From positions 1,824 through 65,823 of the forward strand of contig CAZTJT010000023.1 in assembly GCA_964613785.1 (NCBI GenBank): DNA of 64,000 bases. Reading direction: 5' to 3'. The stretch comes from an uncultured Rikenellaceae bacterium. Lineage in GTDB: Bacteria; Bacteroidota; Bacteroidia; Bacteroidales; VadinHA17. Positions 1 to 64,000 of the stretch are shown one piece after another; position 1 is the stretch's first letter, and each line of letters starts with the position of its first letter. The position numbers were made by a program, and so were the translations under genes. The notes under the pieces are model-generated. The model was not told where the DNA came from and made no database searches. It saw only the letters and a list, made by a program, of their open reading frames with translations.

Positions 1-1215
1 GTCGTTGTTTTCAGTTGCGGCAGGAGGCCATGAATCGAATCGTTTCCATGTATTTTCTCCTGTGATGAAGATAGTAGCTTCGGCAATATCGGGTTTTTCC
101 CCTTTGCCCTTCAGGAAATAGTTAAAGAATGGGATTTCAATGTTCTGCTGATACCATAATGAGGTGTTACTTCCGAAATGAATGTTGCCAAGATGTGTTC
201 CGTCACCCTGAGCCCATTGGACATGATACCACGGACCCATGACAAGCCTGTTGAATTCCTTTCCAGGATTGTTTGCTTCGGCAGCCTTGTAGGCATTCCA
301 GGCACCCCAGTTGTCTTCTGCATCAAAATGCCCTCCGACCCACAGCATTGCCGGATTAAGTTTTTTCGTAGCGTTTCTGGCATCCCGTGCTTTCCACCAG
401 TCGTCATAATCAGGATGGGCATATAGGTCCTTCCAGAAACGCACGCTGTCTCCAGCAAGTTTTGCAAAGGCAGGCAAAGCTCCCGTTTCAAGATAGAACT
501 TGTAGTTGTCATGTACCGGGATGTCGATTGTTTTCGGTCCTTTTGAAACGGGTTTTGGCCGGGGCAGACCGAAACCGGCACCCATGGCCGGATAAAAGCT
601 AAAAGCATCAAGGATGAAAAATGCTCCCTTGTGATGGAAATCGTCACCTATAAACCAGTTTGTTACGGGAGCCTGGGGGCTTACTGCCACGAGGGCAGGG
701 TGATTACTGGCAGCTGCCATAGTGGAATAAAAACCCGGATATGAAATTCCGAAAACACCAACTCTGCCATTATTATGAGGAATATTTTTGATCAGCCAGT
801 CTATTGCATCATACGTGTCGCTCGCTTCATCAATATCACTGGTTGTATTTTTATCAGGATTGAAAGGTCTGATATCTTCAAACTCACCTTCGCTCATCCA
901 TCTGCCGCGTACATCCTGCTTCACCATTATATACCCTTCAAGGAGATAATATTTCAAGTAAGTGTTCCAGAAATCCCTGAATTTGTCTTCACCATACGGA
1001 GCACAGGAATAAGGAGACCGTTCCATAAGAATGGGATGATCTTCCGATTTATCTTTGGGCATGTAAATTGATGTGAACAGTTTAACTCCATCCCGCATTG
1101 GGATCATCCTTTCGGTTTTGGTGTAGTTGTTTACGATCCATATACTGTCGGTATTCTGTGAATACAGACTCGAAATGAATGTACAAATAAGAGTTGAAAG
1201 AATCAGTTTTTTCAT
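1..1215 (-). CDS. CocE/NonD family hydrolase (alpha-amino acid ester hydrolase / glutaryl-7-ACA acylase-like), secreted; 3' end beyond the window
   Basis: Not in the ORF track because the stop lies outside the window. Hand-translated from ATG at 1215: MKKLILSTLICTFISSLYSQ signal, IPMRDGVKL, QDVRGR, nucleophile GISYPG, GGHFDAED, GPWYH; most of the frame was read through and no stop was seen. Confidence 0.9.
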   Translation of the reverse strand, partial: MKKLILSTLICTFISSLYSQNTDSIWIVNNYTKTERMIPMRDGVKLFTSIYMPKDKSEDHPILMERSPYSCAPYGEDKFRDFWNTYLKYYLLEGYIMVKQDVRGRWMSEGEFEDIRPFNPDKNTTSDIDEASDTYDAIDWLIKNIPHNNGRVGVFGISYPGFYSTMAAASNHPALVAVSPQAPVTNWFIGDDFHHKGAFFILDAFSFYPAMGAGFGLPRPKPVSKGPKTIDIPVHDNYKFYLETGALPAFAKLAGDSVRFWKDLYAHPDYDDWWKARDARNATKKLNPAMLWVGGHFDAEDNWGAWNAYKAAEANNPGKEFNRLVMGPWYHVQWAQGDGTHLGNIHFGSNTSLWYQQNIEIPFFNYFLKGKGEKPDIAEATIFITGENTWKRFDSWPPAATENND

Positions 1216-1250
1216 ATTTGGATCAACAGTAATTATTACACTTAATAATT

Positions 1251-1258
1251 CAAAAATA
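1251..1258 (-). promoter_or_regulatory. Bacteroidota sigma-A -7 box (TATTTTTG) for the CocE/NonD gene
   Basis: Matches TAnnTTTG, 35 nt upstream of the start; no clear -33 TTTG. Confidence 0.45.
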
Positions 1259-1346
1259 ATTGACAGATCAGACTCTTTAATTCTACAGAAAATTATGAAA
1301 TTGACCAGTAAGAAAAAAATTAATTTTATGTAATCATTATTATTGT

Positions 1347-1568
1347 ATGTCGCAGGCAGGTAAAATATTGATATTGGCAGGAATAATTCTGATCATAGCA
1401 GGAGTTGTGCTTTACTTCCTGGGTGATAAGCTTGGCTGGCTGGGTCATCTGCCCGGAGATATCAGGATTGAAAAGGAGAATGTCCGGTTCTATTTTCCCA
1501 TAACCACAATGATAATCATAAGCATCATTTTGTCTGTGTTGCTTTGGGTAATCAGGAAGATCCTGTAA
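1347..1568 (+). CDS. DUF2905-family small membrane protein
   Basis: Two hydrophobic segments flanking GHLPGDIRIEKENVRFYFPITT, the typical signature of this family. Confidence 0.85.
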   Translation: MSQAGKILILAGIILIIAGVVLYFLGDKLGWLGHLPGDIRIEKENVRFYFPITTMIIISIILSVLLWVIRKIL

Positions 1569-1613
1569 TGTTTAATTGTCGTGTTATCAGGATTATCTTA
1601 TGTAAATGAATGT

Positions 1614-2213
1614 TCAGGAAGTAGCCTGTTCCGGTTTTTCACTCCTGGTACCTTTCTTCTGAGAATAGGTTCCCGGTAGAATAACATTGATGAGCTTTTT
1701 ACCCCAGAGTCCCAGTCTGATTCCGGTTCCCAGGGATAAAAGACCCAGCACGATTGTCAGGATATAGTTGTTTTCATTCCTGCCTGTGAAAAAAAGTATA
1801 ATTGAGAGAATCAGGATAATAATACTGAATATTATTTTTACCCTGAGCAGCGGAGTTTTGAGTGTTTTGAATCTCGTGAGTCCGTCAATAACACCGGTTA
1901 TAATAGCCAGGACGAGTGTAAAGGGAAACAGAAAAACCGAAAATATAAGAACATTCTTCAGAACATCCGGGAAGAAATTTCGGGCAAAGTGTGTAATCAG
2001 TGCAAGCAATGGGATTGCTATTACCAGTGTTTGAGATAGATGTATTGCAATAGGGTGCAGATCAAGATTAAGGATTTTCAGTCTGTTCAGTGATACTTTT
2101 TCCCTGTAAGGTTCAAAAACCTTCCTGGGTAATCCGCAGGCAGGACAAACATCACCAAGCTTATCGGCTTCAATTACAAATCCGCATGGACGGCAGCGTA
2201 AAAGTTCTTTCAT
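1614..2213 (-). CDS. Rubredoxin-like CxxC...CPxC domain fused to a DUF2231-like 4-TM membrane domain
   Basis: N-terminal CRPCGF...CPACG; HPIAIH motif followed by four hydrophobic helices. Confidence 0.75.
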   Translation of the reverse strand: MKELLRCRPCGFVIEADKLGDVCPACGLPRKVFEPYREKVSLNRLKILNLDLHPIAIHLSQTLVIAIPLLALITHFARNFFPDVLKNVLIFSVFLFPFTLVLAIITGVIDGLTRFKTLKTPLLRVKIIFSIIILILSIILFFTGRNENNYILTIVLGLLSLGTGIRLGLWGKKLINVILPGTYSQKKGTRSEKPEQATS

Positions 2214-2312
2214 GGTTTTCGGTTTAGGCTAAAGCCCAAAGATATGAATATTATCAATAGTGTCCGACTAATCGTAATAATTGAGATGTAAATTGCTGAT
2301 CATCTTTTCATT

Positions 2313-2390
2313 CACAAAAAGGTCGCCCCGCTGGGGCTCATTTTACCGTGTGTCATTGTCTTTTACAAACAGGTCGTCATTAACGGGACT
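2313..2390 (+). repeat. Two direct REP-like units (ACAAAxAGGTCG + GC hairpin); a third related unit is inverted near 2797-2820
   Basis: CACAAAAAGGTCGCCCCGCTGGGGCT (2313-2338) and TACAAACAGGTCGTCATTAACGGGACT (2364-2390); reverse strand CTACTTGTCGCTCCTTCGGAGCTG. Confidence 0.6.
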
Positions 2391-2570
2391 TACAAAAGCC
2401 AAGGTATGTAGAGCCTATCTCTCTTTGCAGGGAGCTTGTTGACGATTGCTCGACATAGATTAAAATTTTGGTTAATAAAACAGCAAGACGTAAGCAAGGT
2501 ACATGATTCTTATGATAAATTACAACCAGGTATCGCCCTTTCAGGGCTTAAAATCATTGGTGTGCTTCGA

Positions 2571-2773
2571 CCCCCGGTTGCACCGGGGGTTATTCACATT
2601 CAGTCACTTACATGACTTCTTTGTCCAGCTCCTTCGCAGCTGTCCCATAGAGACAACCGAACCTTACCTCCGGCAGATATCACTCTGGCAGGGATATGCT
2701 CTGAAAGAGCATCCTTCAACCGGTCGCTTCTCTGAAGGAGAAGGATGTGAATAACCTCCGGTGCAACCGGAGG
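2571..2773. repeat. Inverted pair of 31-bp REP-like palindromes
   Basis: CCCCCGGTTGCACCGGGGGTTATTCACATTC (2571-2601) versus the reverse complement of 2743-2773, CCTCCGGTTGCACCGGAGGTTATTCACATCC. Confidence 0.75.
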
Positions 2774-2948
2774 TACTGCTCTCCCCTAAGGTTATTCAGC
2801 TCCGAAGGAGCGACAAGTAGGTAATCGGACGGTACTGATATTTTATCATTTAGGGTCTGACCTAAAGAATTTCATACTTATAGTCGGACACTAGTGAAAT
2901 ATTAAATATTTTACCACATAAACTGGAATATGCGAATTGCAGATATAT

Positions 2949-3551
2949 TTAATTACAGACTGCAACGACAAACACTCCTCCTCCTCTTACAGACTGACTT
3001 ATAATATTTAGTCCGGCTTTTGAAGCAAAGAAATGCAAACCACCTGAGCGGATGTAGTTCCTGAAATTCCTGTAATGATCGCCTCCGGCAAGCCATTCTA
3101 TCGCCCATGCCAGGTTTCGGGACCAGCCTGAACGCATATGATGACTGTAGTCGCCTATTATTATCCGGTAAGCTTTTTTTCTCATTTCCGACAGGATAGA
3201 TATCGCCAGCCCGGATTCAAACTGATGGACAGCCATAGTTATAACTGCAGTATCAAATTGCCGGTCGGTGTAACACGAAAGGTCTGAAGCGTCGCGAACC
3301 TCGAAATTAATGTTTCCTGCACTATTTTTCATGGCTGTTTGAGCTGCAGCGGCTATGTTTTCCTCTGAAAGATCGATGGCCGTAACATGTGCTGCTTTTA
3401 ATGCCATAGCCAGGGCAAGAGCACCTGTCCCGCAGGCAATCTCTAGAATCCGGTCTTCAGGGCTGATGCTGAGAAGCACCTCACGGCGAAGGCCAGATAG
3501 TAAAGGATCAATAAATCTTTGGTACAGAAAGACTTTCAGCGAAAAATTCAT
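2949..3551 (-). CDS. Class I SAM-dependent methyltransferase
   Basis: ILEIACGTG motif I, AIDLS acidic motif II, DASDL, FDTAV. Confidence 0.9.
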   Translation of the reverse strand: MNFSLKVFLYQRFIDPLLSGLRREVLLSISPEDRILEIACGTGALALAMALKAAHVTAIDLSEENIAAAAQTAMKNSAGNINFEVRDASDLSCYTDRQFDTAVITMAVHQFESGLAISILSEMRKKAYRIIIGDYSHHMRSGWSRNLAWAIEWLAGGDHYRNFRNYIRSGGLHFFASKAGLNIISQSVRGGGVFVVAVCN

Positions 3552-3571
3552 TCTTTATCTTATCAGGCATG

Positions 3572-4330
3572 CTAAATTACGATAATTTTCCCCTCATCAA
3601 ATCCATCCTGCTCATTGTAGCAAACATAACCGAGCTGATTCGTAACCAGTCTGGTTTTACCGATTGTGAAGTCCCTTTTGTTTGAATGGTGATGGCCAAA
3701 TATCCAATAGGCCGGCTGAGTTGACAGGATCAGTTCAGACAGCTCGGTTGCGAATGCTTCATTTAAAGGATCACCAAGATATTCCTCCGGATAATTGATG
3801 AATGTCGGCATATGGTGAGAGGCGACTATTACAGGACCTTTCTTTTCTGGCTTTAACTCATTGGTCAGGAATGTAATGCATCTGTCATGTAAATTGTTGT
3901 ATTGATCAATGTTAAAAAATCTCCCCCTGTTTTTTATTACCTGGAAATCAGAATACCTGATCTGTATTTCCACCCGATGTCGGGGACTTATCCTTGTCCA
4001 GAGGGTTGAAAACACAAAATTTACTTTTCCTTTCCGAACCATTATATTGTTAACGATGGAAACGTTTTTCCTTATATTCTCCTTTAGTGATCCGCTTCTT
4101 TTTGAAATATCGAAATGATAATACTCATGGTTCCCGGGCACCCAGAATGTTGTTTCAAAACGATCAGACAGATAGTCGAAAAAATCAGAATGCTCGTTAA
4201 TCAGCCTGAAAGGCAGAATGTCGCCTGCCAAGATCATGACGTCACCCCTTGGCTTAATCGGTCTTCTTTTCAGGAATTCCTTATTTTCAGGAAATTCCAG
4301 ATGCAGGTCGGAGGCATACTGGACTATCAT
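3572..4330 (-). CDS. Calcineurin-like metallophosphoesterase
   Basis: SDLH, AGDI, PGNHE, SHH and GHHH metal motifs; ATG at 4330 preferred over TTG at 4333. Confidence 0.9.
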   Translation of the reverse strand: MIVQYASDLHLEFPENKEFLKRRPIKPRGDVMILAGDILPFRLINEHSDFFDYLSDRFETTFWVPGNHEYYHFDISKRSGSLKENIRKNVSIVNNIMVRKGKVNFVFSTLWTRISPRHRVEIQIRYSDFQVIKNRGRFFNIDQYNNLHDRCITFLTNELKPEKKGPVIVASHHMPTFINYPEEYLGDPLNEAFATELSELILSTQPAYWIFGHHHSNKRDFTIGKTRLVTNQLGYVCYNEQDGFDEGKIIVI

Positions 4331-4389
4331 CAAATTCAGGGTTTCGATTCTGACTATACTATTGATGTCATTGTAACTGAAATCCGGCC

Positions 4390-4971
4390 TTAAACAAGAT
4401 CACATGCTTCCGGTGGCATCCAGTGGGCGTCTTTCCCTTCCCATTTGATATTGCATCCTATCGGATTTGTCATCGGCACCGAAATTGGTCTGCCTGATGA
4501 GAGTTCTTCAAGCGCCCTTTCGAGATCGTTTACCGTCATTCTTGATGTATCGCGGGGTGAGTCGACACCCCTGCCGGTATAAACAAGCTTTCTTTCTTCG
4601 TCAAAAACGAAAAAATGAGGTGTACGAAGAGCCCCATAAGCCTTTGCGACAGACTGATCTTTGTCATGAAGATATACCCATGGGAATCTATACTTCTCCA
4701 TTCTGCTGACCATATTGGAAAAGCTGTCTTCTGCGTAAGTATTCTCACTATTCGAGTTAATCCCAACGAATCCGGTACCTTTCTTTGCGTATTTCTCGGC
4801 CGTTGACCGGGTTACTTCATCCGAGCCTAATACATAGGGACAATGATTACAGGTAAAAAAAACAACAAGGTATCGGAATCTGTTGAAGTCGGAAAGCTTA
4901 TAATTCCTGCCGTCAGTAGCCGGAAGGTTGAAATCGACAGCTTTGCTGCCGGGTTGCAGTGTATAGGCCAT
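4390..4971 (-). CDS. Thioredoxin-fold AhpC/TSA (peroxiredoxin-like) family protein
   Basis: [31 protein letters not shown]. Confidence 0.9.
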
Positions 4972-5031
4972 AACAATTATTTTTTGCTAAAGTAAATAAT
5001 TAATTAAATCAAGTTACTGACCATATTATCT

Positions 5032-5039
5032 TAAATTTG
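5032..5039 (+). promoter_or_regulatory. -7 box (TAAATTTG) for the CPA2 antiporter gene
   Basis: TAnnTTTG match 54 nt upstream of ATG 5094. Confidence 0.45.
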
Positions 5040-5093
5040 TCTATTGCATTGTTTACTTTTTTAATAAGTTAATGTCAAATCAACCCTTGAAAA

Positions 5094-7073
5094 ATGGATC
5101 TATCGATTTTAAAGGATATTGTTATAATTTTTGCCTTGTCGACAATGGTGAACCTGATCTTTACCAGGATCAGGATACCAACGATTGTCGGCTATCTTAT
5201 AACCGGGATGATTGCCGGTCCTTATATGCTGTCACTTGTCAACGCGCGGCATGAGATTGAGCTGCTTGCTGAGGTAGGTGTAGTATTGTTGCTTTTCACT
5301 ATCGGCATGGAATTCTCACTGAAGCATCTCTTAAAGATCAGGCGAATAGTCTTTTTAGGTGGATTTGTTCAGGTAGTATTAACTGCTATGGCATTTATCC
5401 TTATTTCACACTTTTACGGATTGACCTTGAGGGGAGCTGTATTCATAGGTTTTCTTGCGGCTCTCAGCAGCTCGGCTCTTGTACTTAAGCTTCTTCAGGA
5501 AAGATCGGAGCTCACTTCAAATTATGGAAGGACTGTACTGGGAATACTTATTTTTCAGGATCTGCTCCTTGCCCCACTGCTGCTTTTCAGCGATGTTCTG
5601 GCAAATACAAATCTAAATATTCCAAGAGAATTGACCATCCTTGCAGTTAAGGTCTTCATAATTGTTGCTTTTGTATATGCCGGTAATAAATGGGTTTTCC
5701 CTCGGTTGTTATCCCTCATTGCTCTTACAAAAAACCAGGAACTGTTTATGATGAGCGTATTCCTGATCTGTTTTGCAATAGCCCTTCTGACTTCCAAACT
5801 TGGAATGTCTCTGGCTTTTGGTGCATTTCTGGCAGGGCTAATGATATCAGAATCAGAATACAGTTACAATGCGTTTGGGAATTTCCAGCCTGTCAAGGAC
5901 GTTTTTGCCAGCTTCTTTTTTGTATCTATAGGCATGCTACTTGATCTCTCTTTTGTGGTAGACAACTATCAGCTGGTGCTTTTCAGCGTTTTTATGGTTA
6001 TTGTGGTTAAATTCATTCTCGCAGGTGGAACAGGTTTCCTTCTCGGACATACATTTCAGGGAACGGTGCTGATAGGGATAGCCCTTAGCCAGGTGGGAGA
6101 GTTCTCATTTATTTTGGCAAAGATAGGATTTGAAAAATCTATACTTTCCGATTTTTATTATCACCTTTTTCTTGCAGTAGCCGTTATTTCAATAGCTTTT
6201 ACACCATTCCTTCTGTATCTTTCAGGTTTTCTTACGAAAGCCCTTCTGAAACTGCCTCTTCCTGACTTTCTGGTTAAGGGATTATTCCCTCTGAAGGAAA
6301 TAGAAATGCCAGATTTTAAAAATCACCTTGTGATCATCGGCAAAGATGCCAGTGCCCTTAAGCTCTCAGCAATGGCAAGCTATAACTCCATTCAGCATAT
6401 CTCGATAATCTTTGATCCAGCCATTGCTAGGGAAAAAATCAACAATGGAGATCTTGTTGTTTACGGTGATGCTGTAAATGAGCCTATTTTAAGGAAGGCG
6501 CATGTTGATACTGCCGATGTGGTTGTTGTTTCTGTAGGAAGTATTATTCCGTCAATGGCCATAATTGAGAAGGTCAGACAAATGAACAGGAATGCCTACA
6601 TACTTGCAAGGTCAACCCTTATCAGGAATGTTGAACAATTGTATAAGGTTGGGGCCGACCAGGTATTACCGGAGAAGCTGGAGATTGCAATAGACCTGCT
6701 TAACAGGATATTAGTCAGGAGGTTGATACCGCAAAGGGAGGTCAACCGGATAATAACACATATAAGGAACATGAGTCTTGGTGATTTTACGAAAAAGGAT
6801 ATGGTTCACCAGCCCTCCATCCTCGATGAGTTTTCTAAGATCAATATCGCAGCAGTAACTGTTGAGGACCATTCCGAGGTGGATGGAAGGTCGCTGATAG
6901 AAATTGATCTGCGAAAAAAGACCGGAGTAACGCTTCTGGCAATAAGGAGAGGCACAGACATTATTGAACACCCCGTTCCTGAAACGGTATTTCACAGCAG
7001 TGATATTGCCTATTTCCTGGGTGATCCTGAGCAGATAAATTTTGCATCCGAGCTGCTTCACAGAAAAAACTAG
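5094..7073 (+). CDS. Monovalent cation:proton antiporter-2 (CPA2/Kef-like) with TrkA-N and TrkA-C (RCK) domains
   Basis: About 13 TM segments with LLFTIGMEFS, LSSSA, FQDL, GAFLAG, SQVGEF; YGDAVN KTN domain; C-terminal GVTLLAIRRG RCK-C. Confidence 0.92.
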   Translation: MDLSILKDIVIIFALSTMVNLIFTRIRIPTIVGYLITGMIAGPYMLSLVNARHEIELLAEVGVVLLLFTIGMEFSLKHLLKIRRIVFLGGFVQVVLTAMAFILISHFYGLTLRGAVFIGFLAALSSSALVLKLLQERSELTSNYGRTVLGILIFQDLLLAPLLLFSDVLANTNLNIPRELTILAVKVFIIVAFVYAGNKWVFPRLLSLIALTKNQELFMMSVFLICFAIALLTSKLGMSLAFGAFLAGLMISESEYSYNAFGNFQPVKDVFASFFFVSIGMLLDLSFVVDNYQLVLFSVFMVIVVKFILAGGTGFLLGHTFQGTVLIGIALSQVGEFSFILAKIGFEKSILSDFYYHLFLAVAVISIAFTPFLLYLSGFLTKALLKLPLPDFLVKGLFPLKEIEMPDFKNHLVIIGKDASALKLSAMASYNSIQHISIIFDPAIAREKINNGDLVVYGDAVNEPILRKAHVDTADVVVVSVGSIIPSMAIIEKVRQMNRNAYILARSTLIRNVEQLYKVGADQVLPEKLEIAIDLLNRILVRRLIPQREVNRIITHIRNMSLGDFTKKDMVHQPSILDEFSKINIAAVTVEDHSEVDGRSLIEIDLRKKTGVTLLAIRRGTDIIEHPVPETVFHSSDIAYFLGDPEQINFASELLHRKN

Positions 7074-7083
7074 CGTGATGGCT

Positions 7084-10000
7084 CTATTCACGCCATTTTG
7101 ACCTGTCGGGAGGCGGCGGGACAACAACTTTTTTTACAGGTTTATCCTTAAGTTCCTGCAACAGGACCTCGACTGCCTTTTCGATACATGGATCGATCCC
7201 TGCTGCAAGCTGTTCGGGTCGGTCCACCACTTCGATATCAGGATAAACACCTTCTCCCTCAATAATCCATCCTTCATCCCTGTCGAAAATCCCGAACCTG
7301 GGAACTGAAACGTAACCGCCATCGACGAGCCTTGCATTTCCGGAAATGCCAACTAGTCCGCCCCATGTGCGGGTACCAATAAGCTTACCCAGCCCCAGCT
7401 TCCTGAAAAAATAAGGGAATGCATCTCCTCCTGATGATGAGTATCCGTTGATAAGCATGACTTTAGGACCATCGTGAGCAATGGCGGGCGACTTACCGGG
7501 CATAAGTCCGTTCTGGTGCCAGTACACCAGAGTATGGCGATCAAGCAGGTCGGCCATACGGTCGGGGATAAAACCGCCACCGTTGTAACGGTCATCTATT
7601 ATAAGGGCCTCCTTGTCGAAATAGGTGTACATGCCATGGAAAAGCTCCCTGTTACCTTCAAATGATGTATTTGGAACATGAATATAACCTATCTTACCCC
7701 CTGAAAGCCTGTCAACCATAGCTCTTCTTTCATTGACCCAGTTAAAATACATTAGTTCAAGCTCGCTTGTCAAAGGTTTAAGCCTGAAAGTCCTTGATCC
7801 TGTGCTTGAAGGTTTGCTGTTGACAGTTATCTCGGTCAATTTTCCGCCTTTATTTTCAAGATAAACATATGGATTTTCCGCAGTGGTGATCTCTTTGCCG
7901 TCAATTGCTATCAGATAATCCCCTTCCTTTATGTTAACACCCTGTTCGGTCAGGGGAGACCGGCGTTCGGGATTCCAGTTCTCACCGCTATAGATCTTCG
8001 TGATCTGGTACCGGCCGGCTATTACATCGGGTGTAAGCTCGGCACCGAGGAGGCCATTCTCAATCCTTTTAACTCTTTCAAAATCACCCCAGTCAACGTA
8101 AGAATGGCCTGTATTGCTTTCAGCTACTATCTCATTAAGTATGTAATCAAGGTCAGCCCTGTGCCCCACATAGGGCAAAAGAACGCCGTATCGTTTCTTC
8201 ATTTCAGGCCAGTCAACTCCATGAAGATTTTCCACATAGAAATAATCGCGGAAAATACGCCAGGCATCGGTGTAAATCTGATTCCATTCTTTCCGGGGAT
8301 CGATTTTCATTTCAAGTCCGTCGAGATTTAATTTACCTGAACCAGCCTTCTGTCCTGGTGTAAGCTTTATTATTCCAAAGTCACTTCCAGACCGGTATAT
8401 GGCCATCTTACCGTCTGCAGTCAGGGAAGCGGTCATAACCTTATCGAGTATCTCCTCATTTTTTTCATCCTTGAGGTTGAATTTCATTAACTTCCCATTG
8501 TTGATGAAAACAAGTCCGTCGTCAGCAGCGCCAACGATCCTGTAATCGCCTGCTTCTCCCGGAAGCACAGTGATCCTTTCTCTGATGTCTTCAAAATCAA
8601 TCTCGACCCTTACCTCTTTCTTTGCGGAAGAATCAGTATCAGAGCCTGCCTGTTTGCTTTTTACCTTCTTTGAACCGGCGGCAGGTGATGCAGCTTTTTC
8701 TTCCTGCCTTACTGGTTCGGTGTCGTTCTTATCCTTGAATATTTTAGGGCTTTTCTTCGACAAGGGAATTGCGTAAAGTCTTGTTGCCCTGTTGTAGATA
8801 TAGTCAAAGTCAAAATCTGAGAATGAAAGATTGAAATCGCGGTTGGATGCAAAGAATATATAATTTCCGCAAAGGCTGAAAACAGGGCTGTCATCGGTGA
8901 ATGTCCCGTCGGTAACCTGTTGTTTCTTACCTGTTGGGATCTCATACACCCAGATGGCAGATTTTTCATTTGAACCTTCTTTCTGGTAGGTTATCCAGCG
9001 GGAGTCTGGTGAAAAATTGTAATTTCTTATTTCATTGCCCGTGGCATTATCAATCTCTGTGACCTTTCCGGTGGCTGCTTCAACCATTTTCAGCTTGAGA
9101 GTTCTGTCGGAGAAGATCAGATAACGGCTGTCGGGTGACCACAAAGGCTGGTATTTCCACGCCGATGAATTAAATGTTAACTGTCGGGGCACGGCCTCTT
9201 TTTTGTTTTCAAGAAAATAAAGCTCATATTCCCCGGTCTGATCTGAATAGTAGGAAATGTACCTGGCATCGGGTGACCATGCAGGATAGATCTCCCTTAT
9301 TCCCTGGGTTTGAGTAAGGTTTTCGGTGACACCGTTTTCAGCAGGCACTGAGAAAATATCTCCTCTGGCATCAAACAGAGCGCGTTTTCCTGTTGGTGAT
9401 ACAGCAAAGCTATGGATGTTCTCACGTACGTTCTTATAATAAGGAACAAGGTTTGGATTATCATAGTTAATATTGACGGATACCCTTTCAGACTGACCTG
9501 TATTGAGGTCAAGTCTATAAATGAACCCCCCGTTTTCATACACGAGCTGATCACCATTTCCTGATGGCCACATCACATCATACTCAGTATGTCTTGTAAC
9601 CTGTTGCGTTTCTTTTGTTTTAGTGTTGTATTTCCATATGTTGAGCCGGAGGTCACGGTCGGAGGAAAAGAAAATATTATCACCTGCCCAGGTTGGCAGC
9701 TGGTCGGTGCCATCAAAATCGGTTATCTGTTCGGAGGTATTATTTACCAGATCATATATCCAAAGATTACTTGCCCTGCCACCCTTATATCTCTTCCAGT
9801 TACGGAACTCACGATCAACAGGGGTAAACACCAGTTTTGAACCATCGGGTGACAATACCCCGAAACCTCCGTTTACTATCTGAAGTGGTTTCTCAAGGCC
9901 TCCATCGATACTTACAAGGAAATACTTCCCGTTCCTTTCACCAAAAGGCGTTCTGTTGGCCCTGATGAGTATTTGTCTGCTATCGGGAGTCCAGTCGAGT

Positions 10001-10371
10001 ATAACATTGTCCCATCCTCCCCTGGGAGGCATATTCCCTACCGGATTGTACCAGGTAAGCTGTCGTGGCGATCCTCCTTCTGAAGGAATTATGAATACCT
10101 GCCTTGTGCCTGAATATTCACCTGAGAAAGCTATCCATTTTCCATCGGGAGAAATTTTTGGAAAAAGTTCGATTCCCAAATGAGATGTCAGCCGGCGGGC
10201 CTCTCCTCCCTTGGAATCTACCGTCCAGATATCTCCGGCATAAACAAAGGCAATTAAATTTTTATTAATATCGGGAAACCTCAGAAGTCGGGCTTCCTCA
10301 GCTGTTAAAATCCCAGATGAAAACATCAGGGCAGCAAAAATCAGTGAAATAATCATAATTTTTCTTTCCAT
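7084..10371 (-). CDS. Tricorn protease homolog (S41 family, PD40 propellers + PDZ)
   Basis: Signal peptide; RLLRFPDI, repeated FSPDG/WSPD propeller motifs, GHSY, GYIHVPNT, DDRYNGGG, SSSGGD, GTRTWGG. Confidence 0.93.
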   Translation of the reverse strand: MERKIMIISLIFAALMFSSGILTAEEARLLRFPDINKNLIAFVYAGDIWTVDSKGGEARRLTSHLGIELFPKISPDGKWIAFSGEYSGTRQVFIIPSEGGSPRQLTWYNPVGNMPPRGGWDNVILDWTPDSRQILIRANRTPFGERNGKYFLVSIDGGLEKPLQIVNGGFGVLSPDGSKLVFTPVDREFRNWKRYKGGRASNLWIYDLVNNTSEQITDFDGTDQLPTWAGDNIFFSSDRDLRLNIWKYNTKTKETQQVTRHTEYDVMWPSGNGDQLVYENGGFIYRLDLNTGQSERVSVNINYDNPNLVPYYKNVRENIHSFAVSPTGKRALFDARGDIFSVPAENGVTENLTQTQGIREIYPAWSPDARYISYYSDQTGEYELYFLENKKEAVPRQLTFNSSAWKYQPLWSPDSRYLIFSDRTLKLKMVEAATGKVTEIDNATGNEIRNYNFSPDSRWITYQKEGSNEKSAIWVYEIPTGKKQQVTDGTFTDDSPVFSLCGNYIFFASNRDFNLSFSDFDFDYIYNRATRLYAIPLSKKSPKIFKDKNDTEPVRQEEKAASPAAGSKKVKSKQAGSDTDSSAKKEVRVEIDFEDIRERITVLPGEAGDYRIVGAADDGLVFINNGKLMKFNLKDEKNEEILDKVMTASLTADGKMAIYRSGSDFGIIKLTPGQKAGSGKLNLDGLEMKIDPRKEWNQIYTDAWRIFRDYFYVENLHGVDWPEMKKRYGVLLPYVGHRADLDYILNEIVAESNTGHSYVDWGDFERVKRIENGLLGAELTPDVIAGRYQITKIYSGENWNPERRSPLTEQGVNIKEGDYLIAIDGKEITTAENPYVYLENKGGKLTEITVNSKPSSTGSRTFRLKPLTSELELMYFNWVNERRAMVDRLSGGKIGYIHVPNTSFEGNRELFHGMYTYFDKEALIIDDRYNGGGFIPDRMADLLDRHTLVYWHQNGLMPGKSPAIAHDGPKVMLINGYSSSGGDAFPYFFRKLGLGKLIGTRTWGGLVGISGNARLVDGGYVSVPRFGIFDRDEGWIIEGEGVYPDIEVVDRPEQLAAGIDPCIEKAVEVLLQELKDKPVKKVVVPPPPDRSKWRE

Positions 10372-10476
10372 GGCTGTTTGTTTATTTTTAGTAATAAATG
10401 GTAATTTTTTAAGGATTCGGGGAAGTCAGCCTGCATTTAAGACATTCATTTCTCCATTAATTCGAAAATCAGATTT

Positions 10477-10484
10477 CAAAATTA
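10477..10484 (-). promoter_or_regulatory. -7 box (TAATTTTG) for the tricorn protease gene
   Basis: TAnnTTTG match on the minus strand in the 10372-10528 intergenic gap. Confidence 0.4.
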
Positions 10485-10528
10485 CAATTTTTGTCTGTCA
10501 AGTTGGGGTGCAGGATTTTTAAACTCTT

Positions 10529-11824
10529 TCATTGTAGTTCACTAAGGCTTACTGTCGAACGCTTTCGGGTGAGAAGATGTATTATTACCCAGGCTGTAAG
10601 ATAGGTTAGACCGCAGATTGTGAAAAGCATATTGTAGCCGCCTGTAATATTCCCGGCAGCTTTATAGGTGTCGAGCAGATATCCAACTATGATGGGAAAA
10701 AGGATTCCTCCGACTGCTCCGGCCATCCCCGCAATTCCGACTACCGAGCTGACAGCTTCTGTAGGAAACATATCTGAGGCTATTGTAAAAACATTTGTGG
10801 CCCATGCCTGGTGGACCGCCACTGCCAGGCTGATTATTGTTACGGCCATCCATGCGGCTGTTGTATATTGTGCCAGCAAAATTGACAGTTCCATAACTGC
10901 AAATGCAAAGAGGGCAGTCTTCCTGGCTTTCATTACCGGCCATCCCTTTTTTATCAGGGCAGATGATATGTATCCACCCAGAATGCTCCCGATGGTGGTG
11001 GCGGTGTAAATGATTATTAGTTCGAGGCTGGGCCTTTTCAGATCGAGCTCATAGGTTGATGAGAAGTATGAAGGGAGCCAGAAAAGGAAGAACCAGAATA
11101 TGGGATCTATGAGCCCTTTCCCGGTTATAAGCGCCCAGGTCTGGGGAAAGGAAAACAGCTTGTACCATTTCAGCCCTGCCTTCGGTTTTTTTTCATTCAC
11201 CTGTCCGTTTACAATGTAATTTAGTTCTTCAGGCGAAAGACGTTTTTGCCTGGCCGGGAGGTCGTAGAATATCAGCCAGAATATAAGCCATACAAAACCT
11301 AATGCCCCGGTGATCCAGAACACTTCATGCCATGAAAAATGTCTTAATATCCATGGCACAATGAACAGGGCCATAACCACGCCCACTGCTGTTCCCGAAT
11401 TGAAGATCCCTGTGGCCAGTCCCCTTTCCTTTTTAGGGAACCATTCCGCGATTGATTTTACGCCAGCCGGGAAGTTTCCGGATTCCCCGAATCCAAGTGC
11501 AAACCTTGCCAGTCCGAACTGGAGGGCACTTCTTGCCAGGGCATGCAGCATCCCTGCAATGCTCCACAGGCTGATGATCACAGTGTAACCCAGTTTTGTC
11601 CCAATCCTGTCAATGAAACGGCCTATCACGAGCAGCCCTATTGCGTAGGCTGCAGTAAATGCCATGACAATATGGGCAAAATCGGTTTCTGACCAGCTGA
11701 ACTCAACTTCGAGGATCGGCTTGAGCAATCCGATGATCTGACGGTCTATATAATTAATTGTTGTTGCCAGAAAAAGTAAAGCAACTATTATCCAGCGATA
11801 ATTTCTGATCTTGAACTCCGACAT
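10529..11824 (-). CDS. exuT: MFS hexuronate/sugar-acid transporter (ACS family)
   Basis: RWIIVALLFLATTINYIDRQ, GESGNFP, WFPKKERGLATGIFNSG; ATG at 11824. Confidence 0.85.
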   Translation of the reverse strand: MSEFKIRNYRWIIVALLFLATTINYIDRQIIGLLKPILEVEFSWSETDFAHIVMAFTAAYAIGLLVIGRFIDRIGTKLGYTVIISLWSIAGMLHALARSALQFGLARFALGFGESGNFPAGVKSIAEWFPKKERGLATGIFNSGTAVGVVMALFIVPWILRHFSWHEVFWITGALGFVWLIFWLIFYDLPARQKRLSPEELNYIVNGQVNEKKPKAGLKWYKLFSFPQTWALITGKGLIDPIFWFFLFWLPSYFSSTYELDLKRPSLELIIIYTATTIGSILGGYISSALIKKGWPVMKARKTALFAFAVMELSILLAQYTTAAWMAVTIISLAVAVHQAWATNVFTIASDMFPTEAVSSVVGIAGMAGAVGGILFPIIVGYLLDTYKAAGNITGGYNMLFTICGLTYLTAWVIIHLLTRKRSTVSLSELQ

Positions 11825-11848
11825 CAAAGAAAAAATATTTTGTTATTA

Positions 11849-13135
11849 CTACCAGTCGACCACCGAGCCGTCATCCGGATCATACCGTACATTGTAAGGT
11901 GCCGGCTCGCCTACCTGTGAAAGAAGCTTTTCTTCATCAATTGTGATACCAAGTCCGGGATCGGTAAGCAATGGTCTGTATCCGTCTTTTATTGGGGGCA
12001 ATGGTTTGGCGAGCAGGTCTGAGTACTCATTATCACCCCTTTCCTGGATCAGGAAATTCGGTATGCATGCAGCCACCTGGTAACTGGCGGCAAGAGAACA
12101 GGGTCCCTGGGGATTGTGTGGTGCAACCGGGGTATAATATGCCTCAGCCATTCCTGCTATTATTCTCATTTCGGTAATTCCTCCTGCATAGCATACATCG
12201 GGTTGAATTATTGTCGCGGCGCGTTTTTCAAGTATTTCCCTGAATCCCCACTTTGTAAAGATACGCTCACCGGTTGCAATCGGGATATGCGTTTTTCTTG
12301 CAAGTTCCGCCATCACATCAACGTTGAGTGCCTGAACGATCTCCTCGTAAAACCATGGATTATACGGTTCCAGTGCTTTCATGAGCAGAAGGGCGGTGGG
12401 CGGTTGAACAGCTCCATGAAAGTCAACGGCAATATCGACTCCGTTACCGACTTTATCACGAAGGGCCCTGAATCTTTCTACTACTTCATCTACAAATTTC
12501 TGTCCCTCTATGTATTTTATTGCTTGCCGCTGTCCACCTGTCGGCCCTACCTTTATCGCATTAATGCCTTTTTTGGGGTCAAGAGTACCGTACACCCTTA
12601 TCCTGTCGCGTGTGGGACCTCCAAGCAGCCTGTAAACCGGAACACCGAATGCTTTACCGGTTATATCCCAAAGTGCCTGGTCAATACCACTGAGGATCGC
12701 AGTTTTAATCGGACCCCCACGGTAAAAAGATCCCCGATGAATAGCCTGCCAGTGATGAGCAACCCTGAGAGGATCTTTACCAATGAGATAATTGCCCACT
12801 TCCAAGGCTCCGGCAGCACATGCTTTGGCATCGTCCTTAAGCATCTCGCCCCATCCGGTGATACCCGCATCAGTAGATATTTTAACAAATACCCATGTGT
12901 TTTTCAACACGAAAGTCTCAATCTTCGTCACCTTGATATTGTCTTTTGGTCCGATCATCGCTAAATCACTTCGTGAGGAAAATTCATCTTTTGAAGAACT
13001 GTTTCCGGATACCTCAACAAAAGGAGCAGCACTGCCTGTAAGAGCTGCAGCTGCAATTACCTGTCCGGAAGTTTTGAAAAAATTACGCCTGGACTTTATG
13101 GAACCAGGATTAGTATCTTCCAAATTGCTTTTCAT
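11849..13135 (-). CDS. dgoD: Galactonate dehydratase-like enolase-superfamily enzyme with a twin-arginine leader
   Basis: SRRNFFK leader; ITGWGE, FYRGG, SGIDQALWDI, DFHG, FYEE, ATGER, QPD, PHNP, IQE. The exact substrate is not provable from sequence. Confidence 0.8.
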   Translation of the reverse strand: MKSNLEDTNPGSIKSRRNFFKTSGQVIAAAALTGSAAPFVEVSGNSSSKDEFSSRSDLAMIGPKDNIKVTKIETFVLKNTWVFVKISTDAGITGWGEMLKDDAKACAAGALEVGNYLIGKDPLRVAHHWQAIHRGSFYRGGPIKTAILSGIDQALWDITGKAFGVPVYRLLGGPTRDRIRVYGTLDPKKGINAIKVGPTGGQRQAIKYIEGQKFVDEVVERFRALRDKVGNGVDIAVDFHGAVQPPTALLLMKALEPYNPWFYEEIVQALNVDVMAELARKTHIPIATGERIFTKWGFREILEKRAATIIQPDVCYAGGITEMRIIAGMAEAYYTPVAPHNPQGPCSLAASYQVAACIPNFLIQERGDNEYSDLLAKPLPPIKDGYRPLLTDPGLGITIDEEKLLSQVGEPAPYNVRYDPDDGSVVDW

Positions 13136-13148
13136 TGTATAATAATTA

Positions 13149-13156
13149 CAAATTTA
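13149..13156 (-). promoter_or_regulatory. -7 box (TAAATTTG) for the dgoD-like/exuT operon
   Basis: TAnnTTTG on the minus strand 13 nt before the start codon. Confidence 0.4.
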
Positions 13157-13321
13157 ATAATGGCGAAATCTCCTTGCCAGGACTTGAATCAGGCAATTGT
13201 TCAACTCAAGGGCAGAGCGTCGGTAAATGTACATATTCCTTGTGGGATAATAAATACGAAAACTACGAGGAAGAATGAAAATAATATGTCAATGTTATGC
13301 CGGTTGTATTTCTTCCGTAAA

Positions 13322-13564
13322 TCATATATAGGCAAACCATCTGTCAGCTTCGAGATCATGTTTCAGGATAAACTGTTTTCCCGTAAATGTAATTACCTTA
13401 AAGTAATCAGCCGGAGGAAACTCCGGATTGGCTTCTCCCTGATACCATCTGTCTGATATGCCGGTAATTAAATGAAGCTCTTCGTTCAGGTAAAAGAATT
13501 TTGGATATTCATCAGCTTTATAACCTGAATAACATTCCACTTTGATAGGAATAGTTTTTGCCAT
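13322..13564 (-). CDS. Small conserved hypothetical protein (resembles DUF6504-type proteins)
   Basis: 80 aa, VECYSGYKADEYP...DRWY...YFKV...FILKHD...W pattern, AT-rich start context. Confidence 0.65.
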   Translation of the reverse strand: MAKTIPIKVECYSGYKADEYPKFFYLNEELHLITGISDRWYQGEANPEFPPADYFKVITFTGKQFILKHDLEADRWFAYI

Positions 13565-13777
13565 TTTAATATGACCTTATTAGTGCTGAAATCTATTGAT
13601 AAAAGCTAAAATACTGATACGGAATTTTGATCAAATATAAACAATAAATGACTGAAAATCAATAATTATTGCTATATAAATAAGACTGACGACAGATTGC
13701 AGTAATTTTTATTTCTAAAGAATCTTAAGCTGCACGACTGAAATGAATAATATTATAATTTTATAGAAAAAGCTGAA

Positions 13778-15745
13778 ATGAAATACAGAATCATATTCCA
13801 AAAAAAGTTTATCATTTTTCTAATCACAATGATTATTCCCTTTTCCAGCGGAATACTGAAATCACAGATGGCTGTAGTCCCCGGTGATTTTATCATTGAA
13901 CCTGCCACCCTGACCAGTCTTGGATTTGAATGGCATATTACAGGTGATGATAACCGTGATGCCAGAGTGAAAACGGAATACCGTCCTGCGGGGGAGAAAA
14001 AATGGACAGGGGCACTGCCTCTTCTCAGGATAGGCGGAGAACTCGTCGGACGGGAAACAGAGCATCTTGAATATAAGGTGCCTCATATGTTCGCAGGAAG
14101 TATTATTGACCTGCTGCCTGATACCGAGTACGAATGCCGTTTCACAATGGAAGACGATGACGGAAAAATCAGGGAGGTGAAAACCATAAAGGTCAGGACA
14201 AGGCCTGAACCAAAAGCATACACAGGAGGGAGAGTCCTCCATGTTTATCCTGCAAAATGGAAGGGTGAGAAAAAGGAGCCGTCATTTACCACCCTGCAGG
14301 GAGCCTATTATGGTTCCGGAACCGGCGACTGGTCAGTGGTAAGGGAAAGGACCATTAAACCGGGCGACATCATAGAAGTTCATGCAGGGCTTTATGAGGC
14401 TGATCGCTTCGATTATGTAAATCCTGAAGGAGTGCCGTTTTATGGCACATATTTCCTTACAGTAAAGGCCTCTGAGGCTGCACCGGTTGTAATACGAGCC
14501 GCTGGTGACGGAGAGGTGATCTTTGACGGTGCCGGGGCTCATGTACTCTTTGACGTTTCGGCAACTGAAAACCATATTTTTGAAGGGCTGACAATCCGGA
14601 ATGCCGATATCGCATTTTATGCTGGAAATAAAAACATAAACGGTGCGGTAAACCTTACGGTAAAGAATTGCAGGATGGAAAATGTTGGAGAAGGAATTAT
14701 CACAGAGTATGCTGGATCGAGGAACTTTTATATTGCCGACAATGTCATTATAGGGCGTGATGACCGTTATCGGTTGCTAGGATGGGCTAATACCTCAAAT
14801 ATTTATGGGGTTAACAAAATGTACAGCTATATAGGAATTAAGATATGCGGATCAGGTCATACTGTGTGTCACAATGCGATTGCCTTTTTTCACGATGGGA
14901 TAGCAGTGTCAACTTACGGGACACCGGAAGCTCAACAGGATTTCCGTTCGGTTGCGATTGACATTTACAACAATGATCTACATCTTATGGCTGATGATTT
15001 TATTGAAGCCGATGGAGGCGTTCACAATATAAGGGTTATGCGTAACCGCTGCGTAAATGCTGCCCAATGCGGCCTGAGTGCCCAGCCTGTCTTTGGCGGG
15101 CCTGCCTATTTCATCAGGAACCTTGTTTACCACGTACCGGTGGGTATCGCGCTGAAATTCATGGCAAAGCCGGCTGGCCTCTACGTTCTGCATAACACTT
15201 TCATTGCAGAAAATGCTAATTCACAGCTGTATTCCAATTCTCATTTCAGGAACAATCTGTTTATGGGAACAGGCGTTAAGGGAAGGCCTGTTGCAGTGTT
15301 CCCTTTTGCAACAAGCTATTCAACATCCGATTTCAACGGGTATCACCGTAATCCCGGTGAGAACAGCTATCGTTGGGTTGCACCATCTGCCGGACAGTTA
15401 ACAGATTATTCGATCACCATTTCGAAAGACGGAAAAAGTTTCAGCGACCTTAAAAGCCTTTCTGAAAGTACAGGCCTTGAAAAAAACAGCATTGAAACAG
15501 ACTATGATATTTTTAAAAATCTTCTGCCACCAGATCCCCTGAAGCCTAGCCTGGTATACCATGCAGTGGATCTGGATTTCACCCTGAAATCAGGATCCCC
15601 GGCAGTCGACGCAGGAACATTATTGCCAAATATTAATGATGGCTTTTCCGGAAAGGCTCCTGACCTGGGTGCATTGGAATCGGGAATGACCGAACCTGTT
15701 TATGGCCCGAGAGGCAATATCAGAAACAAGCCATTTTACAGATAA
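13778..15745 (+). CDS. Secreted right-handed parallel beta-helix protein with an N-terminal Fn3-like domain
   Basis: Signal peptide; EPATLTSLGFEW...GSIIDLLPDTEYE Fn3; PGDIIEVHAG, repeated I.NN/YNN stacks; C-terminal DFTLKSGSPAVDAG...PDLGALE. Confidence 0.8.
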   Translation: MKYRIIFQKKFIIFLITMIIPFSSGILKSQMAVVPGDFIIEPATLTSLGFEWHITGDDNRDARVKTEYRPAGEKKWTGALPLLRIGGELVGRETEHLEYKVPHMFAGSIIDLLPDTEYECRFTMEDDDGKIREVKTIKVRTRPEPKAYTGGRVLHVYPAKWKGEKKEPSFTTLQGAYYGSGTGDWSVVRERTIKPGDIIEVHAGLYEADRFDYVNPEGVPFYGTYFLTVKASEAAPVVIRAAGDGEVIFDGAGAHVLFDVSATENHIFEGLTIRNADIAFYAGNKNINGAVNLTVKNCRMENVGEGIITEYAGSRNFYIADNVIIGRDDRYRLLGWANTSNIYGVNKMYSYIGIKICGSGHTVCHNAIAFFHDGIAVSTYGTPEAQQDFRSVAIDIYNNDLHLMADDFIEADGGVHNIRVMRNRCVNAAQCGLSAQPVFGGPAYFIRNLVYHVPVGIALKFMAKPAGLYVLHNTFIAENANSQLYSNSHFRNNLFMGTGVKGRPVAVFPFATSYSTSDFNGYHRNPGENSYRWVAPSAGQLTDYSITISKDGKSFSDLKSLSESTGLEKNSIETDYDIFKNLLPPDPLKPSLVYHAVDLDFTLKSGSPAVDAGTLLPNINDGFSGKAPDLGALESGMTEPVYGPRGNIRNKPFYR

Positions 15746-15753
15746 TTAAAGAG

Positions 15754-16521
15754 TTATGATATAATGAAATAATTGTCGTGCCCGGGTACTATAATATCTG
15801 AAATCATGTTTATTTTTTCCATGGTAATTCTGGATTGCTCCATATCGGCAACGTTGTAGTACATTCTCCTTTCTTCCCAGTAATCTTTGGTAGCCACAGC
15901 ATCACCTGCAACAAGAACCGAAAATCCATCACAATCAAACCGCAGACTGTAATGATCATAAGTATGCCCTGGAGTATGGATTACATCTATTGTGCCCATA
16001 AGACGTGCATCAGCCGGTTCAAATCTTTTGGAATATAGGTTAGACTCATTAAGGGCTTTGGCAACTTCCGGTCCAGCAATCCAACTAGCATTCATGAAAT
16101 ACCTGATACCAAAAAGGTGATCATCATGCCTGTGGGTTATAAACACTGTATCAATCTCCCCGATTGTAAGGCCGGTTCTCCGGTCAAGTTCAGCAGCCAT
16201 TGAATCTTTATCCTTTAGTGAAGGATCCACCAGTATATGAAAGTTTTTACCGGAAATCACAGTACATGTGCATATTGCGCTCCGGAGAGGCTTTTCATCG
16301 CTTTCACCCCAGTATCTGTTCCTTGAGAGATTTCCTATAGTAATTACATCCCAACGGATGACTCCGGAACCAGGATTTCCTTTCAGTTTTAACACCTTGC
16401 CGGACATATCCTGTTGAATTTCAGTAGAGTAGGGGAATATCATGCCTCTAAGGTCCATGCTTACCAAAGCGAAAGCACTTCCCAGTAAACCTATGAACCG
16501 GCGTCGCTCGTTTTTTTTCAC
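15754..16521 (-). CDS. MBL-fold metallo-hydrolase with a twin-arginine leader
   Basis: GTG start overlapping the AKR stop; ERRRFIG leader; THRHDDH, TPGHT, AGDA, PGHD. Confidence 0.88.
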   Translation of the reverse strand: MKKNERRRFIGLLGSAFALVSMDLRGMIFPYSTEIQQDMSGKVLKLKGNPGSGVIRWDVITIGNLSRNRYWGESDEKPLRSAICTCTVISGKNFHILVDPSLKDKDSMAAELDRRTGLTIGEIDTVFITHRHDDHLFGIRYFMNASWIAGPEVAKALNESNLYSKRFEPADARLMGTIDVIHTPGHTYDHYSLRFDCDGFSVLVAGDAVATKDYWEERRMYYNVADMEQSRITMEKINMISDIIVPGHDNYFIIS

Positions 16522-17486
16522 GTCATCAGATTTTCAAGGGTTAACTGTTCTTCTTTTGTAAGAGGCTTCATATCGCGGGCTGCAGCCAGATTTATCTCCA
16601 GTTCCTTCAGTGATTTCATCCCGATAACTGCGCAGGATACCTGAAGTCCAAGCACATACCTTACGAGGGTAGCAGCGTCTGCCTGCTGCCGGCATTCATC
16701 CCAGTACCAGTTACCGTTTACATTCACAGGTGGATTGCCTGCTGCCAGGGCACCGCCCCCGCCTCCCATAACCTTCATGGCAATGATCCCCATATTTTTT
16801 TTCAGAGCATTTTGCAATACTGATTCTCTGTAAAGTTTGCGCCGGGCAACAGGATTGAAAGTAGTCAGTATGGTGTCAAATTCATACATGTCTATGGCTC
16901 GGTTCATTGCATCGGCCGATTCATGTCCTGTAACACCAATAAACCTGATTACTTTCTCATCACGAAGTTTTTGAAATGCTTTCATAACTCCGTCAGGCTT
17001 ACCCCAGAGTGTAATATCTTCCTTCTCTGTTACACTATGCAACTGATAAAGGTCAATATGGTCTGTCTGCAATCGTTTCAGGCTGCCTTCAATATCCTTC
17101 ATGGCGCCGTCATAAGTCCTTTGCAGGGTTTTTGAGGTAAGAAATACTTCATTTCTTCTGGTAGCAAGAACTTCCCCGTAGTTCAACTCCGACTGTCCGT
17201 TTGAGTAGGATGCTGCGGTATCGAAGTATGTTATTCCTGAATCCAGGGCGGCAATTGCAAGTTCGGCAGGATGGAATTCTTTTGTGGGTAAAAGTCCCAT
17301 ACCTGAAACACCTCCCAATGCAAGTACCGGCACCTCTACTCCGGTCTTGCCCAGAATTCTCTTCGGGATATTTGATTTTTTTATGAGCGGGGAAAGTCCC
17401 TTAGCTTCTTCTAAACCAAATGGCAACCCGGCAGATCCGGCAATTGATATCGTTGCCAGAGTTCCCATAAACTCGCGCCTGTTCAT
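16518..17486 (-). CDS. Aldo/keto reductase with a twin-arginine leader
   Basis: MNRREFMG; RILGKTG, FDTAASY (Asp/Tyr), TSKT (Lys), LYQLH (His), IGVTGH, AMKVMG. Confidence 0.9.
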   Translation of the reverse strand: MNRREFMGTLATISIAGSAGLPFGLEEAKGLSPLIKKSNIPKRILGKTGVEVPVLALGGVSGMGLLPTKEFHPAELAIAALDSGITYFDTAASYSNGQSELNYGEVLATRRNEVFLTSKTLQRTYDGAMKDIEGSLKRLQTDHIDLYQLHSVTEKEDITLWGKPDGVMKAFQKLRDEKVIRFIGVTGHESADAMNRAIDMYEFDTILTTFNPVARRKLYRESVLQNALKKNMGIIAMKVMGGGGGALAAGNPPVNVNGNWYWDECRQQADAATLVRYVLGLQVSCAVIGMKSLKELEINLAAARDMKPLTKEEQLTLENLMT

Positions 17487-17677
17487 AGTAATGGAAATTT
17501 AATGATCTCTAATTTAAATCAATTAAACGGATATGTGAGTAACCTGGTCAGGATTTTACTTAATTTGAGTCCACTAAAATTTAAATATCGTTCTTCGAAA
17601 TCATGAATGAATCATGGTTGCGGATTTTTTTTGGAGTGTGACGATTTGGATTAAAGATGAATTCTGCAAACCTCCTT

Positions 17678-17752
17678 GCCCTGACAGGGGTATGATTTTA
17701 ATAACCTCCGTTTGTCACCTGGGGTTATTCACATCCAGCTCTTGCAGAGCTG
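17678..17752 (+). repeat. Degenerate copy of the REP-like unit seen at 2530-2800
   Basis: GCCCTGACAGGGG...ATAACCTCCGTTTGTCACCTGGGGTTATTCACATCCAGCTCTTGCAGAGCTG aligns with the reverse complement of 2743-2773 and with GCCCTGAAAGGGCG (reverse complement near 2535). Confidence 0.7.
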
Positions 17753-17844
17753 TGCAAATAGGTTAAATCTGTACGGCATTGAATTATTGCATCCGATTTT
17801 TATTAATTTGCAAAAACCAGGTTAACACTTTAATAATATTTGAT

Positions 17845-19053
17845 ATGCAATTTAAAAACACTATCAGTTATTTTACAATATTGTCTCTAATGCTTCTTCC
17901 GGTTCCGGTAAAGGGACAATCGGGAGACAATATCAGGGTTCTGGCATATTACCTTGGTAGGCCCGAGCCATTGGACAATTACGACGTGAACAAGATGACT
18001 CACATTATTTTCTGTTTTGGACAACTTGAGGGGAACAGGTTTAAGATAACAGGATCCGATTCGGCAATCATAAGGAAAATGATCTCCTTAAAACAGAAGA
18101 ATCCTCAACTGAAGGTCCTGATTTCCCTGGGCGGCGGAAGGGGATGCAAAACGTGTTCTGAAGCATTTGCCACGGAAGAAGGAAGGACAGAATTTGCAAA
18201 GTCAATAAAGGAATTCCACAATTACTTTGGTACCGATGGTTTGGATCTTGACTGGGAATTCCCGAATATAGAGCATTTTCCGGGGCAAAAATACTCACCA
18301 GCCGACAAGAAGAACTTTACAAAACTTGTCAGGACCATCAGGAAATATAATCCTCAACATGAGCTGAGCTTTGCTGCAGGCGCCCACGAAGGGATTTTCG
18401 AAGAGGTGGTGGAGTGGAAAAAGATTATGAAAAAAATGGATTACGTAAATATCATGACCTATGATATAGGAAGTTATCAGAACCGGCCCAAAATGCCTAA
18501 ATACCGTCATTTGTCACTTGGAAGTGATTCAAGGAATACGGCTCATCATACGGCTCTCTATTCCACTCCTGATCAGTTGCATTCTGTTCCGGGTTCATAC
18601 AGTCAGTTCTCTACCCCCGGCCAGGAAAGGTCAGTTGATTTCTGTGTCAGATATCTTTTAAAGCTGGGTATACCTGCCAGTAAGCTGGTAATAGGAGCAG
18701 CATTTTACGGAAGAATATATGAAAATGTGGAGAATCTGAACAATGGATTATATCAGTCCGGCAAATACAAAGGAACGGTTCCTTTTAAGGATCTTTATTC
18801 CCGGTTTCCTGCTGACAGCGGTTATATTTATCATTGGGATGATATTGCAAATGCACCCTATATCTATAATCCCGGAAATGGGATATTCATCACATTCGAC
18901 GATAAAAGATCCGTTGCACTTAAAACCAGGTATGCAATTGACAATAAGCTGGGAGGGATTATGTTCTGGCAGCTTGGCAATGATGCATTTTCAGACGGAT
19001 TGCTCGACACTATCGACAGGGTAAAGAAAGGGGAGCCCATACAACCGGAATGA
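17845..19053 (+). CDS. GH18 chitinase-type glycoside hydrolase
   Basis: ATG 17845 (MQFKNT signal) preferred; THIIFCF, LISLGG, catalytic DGLDLDWE, NIMTYD, KLVIGAAFYG, GGIMFWQL. Confidence 0.92.
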   Translation: MQFKNTISYFTILSLMLLPVPVKGQSGDNIRVLAYYLGRPEPLDNYDVNKMTHIIFCFGQLEGNRFKITGSDSAIIRKMISLKQKNPQLKVLISLGGGRGCKTCSEAFATEEGRTEFAKSIKEFHNYFGTDGLDLDWEFPNIEHFPGQKYSPADKKNFTKLVRTIRKYNPQHELSFAAGAHEGIFEEVVEWKKIMKKMDYVNIMTYDIGSYQNRPKMPKYRHLSLGSDSRNTAHHTALYSTPDQLHSVPGSYSQFSTPGQERSVDFCVRYLLKLGIPASKLVIGAAFYGRIYENVENLNNGLYQSGKYKGTVPFKDLYSRFPADSGYIYHWDDIANAPYIYNPGNGIFITFDDKRSVALKTRYAIDNKLGGIMFWQLGNDAFSDGLLDTIDRVKKGEPIQPE

Positions 19054-19105
19054 AGATTTTTATATTGGTTTTTTTGGGTATACTGAAATCATCGCTTGTA
19101 GTTCC

Positions 19106-19816
19106 ATGGGAAATAGTTATTTCAATTTCAAGCAGTTCTCTGTCTGTCAGGAAAGGTCGCCATTTAAGGTGGGGACCGATGGTGTTTTGCTTGGGGCAAT
19201 CGCAGATGTAAAGGGTAAAAAAAGAATTCTTGATGTCGGAACAGGCACAGGGCTTATCGCCTTAATGCTTGCACAGCGATGCGATGCTGAAATCGTGGCT
19301 ATTGAGCCCGACAAGGAATCATTTGAGCAGGCATCGGAGAATGTGCTCAAAAGCAGGTGGTCTGGCAGGATAAGTGTCATTAACATCAGCATTCAGGATT
19401 ATAAGGACCCAGGAGAAGGATTCGGCCTGATCGTTTCAAATCCTCCTTATTTCATCGATTCGATGAAAAATCCTGATCCTGCCAGGGCTAAGACGCGGCA
19501 TAACCTCACGCTCGCACATACAGATATATTAACCGGAGCCGGCCGATTGCTGCTGGATGACGGGGTCCTTCAGTTGATAATGCCATATACGGAAGGGACC
19601 GTTTTCATGGCAGAGGCAGTCAGATATGATTTCTTCTGCAGCCATATACTTAAAATCAGGTCCACGCCAGCCTCTGGAATAAGAAGGCTTGTCCTGACAT
19701 TTTCACGGGAAAGGAAAAAAGTCCGGGAACAATTCCTTACGATAGAAAGCGGAAAGAGGCATGATTTTACGGATGACTATAAAAATCTTACAAGAGATTT
19801 TTACCTGAAATTTTAG
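19106..19816 (+). CDS. trmN: tRNA1(Val) adenine(37)-N6-methyltransferase
   Basis: FNFKQF...KVGTDGVLLG, LDVGTGTG, SNPPYF (YfiC/TrmN6 signature). Confidence 0.92.
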   Translation: MGNSYFNFKQFSVCQERSPFKVGTDGVLLGAIADVKGKKRILDVGTGTGLIALMLAQRCDAEIVAIEPDKESFEQASENVLKSRWSGRISVINISIQDYKDPGEGFGLIVSNPPYFIDSMKNPDPARAKTRHNLTLAHTDILTGAGRLLLDDGVLQLIMPYTEGTVFMAEAVRYDFFCSHILKIRSTPASGIRRLVLTFSRERKKVREQFLTIESGKRHDFTDDYKNLTRDFYLKF

Positions 19817-19880
19817 GAAATGAATAATTATTCAATACGAGACTTCTAAGACACAGATAATCACCTGCTTGGATCTGCAG

Positions 19881-19915
19881 TTCTTTGTGTATCCTCCGTA
19901 GATCTTTGTGTAACC
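19881..19915. repeat. Short degenerate CTYTGTGT periodic repeat between convergent genes (related tracts at 40443-40482 and 54391-54430)
   Basis: CTTTGTGTAT-CCTCCGTAGAT-CTTTGTGTAAC; about 9-11 nt periodicity. Confidence 0.45.
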
Positions 19916-21253
19916 TTAGAATATCATCAACTCACTTTCAGGAAGACCGGATTCTTCTTTCATTTCGATGCCAAGCTTACCTAATTCCCTGAGCACCGGA
20001 TTGTAAATCTGCGGCACAACGGGCCTGTGCACACCCGCAAGGTTTATTTTATTCTCAAGCAACAGTCTTGCAGCGATGGCTGCAGGCAAAGCCACTGTTC
20101 TTGCTATTGCTGTATTTGATGATGGCGATCCGAAATCAAGCAAAGAGGATTTAATCACCTCCCTTTTACCGGAAGGGTAACCGGCAAGGAACACGTGCTG
20201 CATCGCAACCATATCGCGGTCATCTTCACCGAGGGTCATCAGTTTTATCATCCTGCCGGCCGTTACTTCCATAGGGCTTATTTCCTCATGATCCATTATT
20301 TCATTGCTGAAGATTCCCAGGAATTCCAGAGCCTTGAAGGGTATGGAATCTTTACTGATCCCAAGTTTCGTTTGCAGGTATGTTGAAAGATCAGTGTTTT
20401 TTGTGCCGGCTCTTTCTGCAAAATAATCCGCATATGACCTCCCCTTGCAGGATATTACTTTTTCATCAAGCATATTCAGGCGTTTCATGATGTCGAGTGT
20501 CTCACACCAGCCCTTATACCTGAAAGTACCTCTGTACATGGTGGTCACTTCAGGAATGCCATAAATGTCAATATAGCTTATCGAGTCTCTGTTTGGGTAG
20601 ACCTCCATTTCACCTATACCCGGGAAGGTATAGGTGAAGCGGTCCCTGAAGAGATTTTCCGCCGCAATGAATATTTTCTGTTTGTCCTTAAGGTAGAGTG
20701 CACTGTTTCGGCTTGCAAGGATCACTCCACGGGGGCTCCAGGAGAATTTGTATTTAAAAGGATTGTCAGCTGCTTCAGGTGCCGGGAGGGCTCCGCACAG
20801 AGAAAAAAATTTTTCTATGCTTCCGCCATTGCCATGCACATGGTCTATTATTTTCATGGCCGACATGTGGTCAATACCAGGATCAAGTCCGATCTCATTA
20901 AGCAGCAGTACTCCCTTTTTTCTTGCCTCAGTGTCAAGGGCCATCATTTCAGGGTTGACATAGGAAGTAGTGACCAGATGTTTCCCGATATCGACACATA
21001 GTTTTGCCACCTCGGCATGGAACCTGAAAGGAAGGAGTGAGACAATAACATCATGTTCGGAGATCATCCTGGTAAGTGTAAGGGTATCATCCATTGACCA
21101 ATAGACAGATCTGCCAAGTGGATTGCCGCCGATCATTTCATCAGCCCTTTCCTTCATAGGCGATGCCACCAAAATAGAAATTCTCTTTTCAAGAAGGTAT
21201 TCCACAAGCGGCTTTGACACAAGCCCGGCCCCAAGGACAAGAACCTTTTTCAT
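19916..21253 (-). CDS. Saccharopine dehydrogenase/reductase (NADP, L-glutamate-forming; LYS9-like)
   Basis: ATG 21253 MKKVLVLGAG; LVTTSY, NEIGLDPGIDHM, SLCGALPAP, YKFSWSPRG, YPNRDS, RGTFRY, ARTVALPAA. Confidence 0.92.
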   Translation of the reverse strand: MKKVLVLGAGLVSKPLVEYLLEKRISILVASPMKERADEMIGGNPLGRSVYWSMDDTLTLTRMISEHDVIVSLLPFRFHAEVAKLCVDIGKHLVTTSYVNPEMMALDTEARKKGVLLLNEIGLDPGIDHMSAMKIIDHVHGNGGSIEKFFSLCGALPAPEAADNPFKYKFSWSPRGVILASRNSALYLKDKQKIFIAAENLFRDRFTYTFPGIGEMEVYPNRDSISYIDIYGIPEVTTMYRGTFRYKGWCETLDIMKRLNMLDEKVISCKGRSYADYFAERAGTKNTDLSTYLQTKLGISKDSIPFKALEFLGIFSNEIMDHEEISPMEVTAGRMIKLMTLGEDDRDMVAMQHVFLAGYPSGKREVIKSSLLDFGSPSSNTAIARTVALPAAIAARLLLENKINLAGVHRPVVPQIYNPVLRELGKLGIEMKEESGLPESELMIF

Positions 21254-21470
21254 TTCATTATTTCTTAAAACTTCTCCAATGTAAATAATGCAAATCAATT
21301 AAACCATGATTTATATTTGAATCTGTGCTTTACAGCTTCATCAACGTGAATCAACGTTTCAGTATTTATTATAAGCATTCTGACAATAACATTTGGGAAG
21401 CACAGGATGAAACAGAATGCTAAATTGACAGGTATATATTCTTAAGTTCTTCAGAGCTGAAAAAATAGAT

Positions 21471-21478
21471 TATCTTTG
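21471..21478 (+). promoter_or_regulatory. -7 box (TATCTTTG) for mutS
   Basis: TAnnTTTG match 35 nt upstream of ATG 21514. Confidence 0.5.
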
Positions 21479-21513
21479 TTTATCATCATAGGTACCAAAT
21501 GTCCCTGCTTTAA

Positions 21514-24129
21514 ATGTTCATTCCTGAAGAACAGAAGTATGTTGAAACACCGCTGATGAAGCAGTATTACAACGTCAAGTCGAAGCATCCTGACGCCATA
21601 CTCCTTTTCAGGGTAGGAGATTTTTATGAGACGTTCGGGGAAGATGCGATAAAAGCTTCGGAAATACTTGGAATAACACTGACCAGAAGAGCAAATGGCT
21701 CAGCATCTTTTGTCGAGCTTGCCGGATTTCCATATCATGCACTTGATAATTATCTGCCACGGCTTGTAAGGGCTGGGCAAAGAGTTGCTATCTGTGAGCA
21801 GCTTGAAGATCCGAAGCTGGCAAAAAAAATAGTGAAACGTGGTATAACTGAACTTGTAACACCAGGCGTCTCGTTTAATGAGAATGTCCTTAATCACAGG
21901 GAGAATAACTTTCTTGCCGCAGTTCATATTGACAGGAAGAGTGCAGGTGTTGCTTTCCTGGATATTTCTACCGGAGAGTTCCTTGCCTCGGAAGGTACTA
22001 TGGAATACATAGATCAGATGCTTAGTAACTTCCAGCCAAAAGAGGTTCTTTATGAGAAAAGGAAAAGTGATCAGTTTCAGGAGGCTTTCGGAACAAAGTT
22101 TTATACTTACAAGCTCGACGACTGGATATTCACTATAGAGGCTGCAAATGACCGATTACTAAAACAGTTTGAAACCAGCTCATTAAAAGGGTTTGGAATA
22201 CATAACCTTACATTTGGAATAGTAGCTGCAGGCGCAATACTTTATTATCTCGACATTACGCAACATGCTCAGCTCAGTCACATCACAGGAATTTCCAGGA
22301 TTGAAGAAGACAGGTATATATGGCTCGACAAGTTTACCATACGAAACCTCGAACTTTTTCATTCACCCTACGAAGGGGCAAGAACTCTTATTGATATTAT
22401 TGACCGGACTATTTCCCCTATGGGAAGCAGGCTTCTGAAAAGATGGGTGTCATTACCGCTCAAAGACATAAAACCTATCAATGACCGGCTTGATATTGTA
22501 AGCTGCTTTGTGTCTGATCCATTACTCAAGAAACAGGTTGCTGAACTGGTAAGGCAGATCGGAGACCTTGAGCGACTTATTTCAAAAGCTGCTGTAGGAA
22601 GGATCAATCCGAGGGAAGTGGTGCAGCTTAAAAGGGCATTGAGAGCCATAGAGCCGCTTAAAGAATTATGCGCAAAAAGTGGTTGCGTGCCGCTGACAGC
22701 TCTTGGTGATCAATTGAATCCCTGCAGGGCGGTTGCCGACAGAATAGAAAGGGAACTGAACGTTGATCCTCCTTCACAGATAATCAGGGGACAGGTTATT
22801 GCCAGCGGAGTATCGGAGGAACTCGACGAACTCAGAAGATTGCTGTATTCTGGAAAGGATTATCTGACCGATCTTCAGCAGCGTGAAAGTGAAAGAACCG
22901 GGATTACATCATTGAAAATCAGTTACAATAATGTTTTCGGATATTATATTGAAGTCAGGAATACTCATAAAGACAAGGTTCCCCCGGAATGGATCCGGAA
23001 GCAGACTCTTGTCAGTGCAGAGAGATATATTACAGAAGAACTGAAGGAGTATGAGAGCAAAATACTTGGTGCCGAGGAGAAAATCCTGAATCTTGAAACC
23101 AGGTTGTTCAATGACCTTGTTCTTGCCATACTTGAATATATTCCTCCGGTGCAGGTCAATGCCAGCATTATTGCAAGGATCGACTGTCTTTATTCATTTT
23201 CCTGCGTTTCTGATGAAAACAATTATGTTCGACCTATACTTGACGATTCATTGAGTTTGGATATCAGGGACGGAAGGCACCCTGTAATTGAAAAGCAACT
23301 TCCTCCCGGAGAATCATATATACCTAACGATCTTAGTCTGGATCCTGAAAACCAGCAGATTATAATCCTTACCGGGCCAAACATGTCGGGAAAATCAGCA
23401 TTGCTCAGGCAGACAGCATTGATTGTTCTTATGGCCCAGACAGGATGCTTTGTACCTGCAAGAGAGGCAAGAATAGGCATAGTCGATAAGATATTCACCA
23501 GAGTTGGAGCTTCCGACAACATAAGCCTTGGAGAGTCCACATTCATGGTAGAGATGAATGAAACAGCAAGCATTCTGAATAACCTGTCTGACCGGAGTCT
23601 TATACTATTGGATGAAATCGGCAGGGGAACAAGTACTTATGACGGAATTTCCATTGCATGGGCAATTGTAGAATATCTTCATGAGAACAAACACAGGGCA
23701 AAAACACTTTTTGCCACTCATTATCATGAGCTTAATGAGATGGAGAATTCTTTCGTAAGGGTCAGAAACTACAATGTTTCAATAAAAGAATTCAATAACA
23801 AGGTAATATTCCTCAGGAAACTCAGGCGCGGGGGAAGTGAACACAGCTTTGGCATTCACGTTGCACGTATGGCAGGCATGCCCAAGAGTGTTGTTTCAAG
23901 GGCAGATGAGATCCTTAAGGAACTGGAACAAAGTCATGATAAACACGAACTCACAAAGCCGATCGCAAATATTGCCGATCACAGAGAAGGATTGCAGCTG
24001 AGCTTTTTCCAGCTTGATGATCCTGTACTGAAACAAATCAGGGATGAGATCCTTGACCTCGATCTGGACAATCTTACACCGGTAGAAGCACTGAACAGGC
24101 TTTATAACATTAAAAAGTATCTCAAATAG
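21514..24129 (+). CDS. mutS: DNA mismatch repair protein MutS
   Basis: [15 protein letters not shown], Walker [32 protein letters not shown]. Confidence 0.98.
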
Positions 24130-24177
24130 ACTTTTTGTTGTAAGGCACTTTTTTTGAGTTATTAAAAATCACCTGTC

Positions 24178-25551
24178 ATGATTACAGTTATCATTCCTGC
24201 ATTAAATGAAGAGAAAACCATTAGAGAAGTCATTTCACTTGTCAGTTCATCACCACAGGTTGATGAAATCCTTGTTATTGATGATAAATCCAGCGACAAT
24301 ACAATTAAGCGGTCGAGGTTACCCAAAGTAAGGATATATACAAGCCCGAAACTTGGGAAAGGATCGTCAATAAGGGAAGGTATTATGCTGTCGAAAAATG
24401 AAGTTGTTGTTCTGCTTGATGCTGATATCCTGACTTATCCTGAAAATATTGTGGAATTGCTGACAGATCCAATTCTTAAAGATGAAGCCGATTTTGTGAA
24501 ATCGACTTTTTCCCGGCAGGCTGGTCGCGTAACTGAACTCGTGGCAAAACCACTTCTAGGGATTCTGTTTCCTGATCTCAGCAGATTTTCACAACCCCTG
24601 AGCGGGATGTTCGGTTGTAAAAAAAGCTTTATGAAAAAGGTCGATATTGAAAATGACTATGGAGTGGACGTAGGCATACTTCTCGACATGCACAGGATTG
24701 GAGCCAGGATAAAGGAAGTCAATATAGGATATATCGAGAACAGGATGCAGACATGGGAACAACTGGGGAAAATGTCGAGGGAAGTTTCAAAAGCAATACT
24801 AAAACGTGCAAGGAAAATTGACATTGGCAACCTTGAAACACTTGAAAACATAAGTGTAATAAGGGATCAGATGGATTATGCCATCCGGGAAAGCCTTCTG
24901 GGGCTTGAAAAGATGATAATTTTCGATATGGACAACACAATTTTCGAGGGAAGCTTTATAACGACAGCTGCTGAAGAATTTGATTTCAAAAATGAACTCA
25001 TCAGGATTATAACAGAATACAGTAACCCATATATCAGAACCAAATCGATAGCAAAGCTGATGCGTGGGAGGTCATTTGCCGAAATTATTGAGGTTGCCGA
25101 CAAAATAAAAATTGTTGATGATGCATCATACGTTATCAGGGAACTTAAAAAGAAAGGCTACGTATGCGGCATAATAAGTGACAGCTATGATATAGTGACC
25201 AATCATATCAAGAATAAACTCAAAATGGATTTCTCGGTAGGCAATGAGCTTGAATTCTCCAAAAGTATTGCTACAGGAGAGGTAAAAGTTCCTTCAGCAT
25301 TCATGAGAAATGAGCATAGCAAATGCAATCATGATTTCTGCAAATCAAACGTTCTTTTTCAGCTGGCAGGAAAATACAATATCGATGTTAGAAACATAAT
25401 ATCAGTTGGTGACAGTGAAAATGATATATGCCTCATTAAGGAAAGCGGAATAGGGATAGCATTCCGGTCTCAAAACAATTATCTTAACCTCGTTGCCGAC
25501 AGGATTATCACTGAAAAGAGCTTTATTCAAATTCTCGATATAGCTCATTAA
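24178..25551 (+). CDS. Fusion of a GT2 glucosyl-3-phosphoglycerate synthase-like domain and a HAD-IB (SerB-like) phosphatase
   Basis: N-half: IPALNEE, DADI, GRVTELVAKPLL, QPLSG, YGVDVGILLD. C-half from about 24910: IFDMDNT, ISDS, KSNVL, GDSEND. Confidence 0.85.
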   Translation: MITVIIPALNEEKTIREVISLVSSSPQVDEILVIDDKSSDNTIKRSRLPKVRIYTSPKLGKGSSIREGIMLSKNEVVVLLDADILTYPENIVELLTDPILKDEADFVKSTFSRQAGRVTELVAKPLLGILFPDLSRFSQPLSGMFGCKKSFMKKVDIENDYGVDVGILLDMHRIGARIKEVNIGYIENRMQTWEQLGKMSREVSKAILKRARKIDIGNLETLENISVIRDQMDYAIRESLLGLEKMIIFDMDNTIFEGSFITTAAEEFDFKNELIRIITEYSNPYIRTKSIAKLMRGRSFAEIIEVADKIKIVDDASYVIRELKKKGYVCGIISDSYDIVTNHIKNKLKMDFSVGNELEFSKSIATGEVKVPSAFMRNEHSKCNHDFCKSNVLFQLAGKYNIDVRNIISVGDSENDICLIKESGIGIAFRSQNNYLNLVADRIITEKSFIQILDIAH

Positions 25552-25619
25552 AAGAGTAAATCGCAGAATATTCTCGAATAATTTTTGCAATTTTGCAGCA
25601 GGTTCGAAATAAAAAAAAG

Positions 25620-26108
25620 ATGAGAATTAAAATATCTCTTCTGATTGTAGTAGTTCTGCTTGCAGTGTCGTGTGCAAGTTCAAAGAAGAGTAAGCAGACC
25701 GGTGAGAACCAGAAAACTGAAGATTACATTCCTGGAACCACTGCAAAAAAAACACTCATGCCTTCCTCACCTGTTGAGACAAAAGAGACTTTTGCCCCGG
25801 CAGAAACAGACAGGGAAGTGAAAGGCATCGAGAAGAAAATCATATCAGATGGTCAGGGCAAAATAAGTACCGAGAAATATTTTGTGATTGTAGGAAGTTT
25901 CCGTGAGCCGGCAAATGCCAGAAAACGTCAGTTTGAACTGGAAAAGGAGGGATTCAGATCTGAAATACTCAAAACAGAAGAGGGATTGTACAGGATTTCA
26001 GTTCTGGCAACCGATGATGCTAATGAGGCAAGAAGCGAAGTCAGGCGGATTTGGCTGATGTATCCACAATATTCAGATACCTGGATGCTGATCAGTAAAG
26101 AAAAGTAA
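25620..26108 (+). CDS. SPOR-domain lipoprotein
   Basis: ATG 25620; lipobox LAVSC; C-terminal YFVIVGSF...NA...YRISV...A...WML SPOR pattern. Confidence 0.88.
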   Translation: MRIKISLLIVVVLLAVSCASSKKSKQTGENQKTEDYIPGTTAKKTLMPSSPVETKETFAPAETDREVKGIEKKIISDGQGKISTEKYFVIVGSFREPANARKRQFELEKEGFRSEILKTEEGLYRISVLATDDANEARSEVRRIWLMYPQYSDTWMLISKEK

Positions 26109-26292
26109 AGTTGGCAGCTGACCTGTTCCTGATATCACTGGCTGGTAAAAATTTGTTTCTTTTTAAGTTACCGTAATACTGTGAAAGATTTATTTCAATG
26201 CAAGTATCTGTTTCAGTAACTTACAGGCGTCAGGCCTGAGATGAAGTATGTTTTTATAAATCCTTTTATCTTTTAAAAATTCAACCGATTAT

Positions 26293-28518
26293 TTAAATTA
26301 TTTCCTTTCGGTTAAGTGAATTTACAAATAATATGGTACCCAGGTTGTCATATCCACTCAGAACAGCTTCACCGGTTTGCTTCAACCCTTCAGTTCTGAA
26401 ACCTATAAGGGTAAGTGCTGCATTGGCTGACTTCTCATTTATTAAGGCTTTGGTGGTCCGACCCGGTTCTTCCAGGACTATTTCAATATTGTTCTCAGTA
26501 ATCGGAAGCCGGCCTGATTTTACAAGATAGGTCAGATCTCTTATTGTCTCTTCCTTTTGTTCTGGCCTGCATAGATCAAATACTTTAATATTTGACCTTT
26601 TCCAGTCAGGATGGCCTGCAATTATGAAACTGAGAAGTATTAACAGGCTTGAATTATCAGGATCACGTGAATCTATCCATACATGTATGCCGTTTCTGAA
26701 AATCATATCCTTACTGCTGGTGGCGAGAATACATATATCAAATTTACCCGCTCTGATAAGTCTTATGTTTTCGATTATTTCGGCAAGATTTTCAGCCTTC
26801 TCTTTATCGTATTCAAAAATCACCATATTGTTTTCCATGCCTGATATTCCAGGAATCTGGATTGCCTGCACCAGGGCCGAAGTGTAGGAAGGAGAGATGA
26901 TCGTGTCGACAAATACCTGATTCCTTGTTGTATCATAAATCTCTATAAGTTTTGAGAGCTCTTCCTCAGCCTGCTGGTGAGTTGCCTGTGAATAATATCC
27001 ATCAATACGGTGGAGATAAGTTCCAAAGCCATATCTGTACGATAACCAACCTAATAACTGAAATGCTTTTGCCCTCCTGAAAGAATCCTTGGATATGCAA
27101 ATAGCACTGGGCCTCCATTCTTTGGTTTTCTTCCTGCTGCCTGATTTCTGAAGAAATACCTGAAGGTTGCGGTTTATCTGAAATAGTGCGTTTGCAAAAA
27201 GCGATTCCAATCCATGTCGTTCCTGGTGAATATATTTTAAGTATGAATAAATTCCGGTCATTACTATTATCGATGCCAGAGCATAGGCGGAATTTATTTT
27301 GAACATTACCCATAATGCGATTATAAAACCTCCCAGTGAAAAATACCATCTCGACCTGAATGATGGCCTGTATGATGGAGATGAACCGAAATGGTTTAAA
27401 AATGATATCAGACAAAGTGAGCCGTAGGTTACCAGAAAGAACATAGATATGATTTCGGCAACTGCATTTACACTGCCCAGGGCTACAAAAACCAGGGCTA
27501 TCAATACTGTGACCAGTGAAGCATTTACAGGTTCATTATCTGATTTTCTGCCGTAAGCAAGCCACCTGTTTATTTTTTCAGACGGGAAGGACAGATCATT
27601 TCCCAGTGCCTGAAGGGTTCTTGGAGCCACCATAATTGACCCGAGAGCAGAGGATAATGTTGAAGCTGCAAGTCCTACAGGAATAATTATTGCTCCACCA
27701 ATAGCTATCCTGCTCATTATTAACTGATTATTAAGAAGGTCGGATGGAGATGCAGATATTGCAAGCTTGTAAATAATTGCCATATAAATAATCATTCCAG
27801 CAATAGCTGCAGCCGTAGTTCCAATAGGAATCGACCGGGAGGGATTTCTTAGGTCGCCTGACAGACCTACCCCTGCTGTGATTCCGGTAAATGCCGGGAA
27901 AACAATTGCAAAGACCACGAAAAAATTTCCCATATTTCGAATATCGCCAACGGGTAATTTGTTCCCTGAGGCCACTCCAAATTCGGTCTTTCCCAAAAAG
28001 AAAAGAATTAATGACAGTGCCAGAATACCTACGACTATATAAAGCGCTTTTACTCCAAGGTTAGCCCCCCTTTTCAATATTATAAAACCCAGGATGAGCA
28101 TAGAGGGAATGCTGATGACCTGTCGTGGCAGATTAATATTAAGCCTGTCGGCAAAATAATTAAATAGAAATTCAAATGACTCAGTAAAAGCAATCATGTA
28201 AAATGCAACACTGATTGCCTGAGATAAATAAAGGGCAATCCCAATGGTGGCCCCTATGTTTAATCCGAATGAGCGTGAGATAATGAAATATTCACCGCCC
28301 CCTTCAACACGCTTATTTGTAGATAATTCAGATATGGCGAATGCTGTTGGAAGGGTTAGTGAATGTCCCAGCAATATTATTAGTAACGCACCCCAAAACC
28401 CCAGAGTTCCGACTGCATATCCGAATCTGAGAAATAATATTGCTCCCAGGATAGTTGATATGGCTGTAAAAAAAACCGGACCTGTTCCGAAACGCTTAAC
28501 TGAATTATCGGGATTCAT
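26293..28518 (-). CDS. Cation-chloride cotransporter (SLC12/CCC) family protein
   Basis: ILGAILFLR, GGGEYFIISRSFG, FPAFTGITAG..LSGDLRNPSRSIP.GT, WRP-containing cytosolic C-terminal domain. Confidence 0.9.
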   Translation of the reverse strand: MNPDNSVKRFGTGPVFFTAISTILGAILFLRFGYAVGTLGFWGALLIILLGHSLTLPTAFAISELSTNKRVEGGGEYFIISRSFGLNIGATIGIALYLSQAISVAFYMIAFTESFEFLFNYFADRLNINLPRQVISIPSMLILGFIILKRGANLGVKALYIVVGILALSLILFFLGKTEFGVASGNKLPVGDIRNMGNFFVVFAIVFPAFTGITAGVGLSGDLRNPSRSIPIGTTAAAIAGMIIYMAIIYKLAISASPSDLLNNQLIMSRIAIGGAIIIPVGLAASTLSSALGSIMVAPRTLQALGNDLSFPSEKINRWLAYGRKSDNEPVNASLVTVLIALVFVALGSVNAVAEIISMFFLVTYGSLCLISFLNHFGSSPSYRPSFRSRWYFSLGGFIIALWVMFKINSAYALASIIVMTGIYSYLKYIHQERHGLESLFANALFQINRNLQVFLQKSGSRKKTKEWRPSAICISKDSFRRAKAFQLLGWLSYRYGFGTYLHRIDGYYSQATHQQAEEELSKLIEIYDTTRNQVFVDTIISPSYTSALVQAIQIPGISGMENNMVIFEYDKEKAENLAEIIENIRLIRAGKFDICILATSSKDMIFRNGIHVWIDSRDPDNSSLLILLSFIIAGHPDWKRSNIKVFDLCRPEQKEETIRDLTYLVKSGRLPITENNIEIVLEEPGRTTKALINEKSANAALTLIGFRTEGLKQTGEAVLSGYDNLGTILFVNSLNRKEII

Positions 28519-28631
28519 ATAGAAAGTTATTAAGACTGATTATTTTCATTATTATTCTTTATTATTCTTTGTTTATTACAGATGTCGTGGCATTCTATCT
28601 CACTTAAAAGGAAAATAAAGATAAATATTTC

Positions 28632-28674
28632 AATTATTTTTACTGTCAGTAAAAATTATTTGCAATCGGTTGGC
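28632..28674. promoter_or_regulatory. Near-perfect palindrome plus an adjacent LacI-like site upstream of the GH2-nagA operon
   Basis: ATTTTTACTG-T-CAGTAAAAAT (28636-28656), extending to 29 bp with one mismatch; TGCAATCGGTTGGC (28661-28674) has a LacI-type AAnCGnTT core. Confidence 0.5.
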
Positions 28675-28700
28675 TTAACAATCTTAAACATCTGAAATAT

Positions 28701-31490
28701 ATGAGTTGCAGAATAAAAGAAACAGTCAGAGCCATAGTGGCTATTTCGTTGCTTATCCCGGCAGGCCTTTTTTCACAATCCGTTACTGTAAAACAGGTAA
28801 AACTTACCCGTTTCGAACTTCAGTCATCTGCAGTTATACCTGAAAGCGGTGAGCAACTATCGGTTCCGGGTTACAGGTCCAATGTTTACTGGTTTCCGGT
28901 AAAAGTGCCTTCAACAGTTCTTACAGGGCTGGTTGCAAATAATATCTATCCCGATCCATACCAGGGGATGAATAACATGCTTATCCCTGATGCTTCAGAC
29001 GAATTCAATAAAAAATACAATCTGGAGCAGTACAGTCATTTACCAAATGATCCAAATCCCTGGAAAAAGCCATACTGGTACAGGTCCACATTTGATGTTC
29101 CTGCGGCTGATAAGGGAAAGTTTTTTCAGCTTATATTCAAAGGCATAAACTATCGTGCGGCAGTTTGGGTTAATGGCCGGCAGATAGCCGATTCCTCCGA
29201 TATGGCCGGAATGTTTGCCCAGCATAGCCTTGATATAACAAGGCATATCAGGGCAGGAGAGAAAAATGCACTTGCAGTGAAAATATATCCGCTTGATTAT
29301 CCTGGTCTGCCTGATACAGAACAGCTTGAAGCTTTGGGTGATTTCTATCTGAACGGTGGTCCTACAGGTGATATCGGGAAAAATGTAACAATGGTGTGTT
29401 CCGTGGGATGGGACTGGGTGCCACCTGTCCGCGACAGGAATATGGGTATCTGGCTGCCCGTCTATCTCAGGACCACAGGAAGTGTTACAATAGGAAATCC
29501 ACGGATTGCCACTCAGTTTACAAATGAGACTGATACCACAATGGCAAAGCTTTCTCTCAGCATGACACTTTTTAATCACGGGAACAGCGAGGAAAATGGA
29601 AATCTCCTTGTAAAAATATCTCCTGAGAATTTCCCTGGTGAATCCTTTCAGTTCTCAAAAAGTGTCACTTTGAGCAGCAGAGGTCGCAGCCTGGTGGAGT
29701 TCAATCCAGATAATGCCAGTGAACTACTTTTAAAGAATCCTGTTCTTTGGTGGCCTAACGGATACGGAAAACCGAATCTGTACAGAGTCCGTCTCCAGTA
29801 TTCAAATGGTTCAGGAATAACGGATGATACTACCTTCCTTTTTGGGATAAGAACCGTAGCATCAAAGACTGTTGATGTTAAAGGCAGCCTTCGCCGCGAT
29901 TTCTATGTGAACGGCAGAAGGATACATCTTACAGGTGGTGCCTGGGTTCCCGACTTTATGCTGAACCGTGACTCGCTAAGGTATGATTATGAATTGAGGC
30001 TTTGCCGCAACTCAAATATTAATCTTGTAAGGATATGGGGAGGAGGAGTGACTCCCTGCGATGAGTTTTTTGAGGCCGCAGATAAATACGGGTTACTTGT
30101 CTGGTCCGATTTCTGGGTTACGGGTGATACCCAGGGCGAATTCAAGGGATCACCCGACTGGCCCCTGGAAGGCGAAGTTTTCAAGAAAAATGTTGAGAAT
30201 ACTATCCTGCGAATCAGGAACCATCCAAGCCTCCTTCTGTGGACCGGAGGCAATGAAGGGCATGCAAGAAAAGAGCTTTATGATTTCATGCGTACCAGTG
30301 TCATTAAGCTTGACGGAACCCGGCCATTTATTCCAAGTTCATCGGGTTTTGCGAAGCTGCCCGAAGGATGGGACGGTTCATGGCCCGACAATCAGCCCGG
30401 AGGGGTTTACAGTGGCGGTCCATATACCTGGCAGGATCCAAGAGAATATTATAAAAAGGCTATTGAAGCAAAAGACTGGGTCTTTAAGGATGAAACAGGC
30501 ATACCCTCACAGCCTCCTTATAACATCCTGCACAAAATTATACCGGATCTGATATGGGATAAAACATTGCCATTTCCGCTTAATCATACCTGGGGTTATC
30601 ACGATGCAGCAACAGGAAACGGTCGTTGGGATCTGTATTACAAGGAAATGGTCAGAAGATACGGCGAGCCTGTATCAATGGAAGACTTCTGTGACAAAAT
30701 GCAGCTTATGAATGCCATTGGCTATCAGGGTATATTCGAAGCCGCCGGGCACAAGCTCAACGATATTGGAGGTGTAATGCTTTGGAAACTCAATGCGGCA
30801 TTCCCCAGCGTGGTCTGGCAGGTGTATGACTGGTACCTTCAGACCAATGCCGGTTATTATTTTATGCAGAATGCCTGCGAACCGGTCCATATTCAGCTTA
30901 ACCTGGCCAACAATAAGGTTACCGTGCTCAACAGGACATATAAAAATGCTCCCGGCCTTGTTTCTCATGTAGATATGTATAATATGAATTCTGAACTACT
31001 TTTCCATGAGGAGAAAAAAGTAAGTCTGGGTCCTACTGATGTTAAAGAGACATCGGCCATCGGACCAAAACTTTCAAAGACAAAAGAACTTGTTTTCGTT
31101 GTCCTTAACCTTAAAAATGCTCTGGGAAAAGTTATTTCCAGTAACATATACTGGATTTCACCCGATAACAACTACAAGCAGATGAGAGAAATGAAAGAAA
31201 CATCTGTAAACATAAGGATAACCGACGAGAAAAAGGAGAAGGATAATATTTCATGGACTATTGAGATCAGCAATCCCTCCGGTATGCTGGCATTTTTCAT
31301 TAGGCCACAGATCATGTCATGTGGAGAAGAAGTACTTCCATCGCTGTGGTCAAGGAATTATATCTCCCTGGCACCGGGAGAAAAAACTGTTGTTAATGTA
31401 ACCTGTCCTCTGGCCCGACTAAAGGATGATACTCCTGTATTAAAAGTATCAGGATGGAATGTTCAGAAAGTTGAAGTTCCTGTCAGATAG
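28701..31490 (+). CDS. GH2 glycoside hydrolase (endo-beta-mannosidase / beta-mannosidase / glucosaminidase subgroup), secreted
   Basis: Signal peptide; GINYRA, GWDWVPPVRDRNMGIW, RIWGGG, RNHPSLLLWTGGNE (acid/base), FKDETG (nucleophile). Confidence 0.9.
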   Translation: MSCRIKETVRAIVAISLLIPAGLFSQSVTVKQVKLTRFELQSSAVIPESGEQLSVPGYRSNVYWFPVKVPSTVLTGLVANNIYPDPYQGMNNMLIPDASDEFNKKYNLEQYSHLPNDPNPWKKPYWYRSTFDVPAADKGKFFQLIFKGINYRAAVWVNGRQIADSSDMAGMFAQHSLDITRHIRAGEKNALAVKIYPLDYPGLPDTEQLEALGDFYLNGGPTGDIGKNVTMVCSVGWDWVPPVRDRNMGIWLPVYLRTTGSVTIGNPRIATQFTNETDTTMAKLSLSMTLFNHGNSEENGNLLVKISPENFPGESFQFSKSVTLSSRGRSLVEFNPDNASELLLKNPVLWWPNGYGKPNLYRVRLQYSNGSGITDDTTFLFGIRTVASKTVDVKGSLRRDFYVNGRRIHLTGGAWVPDFMLNRDSLRYDYELRLCRNSNINLVRIWGGGVTPCDEFFEAADKYGLLVWSDFWVTGDTQGEFKGSPDWPLEGEVFKKNVENTILRIRNHPSLLLWTGGNEGHARKELYDFMRTSVIKLDGTRPFIPSSSGFAKLPEGWDGSWPDNQPGGVYSGGPYTWQDPREYYKKAIEAKDWVFKDETGIPSQPPYNILHKIIPDLIWDKTLPFPLNHTWGYHDAATGNGRWDLYYKEMVRRYGEPVSMEDFCDKMQLMNAIGYQGIFEAAGHKLNDIGGVMLWKLNAAFPSVVWQVYDWYLQTNAGYYFMQNACEPVHIQLNLANNKVTVLNRTYKNAPGLVSHVDMYNMNSELLFHEEKKVSLGPTDVKETSAIGPKLSKTKELVFVVLNLKNALGKVISSNIYWISPDNNYKQMREMKETSVNIRITDEKKEKDNISWTIEISNPSGMLAFFIRPQIMSCGEEVLPSLWSRNYISLAPGEKTVVNVTCPLARLKDDTPVLKVSGWNVQKVEVPVR

Positions 31491-31519
31491 AGATTTTATA
31501 GTTCCACATTTGAGTTTTT

Positions 31520-32638
31520 ATGTTTACTGCCTTCATAAATGGTATAATTCTTACTGGTGAAGAAACTATCGAGGGATCAGCACTTCTTATTGAGGATAAA
31601 CAGATCAGGTCGGTCACAGATCCCCGATCATTGCCCCCCGGAATCCGTATCATTGACTGCAATGGAAATTTCATTGCCCCCGGACTGATCGATCTGCAGA
31701 TAGCAGGAGGTGGAGGATACCTTTTTTCAGAGACGCCCACCCCCGCAGCGATGAAAGCAATTGCCGATGCGATTGTAAGAACTGGAACCACCGGTTTTCT
31801 GATTGCGATACCAACAAACACATTTGAAGTGTATAATAAGGTTACATCAGTGGCCGCGGAAAATCCTATGCCAGCTGTACTGGGATTTCATTTCGAAGGT
31901 CCATATATCAGTCCTCAGCGTCGGGGGGCTCATTTTTTAAGCTGCATCAGAAAACCTGACAGGGACGAACTGGATTCATTGCTGAAGGACGCTGGCGGCA
32001 CTATCAGGATGATGACTGTGGCACCGGAAGTCTGTACCCGGGATATTATTGAATGCCTCAATAATCATGGGGTGATTGCTGCCGCAGGCCATAGCAATGC
32101 AACCTTCAGTGAAGCAGTTGAGGGTTTCGGATGGGGAATACGGACAACGACTCATCTATTCAACGCCATGTCGCAGCTTCACCATCGGGATCCGGGTCTG
32201 CCGGGGGCAGCATTCGAAACGGATAACATCATGGCCAGTATTATTGCTGACGGGATACACGTTGACTACAATATGGTTTCAATAGCCAAGAAGATAATGA
32301 AAGAAAGACTTTTTCTTGTTTCGGATGCAGTTGAAGAGAGCTCACAGGGTACAAATCCTCACAGAAGGCAGAAAGACAGGTTTACTCTTCCCGATGGTAC
32401 CTTGTCGGGCTCAGTACTTTCGATGCTTACCGCCGTAAGAAACTGCGTTCGTCATGTGGGAATAGAAATGGATGAAGCTTTGCGTATGGCATCATTGTAT
32501 CCTGCACGGCTGATGGGCCTTTCCGACCGGGGAAAAATAGCAGCCGGATTCAGGGCAGACCTGGTATTGTTTGATAGTGACTTCAATGTCAGTACTGTTG
32601 TCACCGATGGCGAAGTAATTGAAATAAATAATTTATAA
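31520..32638 (+). CDS. nagA: N-acetylglucosamine-6-phosphate deacetylase
   Basis: PGLIDLQ, HFEGP, RGAH, AGHSNA, THLFNAM, ADGIH, VSDA, GTLSGS, PARLMG, G.RADL. Confidence 0.92.
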   Translation: MFTAFINGIILTGEETIEGSALLIEDKQIRSVTDPRSLPPGIRIIDCNGNFIAPGLIDLQIAGGGGYLFSETPTPAAMKAIADAIVRTGTTGFLIAIPTNTFEVYNKVTSVAAENPMPAVLGFHFEGPYISPQRRGAHFLSCIRKPDRDELDSLLKDAGGTIRMMTVAPEVCTRDIIECLNNHGVIAAAGHSNATFSEAVEGFGWGIRTTTHLFNAMSQLHHRDPGLPGAAFETDNIMASIIADGIHVDYNMVSIAKKIMKERLFLVSDAVEESSQGTNPHRRQKDRFTLPDGTLSGSVLSMLTAVRNCVRHVGIEMDEALRMASLYPARLMGLSDRGKIAAGFRADLVLFDSDFNVSTVVTDGEVIEINNL

Positions 32639-32641
32639 GTT

Positions 32642-33499
32642 ATGCTTGGTAACAAGGTAGTTAAATTGCATTTGATCTTATTTCTTGTATTTTCTATTTC
32701 CTGCATGAATCAGAGTAATATTTCAAAAAAATCAGGGGATGGAAAAAGAGAGCCTTTGGTCGAAACCACTATCAGCATGCAGGCAGGAGACTTTGTATAT
32801 GAGTCGGGAGCAATTATCAGAGGTGACACCACCAGCAATATGATAGCACTTGTATTCACAGGAGACACCTTTGCAGATGGTGGCGAATTCATAGCAAAAA
32901 CTCTGAAGGAAAAGAATATCAAAGGTTCGTTTTTCCTTACAGGCAACTTTTACAGGATTGAAGAATTCCATCCTGTGATAGAAAAACTGATAAAAGACGG
33001 AAACTATCTCGGATCCCATTCCGACAAGCATCTTCTGTATTGCGACTGGGAAAACAGGGACAGTCTGCTTGTCACTAAGGATGAGTTCACAAAAGACCTG
33101 AAAGATTCTTATGCGGAGATGAAGAAGTTCAATATCGATCCTGCCTCGGCACGCTTTTATATGCCACCCTATGAGTGGTACAATGATTCAATAGCGTTAT
33201 GGACAAACCAAATGGGGCTTGTGCTTATCAATTTCAGTCCCGGCACAAGAAGTAATGCTGATTACACCTATCCGGAGATGGGAGAAAAATACCTTGACAG
33301 CAGGTGCATACTGAAATCTGTTCTTGATTATGAGAAGTTCTCCCCGAACGGATTGAATGGATTCATCCTTCTTGTCCATATAGGAACCGATCCGCGACGC
33401 ACAGATAAATTCTATTCATATCTTCCTTACCTTATTGATACGATGAAAAGGAGAGGATATGTTTTTGTAAGAATAGATGAACTTCTGGGGAAAAATTAA
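32642..33499 (+). CDS. Polysaccharide deacetylase (CE4/NodB-like) lipoprotein
   Basis: Lipobox SISC; LVFTGD, SFFLTG, GSHSDKH, MPPYEW, LLVHIG. Confidence 0.85.
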   Translation: MLGNKVVKLHLILFLVFSISCMNQSNISKKSGDGKREPLVETTISMQAGDFVYESGAIIRGDTTSNMIALVFTGDTFADGGEFIAKTLKEKNIKGSFFLTGNFYRIEEFHPVIEKLIKDGNYLGSHSDKHLLYCDWENRDSLLVTKDEFTKDLKDSYAEMKKFNIDPASARFYMPPYEWYNDSIALWTNQMGLVLINFSPGTRSNADYTYPEMGEKYLDSRCILKSVLDYEKFSPNGLNGFILLVHIGTDPRRTDKFYSYLPYLIDTMKRRGYVFVRIDELLGKN

Positions 33500-33516
33500 A
33501 GTAGAAATCTCATCTT

Positions 33517-34470
33517 ATGAGTGTTTTGGGAATAGATCTTGGTGGAACCAAACTGGCATGCGCAGTTTTTTCAGAAGAAGGCGACATTCTGATTAAAGAA
33601 ACTGTTACCGTTGGTAAAAGAAAAGGACATGAGGTTGGAATACTGATAACCGATACTATTAAGAGTCTGATTAAAAGATCAGAATCAGAGAGCAACCCGA
33701 TCAGATCGATAGGAATATCTGTACCTGGGATTTCAGGTTCCAGGACAGGAAAGGTATGGGCGCCAAATATAGAAGGTTGGACAGATTATCCGCTCCATTC
33801 CGAGGTAAGCAGGATTTCAGGAGATATCGCAGTATCGATTGACAGTGACCGGGCATGTTATATTCTTGGTGAAGTATGGAAAGGTAATGCAAAGGGATGC
33901 AGGGATGCCGTTTTTCTTGCGGTGGGTACCGGTATCGGGGCCGGCATACTGATCAACGGGGAGATACTGCGAGGCAGCAATGATATAGCCGGTTCAACTG
34001 GCTGGATGGCATTGAACAGACCTTTCCGGGAACAATACATCTCATGCGGATGTTTCGAATATCATGCTTCGGGCAGCGGCCTTGCTAAAGTGGCACAACA
34101 GGTTTTATCGGAGTACCCTCAATATGACAGTATGCTGAAGAAATCGGATCAGGATAAAATCACTTCCCATGAAATTTTTAAAGCCTATGAAAAGGGAGAT
34201 AAGGTTGCAGTCATTGTGATAAAAGAAGCTATTGAATTCTGGGGAATGGCAGTAGCAAATTTTGTAAGTCTGTTCAATCCGGAAAAGATAATTTTCGGAG
34301 GAGGTGTTTTTGGCCCGGCTGCGTCTCTAATCTCAGAAATCAGAAAGGAGGCTCTAAAATGGGCCCAGCCAATAAGCATTACACAGGTTAAGCTTGATGT
34401 CTCAGCACTCGGTGGCGACGCGGGAGTATATGGTGCCGGTTATCTTGCTTTGAAAAGATTAAAAGAGTAA
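33517..34470 (+). CDS. ROK-family sugar kinase (atypical motifs)
   Basis: GIDLGGTK, GISVPG, VGTGIGAG, GCFE, IIFGGG. Confidence 0.9.
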   Translation: MSVLGIDLGGTKLACAVFSEEGDILIKETVTVGKRKGHEVGILITDTIKSLIKRSESESNPIRSIGISVPGISGSRTGKVWAPNIEGWTDYPLHSEVSRISGDIAVSIDSDRACYILGEVWKGNAKGCRDAVFLAVGTGIGAGILINGEILRGSNDIAGSTGWMALNRPFREQYISCGCFEYHASGSGLAKVAQQVLSEYPQYDSMLKKSDQDKITSHEIFKAYEKGDKVAVIVIKEAIEFWGMAVANFVSLFNPEKIIFGGGVFGPAASLISEIRKEALKWAQPISITQVKLDVSALGGDAGVYGAGYLALKRLKE

Positions 34471-34490
34471 CAAAATTTTAAAATAACTTA

Positions 34491-35663
34491 ATGGTCAATA
34501 TGTATAGCAAGAAGTTAGTTTTCTGGGCCGCATGCCTTGGCATATTATTATTTGGAATAGCTCTTATTACACTTGGTTCTGTAGCGCCGAACCTGAGGGA
34601 AAAGTTCGGCCTGGATGAAATTGAGGCCGGAACCCTTTTTTCTATCCTTCCCTTTGGCATCCTTGCCGGATCAATGTTGTTCGGACCCATAGCTGACAGT
34701 TACGGTTATAAGATCTTGCTTGCGCTGTCATGTGTTATGCTTGCCGCCGGCTTTGAAGGTATTGCATTTTCACAGGGCACAGGGTTGCTGAAGATCTGTA
34801 TTTTCCTTGTGGGCCTGGGCGGCGGATCAATAAACGGTGCAACAAATGCTCTGGTTTCTGATATAAGCGACCGCGACAAAGGTGCAAACCTCAGCCTCCT
34901 GGGAGTCTTTTTCGGAATAGGCGCACTAGGCATGCCTCTGCTAATAGGTATACTGGAAAAAACATTAACCTTTGGCCAGATAATCGCATCAATGGGAGTC
35001 CTCTCCTTTGTTACAGGGATAATATTTCTTTTGATAAAGATGCCACTACCAAAGCAGAGACAGGGATTCCCGCTAAGACAAAGTCTGAATTTCTTTAAAG
35101 ACAGGTTTATTATTCTGGTGGCTTTTTTCCTCTTCTTTCAAAGCAGCTTTGAAGGCATAATCAACAACTGGACCACAACCTATCTTATCGACCAGGTACA
35201 CATGCAGCAAAGCAATGCCCTGTTCTCCCTGTCATTGTTCGTTGCCGGAATGGCAATCATGAGACTCATTACGGGAACGATACTGAGGCATATACCTCCC
35301 ATGAGGATCCTGATCGCTTCATTTGCACTAATAATAACAGGATTATTGATTATTTGGTCGGGTAAGGTCCTTTTTACAGTGATGACCGGTTTTATGCTTC
35401 TTGGAGCCGGCCTTGCCGGAGGTTTTCCCATAATGCTGGGATTTGTCGGAGAAATTTATACAGAACTCTCAGGAACTGCTTTCAGTTTTGTTCTCTTTGT
35501 CGCACTTATAGGTAACATGCTTATCAATTATGGAATGGGCATAATTTCGAAAAATTTCGGAATAAATCATCTGATAACTGTCGCATTTTGCGAAACCCTA
35601 ATTATGATAGTGCTGGCAATCTACATCCTCAAATACAAAAGGGATAGAAGCATCCATACATGA
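34491..35663 (+). CDS. MFS sugar transporter
   Basis: About 12 TM segments, GPIADSYGYK loop, FFGIGALGMP. Confidence 0.88.
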   Translation: MVNMYSKKLVFWAACLGILLFGIALITLGSVAPNLREKFGLDEIEAGTLFSILPFGILAGSMLFGPIADSYGYKILLALSCVMLAAGFEGIAFSQGTGLLKICIFLVGLGGGSINGATNALVSDISDRDKGANLSLLGVFFGIGALGMPLLIGILEKTLTFGQIIASMGVLSFVTGIIFLLIKMPLPKQRQGFPLRQSLNFFKDRFIILVAFFLFFQSSFEGIINNWTTTYLIDQVHMQQSNALFSLSLFVAGMAIMRLITGTILRHIPPMRILIASFALIITGLLIIWSGKVLFTVMTGFMLLGAGLAGGFPIMLGFVGEIYTELSGTAFSFVLFVALIGNMLINYGMGIISKNFGINHLITVAFCETLIMIVLAIYILKYKRDRSIHT

Positions 35664-35735
35664 AAAAAATTGAATAATGAAATTTCTCAGGTCGGAATTT
35701 CATTCTGAAAACAAAAAAAAATTACTTTCGCCCTG

Positions 35736-35790
35736 TTAAACCTTTCAACCTTTAAACCATTCAACCTTTAAACCATTCAACCTTTAAACC
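35736..35790 (+). repeat. Tandem repeat, about 3.5 copies of the 16-bp unit TTAAACCATTCAACCT
   Basis: Units start at 35736, 35752, 35768 and 35784 (partial); ends 11 nt before the SIS start codon. Confidence 0.9.
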
Positions 35791-35801
35791 AAACAAACAT
35801 T

Positions 35802-36563
35802 ATGCTGGCAAAACAATGGCTTGAGAACGCAAGAGGTGTAATGACCCGTATCGAGGAAACACAGATGGAAAATATCCGCAAGGCAGCAGAAATGATGGCT
35901 GAGACAATAGAATGTAACAGGTGGGTTCATACGTTCGGTTGCGGTCATGCAACTCTTCCTATAGAAGAAATGTATCCCCGTATAGGAGGATTTGTAGGAT
36001 TCCATCCGATGATTGAACTTCCCCTTACCTTTTTTACAAGGATAACCGGAGAGATGGGGGTACATCAGTTTGTATTCCTTGAGAGGGTTGAAGGTTATGG
36101 CAATGAAATAATGAAAGGTTATGATTTTGACAAAAGGGATATAATGTGGCTTTTCAGTCATTCAGGTATTAATAATGTGAACATAGATATTGCTCTTGAG
36201 GCAAAGAAAAGAGGCATGAAAGTCATCGTCTTCGGTTCGGCAGAAGCTGCAAAAGGCAAGAAGACAAGGCACTCGTGCGGAAAGACCATCTTCGACCTTG
36301 CAGATGTCGTGGTAGACACATGCGCGCCGCTTGAAGATGCCTCAGTTGTACTTAAGAACCATCAGGACAAAATCGGACCTGTTTCAACGATGGCATTCAT
36401 TACCTGTGTCTGGATGACAGTAACCACGGTGGCAGAGATACTTGCCGATAAGGGTGTTAAGCTTTATATTCATCCGTCGCATAATGTTCCGGGCGACGGC
36501 TCTGCCAGGCAGCGGCTCGATGAGGCTCTTGCAGAATACAAGCGCAGAATTGCAGGGGTCTGA
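35802..36563 (+). CDS. SIS-domain sugar isomerase-like protein
   Basis: TFGCGH, FSHSG, VVVDTC, GPVST; SIS_2-type layout. Confidence 0.85.
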   Translation: MLAKQWLENARGVMTRIEETQMENIRKAAEMMAETIECNRWVHTFGCGHATLPIEEMYPRIGGFVGFHPMIELPLTFFTRITGEMGVHQFVFLERVEGYGNEIMKGYDFDKRDIMWLFSHSGINNVNIDIALEAKKRGMKVIVFGSAEAAKGKKTRHSCGKTIFDLADVVVDTCAPLEDASVVLKNHQDKIGPVSTMAFITCVWMTVTTVAEILADKGVKLYIHPSHNVPGDGSARQRLDEALAEYKRRIAGV

Positions 36564-36646
36564 AAATCTAGAAAATCAATACCACTGATTCCGGGTTGCT
36601 GAATTCTTTTATCGATTGTACGAACCACAGGTTTATTATGAGGCAT

Positions 36647-37579
36647 TTAATGCATCTCAGCTTCGCATGTTCCTATTCCACCCCTGAAGTAATTGAACTG
36701 AACATTAGGATGACTTGCAAGTAGGGACATGGGTACAGAGCTGTCTTCAATTCTCTTGCTTATCATCAGAGCCGTAAGTCGCTGACCAAAAGCATTATCA
36801 TGTGTTCCTGCATGCCATATTGATACCTTCTCAGCTTTCCAGGTCTGAACCGGGCCGACCGTGAGAGCCTGTCCGGGAACTCCCGTTACGACTCCGCCGC
36901 CGCTTGTCCTGGCATTCTGCATCAGGGTTATGGGGTGAAGTTCAACCACACGGGTTGTCAATTTCCTGTATTCATCGGGCGAAGGAGGCTCGTTCCTGTA
37001 ATTCCCTTCTCTCCTTACCGGATCGTTGAATGCCCAGTGTTTCGTCTCTCCCTGTCCTCCCTGCATTACTATGCATCTGATACCGCTATCCCAGCTTTTT
37101 ATATAATCGCTTGTGTCAGCTTTTGGGAAATGAAGGTTTGTTTCAGGCATTCTAAGATTTTTGTCTATCCTGTTGAAGCAAAGCTCCCTGTCAGCTCTCT
37201 CAAACGACAGCGGATGTGTGATTTCAGCCTCCTTACCATTGATAAACCATTCGTCCATACCCCAGAAATGTGCATTTGAAAGATCCAGCCTTAGCTCATT
37301 CACCATCCTTGCCACAAGAGGCAACTGTTCGGTTGGCCCGATTGGACCGCATATGCCGGCAGGATTATCCGGGGTGGATTGTTTCCACGATGTTATATAT
37401 TCAAGAGCCTCTGCAAGGTAGAATTCTTCAAGCGTGTCATACATGACTACCCTGAATCCATCTCTCGATAGTTGACTTATATCTTTTGGAGTCAGCTTTG
37501 CGGCATCCGTGAGCAATTCATCATCAAGTGTGGTAAAATCCCACCACTCGGGAGCAAGCATACTTAATTTTCGCGGCAT
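36647..37579 (-). CDS. NagB/glucosamine-6-phosphate isomerase-like protein (divergent)
   Basis: [30 protein letters not shown]...HWAFNDP, ALTVGP; NagB fold recognised but canonical motifs are altered. Confidence 0.7.
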
Positions 37580-37694
37580 AAGGATATGACATTAAGAGTT
37601 GTTCTTTATGAGTATGTTATATATTCTTTTCCTTAAATAGTAAAACAATATTAATGCGCAACATTTTACGGGATAAATGATGGTCATTTTCTAA

Positions 37695-38702
37695 TCAATG
37701 CCCCGATGATTTGTCTGCTTCAAATATTACTTTATGAGTTTTTAAGGCATCAGTAAGGCTTGTAAGAGGCATCTCCTTTCCTGCTTCAATTGCTTTGAAG
37801 AATTCTTCAAACTGGGTTTGATAAGGATGATCCGAAACATCTCCCGAATCAAGCATTTTCATTGACAGTTCGCTCCATTTGTTCCTGTTCAGGCCTCCCA
37901 TCTGTGTTGAGTAGAATTTATTGTCGAGAATCGTACCTTCACTTCCCACAAGGTGGAAATGGAAATAGTAAGGCTGGAGACAGTCAATCACTGAAGCAAC
38001 CTTCCCGACTGATCCGTTGCTGAATTTGAGAATGCTTACCGAACTGGTCGGATATTCATATTTGGCAAAATCCCTGTTCGATGAATTTGCGGCAAAGCTG
38101 TGAACAGATACCACTTCACTGTCCATGCACAGGAGAAGTGCATCCAGCGCATGGCATCCGGCCGAAAGCAGGCTGCTCCCTGCAGCTTCCTTCTTGGTGT
38201 TCCATCTGAACTGGCCATACCATGGACCAATACCATGATAGTAATCAACCTCACCGTAATGGATCTTCCCAAGCAGGCCTTTATCGATTATAGCCTTTAT
38301 TGTGAGAAGCTGGCTCGAGAACCTGCATTCAAAGCAAACGCAGGTCCTTACTCCGGCCGACCTGACTGCTTCCTCTACGGCAAGACAATCTTCCCAGCTG
38401 AGTGCTACCGGTTTTTCGATTATCAGATGTTTTCCGGCTTGTGCGCATTGTATCGCCTGTCTGGCATGATCAGCAGGATAACTGCAGATTGAAACAATTT
38501 GTATGTCAGCCTCTTCAAGCATTTTTGCCAGATCGGTATAACATTTAATTCCCGGGCCATGCCTTAAGCTGATCTCCGCAGGATCAAGATTCCTTGAGGA
38601 ACAAATTGCCGTGACCCTGGCATAACCTGTATTGTTAATTGCAGCAATATGAGCACCTGCAGCCCAGCTGTAACCGATAATCCCTACATTGTATTTTTTC
38701 AT
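37695..38702 (-). CDS. Gfo/Idh/MocA family oxidoreductase
   Basis: VGIIG, HARQA, IEKP, GCHALD. Confidence 0.9.
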   Translation of the reverse strand: MKKYNVGIIGYSWAAGAHIAAINNTGYARVTAICSSRNLDPAEISLRHGPGIKCYTDLAKMLEEADIQIVSICSYPADHARQAIQCAQAGKHLIIEKPVALSWEDCLAVEEAVRSAGVRTCVCFECRFSSQLLTIKAIIDKGLLGKIHYGEVDYYHGIGPWYGQFRWNTKKEAAGSSLLSAGCHALDALLLCMDSEVVSVHSFAANSSNRDFAKYEYPTSSVSILKFSNGSVGKVASVIDCLQPYYFHFHLVGSEGTILDNKFYSTQMGGLNRNKWSELSMKMLDSGDVSDHPYQTQFEEFFKAIEAGKEMPLTSLTDALKTHKVIFEADKSSGH

Positions 38703-38740
38703 TTCAGAAAGTGTTTTTTTTGAAAAGAACAGGACGCAAA

Positions 38741-38771
38741 CAAATTTACCTTTTTAATCATCATTTGCAAA
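38741..38771 (-). promoter_or_regulatory. Complete Bacteroidota sigma-A promoter for the Gfo/Idh/MocA gene
   Basis: Minus strand TTTG (38771-38768), 19-nt spacer, TAAATTTG (38748-38741); matches TTTG-N19-21-TAnnTTTG. Confidence 0.7.
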
Positions 38772-38839
38772 ATGAGTCTTAAATAAAGCTATGTCATAAC
38801 TCATTTCTGAAAGGAAAAAATCTTCAGGAATATTTTTCC

Positions 38840-38847
38840 TATATTTG
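38840..38847 (+). promoter_or_regulatory. -7 box (TATATTTG) for the GH5 gene
   Basis: TAnnTTTG 32 nt upstream of ATG 38880. Confidence 0.5.
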
Positions 38848-38879
38848 TTAATTAATTACAGATCAGTATTAAAAGAGTA

Positions 38880-40442
38880 ATGAATTCCAGAAATTATATA
38901 CTTCTGCAATTCCTTAAAGGCCGCTCTGCAACAATATTTTTTTTTCTTTCAATTCTTATTACCTCAGGATGCAACCGCGATGAAGAACCGCCTCTTGTTT
39001 TTAAACCAATAGACCTTCAGCTTTTCTGTGAAACTCATAAGGGATTCAACCTTCTGGGCAAGTTTGATGCAGGCTGGTCAAATACAGGTTTTCAGGAAGA
39101 GGAGTTTGAAATCATAAAGGATCTCGGATTTAATTTTGCAAGGCTTCCACTCGATTACAGGACCTATACCCAGGCCGGAAACTGGAATGTTTTCATTGAA
39201 GAAGAATGCGCAGAGATTGATGATGCAGTTGAATGGGGTAGGAAATACGGTATTCACGTCTGCATCAACCTTCACAGGGCGCCCGGATACTGCGTAAATA
39301 ATTCAGTATTACCCGCAAACCAGAATCTAGACCTCTGGACAAATCCTGTTGCCCAGGAGGCTTTCGTAAACCACTGGGTCTTTTTTGCTGAGCGCTACAG
39401 GGATGTGCCATATAACGAATTAAGCTTCAACCTGATCAACGAACCCGGAGATATTAATGAAGGGACATATTTCACCGTGATGAAAAAAGCTGTCGACAGG
39501 ATCCAGCGCATTAATCCCGACAGGATCATTTTTGTCGACGGACTGAAACATGGACGTCAACTTGTTCCATCTTTCAAAGGGATAAGGAATATAATACAGG
39601 CTATCCATGTTTATGATCCCGTCACTCTTACCCACTACAAGGCAGGCTGGATCCCCGGTTCCGACTCATGGCCCGTTCCGGTATGGCCAATGACCAATAT
39701 CTCCCAGTATCTTTACGGACCGGTAAAGCCGGATTACCAATCGCCTTTGGTTTTTGAAGGAAGTTTTCCGGTTGGCACGGAGATAACTGTAAATGTTCAA
39801 CAGGTATCGGTCAGGTCCAGTCTTCAGATCAGCCTTGATGGCAGCGAAGTTTACAAAAAGGTGTTTGTCTGCGGTCCCGAACCAGGCGATGACTGGACCC
39901 GGATAATAAGCACCCAGTGGGGCTACCAGAATATTTCAGGCAAAGATTATTCTGTCGTACTTCCTTCAGAGGGGACAAGACTGACTTTTGCAAACATTGA
40001 AGGCGACTGGATGACTTACAATAAGATCACCATCAGATCATCATCCGTAACCGTGGAAATCATTCCTGCAAACACAACCTGGGGCTCAAAGCAGGATACG
40101 TACAAAATTACCTCAGAAGGAAAGATAACCGATGCAGACGGTAATCCGGTTGTTCCGCTTACAAGTCTGACTGATGCATTAGAGCTTGCTGCAGCGGAAA
40201 ATATTCCGGTTATGGTACAGGAATTTGGTGTCTACAACCAGACTCCTTATCCTGTAACATTAGCTTACCTTTCTGATGTGGTATCGATATTGAACAGGAG
40301 CAAAACAGGTTACGCGATGTGGAACCTTATCGGATCCATGGGTATAATCAACAGCGGCCGGTCTGATTGTAATTATGAAGCTTACAGAGGCAGACTTCTT
40401 GACAGGGAAATGACGACAATTATCCAGAGATCAGGAAAATAA
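38880..40442 (+). CDS. GH5 glycoside hydrolase lipoprotein with an inserted domain
   Basis: Lipobox ITSGC; GFNL, FARLP, NLHRAPG, INEP (E188), HVY, QEFG (E448), WN. Confidence 0.88.
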   Translation: MNSRNYILLQFLKGRSATIFFFLSILITSGCNRDEEPPLVFKPIDLQLFCETHKGFNLLGKFDAGWSNTGFQEEEFEIIKDLGFNFARLPLDYRTYTQAGNWNVFIEEECAEIDDAVEWGRKYGIHVCINLHRAPGYCVNNSVLPANQNLDLWTNPVAQEAFVNHWVFFAERYRDVPYNELSFNLINEPGDINEGTYFTVMKKAVDRIQRINPDRIIFVDGLKHGRQLVPSFKGIRNIIQAIHVYDPVTLTHYKAGWIPGSDSWPVPVWPMTNISQYLYGPVKPDYQSPLVFEGSFPVGTEITVNVQQVSVRSSLQISLDGSEVYKKVFVCGPEPGDDWTRIISTQWGYQNISGKDYSVVLPSEGTRLTFANIEGDWMTYNKITIRSSSVTVEIIPANTTWGSKQDTYKITSEGKITDADGNPVVPLTSLTDALELAAAENIPVMVQEFGVYNQTPYPVTLAYLSDVVSILNRSKTGYAMWNLIGSMGIINSGRSDCNYEAYRGRLLDREMTTIIQRSGK

Positions 40443-40568
40443 CTTCCGTGAAACCCCGGTCTGCTCTGTGGAACTCAGTGTTAAAAAGTTATCTGATATG
40501 AAATTACCCGGGCTTTCTTTAACCGGAGTACTTTAAAGTTAAAGGAACCATCGTAAATTAGTAATGCT

Positions 40569-40576
40569 TATATTTG
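40569..40576 (+). promoter_or_regulatory. -7 box (TATATTTG) for the VOC gene
   Basis: TAnnTTTG 37 nt upstream of ATG 40614. Confidence 0.45.
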
Positions 40577-40613
40577 AGAAATGATTATTAACAATTAAAT
40601 AAATCCATTGAAA

Positions 40614-41144
40614 ATGAAAAGAATACTTATTGCCATTGTCATAACCGCAGGGGTGGTATCAGCAGCATTTCACCTTTCAGGAACAGCATCGAAAAATGCG
40701 GTACTCGAATCCAAAACCGTTACCCAGGTTGCCATTATTGTAAAGGATATTGACAAGATACGCACAGCCTGGGCCGATATACTTGGAATAGAGCCTCCCA
40801 CGGTAAGCATTGCTGAAGGTCATTCATCACGGCCCACGAAATACAGGGGCAGCTCTTCGGATGCAAAAGCCAAGCTTGCATTTATCAGAATGGACAATCT
40901 TCAGATTGAGCTTATCGAGCCACTGGGAGGCAACAGCACATGGCAGGAATTTCTCGACAAGAACGGAGAAGGCATACACCACATAGCATTCTCAGTTAAG
41001 AATATTGAAGGTGTTGAAAAGCAATTTGAACTTAAGGGCATCCCGACTGTACAGACAGGCGGATGGGACGGCGGAGCTTATAGCTATATTGATGCCTCCG
41101 GCAAACTGGGCTGTATGCTCGAATTACTTGAAAACTACAGATAG
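40614..41144 (+). CDS. VOC (glyoxalase / methylmalonyl-CoA epimerase-like) protein with a signal peptide
   Basis: MKRILIAIVITAGVVSAA leader; QVAIIVKD, QIELIEP, GEGIHHIAF, LELLE. Confidence 0.85.
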   Translation: MKRILIAIVITAGVVSAAFHLSGTASKNAVLESKTVTQVAIIVKDIDKIRTAWADILGIEPPTVSIAEGHSSRPTKYRGSSSDAKAKLAFIRMDNLQIELIEPLGGNSTWQEFLDKNGEGIHHIAFSVKNIEGVEKQFELKGIPTVQTGGWDGGAYSYIDASGKLGCMLELLENYR

Positions 41145-41151
41145 ATAATCC

Positions 41152-43764
41152 TCAAAAGATTATTTCTACAGGGCCTGTATTCCAGCCTTCCAACACGAGC
41201 CTGATCCCGTCTATTTTATCGGTTGCCTGGCCTTCGGGAAGCACAACCTTTATTTTCTTTGAATCACCGGGCAGCAGAGTGAAATAGCTCTCTGAAAAAT
41301 ATGTAGGAAGGATCAGATTTCCAATTTTGTCAACAACTTTCAGCCTGATGAAGAATGCGGTTTCGTTTTCCGTATTCGCGACTGATACAATGGCATCTTT
41401 TGTACCAGTTCTGCTGACATCCGTCTTCAAATTTACTTTCTGCAGGTCATTCAGTTTTTCATATGATTTTGGCTTGTTTGTCAGCCAGTAGATGTTCTCA
41501 TCAATAACCTCGTTGTTTTCTGAAAGAAGCAGTTTAAGGAAGAATACCTCACTGCCGCCATCAGGCAGCTCCACCTTGTCAAGCAACCTGGTATCATGAG
41601 CGTTGAGATCGAGAGTGTTTTTCCTCGAAAGGATCAGCTTCCCATGCAGATCATAAAGCATCACCTCTGCATTAAGGTTCTTTATGTTGCGGGCAGTCTG
41701 ATTAAGCACGCAAACCAGTGAGTCGTTAAGATTCAGCTGTATGTGAACTGGCTCAGCTCCATGCGCATAACCGAAATAGCCCCCGGTATAATCGAGATAA
41801 TAATCATAAAAGAATCCTCTCAGCGCTGTCCATGGATTCTGGTTCTTCCAGACCAGCATTCCCGTATACCAGTCCCACATTTTGTAATTGAATCCCTCCT
41901 GAAGAGCCCGGTATTGCTCGTAACTGACAATCTGTGCCTTAAAGCAAAAATCACTCACATCCTTCACTTTACCGTAGCGGTCGGGGAAATCAAGCAAGGG
42001 CAGGTATTTATGGTATGACCATGATCCTGAAGCCCTGAAACTGGACGGCGGGGTCATTTCATTTTCCGGAATGATCTTTTTCAGTCCGTCAAAATTGGGG
42101 ATCCCTATTGATCCTGTTTCAGGATTGAAAGGGAATGATCTTTCGGTAAAGATCTTTTCAGGTTCTCTTATTCCATAAGGGCCGTCACCCACACCGCCTA
42201 TTGAATTCGTCATCAGCACTGGTGAAGTTGACATGTCAAGGAAGAATCTTCCAGGGTCATAAACAGGAAAAATTCTGCTCTCCAGTGCTTTCAGAATGTC
42301 CGGCGGAGGGTAGGTTTCGTTTCCGCCGCACCAGAGATAAAGACTTGGGTGGTTTCTCAGCATTTTTATCTGATCGATTACCGATTCGAGAAAAAGATCA
42401 TGATTATCAGGATAAGCTTTTCTCCTGGCCTGTGATTCCTTCTTAAGCGGATCATTCCATTCCCCGTTACAATCTCCTGAGATCCAGATATCCTGCCAGA
42501 CAAGGATCCCGTATTTATCGCATGCATCGTAGAATTCAGGCCTTTCGGTGAGCCCTCCGCCCCACACCCTTATCATGTTCATATTCATTCCGGCATGCAA
42601 CCGGACCTCTGCCTCATATCTTTCCCTTGTGAGCCGTAGTAGTGCATCGGAGGCAATCCAGTTCCCTCCCTTAATGAAAACCTTTTGGCCGTTTACCTTG
42701 AAAACCTGTCCCTTGATCTGCTGATCAAAAGTGTTTGAGGTCTCCCTTATACCGAAAGTTACTGTTTCTGAATCCTGCAGGGTCCCATCAGACAGAACAA
42801 ATTCGATCTTCATCTGGTAAAGCGGTTGATCACCCATGCCGTTGGGCCACCAGAGCCTTGGATTATCCACCCTTATGCTGTTCAATGAAACATTCTTGGT
42901 TTCTAAGGGTGCAAGTGTTATTCTTACAGAGCTTTTATATCCTTCGAATTCAATCCTTAGTATTCCGTTTATTGCATCAGCCGAAGTGTTTATAAGATCA
43001 GCAGATACCTTTACGTATGCCGGATCCTGTTTTGCTCCCGGAACCCTCATGCCGGGCACTTTCGTTTCAATGAAAGGATCCCGCAGATCAACCTTCCCGG
43101 TAGTCTCTATGCTCACCTGGTCCCAGATCCCCGTATTACGATCCCTGATGGGACATATCCAGTCCCAGCCGGCGGTGAACTGCATCGCCACATTTCGGCC
43201 TATGGTGCCATCGCCGCCCTGACCGGCAGCAGCATTGCCTACAGGATCGGGTGGTGATACCAGAACTGCCAGCCTGTTTTTCCCGCCTTTAACCAGAAAT
43301 GGCGTGATCCTGTACTTCTCCCTGAGATACATCCCCTCATGGACTTTTGTGTTCACCCTGTTCCCGTTGAGATAAATATCTGCGAAATAATTTATACCCC
43401 TGAACCTCAGCCACACCTCCCTGTCTTCGCCCGTTTCAGGGATTTCAAATTCGTTGTAAAACCAGTAGGTATAGTGATCCCTTCCCGTATCGTAGACATC
43501 AGGTATCAGATTATTGTTCATGCCGAAAAAAGGATCGGGTATCAGCTTATTATGAAGCAGGGTTGTAAGGACAGTTCCCGGAACAACAGCATCGATCCAT
43601 CCCTGGGGATTGAAATCCTTACCTGTGATTACAGTGCCGTCAATTAATACATCGACAGCTTTTCTGGCTTTCCAGTTGCTGTTCAGAAGGAATGATGACT
43701 GCTGGGAGTAAGTTCCCTGGGAAAAAATAAATATCAAAGAACAGATCAGTAGATTTCGCTTCAT
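41152..43764 (-). CDS. GH2 glycoside hydrolase, close in motif to plant mannosylglycoprotein endo-beta-mannosidase
   Basis: Signal peptide; GWDWICPIRDRNTGIWD, WISGDC, RNHPSLYLWCGGNE, DGPY, FNPETGS. Confidence 0.9.
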   Translation of the reverse strand: MKRNLLICSLIFIFSQGTYSQQSSFLLNSNWKARKAVDVLIDGTVITGKDFNPQGWIDAVVPGTVLTTLLHNKLIPDPFFGMNNNLIPDVYDTGRDHYTYWFYNEFEIPETGEDREVWLRFRGINYFADIYLNGNRVNTKVHEGMYLREKYRITPFLVKGGKNRLAVLVSPPDPVGNAAAGQGGDGTIGRNVAMQFTAGWDWICPIRDRNTGIWDQVSIETTGKVDLRDPFIETKVPGMRVPGAKQDPAYVKVSADLINTSADAINGILRIEFEGYKSSVRITLAPLETKNVSLNSIRVDNPRLWWPNGMGDQPLYQMKIEFVLSDGTLQDSETVTFGIRETSNTFDQQIKGQVFKVNGQKVFIKGGNWIASDALLRLTRERYEAEVRLHAGMNMNMIRVWGGGLTERPEFYDACDKYGILVWQDIWISGDCNGEWNDPLKKESQARRKAYPDNHDLFLESVIDQIKMLRNHPSLYLWCGGNETYPPPDILKALESRIFPVYDPGRFFLDMSTSPVLMTNSIGGVGDGPYGIREPEKIFTERSFPFNPETGSIGIPNFDGLKKIIPENEMTPPSSFRASGSWSYHKYLPLLDFPDRYGKVKDVSDFCFKAQIVSYEQYRALQEGFNYKMWDWYTGMLVWKNQNPWTALRGFFYDYYLDYTGGYFGYAHGAEPVHIQLNLNDSLVCVLNQTARNIKNLNAEVMLYDLHGKLILSRKNTLDLNAHDTRLLDKVELPDGGSEVFFLKLLLSENNEVIDENIYWLTNKPKSYEKLNDLQKVNLKTDVSRTGTKDAIVSVANTENETAFFIRLKVVDKIGNLILPTYFSESYFTLLPGDSKKIKVVLPEGQATDKIDGIRLVLEGWNTGPVEIIF

Positions 43765-43777
43765 GACGTATGATATA

Positions 43778-44950
43778 TTACGATAATTTCCTTATTGAAC
43801 CGACATTATCTTTGATGATCACTCCCTCACCATGGTCGCCGAGGTCGACCATAAGCTCTTTAATGGCCCCGTTATGTTGGACGTTGTCTTTTATAACACA
43901 GCTTTCAAGTTTTTTCATAACAATCCCAAAGTCTGGTGAATAGATGCCTTTGCCGCCGTCGTCCCTTCCCGAATTGAGGGCATTTCCCGTGAAAACAAGT
44001 CCTTTTACCGATTCAAGCCTGACATGGGAGCTGTCATAATCATCGTTCTTACCCCATTCAGGCTTACCGCTCCTGTAGATGACGTTACCGGTAGCAGTAA
44101 TGGTCTCGCAACTCCTCTGGTTCGGCCCGGGAAGGAGAGCTATGCCACATCTGCCCGAACGATCTATATAATTGCCGGTAATATTGTAGTGAGATCCCCC
44201 GTAGATTATTATGCCTCCTTCACGGTTCCACTCGATGCGGTTACCGGTTATTGTATTGGATGCATTTTCATCATACGAGGCATATCCGGCCTTGCCGTTA
44301 CCAGAGAACCAGTTGTCGAGGATGAATCCATCCCAGCCACGTACCCGGAGTCCGCATCCCCTGTTATGGAAACAGTGAGAATGCCTGACACAGAAGCACC
44401 ATATCCTTTCAAGCCTTATCCCATCCCCAGAGAAATTTTCGACCCTGCATGTGTCTATCCTTGGAGTGTCTTCCTGAGTACCATAATCAGGCTTGTCAAT
44501 CAGGATCCCGTGTATCTCCCCGTCAATATTGTTGCCGTTCAGGCACAGTCCGAAAAGATATGCGCCAAATGCACCGGTTAGGTTTATAAGACACTTTCCT
44601 CCGCCTGTGAATGTCAGAATGGTTCCAATGCCTTTTCTGTAGCTCCATGCCGGCATTCCGTAAATTCCGATCCCTTCAGGCACCCTGAGCTCAGAGCAAA
44701 GATAATTGCCCTCAGGGATCATTACCGCTCCATGGGTCGATCCTGCAGTATCCAGGGCTTTCTGAATGGCAGCAGTATCGTCGGTCCTGCCATCGCCCCT
44801 GGCTCCATAATCCCTGACATTAAGCATTCCCGCACCGCCGTTAAAAACTGCCGGACCTGTATTGACAGAAGCCGAAGCCGCAACAGTCGATGCTGCCAGA
44901 ACTGATCCGGCAGATATGAATTTTCTTCTTGAACAGGCTGATTGTTTCAT
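43778..44950 (-). CDS. Tat-type right-handed beta-helix protein (pectate_lyase_3-like N-terminus)
   Basis: SRRKFI leader; NVRDYGARGDGRTDDTAAIQKAL; repeated ITGN/FTGN stacks. Confidence 0.85.
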   Translation of the reverse strand: MKQSACSRRKFISAGSVLAASTVAASASVNTGPAVFNGGAGMLNVRDYGARGDGRTDDTAAIQKALDTAGSTHGAVMIPEGNYLCSELRVPEGIGIYGMPAWSYRKGIGTILTFTGGGKCLINLTGAFGAYLFGLCLNGNNIDGEIHGILIDKPDYGTQEDTPRIDTCRVENFSGDGIRLERIWCFCVRHSHCFHNRGCGLRVRGWDGFILDNWFSGNGKAGYASYDENASNTITGNRIEWNREGGIIIYGGSHYNITGNYIDRSGRCGIALLPGPNQRSCETITATGNVIYRSGKPEWGKNDDYDSSHVRLESVKGLVFTGNALNSGRDDGGKGIYSPDFGIVMKKLESCVIKDNVQHNGAIKELMVDLGDHGEGVIIKDNVGSIRKLS

Positions 44951-45114
44951 GATAATTATATTTGTGATCAGATTAGATGATAAATTTAAGAATACATCCC
45001 GATAGTATGCAGCTTAAATCTGCTTTTCAACTGAAAGAAACAGAAAAAACATGACTTATGAAAAAAATGAACTGATTTCATTGATACGGATGGCAGATTG
45101 TCGCATTAAAAAAT

Positions 45115-45122
45115 TAAATTTG
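45115..45122 (+). promoter_or_regulatory. -7 box (TAAATTTG) for the CBM9-like/ceramidase-like/FAD oxidoreductase operon
   Basis: TAnnTTTG 43 nt upstream of ATG 45166. Confidence 0.45.
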
Positions 45123-45165
45123 ATTTTACCTGACTCTGTTATTTTCTGAACTAAATCAAACATAT

Positions 45166-46335
45166 ATGAAAAGCAATCAGCCAGCCGCTTCAATCATAAA
45201 CAGCCTTTTTAAGGTGACCTTGTTTTTATCAGTCTTAATTGTTGCCGGAGGATGTAAAAGATCTGCAGTCAGTGAAGATTTGTTGAAGTCAGTTATTCCG
45301 CCTGAACCTGATCCCCGGGGCTATGTATGCTTCAGAACCTCGTCTGCCATAACTCCCGATGGAATTCTCGACGAGCCTTCATGGATTGCCGCACCGTGGA
45401 CTGATTATTTTGTTGATATTGAGGGTGATGCAAAGCCCGTGCCGGCTCTTAAAACACATGCAAAACTGCTGTGGGATGATAAAAACCTGTATGTGGGTGC
45501 GGAACTGGAAGAACCCCATGTATGGGCAACCCTCAGACAGCGGGACACGGTTATTTTCTTCGATAACGATTTTGAGGTTTTTATTGACCCCGACGGGGAT
45601 ACACACAATTACTATGAGCTTGAAGTCAATGCCTTTGGAACAGAATGGGATCTTTTACTGACAAAACCATACAACGACGGAGGATTTCCGGTGAACGGAT
45701 GGGATATAAAGGGACTTAAAACAGGAACCCATGTTGAAGGAACGATAAATAACCCTGGTGACACAGACAAGGGCTGGAGCGTTGAGATAGTAATTCCTCT
45801 TGCAGCACTAAGGGAAGCTGCAGGAGTTGCAGGAATGCCAAAGGCGGGAGATCAATGGCGGATCGGTTTTTCACGGGTTCAATGGAGAATGGTGATCGAT
45901 GACGGAAAGTACCGTAAGGAGATTAATCCGGCAACGGGCAGACCATTCCCCGAAGATAACTGGGTGTGGTCGCCGCAGGGAAGGATCAATATGCATATGC
46001 CTGAGATGTGGGGATACCTTCAGTTTTCAGGGTTAACTGCCGGTTCCGGGACGGAAGAATTAACCCCCGACCCTGATCTCAACAGGAAATGGGCCCTGAG
46101 AATGATCTATTACGCGGAGAAAGAGTATTTTAAGAATAACAATAAGTATTCATCATGCCTTAAGAATATCGGACTGAAAAAGGAAGATCTTCCTGCTAAT
46201 GTCCCAACTCCGAAAATAGAAGTCACAAGAACAACTTTTGAGAGTTACTTCCCGTCAGGCAATGAAAAAGGCAACCTGGTTATTTACCATGACGGGCGGC
46301 TTGTTGACCTTACTAAAATCTCAAAAAACAGATGA
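45166..46335 (+). CDS. Carbohydrate-binding family 9-like (DOMON-type) lipoprotein
   Basis: Lipobox VAGGC; DGILDEPSW, LLWDDKNLY, NDFEVFIDPDGD, YYELEVN, WSVEIVIP, WVWSPQG..NMHMPE. Confidence 0.85.
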   Translation: MKSNQPAASIINSLFKVTLFLSVLIVAGGCKRSAVSEDLLKSVIPPEPDPRGYVCFRTSSAITPDGILDEPSWIAAPWTDYFVDIEGDAKPVPALKTHAKLLWDDKNLYVGAELEEPHVWATLRQRDTVIFFDNDFEVFIDPDGDTHNYYELEVNAFGTEWDLLLTKPYNDGGFPVNGWDIKGLKTGTHVEGTINNPGDTDKGWSVEIVIPLAALREAAGVAGMPKAGDQWRIGFSRVQWRMVIDDGKYRKEINPATGRPFPEDNWVWSPQGRINMHMPEMWGYLQFSGLTAGSGTEELTPDPDLNRKWALRMIYYAEKEYFKNNNKYSSCLKNIGLKKEDLPANVPTPKIEVTRTTFESYFPSGNEKGNLVIYHDGRLVDLTKISKNR

Positions 46336-46409
46336 ACCCCTTTATTAATATTGAATGTCAGATAGTTGAATCCTAAAGTATTGAATTGATTATTAAATTC
46401 TGCAGCCAT

Positions 46410-47681
46410 ATGAAGAGTATTTACTGTTTATTTTTAAGTGTTATTATTCTGACTGGTTCACCGACATCCGCATTGTGCCAGATACAGACAGGATCAGGCT
46501 CTCAGATTCTCATGGGAGCAAGCCAGACCAATATAACTCCTGCATTTCCGGTAATGATGAGCGGATATGAGGCACGCAAAACACCCTCAACAGGAGTTCA
46601 TGATTCATTGTTTGCCACAGCCCTTTATTTTAAAAGCCCCACTACATCATTGCTTCTGATTACAGCTGATCTTATAGGGTACAGCAAGGCTTTTGTTGAT
46701 GAGACCCGGAAGAAAATCACAGCAATAACCGATATCCCGGCGGAGAACATTATGATCACGGCAGCTCATAATCATGGAGGGCCAGTTACCAGGGCTTATG
46801 AGAAAGAGGTGCCTGAATCAGTGGAGAAATATGTAAAAGAGCTCCAGGACAAATTCATAAATCTTGCCGTAAGAGCCTCGAAAAAGCCTGTCCCGTTCAG
46901 GATGGGCACAGGTAAGGGAAAATGCACCATGAACATCAACCGTCGGGCTGAGTTTGCAGATGGCAGCATTTGGCTTGGAAGAGCGCCAGATAAACCATGT
47001 GATCATGATGTAACTGTCACAAAATTCGAAGACATGAGCGGAAAACTGCTGGCTGTTTTTATCAACTGGCCATGCCATGCGACAACAAATGGTCAGGATA
47101 ATTATATGATAACGGCCGACTGGCCCGGAGCGGCAACAAGATATATTAAAAAACATACTGGTGAAGGAACAGTTGTAGCCGTAACAGCCGGCGCATCAGG
47201 TGATATTAATCCTATTTACGGGCCAGGCAATGATTTCCGTGAAATAGAGGGAGTGGGATTTCATGTAGGAAGAACGGCATGGGAAACCTATAACAGTATA
47301 GAGACGATGCCGGTTGAATCGCTGGGAGCAGTTTCAGCATTAATGACATTCCCGGGTAAAAAGATGACAAAAGACCATTTTCCGCAAAAGGAATATGAAA
47401 AAGGCCCCGATGTTGAGATCGGATTGATTGTTTTCAAAATAGGCCATCTTATACTTACCGGTATTTCAGGTGAACTGATGAATGAGATCGGAAGTTCAGT
47501 CAAAACCAGGTCACCTTATACTGCCACTGCAATTATAACCCACTGCAATGGTTCAAGCGGGTATATATGCACTGACAAGGCATTCCCCGAAGGAGGTTAT
47601 GAAATAAAAGTTACCCGTCTTATGCCTGGTGCTGAAAAACCCCTGACAGACAAAATGCTGCAGATGATAAACTCGTTGTAA
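46410..47681 (+). CDS. Neutral/alkaline ceramidase-like N-terminal-domain protein, secreted
   Basis: ATG 46410; MSGY, HDSL.A.A, AAHNHGGP, NWPCHAT, GASGDINP, GYI.T...F.EGGYE. Confidence 0.75.
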   Translation: MKSIYCLFLSVIILTGSPTSALCQIQTGSGSQILMGASQTNITPAFPVMMSGYEARKTPSTGVHDSLFATALYFKSPTTSLLLITADLIGYSKAFVDETRKKITAITDIPAENIMITAAHNHGGPVTRAYEKEVPESVEKYVKELQDKFINLAVRASKKPVPFRMGTGKGKCTMNINRRAEFADGSIWLGRAPDKPCDHDVTVTKFEDMSGKLLAVFINWPCHATTNGQDNYMITADWPGAATRYIKKHTGEGTVVAVTAGASGDINPIYGPGNDFREIEGVGFHVGRTAWETYNSIETMPVESLGAVSALMTFPGKKMTKDHFPQKEYEKGPDVEIGLIVFKIGHLILTGISGELMNEIGSSVKTRSPYTATAIITHCNGSSGYICTDKAFPEGGYEIKVTRLMPGAEKPLTDKMLQMINSL

Positions 47682-47708
47682 AGGTTGTGCATTCAATTTT
47701 TTTACTTG

Positions 47709-49619
47709 ATGATGAAATCGGTAATCCTGAATTCTCTTTTGGCTGTGATTCTGACAACCGGAATCATTTCATGTAAAAAGCCGGCACATATAATTTATGT
47801 CGAAGCTGAGAATTTCAGTCACAGGGGAGGATGGGTAATCGATCAGCAGTCGATTGACCTTATCGGATCTTCATACATTCTGGCACATGGACTCGGAGTG
47901 CCCGTTGAGGATGCTGAAACAACAATCGAAGTTCCATCGGCAGGTAATTATAAGGTATGGGTCCGTACCCGGAACTGGGTTGCCCCCTGGAATGAAGAAA
48001 TATCTCCCGGCAGGTTTCAGCTTGTTGTGGATGGCGTTCCGCTTGATGCAATATTTGGAACAAATGGCATCAAATGGCACTGGCAGAACGGAGGGCGGGT
48101 AAATCTGAACAAAGGAAAGACCAGGCTTTCATTACGCGATCTGACCGGCTTTGAAGGCAGATGCGATGCAATAATTTTTACAGATGATCCCGACCTGATT
48201 CCCCCGGAAAACAGAGATGAACTTTATGACTTCCGGAAAAATCTTGCAGGTCAAGCCATTGCTCCTGAAGATGCCGGCGAATATGATCTTGTGGTTGTTG
48301 GAGGAGGAGTCGCGGGATGCTGCGCTGCGTTGAGCGCTGCCAGATACGGCTGCAAAGTTGCTCTCATACAGAACCGCCCTGTGCTTGGCGGAAATAACAG
48401 CTCCGAGGTTCGTGTGGGACTGTCTGGATTAATTTACCAGCAGCCCTATCCTAAACTTGGCAGACTTGTCGACGAAATCGGATCAATTGGGCACTGGACC
48501 CTGTGGGAAGCAATCCGTGATCCTGACTCCCCAAGGAGCAGACATATACTGGAGGTGATTGAGAAGAATCCTGAAAAGAAGATTCACAACACCGGCCCTG
48601 CAAGCAACTATGGTGATGAAAAGAAACTGGCTGTAATTGAAGCTGAGCCCAACATAAACCTGTTCCTTAATACTCATGTATTCAGGGTTGAAATGGATGA
48701 AGAAAAAATTACCTCTGTAACAGGTAAAAATATTGTTTCAGGTAAAGAAATTATCGTTCGGGGTAAACTTTTTGCCGATTGTACGGGAGATGCTAATCTT
48801 GGATTTCTGGCAGGTGCGGATTACAGGATAGGCAGGGAAAGCAAGGATGAGACAGGCGAGAAATGGGCACCTGAGAAAAGCGACAGCCTTGTCATGGGTG
48901 CCTCTGTCCAGTGGTTCGCCGAATTAACCAGTGCTCCTTCATCATTCCCGGAATGTCCGTGGGCAGAACAGTTCGATGAAAATACTTCGTATAAGGTCAC
49001 CAGGGGTGACTGGGACTGGGAAACAGGCCTGACCCGAGATCAGATTAATGACATAGAGTTCATAAGGGATTACGCCTTCAGGGTCACCTATGGCAATTGG
49101 GATTTCATAAAAAACAAGAGCTCTGAAAGGCAGAAGTTTGAAAATTACAAGCTTGAATGGGTGGCATATATTGCCGGTAAAAGGGAATCAAGAAGACTGA
49201 TGGGAGATGTCATTTTAAGCGAACATGATATTCTGCAAAGAGTTGAATATCCTGATGCGTCTTTTACCACTACCTGGAATATTGACCTCCATTATCCCTA
49301 TAAGTTGAAGGATTTCAACGGAGAACCATTCAGAGCCTATGCCGAGACCCGGCCTATAGATCCGTACCCGGTCCCTTACAGATGCCTTTACTCAAGAAAC
49401 ATTGAAAATCTATTTATGGCAGGCAGGGACATCAGTGTAACTCATGTGGCATTGGGAACGGTAAGAGTCATGCGGACAGGAGGGATGATGGGAGAAGTGG
49501 TGGGCATGGCGGCTTCATTGTGCAGAAAATATGATGTACTTCCAAGGGATATTTACAAAATTTATCTTGAAGAATTGAAGAACCTTATGAAGGATGGAGT
49601 TCCTTCCAGACAGGATTAA
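47709..49619 (+). CDS. FAD-dependent oxidoreductase (PF12831-like) lipoprotein with an N-terminal beta-sandwich domain
   Basis: Lipobox GIISC; EAENF...GGW...YILAHG N-domain; VVGGGVAG, LGGNNSSE, DCTGD, KRESRR, AGRDIS.TH...RVM. Confidence 0.88.
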   Translation: MMKSVILNSLLAVILTTGIISCKKPAHIIYVEAENFSHRGGWVIDQQSIDLIGSSYILAHGLGVPVEDAETTIEVPSAGNYKVWVRTRNWVAPWNEEISPGRFQLVVDGVPLDAIFGTNGIKWHWQNGGRVNLNKGKTRLSLRDLTGFEGRCDAIIFTDDPDLIPPENRDELYDFRKNLAGQAIAPEDAGEYDLVVVGGGVAGCCAALSAARYGCKVALIQNRPVLGGNNSSEVRVGLSGLIYQQPYPKLGRLVDEIGSIGHWTLWEAIRDPDSPRSRHILEVIEKNPEKKIHNTGPASNYGDEKKLAVIEAEPNINLFLNTHVFRVEMDEEKITSVTGKNIVSGKEIIVRGKLFADCTGDANLGFLAGADYRIGRESKDETGEKWAPEKSDSLVMGASVQWFAELTSAPSSFPECPWAEQFDENTSYKVTRGDWDWETGLTRDQINDIEFIRDYAFRVTYGNWDFIKNKSSERQKFENYKLEWVAYIAGKRESRRLMGDVILSEHDILQRVEYPDASFTTTWNIDLHYPYKLKDFNGEPFRAYAETRPIDPYPVPYRCLYSRNIENLFMAGRDISVTHVALGTVRVMRTGGMMGEVVGMAASLCRKYDVLPRDIYKIYLEELKNLMKDGVPSRQD

Positions 49620-49653
49620 TTTATTTGTTGTAACTAATCCATATTTCATTATA

Positions 49654-51444
49654 ATGAGAAATCCGTTTTTCGTAAGTGTATTTTTTTTGATCCTTGCATA
49701 CTCTTGTTCACAGGATAATTACAGGCTGCTTATTGAGGCCGAGAACTTTGATTCCAAAGGAGGATGGCTGGTCGATCCTCAGTTTGTTGAACAGATGGGA
49801 TCACCATATCTTCTGGCACATGGGCTCGGGGTTCCTGTGGAAGACGCAAGGACCGTTGCATCTCTTCCATCGGATGGCAGATATCGGGTTTGGGTAAGGA
49901 CAAAAAACTGGGCTCCAGGGGAATGGGAAGCTCCTGGTCGCTTTCAGATAGCTGTCAATGGGGAAGTCATAGAAGCTGTCCTCGGAACGGAAGAGGGCTG
50001 GGGGTGGCAGCTTGCCGGCTCAGTCAGATGCAATGGCACCAAAGTGACAGTTGAACTTAAAGACCTTACCGGTTTCGAAGCGCGATGCGATGCTGTTTAT
50101 TTTACCTCGGGGAAAGATATCCCCCCTGATGATCCCAAAGAGTTGTCGCAATGGAGGAGAGATCTCCTCGGAGAGGATGAAGAACCGCCACTGAGCAAAT
50201 CATTTGATCTGGTAGTTGTTGGAGGAGGAATAGCCGGCTGTGCAGCATCGATTTCTGCAGCAGAACAGGGATTAAAAGTGGCATTGATACACGACCGGCC
50301 CATACTTGGCGGCAACGCCAGCAGCGAGATACGAGTACATACAGAAGGGATTACCTGGAAATACAACAGGATCCTCAAAATGCTGAATACTGTATGGTGG
50401 CCCAATGGTTCGCCTGATGCTGTATATGATGATAAAAAGAGGCATGAAAATATCGAAAAATATACGGGTATTTCATTATTCCTGAACTGGAGAGCCTATA
50501 CGACCAATGTTTCAGAGGATTCAATAACCTCGGTAGATGCCCGCCATACCTCATCGGGTGAAAAAATACGATTCACTGCACCATTGTTTGTCGATTGTAC
50601 AGGCGACGGATGGATAGGCTACTGGGCCGGTGCCGATTATTTTTATGGCAGGGAGGATTCTGCATTATATCATGAAAACTGGGAGCTGTACAAGGAATTA
50701 TGGAGCCCGGCGAAAGCTGATGGGAGAGTTATGGGGTCATCGGTATTATGGAGAACCATCGACAAAGGAACCCCGGTAACATTTCCTGAGGTGCCATGGG
50801 CTTTGGCAGTTGCAGGCGATTATGCTGCAACAATGGGCACATGGAACTGGGAGTATTCAGATGACAATGTGCATCAAATAGATGATGCTGAACAGATCAG
50901 GGACCATATGCTTAAGGCAATTTACGGTTCTTTTTATAATGCAAAGCGAAAGCCTGAAAATATAAACCTGGACCTGGAATGGACCTCATACCTTTTAGGA
51001 AAAAGGGAATCGAGAAGACTGGCAGGAGACTACATTTATACTTTTGATGATGAAAGAAATATGCGAGAGTTCCCTGACGCTGTAGTAATGGAAAAAAGAG
51101 ATATCGACGTCCATTACCAGCAAAACCTTCTGGATCCGGATAAACCCGATTTCCTGTCGGAGGCTCTTTATTACAGGCTCGATCACTATTATATCCCTTA
51201 CCGGTCGCTTTATTCGAGGAACATTAAGAATCTTTTTATGGCAGGCAGATGTTTCAGCAGCTCGCATGTAGGGCTGGGAGGTCCAAGAGTAATGCACACA
51301 ACCGGCCAGATGGGAGCCGCAGTAGGCTATGCAGCATCAATATGCAGGAAGTATAATACTAATCCGCGGGGAGTCTCTTCAGAATACCTTGATGAACTGA
51401 AGCATCTGATTGAAAACTCCGACAAAGAAACAACCTTTAAGTGA
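49654..51444 (+). CDS. Second, paralogous FAD-dependent oxidoreductase lipoprotein
   Basis: ATG 49654; lipobox AYSC; same N-domain and VVGGGIAG, LGGNASSE, DCTGD, KRESRR, AGRCFS.SH motifs. Confidence 0.88.
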   Translation: MRNPFFVSVFFLILAYSCSQDNYRLLIEAENFDSKGGWLVDPQFVEQMGSPYLLAHGLGVPVEDARTVASLPSDGRYRVWVRTKNWAPGEWEAPGRFQIAVNGEVIEAVLGTEEGWGWQLAGSVRCNGTKVTVELKDLTGFEARCDAVYFTSGKDIPPDDPKELSQWRRDLLGEDEEPPLSKSFDLVVVGGGIAGCAASISAAEQGLKVALIHDRPILGGNASSEIRVHTEGITWKYNRILKMLNTVWWPNGSPDAVYDDKKRHENIEKYTGISLFLNWRAYTTNVSEDSITSVDARHTSSGEKIRFTAPLFVDCTGDGWIGYWAGADYFYGREDSALYHENWELYKELWSPAKADGRVMGSSVLWRTIDKGTPVTFPEVPWALAVAGDYAATMGTWNWEYSDDNVHQIDDAEQIRDHMLKAIYGSFYNAKRKPENINLDLEWTSYLLGKRESRRLAGDYIYTFDDERNMREFPDAVVMEKRDIDVHYQQNLLDPDKPDFLSEALYYRLDHYYIPYRSLYSRNIKNLFMAGRCFSSSHVGLGGPRVMHTTGQMGAAVGYAASICRKYNTNPRGVSSEYLDELKHLIENSDKETTFK

Positions 51445-51472
51445 GATATATCTTTTTCTTAAATATCTCCTT

Positions 51473-52474
51473 CTAGCGGGGCACCGCATATTTCCTTATA
51501 TATTCTTCGACGGGTGATGAACTGTCATAAATATGATTGTCGAATGGTATATCAGTCTGGTAATGATATCCTTCAGCCCATTCGAACCCGTATTTTTCAC
51601 CCAGCTTTTTGTTCTCGTTGAAAACAAATGCTTTTGCATAGTTGAAATTTGCCGTGTGATCATCTCCATCCAGAATAGGTAATCTTTTACCTTCCTTTGC
51701 AAGCCTTTCCCTTAATTTTACTCCGTTATTTCCGGCAGGACCCTTTGCAATATTTAGAAGATTTGCTTCTATCTTTCTGTCGATATAATCGCTGATGTCA
51801 ACTATCAGATTGTTGGTCTGCCCTGCACGGGAATAATAATATCTTTCTTTTGGTGTATAAGGTCCTATTCCGAAAGCAAAATGTTCAGGATAATCATTTG
51901 CTCCGGCAATCCATCTTGCAGCTTCTACGGCAAGACCTGTAACATAATGATCAGGATTTTCTTCATAGTGTCCCCATGGATCCATGCATACAATGGTATC
52001 AACCTTAAGGGCTCTGATAAGGAAGATGAACCTTTGCTTGAGATCCTGGATGCCAATACTGTCGAGCTGATGATGCGGCATAAGCAACTCAAATGATCCT
52101 TTCATTCCGTAGAAATCAGCAATGTTCTGGTTGTCAATTCTGTTCTGTTTATATTCACCTTCACCCCTTGCATCGTCTGTTACAGAACATAAATATCCGG
52201 TGTAGCCTTCATCCATCAGCTTGGCAATCAGACCACCAGCCGATAGGGGAATGTCATCGGAGTGAGGTTGTATTGCCAGCAGAACCTTGCCCTTATGGGG
52301 TTTGCCCTTTACTGACCTTTCTATCATCACCTCAGAATAGTCAACGTCATACCCCCATGGTACTTTCGTTTTCGGATCAAACTTATTCTGATTGCCTGTT
52401 GCTGACAGCCATGCAGTAGCTCCGCCAAGGGTGCCTGTAGCCAGTCCTTTCTGCAAAAATTCTTTACGTTTCAT
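51473..52474 (-). CDS. PIG-L/LmbE family deacetylase with a Tat-like leader
   Basis: KRKEFL leader (RK variant); QPHSDD and NPDH Zn/catalytic motifs. ATG 52474 is chosen because it gives the same leader spacing as the next gene; 52477 is the alternative. Confidence 0.85.
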   Translation of the reverse strand: MKRKEFLQKGLATGTLGGATAWLSATGNQNKFDPKTKVPWGYDVDYSEVMIERSVKGKPHKGKVLLAIQPHSDDIPLSAGGLIAKLMDEGYTGYLCSVTDDARGEGEYKQNRIDNQNIADFYGMKGSFELLMPHHQLDSIGIQDLKQRFIFLIRALKVDTIVCMDPWGHYEENPDHYVTGLAVEAARWIAGANDYPEHFAFGIGPYTPKERYYYSRAGQTNNLIVDISDYIDRKIEANLLNIAKGPAGNNGVKLRERLAKEGKRLPILDGDDHTANFNYAKAFVFNENKKLGEKYGFEWAEGYHYQTDIPFDNHIYDSSSPVEEYIRKYAVPR

Positions 52475-52503
52475 CATAATATAATTTTGATTTTAAAGGT
52501 ATG

Positions 52504-52572
52504 ATGGAACCACACATGTTTTATAAAATTATATTTATGAGTGTTTGTGTTTGCAAAACATGTGGGTTTCAT
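52504..52572 (-). repeat. Leader hairpin, copy A
   Basis: Arms ATGGAACCACACATGTTTT (52504-52522) and AAAACATGTGGGTTTCAT (52555-52572), 32-nt AT-rich loop. Confidence 0.8.
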
Positions 52573-52622
52573 AAAATTAATTTTTAGGTAATTCTTTGTT
52601 TCAATATGTTAATTTTTTCCAA

Positions 52623-54167
52623 TTATTTGGGTACAATACCTGTAGGCTGACCAATTGTAAATCGTCCGCTCCAGAGATGGTCTGAGGAACGTTTGTCATT
52701 CCATTCCTTTGTAGGGGCAAAATAGTTCCTGTCGGTCGGGTATAAATGCCTTTTCACCTCATCTTCATTCAGCTCAATGCCCAGCCCGGGGGCGGAGTCA
52801 GGCACAATGGCAAATCCTTTTTCAGTAAGCTTCCTCCCGTCGGTAGTTTTAACCAGGTTTTCCCACCATGGGTTGTCGACAGCCTGGGTGGTCATTTCAA
52901 GCGCAAGGAAATTCTGGGTGGCTGCTGCGCAGTGTACGCTGGCCATAAAGCCTACTGGAGAACTGGAGCAATGCATGGCCATGGCAATTCCTTTTTCCTC
53001 TGCATAATCACCGATCTTTTTCGTTTCCATAATTCCTCCCGCGGTATGCAGGTCGGGATGGACTATATCTACTGCATGATTATCGCATAGTCTGATGAAT
53101 TCCTCTTTGAGGTATATATCCTCACCTGTAAGTGTGGGAGTTTCCAAAGCATCCGACAGGACTTTAAGCTGACCTGTCATTTCCCAGGAGAGCATGTCCT
53201 CGAGCCAGGCGAGCCGGTAAGGTTCCAAAGCCTTTCCCACCCTTATGCAGTTATTAATATCATAATTGCCAAATCCGTCGGCCGACAATGGAATTTCATT
53301 TCCTGTAACACTTCTTATGAATTCAACATACCTGGCAAGTTCCGCAAGCCCCTTGTCGGTGATCTGAAGCTGAGTAAATGGCTGCTTGGTGCGGTTATAT
53401 GAAGTAATATCAGTGTATTTGGGATCGGCCCAGAATTTTGAATTGACCGTTATGCCGGGTATGTGGCTGATGGTTTCAAGGCTGGGATAGAACTTAAGCC
53501 AGGTATAGCCTTGTTGTTCAATACGTTCCTTTACATCCGCCTTGAATTTGCCGACATCCATATTAGCCCAGTTGTGCACCGGAATATAGGAATACAATCT
53601 TACCCTGTCGCGATATCTTCCCCCCAGAAGCTGCCAGCATGGAACACCGTATGCTTTACCCGCAAGATCCCATAAGGCCATCTCAACAGCACTTACACCA
53701 CCCCCCTGACGTCCGTGAAATCCAAACTGCTTAATTATCTTGAATAGCATTTCAACGTTGCATGGATTTTCACCAAGGATACGGCTCTTGAGCATCAGTG
53801 CATACCTTTCGTCGGCTGCATCCCTTACTTCTCCCAATCCGTATATTCCCTGGTTCGTATCGATCCTGATAAGCGGATTACGGGATCCGTCATCGGCCAG
53901 TTGAAGCACGCAATAGCGCATATCAGTTATTCTCAGTTCGGAAGGACTCGAGGAACGGCTGACATTCGAAGTGGTCCGGGCAATTAGTTCTTCTTCGTCA
54001 GAGAACATATAGGGAGCCAGTGATATTCCGCCTAAAAATGCTCCGGTCTTCTGCAGGAACCGCCGGCGATCAATTCCGTTAGTGGAATCAGGATTTTCTC
54101 TCATCGGGAAGCCAGCCTCTGTATATTCTTTGTTCGGCTGTAACAGATTTTTTAGGATGTTTTTCAT
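52623..54167 (-). CDS. Mandelate racemase/muconate lactonizing (enolase superfamily) enzyme with a twin-arginine leader
   Basis: DRRRFL; GLGEVRD, SAVEMALWDLAGKAYGVP, WLED, TGED, HPD. Confidence 0.9.
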   Translation of the reverse strand: MKNILKNLLQPNKEYTEAGFPMRENPDSTNGIDRRRFLQKTGAFLGGISLAPYMFSDEEELIARTTSNVSRSSSPSELRITDMRYCVLQLADDGSRNPLIRIDTNQGIYGLGEVRDAADERYALMLKSRILGENPCNVEMLFKIIKQFGFHGRQGGGVSAVEMALWDLAGKAYGVPCWQLLGGRYRDRVRLYSYIPVHNWANMDVGKFKADVKERIEQQGYTWLKFYPSLETISHIPGITVNSKFWADPKYTDITSYNRTKQPFTQLQITDKGLAELARYVEFIRSVTGNEIPLSADGFGNYDINNCIRVGKALEPYRLAWLEDMLSWEMTGQLKVLSDALETPTLTGEDIYLKEEFIRLCDNHAVDIVHPDLHTAGGIMETKKIGDYAEEKGIAMAMHCSSSPVGFMASVHCAAATQNFLALEMTTQAVDNPWWENLVKTTDGRKLTEKGFAIVPDSAPGLGIELNEDEVKRHLYPTDRNYFAPTKEWNDKRSSDHLWSGRFTIGQPTGIVPK

Positions 54168-54196
54168 ACGTATATAATTTTGATTTTAATGGTCGT

Positions 54197-54270
54197 ATGG
54201 AACCACACATGATTGAAAGTTAATTGTTTTCATTTTCTTATGTGATTTTGGTCAATCATGTGGGTTTCAT
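54197..54270 (-). repeat. Leader hairpin, copy B
   Basis: Arms ATGGAACCACACATGATTGA (54197-54216) and TCAATCATGTGGGTTTCAT (54252-54270), 35-nt loop. Confidence 0.8.
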
Positions 54271-54614
54271 GCCTGAATGATTTTATTGGGTTTTGATTTG
54301 CTATTGTGGACTGTTCATATAAATTTATTAAAGTCCTGAAATTAGGGACCACTTATTATGAAGATTGGCTATGGTTTTTATCATATAGTTTTACAGAGTT
54401 GTGCGGAGAAAACGCAGAGTTGAACAGAGACGTAATACCTTGTAACTACTGCATTAACAACTACTATCTCAGAGGTCTGGGTAAAATGGTTGCAAATTTC
54501 TTTCAGGAAGAATTAGCTTTGGTTCAGTTCCAGTTCAATTAATTTATTTCGCAAGTATTTATTAAATTGTACATTATTTAACCTTTCCGGATCCCGGATT
54601 AAAACCTAAGCGAT

Positions 54615-56753
54615 ATGAAACTCATTTCTTCCTTAATTTTCAAATCTTTAAGGATCGCACTTCCCATGCTGATCTTATTGGTATTTGGCGGCTGCCACAA
54701 TACAGCAAATGATGTCCGCGAATACGGATGGTTTGATTTTGTTATTCCTGATTCTGACACGATTCAGAATGATGTCGACATGTCATTCCTGAATGAGCCT
54801 CAGGCTGGGGCATCGGGTTTTGTTACGGTTAAAGACGGGCATTTTATCGACGGCAAAGGTGACAGAATCCGTTTTTTCGGAACCAATCTTACATTCGGCT
54901 CATGCTTCCCCGACAAGGAGACTGCTGCAGAAATTGCCGGAAGGCTCAGAAAGCTAGGGATGAATGTTGTAAGGTTTCATCATATGGATAACCAGTCAGC
55001 GCCAAACGGGATCTGGGACAAGGATAAAAAAGACCTTGACCCGGGACAGCTTGAAAAACTAGACTGGCTGATCTACCAGCTTAAAATCCATGGTATCTAC
55101 AGCAACATAAACACCCATGTATCATACATCTATCCGGGTGTGGACTATAAAGATATTGAACATTTCAATTACGGTAAAGGGATAGACAATTTTTACAGGC
55201 CATATATTGAGATGCAGAAAATTTATGCCGAAAAGCTTCTTAAGCACGTCAATTCCTATACGGGAAATGCTTACACTGATGAACCTGCTGTTGCGTTTGT
55301 TGAGATAAACAATGAAAACTCGCTGCTTTCAAACTGGGCTGTGCTTCCGAAACTTAACAGGGAGCACATGAAAAGCCTCCTTTCCCAATGGAATACATGG
55401 TTGAGGTCCAATCCGGAATATCCAAAAAGAGAGGGATTCACCAATGATCTGATGGATATCATTACAAATTACAGCACAAAATCAACAACCGCCAGGGAGA
55501 CCATGTGGGCTTTCCTGATGGATACCGAAATTTCCTACGCAAAGGAGATGACGGATTTTCTGAAAAATAAACTTAATGTCAAGGCTCTGGTTTCTGAATC
55601 CCAGGCCTCATATAGTGGTGCTGCAGGTGTTTTAAGAGAGGCGGAATCAGCAGATTTTATTGACATGCATGCTTACTGGGAACACCCTTCCTTCCCTGGC
55701 CGGATCTGGTCTTCAACAGAATGGTTGATCAGAAACTCATCAATGGTATCAGACAGGATGGGAGGAACACTGCTTTCCTTCGGTCTTCACAGGGTGGAAG
55801 GGATGCCCCTTACCATAAGTGAATACGATCATCCGGCTCCCAGCTTCTATTGCGCCGAGATGTTCCCGATGATTAATTCCGTTTCAGCATTCCAGGATTT
55901 CGATGGGATTTATCATTTTACCTTTAACAGGCCCTACGATCAGGGAAGAATAAATAATTTCTTTTCCAGCGCGGGGCATCCCCTTAAGCAGGTATTCGTG
56001 CCTGCGGGTGCAGTTCTCTTCAGGATGGGTGCAGTTCGGTCGGGCCAGCAGAAGGTCAGTCTCAATATGCCCCGTGATGCCGTCCTCGGTGAACTGGCAG
56101 AATCAGGAAGTGAACTGAGACTACACAGGTCAAACATGAAAAGCGTCTGGAAGAAATACGGAGCTCATGAATCACTGATAGCACTACACCCAATGAGCGT
56201 TAACCTTCAAGCTTCGAAACCGGGGCTTTCCGGTTCTGTCACAGATCCGGAAGGTGTCTGGGAAAGCGAAACCGGCGAGATAATATGGGATAACACTGAT
56301 TCATCAAATGCGGTATTCAAGGTAAAAACACCTTCAGCCAGGGTCGCTGCCGGTTATATCGGAGGGAAAGCCATTGAACTAGAAAATGTAACAGTGGAAA
56401 TGGATACCACCCCTTTTAACTGGGCCACTGTTGCAATAACCTCACTCGACGGCAAACCATTGGAAGAATCATCCAGAATATTGCTTGTCGCTGCAGGAAG
56501 GGCTGAAAACACGGCGATGAAGTGGAATGAGGAAAAAACCACAGTAGGAACCGGATGGGGCGACGCCCCAACAAGGGTTGAAGGCATTCCTGCCAGATTG
56601 ATATTCAGGGATATGGATAAATTCAGAGTGCATTCACTCGATCCCGCAGGAAACAGGAATACAGAGGTACCCGTATTCAAAAGGGGCAAAAATCAGTCAT
56701 TCAGTATAGGAGCCCAGTATAAAACATTATGGTATATCATCGTAAGAGAGTGA
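54615..56753 (+). CDS. GH5-like (clan GH-A) glycoside hydrolase lipoprotein of uncertain subfamily
   Basis: Lipobox FGGC; RFFGTN, NVVRFHH, EINNE (acid/base), DMHAYW, ISEY (nucleophile), QDFDG; C-terminal beta domain. Confidence 0.75.
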   Translation: MKLISSLIFKSLRIALPMLILLVFGGCHNTANDVREYGWFDFVIPDSDTIQNDVDMSFLNEPQAGASGFVTVKDGHFIDGKGDRIRFFGTNLTFGSCFPDKETAAEIAGRLRKLGMNVVRFHHMDNQSAPNGIWDKDKKDLDPGQLEKLDWLIYQLKIHGIYSNINTHVSYIYPGVDYKDIEHFNYGKGIDNFYRPYIEMQKIYAEKLLKHVNSYTGNAYTDEPAVAFVEINNENSLLSNWAVLPKLNREHMKSLLSQWNTWLRSNPEYPKREGFTNDLMDIITNYSTKSTTARETMWAFLMDTEISYAKEMTDFLKNKLNVKALVSESQASYSGAAGVLREAESADFIDMHAYWEHPSFPGRIWSSTEWLIRNSSMVSDRMGGTLLSFGLHRVEGMPLTISEYDHPAPSFYCAEMFPMINSVSAFQDFDGIYHFTFNRPYDQGRINNFFSSAGHPLKQVFVPAGAVLFRMGAVRSGQQKVSLNMPRDAVLGELAESGSELRLHRSNMKSVWKKYGAHESLIALHPMSVNLQASKPGLSGSVTDPEGVWESETGEIIWDNTDSSNAVFKVKTPSARVAAGYIGGKAIELENVTVEMDTTPFNWATVAITSLDGKPLEESSRILLVAAGRAENTAMKWNEEKTTVGTGWGDAPTRVEGIPARLIFRDMDKFRVHSLDPAGNRNTEVPVFKRGKNQSFSIGAQYKTLWYIIVRE

Positions 56754-56766
56754 CATGTACATAATG

Positions 56767-57621
56767 CTATTTCCCCAGGGAAAGTGAATACTGATGCTCT
56801 ATCCACCTGTACCAGACATCCATTCCTTCACCTGTTTTTGCAGAAAGCGTGATTAATTCCAGATCAGGATTTATGCTCCTGGCATTCCGGATGAAATCAT
56901 CCATACTGAAATCAACATAAGGCAGCAGATCAGACTTGTTTACGAGGCAAAGATGTGATGTTTCGAACATACCCGGATATTTCAGGGGCTTGTCTTCGCC
57001 TTCGGTGACACTGACAGTCAATACCCTCCTGAATTCCCCCAGGTCGAACATTGCAGGGCATACAAGGTTCCCCACATTTTCTATGAAAAGAACAGAGCCG
57101 GATTCAGGATCCATTCTTTTAAGGGCAGATTCTATCATTCGTGCATCCAGATGACAGGCTGACCCGGTATTTATCTGAAGGACCGGAGCCCCGGTCTTCT
57201 CAATCCTTATGGCATCAGTCATCGTCTGCTGATCTCCTTCAATAACATATATTTTTTTTGAAATTCCCGGGGTGCTTATGGTCTTCTCAAGTATGGTTGT
57301 CTTGCCCGATCCAGGTGAACTTACCATGTTCAGGCAGAGCACTTTTCTTCCTTCAAGGAATCTCCTGTTCAAGGAAGCTGTAATATTGTTTCCGGCCAGA
57401 ATGTCGCGGTTGAGTTCAATTATCCTCGGGTGGTCATGCTTATGATCCTGATTATGGGAATGTGGATGTGAATGAGGGTGGTCGTGATGATGATCATGGT
57501 CGTGAGCGTGGTCATCGGCATGATGATGATCTTGTTCATGCACTTTTTCGCTTGCCGTATCAGTTCTGGGATTCCTTATTGAAAATCCGTCCGGTTTTCC
57601 GCAGCCGCATGTTTCGCACAT
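56767..57621 (-). CDS. hypB: Hydrogenase nickel incorporation GTPase HypB
   Basis: MCETCGC Ni site, long His-rich linker, SSPGSGKTT, CHLDA, ENVGNLVCPA, NKSD. Confidence 0.96.
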   Translation of the reverse strand: MCETCGCGKPDGFSIRNPRTDTASEKVHEQDHHHADDHAHDHDHHHDHPHSHPHSHNQDHKHDHPRIIELNRDILAGNNITASLNRRFLEGRKVLCLNMVSSPGSGKTTILEKTISTPGISKKIYVIEGDQQTMTDAIRIEKTGAPVLQINTGSACHLDARMIESALKRMDPESGSVLFIENVGNLVCPAMFDLGEFRRVLTVSVTEGEDKPLKYPGMFETSHLCLVNKSDLLPYVDFSMDDFIRNARSINPDLELITLSAKTGEGMDVWYRWIEHQYSLSLGK

Positions 57622-57636
57622 AACTTTGGTTTTTTA

Positions 57637-57690
57637 TTCACACGAAAATAATATAACTAAATTAATGAATACTAAGCATTTCGTGTGGAA
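57637..57690 (-). repeat. Hairpin between hypA and hypB resembling copies A/B
   Basis: TTCACACGAAA (57637-57647) and TTTCGTGTGGAA (57679-57690), 31-nt AT-rich loop; a second hairpin CGAGCT-CGCA-AGCTCG follows. Confidence 0.55.
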
Positions 57691-57739
57691 CCTTCATGAT
57701 TGACTTCGTCGAGCTCGCAAGCTCGGTTATGAATTATTT

Positions 57740-58126
57740 TCATGATCTTTTGTGTTTTTGTATCATGAAGGTTTCATCCTGAACTTCTTCGATTGTCAGG
57801 GATACAACCCTGAACTCATGGCCGCCCCTTATCTCTGCCGGGAATGAGCTGCAGACGGGGCATGTGTCGATCCTATGATCCATCTCAAACTCGAGGTCGC
57901 AGCTCCGGCAGAACCCTTTGCCTTTTATTCTGATGATATTAAGCCTGGCTTTGTCAAGTATTGAACCTTCTGACAGAATCTCCATGGCCGACTGAAAAGC
58001 TCCGGTATCGACACCGCTCAGGTCTCCAACCTCGATAGATATTTCGCTGACCAGCCGGGCATTGTTTTTTGCAGCTTCCTCTCCGGCAATCTTTACCACT
58101 TCACTGGCCAGTGAAAACTCATGCAT
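57740..58126 (-). CDS. hypA: Hydrogenase maturation nickel metallochaperone HypA
   Basis: MHE N-terminus, VGDLSGV, CRSC and CPVC Zn ligands, GGHEFRV. Confidence 0.95.
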   Translation of the reverse strand: MHEFSLASEVVKIAGEEAAKNNARLVSEISIEVGDLSGVDTGAFQSAMEILSEGSILDKARLNIIRIKGKGFCRSCDLEFEMDHRIDTCPVCSSFPAEIRGGHEFRVVSLTIEEVQDETFMIQKHKRS

Positions 58127-58173
58127 AGCTTTTTTTTAATATATCCAATTTATTGAATATTTTTTAAAGCTGC

Positions 58174-58202
58174 AAAAAAAAACCGGAGCATTCAAGTCCC
58201 GG
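58174..58202 (-). terminator. Rho-independent terminator-like structure upstream of hypA
   Basis: Minus strand CCGGGAC-TTGAAT-GCTCCGG followed by T9. Confidence 0.55.
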
Positions 58203-58330
58203 AATTCAGATTGACCTCACTAACTATAAAGAATAACAAACAATCTTTTTGAAAGCATAAGACGTATTCTTACCTCAGGTATCGGAATCATAACTTATTT
58301 CTTATTTTAGGGACTTAATTGTTTAGTCTG

Positions 58331-59716
58331 ATGGTAAATCAAAGGAACCTTGTAAGAACTCTGGGGATAACTTATGTAATCATCGTTGTCGTAGCAAACA
58401 TAATCGGATCGGGGGTCTATAAAAAGATCGCGCCGATGGCTGCAGAGCTCGGATCTTCAAGCTGGATTATAGTGGCATGGGTAGTAGGGGGTGTAATCAC
58501 CCTGTTCGGTGCACTGTGCAACGCAGAAGTTGCAGGATTGCTTGCTGATACCGGGGGGGATTTTGTATATTTTAAAAAGATATATAACCGCTTTTTCGCA
58601 TTCCTTTACGGGTGGTCGCTCTTTACGGTTATCCAGACTGCAACGATCTCATCTCTGGCATGGGTTTTTGCTCAATCGCTGAACACTATTTTCCCTCTTC
58701 CTTCAATTTTTAGTTCACTGCATGATTTTACCCTGGGAGGTGTCTTTTACCCGTTTCATGATTTTGGTATTAAGCTTGTTGCAATACTACTGATACTGTT
58801 GCTGACAGGATTGAATATCTCCGGATTGAAAAGTGGTGCCGGTTTCAGTAGGGCTATCCTTGTTCTGGTTGGAACAGGTCTCCTGATCATAGTAATTTCC
58901 GGTCTGATCTCGGGAACCGCAAAACCGGCTGGTTTTATGAATGTTACCGACATTGTATCGGGTAATGTTACCTTGTCCTCATTTTATACGGCTATGCTTG
59001 CTGCTTTTTGGGCTTACCAGGGATGGGTATCAGTCGGATTCATTGGCGGAGAGGTCAGGGAACCCACTAAAAATATACCCCGTGGAATAGTGATAGGAGT
59101 CTTCATTGTGATAACAGTATATGTTGTGGTTAATCTCACTTATCTTTCCCTTCTGTCTATCTCTGAGCTTGTCCAGATACATGAATCACAGAACCAGATT
59201 GCTGCTGTTGAAGCTGTAAGGAGTTACTGGGGATCAACAGGCGCGGTCTTTATATCAGTGCTTATTCTAATAACAACCCTGGGATGTACCAATGCAAGCA
59301 TTCTTACCGGTGCCCGGCCTTATTATGCCATGGCCCGCAATGGCTTGTTCATTTCAAGCCTAAGCAGACTGAACAGAAACAATGTTCCCGGCGTTTCCCT
59401 TCTCTGGCAGGGTATATGGGCCTCAGTGCTGGTTCTGTCAGGGACCTTCGATCAGCTGACGGATATGATCATTTTTGCCGTTTTTATCTTTTATGGTGCC
59501 ACCTCATTGGGAGTCTTTATCCTCCGCCACAGGATGCCCGATGCCTACCGTCCCTATAAAACCTGGGGATATCCCGTCATACCTGCAATTTTCATCCTGT
59601 TCTGCATAGGACTTTTCTTTAACACAATCTTTACCCGTCCGCGCGAGGCGGCAATAGGTATGTCACTCATCCTTGCCGGCATACCGGTATATTTTCTAAT
59701 GATCAGAAAGAAATAA
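58331..59716 (+). CDS. APC family amino acid/polyamine permease
   Basis: ATG 58331; IIGSGVY, LCNAEV, TGGDFVY, AYQGW, GGEVREP.KNIPR, ILTGARPYYAMAR, RPYKTWGYP. Confidence 0.92.
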   Translation: MVNQRNLVRTLGITYVIIVVVANIIGSGVYKKIAPMAAELGSSSWIIVAWVVGGVITLFGALCNAEVAGLLADTGGDFVYFKKIYNRFFAFLYGWSLFTVIQTATISSLAWVFAQSLNTIFPLPSIFSSLHDFTLGGVFYPFHDFGIKLVAILLILLLTGLNISGLKSGAGFSRAILVLVGTGLLIIVISGLISGTAKPAGFMNVTDIVSGNVTLSSFYTAMLAAFWAYQGWVSVGFIGGEVREPTKNIPRGIVIGVFIVITVYVVVNLTYLSLLSISELVQIHESQNQIAAVEAVRSYWGSTGAVFISVLILITTLGCTNASILTGARPYYAMARNGLFISSLSRLNRNNVPGVSLLWQGIWASVLVLSGTFDQLTDMIIFAVFIFYGATSLGVFILRHRMPDAYRPYKTWGYPVIPAIFILFCIGLFFNTIFTRPREAAIGMSLILAGIPVYFLMIRKK

Positions 59717-59788
59717 CTTTCAGGGTTAGCCACGCCCCGCATTCCTCTTTCAGCATAGGGAAGCCGAATCCCATTTTTCAGGATTTCT

Positions 59789-59796
59789 TATCTTTG
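59789..59796 (+). promoter_or_regulatory. -7 box (TATCTTTG) for the nitrilase-family gene
   Basis: TAnnTTTG 22 nt upstream of ATG 59819. Confidence 0.5.
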
Positions 59797-59818
59797 ATTG
59801 AACAATAAATCAGCAGAT

Positions 59819-60811
59819 ATGTCCAATTATAGATTTTCATTTCTGGCAGGATTGATATTCTTTCTCCTTGCAGCAGGTAATGTTTATGCGGCCAGGTATG
59901 TTACAGTCGCAACAATCGGTAATGTTCCGTCAGCAGGAAGTGACCAGCCGCCTGAAAAAATGGTGGAACGTGTTATAGCATTCTGGGGAAATGAGCTTAA
60001 ACAGGTCCTTCCCGACAAACCCGATCTTATTCTGCTGCCTGAGTTCTGCGATCTTTCGGGTGCAGGGGAAGAATATCTTAACGCCAGGGGTGACAGGGTG
60101 ATCAATTATTTTGCCTCTGTTGCCAGGGAGAACGGATGTTATATAGTTTTCGGAACAAAGAGGAAAAATAAGGAAGATATATGGCGCAATTCATGCATCA
60201 TGATCGACCGGGCTGGTAAAATTGCCGGGATCTATGACAAAAATTTCCCCACCATCGGCGAAATGGAGGAGGGCATAAAGGCATCAGATGAGGCACCTGT
60301 TTTCAGGTGCGATTTTGGCACTGTGGGCATCGCAATATGTTTTGACCTGAACTTTGATGAACTGAGGCTGAAGTATGCAGCTCAAAAACCTGATATCATG
60401 CTGTTCTCATCAATGTATCACGGCGGATTTGTGCAGAGCCTGTGGGCCTATTCATGCAGATCGTTTTTTGTCGGATCAGTGTACAGGTCAACCCCGTCGG
60501 AGATCCTTAACCCGCTGGGAGAAATGATTGCTTCAAACACTAACTATTTTGACTATGCCGTTGCCAAAATAAACCTCGACTATGAAATAGTTCACCTTGA
60601 TTATAACTGGGAAAAACTCAGGCTGTTAAAGAATAAATACGGTGAAAGTGTTAATATCCATGATCCGGGTAAACTGGGTGTGGTGCTTGTAACAAGCCTT
60701 GATGAAAAGATCTCCGTACAGGAAATGATCGATGAGTTCAGTCTTGAACGGGTTGATGATTATTTTCTGCGTGCAAGGAAGTTTAGAATGAATGAAGGGA
60801 ATCTGAGATAG
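59819..60811 (+). CDS. Carbon-nitrogen hydrolase (nitrilase superfamily), secreted
   Basis: Signal peptide; triad LPEF (Glu), YDKNFP (Lys), ICFD (Cys). Confidence 0.9.
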   Translation: MSNYRFSFLAGLIFFLLAAGNVYAARYVTVATIGNVPSAGSDQPPEKMVERVIAFWGNELKQVLPDKPDLILLPEFCDLSGAGEEYLNARGDRVINYFASVARENGCYIVFGTKRKNKEDIWRNSCIMIDRAGKIAGIYDKNFPTIGEMEEGIKASDEAPVFRCDFGTVGIAICFDLNFDELRLKYAAQKPDIMLFSSMYHGGFVQSLWAYSCRSFFVGSVYRSTPSEILNPLGEMIASNTNYFDYAVAKINLDYEIVHLDYNWEKLRLLKNKYGESVNIHDPGKLGVVLVTSLDEKISVQEMIDEFSLERVDDYFLRARKFRMNEGNLR

Positions 60812-60873
60812 AGTAACCCTGTGATACTAAAAAATGTGTAATTATCAGTCAAAACCAAATAATTCAAAGAGCC

Positions 60874-61179
60874 ATGGCAGATTTGATCAAAAAAATGATT
60901 TTAGCAGGTCTCGGAGCACTGTCGCTCACTCGTGAGAAAGCCGAGGAAATTTCAAGGGATCTGATAAAAAGAGGTGAACTGGCAAAGACGGATGAGGCTA
61001 AATTTGTCAGGGATCTGATGGACCTTGTTGAAAAGAACAGGGCAGGGATGGAAGAAAAAATTGAGAAGGCAGTCGAAAAAGCGATGGAAAAGCTTGATAT
61101 ACCATCACGGAAGGAGATCAATGCCCTGAAAGAAGAGATCAGCAAACTGACAAAAAAGGATAAGGCTTCAGGAAAGTAG
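60874..61179 (+). CDS. Phasin-like (PhaF/PhaI-type granule-associated) protein
   Basis: KKMILAGLGALSLTREKAEE...LIKRGEL...; coiled coil ending in IPSRKEINAL. Confidence 0.85.
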   Translation: MADLIKKMILAGLGALSLTREKAEEISRDLIKRGELAKTDEAKFVRDLMDLVEKNRAGMEEKIEKAVEKAMEKLDIPSRKEINALKEEISKLTKKDKASGK

Positions 61180-61242
61180 AAATGCGACATTCTTCTTTCC
61201 ATTTCCTGAGGATTGATCTTTAGCAATTAGCGTAAGATTATA

Positions 61243-62892
61243 ATGATGCAATTTAAGAATCTGGAAAAGCTCAAGCGGACCAGGCAGATAGTTGGTGTCC
61301 TTACAAAATACGGGGTGGAATATCTTTTTGACCGGCGCAGGAAAGGAATATCTTCGACCAGGAATACCGGCAAAAACATCTTAAGTACTCCCGAAAAATT
61401 TTGCAGGGCCCTGGAAGAGCTGGGGCCGACATTTATCAAATTCGGACAGATTCTCAGCACCCGCCCCGATTTTCTTCCTCCTGAATTCATAAAGGAACTT
61501 GAAAAGCTCCGGGACAATACGCCTCCCTTTGATTTTTCCCTGGTGCGGCAGATTATTGAAGAGGAATTGGGAAAGCCTTCTCAGGAAGTTTTCCGGTACT
61601 TTGATCCTGTTCCTGTAGCAGCTGCCTCCCTGAGTCAGGTTCACAAGGCCGCTCTGCCTGACGGCGACCAGGTGGCTGTCAAGATCCGGAGACCCGGAAT
61701 AAGGCAGATCATTGAAGCCGACCTGGCAATCCTGGAAGACCTGGCACAATTTGCCGAGAACCGGCTTCACAACGGATGGATGTACAGGCCCCGCCTGATG
61801 GTAGAGGAATACAGAAAGGCTGTAAGAAAAGAACTTGATTTTACCAGAGAAGCCCAGAACTATGAGAAGTTCAGGATCAATTTCAGCGATGTTGAGTATA
61901 TACGCGTCCCGAAGGTCTATTGGGAACTTACCACATCGGCTGTGCTGACAATGGAGTTCATTGACGGCATAAAAATAAATGAGACAGTTCAGGAAAAGTA
62001 CAGGAATTTATATGATACTCATAAAATTGCATTGAGAGGAGCTGAAGCCATAATGAAGCAGATACTCGAAGACGGTTTTTTTCATGCGGATCCTCATCCT
62101 GCCAATCTTTTCGTTATCCCGCCCGCCGAAATCGTCATGCTTGATGTGGGAATGGTGGGCTACCTCGACAAAAATACCCGGTTCTACGGTGCCAAATTGC
62201 TCCAGGCGCTGATAAACAGGGACCCCGACAGCACATTAAACAGGTTTGAGGACTTGAAAATAATTATCAGGGATGTCGACCGCAGCCTGCTCCGCCAGGA
62301 ACTTGCTGAACTGTTCGACAGCTACCTGGGAATACCTCTGGGAAGCCTCGATATAAACAAAGCCGGACAGGAGGTAATAGGCATCATGATCCGTCATAAC
62401 CTTACCCTTCCGCCCAACCTGGTTCTTATGATCAAGGCTCTTTCAATGATCGAATCGACAGGAAAGGAACTATACCCCGACCTGGATATGCTTGAAGTTG
62501 CCCGGCCATTTGTAAAAAAAATCTCAAGAAAACGACTCGACCCGGGGGAAATATTGAAAAGAAGCAGCTCCCTGCTTCAGGAAAGTGTTGAACTGATAGA
62601 ACGTTTGCCAGGGGAAATAAATCTAATCTTCAATAAACTAAGGGAAGGTAAATTGAAACTCGTTTTTGAACTTCATGAGGCTGACAAGCTAAAAAGATCC
62701 ATTTCCAGGGTAGGTCATCAGATATCCCTTAGTGTCATTATCGCAGCTATTATAATAGGTTCTTCAGTTATCTTTGCCATGCAGGAAAAAGGTCCCCTTA
62801 TATTCGGATACCCCGCTTTCGGTGTAGCAGGCCTTTTTCTGGCATTGATACTGATCTTGATTTATTTATGGTCGGTTATGAATAAGCGGTGA
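61243..62892 (+). CDS. ABC1/AarF (UbiB-family) atypical protein kinase
   Basis: LGPTFIKFGQILSTRPD, AAASLSQVHKA, VAVKIRRP, ELDF, HADPHPAN, DVG; two C-terminal TM helices. Confidence 0.93.
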   Translation: MMQFKNLEKLKRTRQIVGVLTKYGVEYLFDRRRKGISSTRNTGKNILSTPEKFCRALEELGPTFIKFGQILSTRPDFLPPEFIKELEKLRDNTPPFDFSLVRQIIEEELGKPSQEVFRYFDPVPVAAASLSQVHKAALPDGDQVAVKIRRPGIRQIIEADLAILEDLAQFAENRLHNGWMYRPRLMVEEYRKAVRKELDFTREAQNYEKFRINFSDVEYIRVPKVYWELTTSAVLTMEFIDGIKINETVQEKYRNLYDTHKIALRGAEAIMKQILEDGFFHADPHPANLFVIPPAEIVMLDVGMVGYLDKNTRFYGAKLLQALINRDPDSTLNRFEDLKIIIRDVDRSLLRQELAELFDSYLGIPLGSLDINKAGQEVIGIMIRHNLTLPPNLVLMIKALSMIESTGKELYPDLDMLEVARPFVKKISRKRLDPGEILKRSSSLLQESVELIERLPGEINLIFNKLREGKLKLVFELHEADKLKRSISRVGHQISLSVIIAAIIIGSSVIFAMQEKGPLIFGYPAFGVAGLFLALILILIYLWSVMNKR

Positions 62893-62920
62893 TTCAGAAA
62901 TAGAACTTTATCAGTCACAA

Positions 62921-63742
62921 ATGATTATCGACGGACACTCGCATAGGGGCGGAGAATACAGGGATATGCAAAGTATCATTTCCGTGCTTGACAGGCTTGG
63001 AGTTGACAAAGTGGTATTATGCCCGGCCGATTCGGAACGCGATGATCCCCTCTCCATCCCCGGTCTGGGTAACAGGTTTCACGGGCCAGAACTCAATTTT
63101 GTTGTAAACAGGTTTATAAGAGCTGCATTGGCTAGGGAAAGTAAATGGTCGGCCATTGAGCGATCCAATATAAAGGTCCATGAAATGGCATCTTTGTCGC
63201 AAGGACGTATATTGCAGTTCTGCTGGGTTAATCCCCTGAATAATGGAATTGAAGCTGAAATGGAAGAAAAACTGCATTTGTGGAAATTCGCCGGAATAAA
63301 GCTCCACCAGGCATGTCATCCCTTTTCAATTAAATCATCCACGTTCGGACGCATTGCAGAATTTGCTGCATCGAAAAACCTCCCGCTGTTCATCCATTTG
63401 TATTCAAAAAAAGATGTTCTGGATTTCATCTCCTTGTCAGGCAATTTCAGTACAAATTTCATTGTCGGACATCTTATTGGTCTTGAGATCTTTATTAAGG
63501 AGAAGAAGATGGTGGGAGATAATGTTTATTTCGACATTTCCTGCCCGTCACTTGTTTCCGCCGATCGAATAGCCCTGGCTGTTGATGAATTCGGAGCAAA
63601 AAAGATCATCATGGGATCAGATACCCCATACGGCAAAAACAATCTTGAACAGGTACTTACGATTATAAGGGCATTAAACCTTGAAGAAGAAGAAAAGGAG
63701 ATGATCCTTGGAAATAATCTGAGTAATATTCTGCCGGTTTGA
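62921..63742 (+). CDS. Amidohydrolase (Amidohydro_2-type TIM barrel)
   Basis: IIDGHSH, GIKLH, LFIH, VGH, FDIS, GSDTPY. Confidence 0.85.
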   Translation: MIIDGHSHRGGEYRDMQSIISVLDRLGVDKVVLCPADSERDDPLSIPGLGNRFHGPELNFVVNRFIRAALARESKWSAIERSNIKVHEMASLSQGRILQFCWVNPLNNGIEAEMEEKLHLWKFAGIKLHQACHPFSIKSSTFGRIAEFAASKNLPLFIHLYSKKDVLDFISLSGNFSTNFIVGHLIGLEIFIKEKKMVGDNVYFDISCPSLVSADRIALAVDEFGAKKIIMGSDTPYGKNNLEQVLTIIRALNLEEEEKEMILGNNLSNILPV

Positions 63743-63757
63743 TAGAAGGATTCGGCA

Positions 63758-64000
63758 TCAGTTGTTGCCAGAAAGAAGTTTTTCGAGGAACCTTATGTAA
63801 ACCTCAGTCCCCTTAACAAGCGATTCGACGGGGATCCTCTCGTTATAGTTATGAATGGCTTTCATAAGCTCTTCCCCAAGGACGGCGGGTATTATCCCGT
63901 AAACCGGAACTCCCGCATTCCTGAAATAGTTGTTGTCGGTTGTTGCGGGAAAAAGCACAGGAATGATGCCTGCTCCCGGATATGTTTCGATGATTGATTC
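63758..64000 (-). CDS. M20/M25/M40 family peptidase, C-terminal fragment (5' end beyond the window)
   Basis: Frame open to the window edge: ATTDNNYFR..GVPVYG..P...H..NERI. Confidence 0.85.
   Translation of the reverse strand, partial: ESIIETYPGAGIIPVLFPATTDNNYFRNAGVPVYGIIPAVLGEELMKAIHNYNERIPVESLVKGTEVYIRFLEKLLSGNN

Follow-up and report, generated by a model that had tools for sequence, protein, structure and literature searches.

A probable mosaic of exported glycan-active enzyme genes, including a conserved PIG-L deacetylase and enolase-superfamily pair, in a Bacteroidota amino-sugar island

Introduction

In Thermococcales, the CE14 deacetylase Dac acts together with an exo-beta-glucosaminidase. 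CsxA-like GH2 genes occur in the 64-kb window (the whole stretch of DNA analyzed here). A periplasmic oxidation-elimination mode of glycan breakdown, employing Tat-exported Gfo/Idh/MocA oxidoreductases and xylose-isomerase-fold lyases, was reportedly described by Nasseri et al. in Nature in 2024. For the acidic amino sugar GlcNAc1A, a route of Pseudoalteromonas has been proven, in which a deacetylase, a deaminating dehydratase and a KDG kinase act in this order, and the ong cluster of Pseudoalteromonas prydzensis encodes OngA (GH20), OngB (deacetylase), OngC (deaminase), KdgK, a TonB transporter and a symporter (PMC9537276).

Results

Exported proteins of the stretch

Seven genes lie side by side at 43778-54167 (Table 1). 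All seven family assignments (7/7) are Pfam profile matches over the curated cut-offs, and an N-terminal export signal was found in 7/7 proteins, export being assigned for every protein by sequence motif only; the description of these genes in an earlier note as a row of genes for exported enzymes was thus borne out. The signals are of Tat type in the beta-helix protein and the enolase-superfamily enzyme (hereafter enolase), Tat-like with "RK" in PIG-L, and of lipoprotein or Sec type in the other four, and a tatC gene was found in the genome. The run of exported proteins is wider than the seven genes, comprising 11 consecutive proteins, with a 712-aa lipoprotein at one end and GH5, a glyoxalase-fold protein and GH2 at the other. 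Such a run is not due to chance, yet is usual for glycan-foraging islands, and the island around the seven genes carries NagA, CE4, ROK, MFS, SIS and two CsxA-like GH2 genes. The genes for the CBM9-like, ceramidase-like (Cer), FAD1 and FAD2 proteins are separated by 30-75 nt, and probably form a single transcript in this genome; given this probable shared transcript, a common role may have been acquired locally.

Table 1. Positions of the features, counted from the first nucleotide of the window
Feature	Position	Strand	Match or remark
Secreted GH2	41152..43764	-	Pfam GH2 domains + Ig_GlcNase; PDB 2vzo, E 3.8e-67
Tat-signal right-handed beta-helix protein	43778..44950	-	Beta_helix / Pect-lyase_RHGA_epim, PF13229/PF12708
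CBM9-like lipoprotein	45166..46335	+	CBM9_1, PF06452, 43.8 bits; lipobox ..VAGGC
Ceramidase-like secreted protein	46410..47681 (ORF opens 46386; start codon at 46410 probable)	+	Ceramidase_alk, PF04734, 48.7 bits
FAD1 flavoprotein lipoprotein	47709..49619 (ORF from 47685)	+	FAD_oxidored, PF12831, 245 bits
FAD2 flavoprotein lipoprotein	49654..51444 (ORF from 49594)	+	FAD_oxidored, PF12831, 213 bits
PIG-L/LmbE (CE14-type) zinc deacetylase	51473..52477	-	PF02585, 46.3 bits
Dispersed repeat copy, 94 nt	52479..52572	-	ends 1 nt short of PIG-L start codon
Enolase-superfamily enzyme (MR subgroup, GalD-like)	52623..54167	-	MR_MLE_N PF02746 + MR_MLE_C PF13378
Second dispersed repeat copy, 99 nt	54172..54270	-	upstream of enolase gene
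712-aa lipoprotein, weakly GH5-like	54615..56753	+	PDB GH5 mannanase, E 2e-5, residues 81-238

Comparison with orthologous loci

We consider it likely from sequence comparison that the 10-kb stretch, part of a larger amino-sugar/glycan island (about 28.7-56.8 kb), is a mosaic specific to this lineage and not one conserved pathway. The mosaic would combine three cassettes, each inherited independently, with one singleton: the beta-helix protein and the secreted GH2 (CsxA/beta-mannosidase type) facing the CBM9-like lipoprotein (cassette A); the tandem pair of PF12831 flavoproteins, lipoproteins whose N-domains are CBM-like (cassette B); the Tat-exported enolase and the Tat-like PIG-L deacetylase, travelling as a two-gene unit (cassette C, or pair C); and the ceramidase-like protein (D), a putative secreted amidase without conserved partners. 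The comparison loci were the best-scoring 80 per scan and represent a biased sample. Among 79 genome loci anchored on PIG-L, none except the sister genome carried beta-helix, CBM9, ceramidase-like, FAD, GH2 or GH5 genes, and among 80 metagenome loci anchored on CBM9, no ortholog of Cer, FAD, PIG-L or enolase was found in the 45 with downstream flank (0/45). Altogether, neither the flavoproteins nor the ceramidase-like gene was found with PIG-L/enolase among about 160 other loci. The sister genome (L011/L012; 81-96% identity) retains the order Gfo-GH5-GH2-Bhelix-CBM9-Cer-FAD1-PIGL-enolase but is missing FAD2 and the genes for the 712-aa lipoprotein and the glyoxalase-fold protein; within this family, selection for the whole cluster may be possible.

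Cassette A would be a glycosidase set of an ordinary kind, acting in the periplasm or at the surface on a beta-linked glycan that contains GlcN/Man. Among solved structures, its GH2 is nearest to the exo-beta-D-glucosaminidase CsxA and next nearest to beta-mannosidases. The beta-helix gene, on the same strand and 13 nt upstream of GH2, encodes a protein with the signal SRRKFIS and a weakly hydrophobic h-region, of which residues 7-183 match TIGR03808 ("TAT-translocated repetitive protein") below the model cut-off and which gave weak PDB matches, to pectate-lyase-fold enzymes only. The CBM9-like gene is divergent from these two genes. GH2 and/or beta-helix orthologs were present in 14 of the 21 informative CBM9-anchored metagenome loci (CBM9 at 59% identity or higher plus at least 1.5 kb of upstream sequence), GH2 orthologs (64-83% identity) adjoining the CBM9-like orthologs in 12/21. 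The beta-helix orthologs (64-82% identity) also remain next to CBM9/GH2 orthologs, and GH5-type enzymes are frequently near. The 712-aa lipoprotein, with zero matches in the Pfam search, is by gene order a predicted member of cassette A, outside the inserted block: in a relative (L097; 77-94% identity), its ortholog (82%) comes directly after CBM9, so that the Cer-FAD-FAD-PIGL-enolase block looks like a lineage-specific insertion.

In cassette B, the start of FAD1, consistent with a 635-aa database copy, precedes a lipoprotein-type signal (..GIISC), and an N-terminal CBM-like beta-sandwich is present in its AlphaFold model (pLDDT 76.6), with which Foldseek retrieved fumarate-reductase/KstD-type flavoproteins and, at low TM, CBM35. 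FAD2 is a paralog of FAD1 (42% identity) with a lipoprotein-type signal (..LAYSC, counted from Met21). The tandem order of FAD1-FAD2 orthologs (70-72%) is conserved right after SusC-SusD on three contigs (L092-L094), and FAD1 orthologs (65-72% identity) follow SusC/SusD or stand among sulfatases, as at a Mariniphaga locus that also has GH88 and a faint match to C5-epim_C. The two flavoproteins probably catalyse a redox reaction of a glycan that has been imported. The ceramidase-like protein corresponds to the N-terminal catalytic domain only of neutral/alkaline ceramidases (profile positions 2-256 of 509; PDB 2zws, E 6e-7), with a Sec-type signal from Met9. A search of 400 class-level genomes gave a single ortholog (52%), whose neighbours include no ortholog of the other genes of the seven-gene set.

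The PIG-L and enolase pair

PIG-L carries the Tat-like signal KRKEFLQKG, and its motifs PHSDD and NPDH are invariant. The enolase has a long Tat signal with DRRRFLQK (RRRFLQK being residues 34-40), and the RR motif is present in 21/22 orthologs. In alignment with DgoD of E. coli, D296/E322/E346, D371-H399 and E424 are conserved, and the position of His185, the general acid of GalD, is occupied by F298, a residue variable among orthologs. Since this acid is missing, it is less than certain that the enolase dehydrates its substrate; it may instead catalyse an epimerisation or eliminate a better leaving group. Its closest solved structures, 2qq6, 3rcy and 4j3z, are without assigned function.

In 22 of the 24 Bacteroidota loci, the window counted, the PIG-L gene is next to the enolase gene and on the same strand, the exceptions being a 2.5-kb contig and a locus with a solo-type PIG-L, and the next-commonest neighbour is common to five loci at most. 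At several loci, one or two enolase genes adjoin a tandem array of PIG-L copies (3-6 in number), which are divergent and have their Zn motifs intact. Among the 93 neighbouring ORFs of 18 loci were UxuA/AP_endonuc_2 (7), SusD (5), extra enolase (5), RraA-like (4), SBF (3), GH20 (3) and PfkB (2), and the types of neighbour elsewhere include Tat-UxuA-like and secreted RraA-like proteins, an SBF transporter and heparinase-II/III-like lyases. The order is PIGL-SBF-enolase-x-GH20-GH20 in L095, with two heparinase-II/III-type lyases and SusC alongside, and enolase-PIGL-SBF in L096, with two PfkB genes. An enolase paralog (60%) of the same genome stands in the order DUF362-RraA(sec)-Tat-enolase-DUF362-Tat-UxuA-SBF-PfkB, adjoined by GH88 and a heparinase-like gene.

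A common leader of the PIG-L and enolase genes had been taken as a sign of shared regulation. This claim found no support, because the leader is a dispersed repeat with at least 50 genome copies, in 33/50 of which an ORF starting with MMK opens at +1 nt, and it was rejected as a specific regulator of the two genes.

Discussion

The earlier interpretation as a whole is supported in part, and for the most part is not. Co-occurrence of the seven genes, supposed to be one module, was never seen outside the sister genome, and conserved clustering, whose lack the earlier note itself had named as refuting, was not found for the seven-gene set. Of the one pathway proposed, the de-N-acylation/dehydration half stands as the conserved exported unit of PIG-L and Tat-enolase, and for a preceding oxidation by the flavoproteins ("oxidise first") the comparison gave no support. 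It seems improbable that, in this lineage at least, the seven genes belong to a single pathway of recent assembly, in which the flavoproteins would oxidise a periplasmic amino sugar or oligosaccharide (an aldonate, for instance, would arise by oxidation at C1), the ceramidase-like protein and/or PIG-L would de-N-acylate it, and the enolase would dehydrate or deaminate the product ahead of uptake. This chemistry agrees with the GlcNAc1A route (PMC9537276), and the motif-based export of all seven proteins, their location in the amino-sugar island, the close spacing from CBM9 to FAD2 and the arrangement kept by the sister genome argue for it; the separation of flavoproteins and ceramidase-like gene from PIG-L/enolase in the other loci, the loss of FAD2 from the sister genome, and the SusCD or sulfatase settings of FAD1/FAD2 orthologs without PIG-L or enolase argue against it. 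In addition, Sec/lipoprotein-type flavoproteins would need FAD uptake outside the cytoplasm, and their fold is fumarate-reductase/KstD-like, not sugar-1-oxidase-like.

Within the mosaic, the new-looking part is pair C, a tightly conserved combination of a predicted exported sugar-acid dehydratase relative and a deacetylase; the pair is best read as acting on an acidic amino sugar in the periplasm, first by de-N-acetylation and then by beta-elimination. As we infer its working, both proteins would be exported folded to the periplasm, the RK-signal deacetylase perhaps together with the RR-bearing enolase. The substrate of PIG-L would be an acidic sugar or disaccharide with a HexNAc-type residue, from which the deacetylase would take off the N-acetyl group. 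With Mg2+ and its His-Asp dyad, the enolase would then remove the proton on the carbon alpha to the carboxylate, leading through beta-elimination to a 2-keto-3-deoxy-type acid. In other genomes, an SBF-family transporter encoded next to the pair may import this acid, and a PfkB (KdgK-like) kinase may phosphorylate it.

The settings of pair C point two ways, to aldonate-type (GH20, PfkB) and uronate-type (lyases, GH88) substrates. An action on uronate disaccharides from lyase-degraded GAG-like acidic glycans, instead of aldonates, appears rather unlikely. PIG-L would then deacetylate alpha- or beta-linked GlcNAc, and the enolase would abstract H5 of the neighbouring uronate and eliminate the 4-O-linked amino sugar (an exo-lyase reaction) or, in a variant, turn an unsaturated uronate toward KDG in the periplasm. 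The two lyases flanking the L095 pair, GH88 and the heparinase-like gene near the enolase paralog, the Mariniphaga FAD1-ortholog locus, and the missing GalD acid His, which agrees with a different leaving group, are in its favor; lyases are, however, found in just two or three contexts, cleavage of a glycosidic bond is not known for enolase-superfamily members, and monosaccharide acids suit the GH20 and PfkB contexts equally well. We regard as highly improbable a link by export and not by chemistry, in which the RR enolase would carry the RK deacetylase through the Tat pore as a complex and their substrates need not be consecutive intermediates. The strict adjacency and the distribution of signals (RK in 28/30 enolase-linked PIG-L copies vs RR in 36/48 more distant solo homologs, together with the RR of the enolases) would fit such a complex, but RK signals can remain Tat-competent, up to six divergent PIG-L copies per enolase fit a fixed stoichiometry poorly, and the neighbouring metabolic genes indicate a shared pathway.

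Compared with SusC/SusD PULs, the stretch likewise clusters exported glycan-active enzymes and lipoproteins, and orthologs of cassettes B and C adjoin SusC/SusD in other genomes, but neither a SusC/SusD pair nor a recognizable regulator was found in the 64-kb window. The system attributed to Nasseri et al. is a precedent for Tat-exported, cofactor-bearing "cytoplasmic-type" enzymes and non-hydrolytic glycan processing in the Bacteroidota periplasm, and AP_endonuc_2 and Gfo/Idh/MocA genes accompany FAD1 orthologs in other loci. The families of the window are different (enolase superfamily, PIG-L and PF12831 flavoproteins), and its single Gfo/Idh/MocA protein (37695-38702) is without signal peptide.

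PIG-L shares the Zn-binding PHxDD and xPDH motifs with the CE14/PIG-L-LmbE deacetylases (Dac, BshB1, MshB), its nearest solved structures being the diacetylchitobiose deacetylases 3wl4 and 8bgn (archaeal Dac; E ~1e-12 to 4e-13) and its best NCBIfam match BshB1, yet at 67.6 bits vs the cut-off of 182.5. It differs from them in the Tat-type signal, a C-terminal extension of about 100 residues, and its conserved partner, which is an enolase-superfamily enzyme and not a glucosaminidase. The enolase resembles the DgoD/GalD-like branch in both domains, the three metal ligands, the Asp-His dyad and the Glu past strand 8, but its best NCBIfam match (PRK14017, 177.6 bits) falls far short of the equivalog cut-off (311 bits), and it differs by F298 in place of the general acid, an insertion of about 45 residues (225-270) and a Tat leader that takes up about 60 residues at the N-terminus. 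The pathway proposed for pair C is like the ong pathway in that an acidic amino sugar would be de-N-acetylated and converted to a 2-keto-3-deoxy acid for a PfkB kinase, and in the types of accessory gene that adjoin pair C in other genomes (TonB/SusC transporter, GH20, Na+ symporter, PfkB). The enzymes are, however, non-homologous: OngB (D-aminoacylase family) and OngC (PLP fold-type III) are both cytoplasmic, whereas the two proteins of the window, each with an export signal, are a zinc deacetylase of PIG-L/CE14 type and a member of the enolase superfamily.

Organization and predicted export of the gene island

The window spans bases 1824-65823 of contig C23 of the host genome (4.4 Mb in 124 contigs), which has uncultured 'Rikenellaceae' and Bacteroidales MAGs as its nearest public relatives. 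Between 43.8 and 54.2 kb of the window, seven genes, encoding a beta-helix protein, a CBM9-like lipoprotein, a ceramidase-like protein, two flavoproteins (FAD1 and FAD2), a PIG-L protein and an enolase-superfamily protein (hereafter, the enolase), are organized in three orientation blocks. The family assignments made for these seven proteins in the earlier note all lie above the curated Pfam thresholds, and none of the seven received an equivalog-level NCBIfam assignment. The export signals it had reported on all seven also agree by motif: twin-arginine motifs on the beta-helix protein (SRRKFIS) and the enolase (RRRFLQK, preceded by an n-region of 33 residues), a Tat-like motif on PIG-L (KRKEFLQKG), lipoboxes on the CBM9-like protein and both flavoproteins, and a Sec-type signal on the ceramidase-like protein. 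Based on the pattern S/T-R-R-x-F-L-K followed by a moderately hydrophobic h-region, together with the presence of tatC in the genome, the enolase and the beta-helix protein are predicted to be Tat substrates; TatC is encoded on another contig of the host genome, C20 (223.6 bits). The flanking GH5, glyoxalase-fold protein, GH2 and 712-aa lipoprotein also carry predicted signals, and a run of 11 consecutive proteins is thereby predicted to be exported, which is the normal picture for a glycan-foraging island.

No adjacent pair of a SusC-like TonB-dependent transporter and a SusD-like lipoprotein, the mark of a SusC/SusD-type PUL, was detected by Pfam in 38 of the 41 non-overlapping window ORFs of at least 150 aa, the other three (1..1215, 1614..2213 and 4390..4971) being short and near the left end. 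No regulator was found in the window. A second enolase-superfamily gene is present in the window, and about 12 enolase-superfamily paralogs are encoded in the host genome, five or six of them in a row on contig C54.

Locations of the genes, repeats and comparison loci described in the text. Locations without a prefix are window positions; G000 is the host genome, C-numbers are its contigs and L-numbers are comparison loci.
Feature	Location	Strand	Remark
GH2 gene	41152-43764	-	13 nt after beta-helix gene
Beta-helix gene	43778-44950	-	assigned by Pfam
CBM9-like, ceramidase-like, FAD1 and FAD2 genes	45166-51444	+	gaps of 30-75 nt using probable start codons
Enolase gene, then PIG-L gene	54167-51473	-	145-nt gap between
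Repeat copies of the window	52479-52572; 54172-54270	-	next to PIG-L and enolase genes
Repeat copies elsewhere (examples)	G000 C1:140760; C5:48557; C7:24476		
Second enolase-superfamily gene	11849-13135	-	428 aa; directly upstream of MFS transporter gene (10529-11827)
CBM9-like gene and 712-aa lipoprotein gene	L097 10001-13638		cf. window 45166-56753
SusC-SusD-FAD1-FAD2 unit	L092 1-11741; L093 1-11716; L094 201-8873		
PIG-L tandem arrays	L021 2633-10993; L022 3011-8263; L024 5420-14787		
Operon of the 60% enolase paralog	G000 C9:68317-81961 (L178)		GH88 and heparinase-II/III-like gene adjoin
Third Tat-enolase paralog (57%)	G000 C59:1633-4615 (L179)		
Solitary PIG-L paralog	G000 C17:53370		

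A dispersed repeat upstream of PIG-L and enolase

The PIG-L and enolase genes are each preceded by a copy of a 94-nt repeat (82 nt in some copies), which consists of ATGAAACCCACATG, about 40 nt, CATGTGTGGTTCCAT, 7 nt and TTAAAATCAAAATTATAT, and includes an internal inverted repeat of 14-15 nt. At least 50 copies exist in the genome. In 33 of 50 copies, the repeat ends exactly 1 nt before an ORF starting with ATGATGAAA (MMK...), and many of the ORFs that follow encode signal peptides. A shared leader hairpin as the means of PIG-L/enolase co-regulation was considered and rejected, because the element mostly abuts start codons of unrelated genes; its genome-wide occurrence provides no evidence of co-regulation specific to this pair. 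The repeat is a dispersed promoter- or leader-like element, with the appearance of a promoter/leader cassette that is mobile or gene-converted and possibly provides the start codon.

Conservation of the seven-gene arrangement

Conservation was examined with four anchor genes: PIG-L (79 loci), CBM9 (80 loci), FAD1 (five contigs) and the ceramidase-like gene (400 genomes). The PIG-L loci, obtained by a profile scan of one genome per species and taken with 10-kb flanks, were searched by local tblastn with all 19 island proteins. Among these 79 loci, the arrangement was matched only in a sister genome (L011/L012; 68-96% identity), where FAD2, the 712-aa gene and the glyoxalase gene are missing; outside the sister genome, none of the PIG-L loci carries the beta-helix, CBM9, ceramidase-like, FAD, GH2 or GH5 genes. 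The 80 CBM9 loci were collected by a metagenome scan, and orthologs of the ceramidase-like, FAD, PIG-L and enolase genes were found in none of the 45 that extend at least 1.5 kb downstream. Among the 21 loci with a CBM9 gene of at least 59% identity and at least 1.5 kb upstream, 14 carry GH2 and/or beta-helix orthologs (64-83% identity) in the same divergent layout. One locus, L097, is arranged in the order MFS-SIS ... GH5, GH2 and beta-helix (these three on the opposite strand), CBM9 and the 712-aa gene, at 77-94% identity to the island, and here the 712-aa lipoprotein gene follows about 330 nt after the CBM9-like gene. This order points to insertion or accretion of the five-gene block at 46.4-54.2 kb of the window (ceramidase-like, FAD1, FAD2, PIG-L and enolase genes), which, relative to L097, is extra DNA placed between two genes of the same glycosidase cassette.

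No co-clustering of the seven genes was detected with the four anchors outside the close relatives, and no duplication of the module was found inside the host genome, where the paralogs are scattered. The earlier note had named lack of conserved clustering as the observation that would count against its proposal of a single pathway, and such a lack is what was found for the seven-gene set, given that the sister genome alone shares the arrangement and that L097 has the order described. The run of exported enzymes was correctly observed, and its interpretation as one pathway is not supported outside a single bacterial family. Three cassettes and one singleton make up this mosaic stretch: the glycosidase cassette (beta-helix, GH2, CBM9-like and 712-aa genes), the FAD1-FAD2 tandem, the enolase/PIG-L pair and the ceramidase-like gene. 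A suggestive series of exported enzymes is thus not a pathway, and attention moves to its conserved part.

Glycosidase cassette, flavoprotein tandem and ceramidase-like protein

Among solved structures, the GH2 protein is closest to the exo-beta-D-glucosaminidase CsxA (E 4e-67), with beta-mannosidases next; this PDB ranking, with CsxA clearly at the top, does not favour assignment of the GH2 genes as plant-type endo-beta-mannosidases. The beta-helix protein has weak matches to pectate-lyase-fold enzymes, and the 712-aa lipoprotein is weakly GH5-like. Together with the rest of the island, which also includes NagA, CE4, ROK, MFS, SIS and a second GH2, this cassette looks like an ordinary set of glycosidases for a glycan that contains GlcN/GlcNAc or mannose.

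FAD1 and FAD2 belong to PF12831 (244.8 and 212.9 bits; ~410/416 profile positions), and both carry the dinucleotide-binding GxGxxG motif (VVGGGVAG and VVGGGIAG). In the PDB sequence search with FAD1, the Rossmann motif alone was matched, and neither flavoprotein has a solved relative by sequence. The AlphaFold model of FAD1 (pLDDT 76.6) consists of an N-terminal beta-sandwich with a CBM35-like match and a flavoprotein body most like fumarate reductase, flavocytochrome c3 and 3-ketosteroid dehydrogenase (KstD), at low Foldseek TM values of 0.25-0.30 that represent a generic fold and no specific enzyme match. A literature search on PF12831 gave nothing relevant. On three long contigs, FAD1 orthologs (69-71%) are followed by FAD2 orthologs (71-72%) and the tandem is preceded by SusC-SusD; in two of the three, a third PF12831 protein (748 aa) and an AP_endonuc_2 TIM-barrel gene are located further upstream. 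The SusC-SusD-FAD1-FAD2 unit is a conserved flavoprotein 'PUL' without glycoside hydrolase, and the position of the two flavoproteins directly after SusC/SusD is worth separate attention. In Mariniphaga anaerophila, a 66% FAD1 ortholog is located among sulfatases, GH88, GH2 and a pair of Gfo/Idh/MocA and AP_endonuc_2 genes.

The ceramidase-like protein matches positions 2-256 of the 509 positions of the Pfam profile, that is, the N-terminal domain only; it is 423-431 aa in length versus 646 aa for 2zws, and its score of 16 bits against a cut-off of 1200 for NF041649 sets it apart from neutral/alkaline ceramidases. A single ortholog (52%), with no related neighbours, was detected in 400 class-level genomes. 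Searches for PIG-L and the ceramidase-like protein at the order level (151 genomes) and the class level (401 genomes) gave almost no orthologs, indicating rarity.

Conservation of the enolase/PIG-L pair

Of the 24 Bacteroidota loci (the window included) in which PIG-L shows 51% identity or more, 22 have an enolase ortholog (58-93%) on the same strand, adjacent to PIG-L or one gene off, in the order enolase then PIG-L, or PIG-L, one gene, enolase. The other two loci are a 2.5-kb contig and a locus with a 53% 'solo' PIG-L subtype. The pair is distributed in Bacteroidales, Chitinophagaceae, Cyclobacteriaceae and Sphingobacteriaceae, and no other gene family is common to more than five of its loci. 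In some loci, one or two Tat-enolase genes are accompanied by a tandem array of three to six PIG-L copies, which are divergent (53-81% mutual identity) and all retain the Zn motifs, an arrangement suggestive of one downstream step fed by several N-acyl substrates. The distant PIG-L homologs (45-53%, mostly of Acidobacteriota) are solitary, and no conserved neighbour of the Acidobacteriota homologs was found. Comparison of the PIG-L N-termini (window 52477 downward and loci L012-L090) revealed RK in the Tat-like motif of 28 of the 30 enolase-linked copies versus canonical RR in 36 of the 48 solitary homologs, while RR is present in 21 of 22 enolase orthologs. The solitary PIG-L paralog of the host genome has RR (MKRRDFFEK). 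Judged from these motifs, RK on PIG-L and RR on the enolase would fit co-export of the two proteins. Literature searches on Tat-exported enolase-superfamily enzymes and on LmbE in PULs gave nothing relevant.

Catalytic residues of the pair

The enolase includes both capping and barrel domains above cut-off (PF02746, 43 bits; PF13378, 146.9 bits). Residues were mapped by pairwise BLASTP to E. coli D-galactonate dehydratase (DgoD), since a MAFFT alignment with DgoD added to the orthologs set the motifs off by about 10 residues and was discarded. D296, E322 and E346 correspond to DgoD D183, E209 and E235, the three carboxylates at the ends of strands 3, 4 and 5 that bind the metal in the MR subgroup, and show no variation in 22 orthologs; the general-base dyad H285/D258 is represented by H399 and D371, and this dyad and E424 are also conserved among the orthologs. 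Domains, ligands and dyad place the protein in the MR subgroup (GalD-like) of the enolase superfamily. The general acid His185 of GalD, two residues after the first metal ligand, is replaced by F298 and is variable among orthologs, and with 177.6 bits against a cut-off of 311 for PRK14017 the protein falls outside the D-galactonate dehydratase equivalog. Compared with DgoD, about 45 residues are inserted, and a conserved linker follows the signal. The solved structures closest to it are of enolase-superfamily proteins to which no function has been assigned.

PIG-L is a member of CE14 (PIG-L/LmbE), as defined by PF02585 above cut-off (46.3 bits against 28.2) and the Zn motifs [PA]HxDD and xPDH. 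Its full Zn site (H72, D74, D75, P175, D176 and H177) is invariant in 14 sequences, and all tandem copies retain it. Among solved structures, PIG-L is closest to diacetylchitobiose deacetylases and the bacillithiol deacetylase BshB1, from whose equivalog it is excluded by its score (67.6 versus 182.5 bits).

Neighbours of the pair

Within 4 kb of the pair, a total of 93 ORFs from 18 loci were classified by Pfam. The commonest families are UxuA/xylose-isomerase-like TIM barrels, themselves with Tat signals (seven ORFs), SusD (five), further enolase-superfamily genes (five), RraA-like aldolase folds with Sec signals (four), SBF-family transporters (three), GH20 (three) and PfkB kinases (two). 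One 'Rikenellaceae' locus has the order PIG-L, SBF, enolase, unknown gene, GH20, GH20, and adjoins two heparinase-II/III-type lyases and SusC; in another, enolase, PIG-L and SBF are flanked by two PfkB kinases and dehydrogenases. In the host genome, a 60% enolase paralog is included in an operon of DUF362, secreted RraA-like, Tat-enolase, DUF362, Tat-UxuA-like, SBF and PfkB genes. From these neighbour families and this operon, the Tat-enolase is part of a wider, uncharacterised group of 'cytoplasmic-type' acid-sugar enzymes that carry export signals, and PIG-L is one optional partner. The third Tat-enolase paralog is preceded by a Gfo/Idh/MocA oxidoreductase with a Tat signal (STRRKFIKQ).

Possible role of the pair in acid-sugar catabolism

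Dehydratases of the enolase superfamily and of the UxuA type, like aldolases of the RraA type, are known from textbooks as enzymes of the cytoplasm. The conserved Tat-enolase/PIG-L pair is a credible candidate for a new form of acid-sugar catabolism, set in the periplasm. The conserved metal and base residues of the enolase and the full Zn site of PIG-L led us to propose de-N-acetylation followed by beta-elimination: PIG-L would de-N-acetylate an acidic amino sugar, and the enolase would abstract the alpha-proton with assistance of the metal and eliminate the beta-substituent, yielding a 2-keto-3-deoxy acid; in genomes that have the genes, SBF would import this acid and the KdgK-like PfkB would phosphorylate it. 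A uronate-HexNAc substrate is a serious alternative to an acidic amino sugar, given the lyase and GH88 contexts near the pair or its paralog. The missing acid His also allows for an enolase that acts as an epimerase or eliminates a different leaving group.

In its widest form, which we put forward tentatively and with somewhat less than even confidence, the proposal is that an undescribed periplasmic system for acid-sugar catabolism in Bacteroidota is built around the Tat-enolase, with PIG-L (sometimes in arrays of up to six), a Tat-UxuA-like dehydratase, a secreted RraA-like aldolase and DUF362 as variable partners. Conversion of acidic (amino) sugars from HexNAc/uronate glycans or oxidised chitin to 2-keto-3-deoxy acids would take place outside the cytoplasm, and an SBF-family symporter and a KdgK-like kinase would act next. 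PIG-L, whose RK signal is degenerate, may be co-exported with the enolase. If so, some Bacteroidota would perform committed steps of acid-sugar catabolism in the periplasm via widespread exported enzymes, coupled here to a PIG-L deacetylase. Many sequences and structures of the enolase superfamily that are so far unassigned would gain a function, and soil and sediment Bacteroidota would have a candidate route for acidic amino-sugar glycans or oxidised chitin.

Such a system would be a counterpart to the KduI/KduD and Ong routes with non-orthologous enzymes and another location. The route for GlcNAc1A proven in Pseudoalteromonas employs the deacetylase OngB, the deaminase OngC and KdgK, together with GH20, a TonB transporter and a symporter (PMC9537276). 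The steps proposed for the enolase/PIG-L pair are parallel to the Ong route in logic, but the enzymes of the pair are unrelated to those of the Ong route and differently located.

Follow-up and report, generated by a model that had tools for sequence, protein, structure and literature searches.

The window, i.e., the whole 64-kb stretch of DNA analysed here, carries a PIG-L gene and an enolase-family (MR_MLE) gene, both on the minus strand and preceded by leaders that read 52572→52468 and 54270→54162, respectively. The resemblance of the two leaders, reported in an earlier note on this DNA, was confirmed by a repeat-family listing and by direct reading: 52480–52518 and 54173–54211 are identical at 35/39 nt, and CATGTGGGTTTCAT is shared without mismatch by 52559–52572 and 54257–54270. 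At up to two mismatches, CATGTGGGTTTCAT has 3 matches against 0.63 expected, and ATGGAACCACACATG, exact at 52504–52518 and 54197–54211, has 2 matches against 0.11 expected. The likeness stands, but it is not private to the two genes; the leaders are two copies of a dispersed repeat. The repeat unit is 98–110 nt long and consists, in order, of ATGAA(A), a hairpin (hairpin 1; 14–19 bp with a loop of 30–45 nt), a small second stem (stem 2) in which CAT+NNN pairs with N'N'N'+ATG, an A-rich tract, and another ATGAA(A).

Copy 1, before the PIG-L gene (52468–52572, minus strand), comprises a 98-nt insertion and a 7-nt direct repeat, ATGAAAC (52572–52566 and 52474–52468), scores 108 bits with CM R1, and lies 50 nt behind a co-directional upstream gene. 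The left arm of its hairpin 1, ATGAAACCCACATGTTTT (52555–52572), begins with the original start codon, the loop (52523–52554) holds ACACAAAC and a sigma70-like TTGCAA-N17-TATAAT, and the right arm, AAAACATGTGTGGTTCCAT (52504–52522), has a bulged T and an A·C mismatch. Stem 2 with its loop spans 52472–52506, CATCATA (52506–52500) pairing with TATGATG (52478–52472), and the loop sequence CCTTTAAAATCAAAATTATAT (52499–52479) is a putative A-rich translation-initiation module. Copy 2, before the enolase-family gene (54162–54270, minus strand; 91 bits with CM R1), comprises a 103-nt insertion and the direct repeat ATGAAA (54270–54265 and 54167–54162). Its hairpin 1 is formed by ATGAAACCCACATGATTGA (54252–54270) and TCAATCATGTGTGGTTCCAT (54197–54216); stem 2 (54165–54199) joins CATACG (54199–54194) to CGTATG (54170–54165), which includes the start codon, and the A-rich module (54193–54171) lies between the stem-2 strands. 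A degenerate copy 3 (57638–57777, minus strand; 41–49 bits with CM R1, E about 1e-4) lies between a hypA-like and a cobW-like gene and is not fused to a start codon. Both its outer-stem arms (ATGAAACCTTCATGAT/ATCATGAAGGTTCCAC) and its stem 2 (CACACGAAA at 57687–57679, TTTCGTGTG at 57647–57639) are compensated, and its loop contains a nested GC-rich palindrome at about 57733–57704.

The arms of both leaders pair as the earlier note claimed and were recovered as inverted repeats I1 (copy 1) and I4 (copy 2). The gene-sense folds (−20.7 kcal/mol, z = −3.4; −22.0 kcal/mol, z = −3.2) reproduce the same A·C mismatch and one-base bulge in both copies, the bulge being a subfamily trait found in 50/109 copies. 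The inner stem is compensated between the copies (TTTT/AAAA versus ATTGA/TCAAT), and in both copies 29 nt separate the end of the stem from ATGAAA, which is the modal spacing across the family (77/115 copies). The description of the loops as unrelated was wrong, as ACACAAAC and TATAAT blocks are common to loops across the family. A second stem, which includes the start codon and is compensated between the copies (CATCATA/TATGATG versus CATACG/CGTATG), had been overlooked. An intrinsic terminator was rejected for these hairpins: no U run lies 3' of the hairpin, and a terminator scan found none at these positions.

Copy number and distribution

In six independent metagenomes, copy 1 had 18–29 times the word depth of its flanks (X1, 290/9.7; X10, 1358/48; X15, 335/14.5; X2, 394/14; X23, 165/6; X24, 136/7.5), and many distinct flanking sequences start at 52469/70 and 52572–74. 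An exact gapped-pattern scan returned more than 111 stretches in dozens of MAGs, assigned to Bacteroidales, Rikenellaceae, Paludibacteraceae, and Lentimicrobiaceae, with at least 22 copies on a single 3.36-Mb contig. Copies also occur in head-to-tail tandems with a common ATGA(AA) junction (loci L039, L075, and L103). The scan pattern fixed the outer-stem sequence, so the 10 pairs of that stem are invariant in alignment A2 partly by construction; copies found independently of the pattern show mostly decay, not compensation. Short-read assemblies break at gene starts where the repeat lies, with contig ends at 52497/52545 in many data sets. Coverage of intergenic DNA is even in the runs labelled "METAGENOMIC RNA-Seq", which behave like DNA, and unitigs from true metatranscriptomes are broken at the repeat.

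Phages and plasmids are not an evident vehicle, since blastn in "distant" mode gave no match in plasmid and phage collections and IMG/VR gave only 2 matches among 2.9 million contigs. The comparison with Rfam matched no family, with 0 matches at the gathering score across the whole window and 0 at E ≤ 1 within 52400–54400. A full-text literature search with the arm sequences returned unrelated primers only, and a keyword search of the literature found no description of this repeat family.

Conserved structure, putative initiation module, and candidate promoters

Both stems covary in the enlarged alignment, with 92.6% of cells paired and a covariation score of 0.129, compared with 0.045 for shuffled alignments (0/500) and at most 0.026 when the structure is slid. 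Stem 2 occurs with 10 distinct complementary triplet pairs, its pair types being AU 77, CG 18, and UA 5 at one position and GC 58 and UA 39 at another; it is too weak to be present in the RNAalifold consensus. In hairpin 1, the 14-bp outer stem is invariant in sequence and the variable inner extension is compensated.

Upstream of the second ATG, A occupies positions −11, −12, and −13 in 94, 93, and 90% of copies, −14 in 65%, and −6 in 82%. This placement matches the initiation determinants measured in Flavobacterium johnsoniae (PMC6847099), and we infer from the sequence that the A-tract functions as a translation-initiation region.

The loop could contribute a promoter as well. TATAAT is found in 69/109 loops, 50–51 nt before the ATG. 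Bacteroidetes housekeeping promoters reportedly follow the pattern TTTG/TAnnTTTG, a description credited to Bayley et al. in 2000. A Bacteroidetes-type TTTG...TAnnTTT is present in only 4/109 loops and a full sigma70-like pair in only 23/109, so a loop promoter is at best a weak candidate for a family trait. One could nevertheless regard the repeat as a "mobile promoter" cassette exploited by the host, of the Neisseria REP2/CREN type, whose main effect as it spreads would be to bring genes under a promoter in the loop; transcription would then start near the right arm and give an mRNA with a stem-2 leader. The TTGCAA-N17-TATAAT of copy 1 points in the gene-sense direction, as this would require, and precedents are available in REP2 and the Borrelia IR repeats (PMC3184786) and in putative mobile promoters (PMC3575422). 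Beyond the low counts of complete promoters, copy 1 sits so close behind a co-directional gene that a promoter would be unneeded there, and we consider this explanation doubtful.

The opposite strand offers another candidate. Copies 1 and 2 both have a perfect TAnnTTTG as the reverse complement of CAAAATTA, so that TAATTTTG might act as a Bacteroidetes −7 box driving a small antisense RNA that ends in the hairpin. The plus strand of the window indeed folds more stably (−24.5 and −32.9 kcal/mol), and the conserved A·C mismatch becomes a G·U pair on it. However, the G of the box corresponds to a C at −15 that only 39/109 copies have, any −33 element would fall in unrelated coding sequence, and a terminator-like U run is not consistently found 3' of the hairpin. 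Sense copies also score at least 62 bits with the CM (41–49 for copy 3, the most degenerate) and overlapping antisense matches at most 54 bits. An antisense RNA therefore appears extremely improbable as the reason for the repeat.

Empty sites and the insertion target

Copies 1 and 2 are insertions of 98 and 103 nt, each between direct repeats of the start codon, because close relatives with alignable flanks have empty sites. At the PIG-L gene, loci L200 and L201 are both empty, their flanks aligning on both sides of a gap of 98 columns; the empty site reads ATGAAACG and the filled site in the window reads ATGAAAC[...]ATGAAACG, so that the junctions are exact. The enolase-family site is empty in L200, where it reads CAGGTATGAAAAACATC (…ATGAAAAAC…), and filled in L201. 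Both copies are missing from more distant orthologues, and at the position of copy 3, L200 has a 39-nt spacer only.

The direct repeat has a fixed sequence at both insertions (ATGAAAC and ATGAAA), and the left flank is ATGA in 102–108 of 109 copies across the family. The fixed repeat may reflect a specific target together with an identical element end rather than a duplication. An 8-bp duplication, which would require identical triplets in the left flank and in front of the right ATG, was ruled out by inspection. An integron attC-like site was also rejected: the R''/R' consensus of attC sites, RYYYAAC/GTTRRRY, misfits the arms, and relatives carry both genes without the repeat.

The unit is small, non-coding, and multi-copy, with sequence-invariant 14-bp arms and a 5–7 bp direct repeat around the insertions, which would suit a classical DDE-type MITE in which the arms would be the terminal inverted repeats left by a deleted IS and ATGAA an ordinary target-site duplication. 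The tandems and the depth boundaries, however, place stem 2 and the A-tract, about 35 nt of conserved sequence, beyond the right arm, which is thus not terminal, and in the family consensus the actual ends of the unit, 5' and 3', do not form inverted repeats with each other. The "duplication" is fixed in sequence, which sets it apart from most DDE target duplications, and no arm pair with a gene between was seen in the window or in about 0.86 Mb of loci. We regard a DDE-type origin as improbable.

Position relative to genes

Among 115 copies, 84 (73%) end in the ATG of an ORF that has at least 60 codons or runs off the locus, compared with 26% of other ATGAA sites (binomial p = 5e-26, the copies not being independent); the remaining 27%, copy 3 included, are not fused to a long ORF. 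The downstream proteins are functionally diverse, 65 Pfam families being represented among 68 of them, with no transposase. Across the family, the flank preceding the left ATG resembles true gene starts in its composition. The frequency of A at −11 to −13 is 0.61–0.66 in this flank, 0.54–0.61 at real starts, and 0.25–0.31 at other ATGAA sites, and the GC content is 0.26, 0.27, and 0.42, respectively. In 31/99 copies, the old ATG opens an ORF of 31–32 codons that ends in a TGA overlapping the new ATG; in 34/99, the upstream ORF stops after four codons (MKPT*). Because an ORF open to the overlapping TGA is restricted to those 31 copies, we rejected a leader ORF as a general feature of the repeat and keep it at most as a possibility for one subfamily.

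The earlier note had put forward a conserved cis-acting RNA as one of two explanations. In a fuller form of this reading, the hairpins would act in the mRNA as a riboswitch-like, protein-binding, or processing/stability leader and define a regulon. Several observations agree with it: both stems covary, the start codon lies inside stem 2, the orientation relative to genes is uniform, and G·U exceeds A·C at variable pairs on the gene-sense strand (26 versus 11), which weakly favours folding of the sense strand. The downstream genes, however, have no common theme, and close relatives carry orthologues of the same genes without the element. A regulatory leader would also sit poorly with 18–29 near-identical copies in one genome, with tandem and gene-less copies, with the failure of any Rfam family to match at E ≤ 1, and with an outer stem conserved in sequence and not merely in pairing. 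As the primary explanation, a cis-acting RNA is quite improbable, although the covariation of the structure leaves room for a secondary RNA-level effect on host mRNAs. The other suggestion of the earlier note, a tiny mobile palindrome that supplies a translation-initiation region, is borne out by the high copy number, the many MAGs with matches, the empty sites, the unrelated downstream genes, and the A-rich tract at the initiation determinants. Random orientation and position, named there as the mark of a plain DNA repeat, were not found; copies are highly non-random in both respects relative to genes, because of start-codon targeting and selection.

Discussion

The two "leaders" are very probably copies of a mobile, non-autonomous DNA repeat, about 100 nt long, that occurs widely among uncultured Bacteroidales and inserts at ATGAA(A). 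In genomes that are SD-less and rich in Met-Lys starts, ATGAA(A) would mostly be a start codon with the first bases of codon 2. Upon integration, the original start codon with its native upstream region would become the outer base of the long 5' hairpin, and the second ATGAA(A), at the 3' end of the element, would be fused in frame to the gene. Insertions at start codons would be tolerated, as the gene keeps a start codon and gains a good initiation region, and insertions at ATGAA sites within genes would be purged; copies would for this reason be concentrated at gene starts. The stems are probably maintained for a mobilising enzyme, which would work on a folded single strand, and the loop may hold an outward promoter. 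Mobility is read here from its outcomes rather than from a mechanism. In the 64-kb window and about 0.86 Mb of flanking loci, we found neither a transposase nor an autonomous parent, and no arms separated by a gene were seen; apparent orphan arms proved to be either decayed copies or unbulged copies matched on the reverse strand.

A more specific version of the mobile-repeat explanation can be proposed tentatively, although we consider it unlikely: a minimal single-hairpin transposon that is moved as a folded single strand, is guide-paired to start codons, and is possibly transparent to expression. The pairing of a guide with the cleavage site in IS608 is said to have been established by Barabas in 2008 and Guynet in 2009. 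Here, the guide would be an internal segment at the hairpin foot, (G)GTTCCAT+NNN or GGTTCCAT(NNN), which could pair with the target ATGAAA to form the base of hairpin 1 and also with the element's own 3' end, N'N'N'ATGAAA, to form stem 2; by pairing with both, it would direct integration to start codons. The insertion would be expression-transparent if the old start codon opened a short ORF whose UGA overlaps the new AUG, allowing translational coupling, and if the element provided an optimal SD-less initiation region.

Annotators of Bacteroidales genomes should not take identical hairpins upstream of genes as regulons or riboswitch candidates. For genome evolution, the repeat provides a documented example of a short mobile element that survives because it lands at start codons and rebuilds them; its range takes in several families of an order that matters ecologically, and it poses the question of what enzyme recognises ATGAA. 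Judged by its sequence, the 3' module, with A at −11 to −13 and −6, would be a naturally selected portable initiation region that works, or is at least tolerated, before dozens of unrelated genes; it is directly testable and a potential genetic part for Bacteroidota. If guide pairing is true, the logic of IS200/IS605 would extend to a one-hairpin element, and if the single-hairpin proposal as a whole is true, the repeat would be a natural, programmable mobile element targeting start codons.

Several known systems share features with the repeat. The mycobacterial MIRUs, reportedly described by Supply et al. in 1997, are said to be short intergenic repeats in head-to-tail tandems with small ORFs overlapping the stop and start of flanking genes. 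Our repeat resembles them in being short and intergenic, in its head-to-tail tandems, and in its overlapping small ORF, but the latter is found in only a third of copies, and hairpins are not a feature of MIRUs. The Correia elements of Neisseria, MITEs with promoters, are likewise small multi-copy mobile repeats that alter the expression of neighbours and place a long hairpin in transcripts (PMC3575422, PMC3184786). We saw in the Bacteroidales repeat neither their terminal inverted repeats of 26 bp nor their TA duplication nor their IHF site, which PMC3184786 also names.

Other features are shared with the IS200/IS605-derived PATEs and the REP/REPIN-RAYT systems, which rely on HUH Y1 enzymes that act on folded single strands, are likewise asymmetric, lack terminal inverted repeats, and have hairpins with conserved irregularities. 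Like these, our repeat is inserted in one orientation beside a short invariable sequence, ATGA, identical to its own last bases, and the bases beside the hairpin foot covary with those beside the cleavage or junction site, as in the guide pairing of IS608. It differs from PATEs in having one long hairpin and a weak second stem instead of separate left-end and right-end hairpins, and from REPs in lacking a GTAG/CGTC-tagged palindrome of 20–40 nt and in being fused to start codons, whereas REPs typically lie at gene 3' ends. According to PMC3337134, REPINs also consist of two arms, inverted and flanking a spacer. For the Bacteroidales repeat, we identified no TnpA or RAYT gene in the window or in the flanking loci. 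On contig JAXGLU010000001.1, copies in both orientations are interspersed within a few kb, which would misfit the strict replication-strand bias of IS608-type elements, a comparison that is confounded by selection for the gene sense.

The closest known kind appears to be that of Neisseria REP2 (CREN) and the Borrelia plasmid repeats IR-A/IR-B (Delihas 2011, PMC3184786, citing Parkhill 2000, Morelle 2003, and Dunn 1994), a likeness of kind that would not imply common descent. The Bacteroidales repeat belongs to another phylum, spans several families rather than one genus, has no link to a regulon, and has only a doubtful promoter. Its initiation module is an SD-less A-tract and not the Shine-Dalgarno site described in the available portion of that text, which does not report for REP2 the insertion at exactly ATGAA(A), the start-codon direct repeat, or the retained native upstream region found here. 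According to the same portion, REP2 and the IR repeats are, as here, intergenic, 100–150 bp long, and multi-copy, with a few tens of copies per genome and without terminal inverted repeats. They too have two internal stem-loops, corresponding to our hairpin 1 and stem 2, and carry expression signals, the counterpart here being the predicted initiation signal. They also lie directly upstream of unrelated ORFs to which the ATG of the repeat is fused, as in 84/115 of our copies against 26% in the control.

Two gene leaders formed by insertion

The leader common to two minus-strand genes of the ORF map, the PIG-L gene (51473-52477; PF02585) and the enolase-superfamily gene (52623-54167; MR_MLE_N and MR_MLE_C), is a small mobile repeat, a variant of an already known kind. 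Copy 1 (52468-52572, minus strand) precedes the PIG-L gene and copy 2 (54162-54270, minus strand) the enolase-family gene. The similarity reported in the earlier note was reproduced: 52480-52518 and 54173-54211 are identical at 35 of 39 positions, the 14-mer CATGTGGGTTTCAT is exact in both copies (three matches with ≤2 mismatches, 0.63 expected), and the pairing arms of both hairpins are present as inverted repeats (I1, I4). The 15-mer ATGGAACCACACATG is also exact in both (two matches with ≤2 mismatches, 0.11 expected). Of the two explanations that note offered, a tiny mobile palindrome supplying a translation-initiation region is upheld, and a conserved cis-acting RNA structure is not, as the main story.

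The insertions are proven directly by empty sites in relatives. The 90%-identity cluster of the enolase-family protein includes Bacteroidales MAG proteins, two of which were located on NCBI MAG contigs, GCA_964514725.1 (L200) and GCA_012798035.1 (L201), with flanks alignable on either side of both sites. The PIG-L start is empty in both relatives (…ATGAAACG…), whereas the window reads ATGAAAC, the insert and then ATGAAACG, 98 extra nt in all. The enolase start is empty in L200 (…CAGGTATGAAAAACATC…), holds 103 extra nt between two ATGAAA in the window, and is filled in L201 with an additional 28-nt GC-rich piece in the loop. Since copy 2 is common to the window and L201, it is the older one; copy 1 is recent, consistent with its matching the high-depth consensus. 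Remoter orthologues from JGI metagenomes (71–85% amino-acid identity) lack the repeat at the enolase start, and most of them also at the PIG-L start, where the exceptions are L118 and L120 (3' module only) and L134 (a longer variant).

The surrounding cluster (45166-54167) encodes a CBM9-like, a ceramidase-like, two FAD_oxidored, the PIG-L and the enolase-family proteins, likely exported sugar- or lipid-modifying enzymes; the N-region of the enolase-family protein is long, is conserved in orthologues and is followed by a twin-arginine-like motif (DRRRFLQKTGAFLGG). A 712-aa ORF without Pfam match (54615-56753, plus strand) separates cobW from the enolase-family gene in the window and likewise in L201. 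L200 lacks it, cobW and the enolase-family gene being adjacent there in that order, a gene-content difference between close relatives.

Copy number and spread

Logan contigs of four digester and sludge metagenomes were aligned to the region, and two more runs were added. Word depth in the four was 10–48 in the flanks versus 290–1358 at 52470-52572, and contigs broke at 52469/70 and 52572-74, with many different sequences beyond. The two further runs agreed, the ratio of copy 1 to flank being 18–29 in six of six samples. This constancy across samples of unlike absolute abundance argues that the high-depth copies are located in one and the same genome. Copy 2, a diverged variant, reaches only ~1.3–4x depth. 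Short-read assemblies of many samples stop inside copy 1 (52497/52545 and the contig ends of the extracted loci L001–L006); the repeat systematically causes contigs of Bacteroidales MAGs to break at gene starts.

A gapped exact pattern made from the two arms matched at least 111 stretches in dozens of MAGs of a species-representative genome collection. Among the matches listed, carriers were labelled Bacteroidales, Rikenellaceae/Rikenella, Paludibacteraceae, Lentimicrobiaceae and Bacteroidia, and a single 3.36-Mb contig held 13 loci. One match falls under a Firmicutes label (L037, DIWC01000030.1, a 2.7-kb contig of 'Peptococcaceae bacterium UBA6116') and is probably a binning error. Rfam, with which the earlier note had proposed a comparison, and the plasmid and phage collections gave no match to the repeat; IMG/VR gave two, on contigs classed viral (L198, L199). 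In the neighbouring loci examined, we found no gene enclosed by the arm pair and no transposase among the neighbours.

Anatomy and structural conservation

In gene sense, the consensus of extracted and aligned copies begins with ATGA and AACCCACATG, followed by a loop with ACACAAACAC and then TATAAT; the 3' part reads CATGTG(N)GGTTCCAT, CAKACC, WTTAAAATMAAAATTATAT, N'N'N' and ATGA plus AA. ATGA forms the left flank in 102–108 of 109 copies, and tandem copies have one common ATGA(AA) at the junction (L039, L075, L103). Gene-sense folds of copies 1 and 2 exceed those of shuffled sequences in stability (z = -3.4 and -3.2). The fold contains a short second stem, overlooked previously, immediately 3' of the big hairpin, in which CAT of GGTTCCAT and 3–4 further bases pair with the ATG of the start itself and the bases preceding it; it is compensated between the copies (CATCATA/TATGATG in copy 1, CATACG/CGTATG in copy 2).

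Paired cells amount to 92.6% in a 109-sequence alignment. Covariation, proposed earlier as a test, scored 0.129 against 0.045 in shuffles (0/500) and ≤0.026 with slid partners. Stem-2 pairs vary between AU 77, CG 18 and UA 5 and between GC 58 and UA 39, with ten different complementary triplet pairs, and stem 1 has either UA (55) or AU (34) as its first inner pair. The ten outer pairs of stem 1 are invariant, in part a consequence of their being fixed in the scan pattern. The covariance model suggested in the earlier note, built from the family alignment and scanned over the same loci and the window, added pattern-independent copies, including a third in the window; most of these have single mismatches through decay, and only copy 3 and L014 are clearly compensated. 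A sequence-specific outer stem, combined with an inner stem and a stem 2 conserved in structure only, is what one would expect of a transposon end recognised by a protein. RNAalifold recovered stem 1 only. With its 22-nt loop, stem 2 has little thermodynamic stability, and that it is conserved nevertheless suggests a constraint other than stability. Which strand folds is ambiguous: variable pairs on the sense strand are G.U versus A.C at 26:11, the A.C conserved at the base of the stem would become G.U on the opposite strand, and folding of the plus strand is the more stable.

Copy 3 is degenerate (~57638-57777, minus strand) and lies between a hypA-like ORF and the cobW-like gene, where the hypA-cobW spacer of L200 is 39 nt. 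Compensatory changes affect its outer stem (CCTTCATG/CATGAAGG), a part otherwise invariant, as well as its stem 2 (CACACGAAA/TTTCGTGTG). It has no start-codon fusion, cobW starting with ATGTG. The hypA-like frame continues into the left arm of this copy and stops there (…IEEVQDETFMIQKHKRS*), whereas HypA of L200 ends …IEEE; the insertion thus changed the protein's C-terminus.

Some copies carry a partly palindromic GC-rich piece of ~28–30 nt (…CCGAGCTTGCGAGCTCGACGAAGTCAAT…) in the loop, namely copy 3 (~57704-57733), the enolase copy of L201, L083, L087 and L088. Being present in L201 and absent from the window at the same orthologous site, it was gained or lost independently, and it may be a second, nested mini-element. 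Other variants place a different GC-rich hairpin (e.g. CCCGCTTAGGCGGG or CCGCCAGCTGGCGG) before the same A-rich 3' module, with the big hairpin present or absent (L093, L134 at ~1480-1632, L013, L068, L112); the module seems common to several repeat types.

Position at start codons

Of 115 copies, 84 end in an ATG from which a reading frame extends for ≥60 codons or past the end of the locus; among the other ATGAA sites of these loci, 26% begin such a frame. Sixty-eight proteins encoded downstream are complete and belong to 65 different Pfam families, which makes a regulon unlikely; examples are ApbE, ferrochelatase, TyrRS, pantoate ligase, TonB-receptor plug and beta-lactamase-fold proteins, and no transposase was found among them by Pfam. 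In 87 solitary copies, the DNA 5' of the left ATG has A at -11 to -13 at 0.61–0.66 (real gene starts 0.54–0.61, other ATGAA sites 0.25–0.31) and a GC content of 0.26 over -25 to -1 (0.27 and 0.42, respectively). This genuine gene-start signature indicates that the left ATG is the gene's original start codon, with the native leader still before it. Insertion also occurs outside functional start codons, as seen from a head-to-head pair in L014 (6578-6685, plus; 6769-6872, minus; 84 nt apart), neither member of which is backed by a gene.

Relative to the terminal ATG, A occupies -11, -12 and -13 in 94%, 93% and 90% of copies, -14 in 65% and -6 in 82%; A at -3 (39%) marks the CAT/ATG subfamily, which includes copy 1. 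In Flavobacterium johnsoniae, adenines at these positions are positive initiation determinants according to ribosome profiling and reporter mutagenesis (PMC6847099). From this coincidence we infer that the 3' module would deliver a consensus SD-less initiation region along with the start codon. A putative promoter in the hairpin loop is uncertain: copy 1 has TTGCAA-N17-TATAAT in gene-sense direction, and TATAAT (69/109 copies) is the sole promoter-like feature common to the family, the full pair occurring in 23/109 and the Bacteroidetes-type TTTG…TAnnTTT in 4/109. A leader ORF from the old ATG runs 31–32 codons to a TGA overlapping the new ATG in 31 of 99 copies, including copy 1, and ends after MKPT in 34 of 99, including copy 2; one subfamily may therefore use translational coupling, which is no trait of the family.

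Relation to known repeats

The repeat resembles substrates of HUH Y1 transposases (IS200/IS605 PATEs, REP/REPIN-RAYT) in its asymmetry and hairpin irregularities, in a fixed left-junction ATGA identical to its own last four bases, and in one internal segment (GGTTCCAT+NNN) that pairs with both ATGAAA ends. In contrast to them, it has one hairpin rather than two and is interspersed in both orientations on one chromosome. Putative mobile promoters (PMC3575422), Correia elements and MIRUs each have single traits in common with it. The closest kind is Neisseria REP2 and Borrelia IR-A/IR-B, 120–150 bp repeats without terminal inverted repeats, with two internal stem-loops, that carry a promoter, RBS and ATG fused to ORFs and reach 23–26 copies by an unexplained proliferation (Delihas, PMC3184786). 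The Bacteroidales repeat differs from these in four respects: phylum, SD-less module, breadth across families and a start-codon target, for which the direct repeat and the preserved native leader are demonstrated here.
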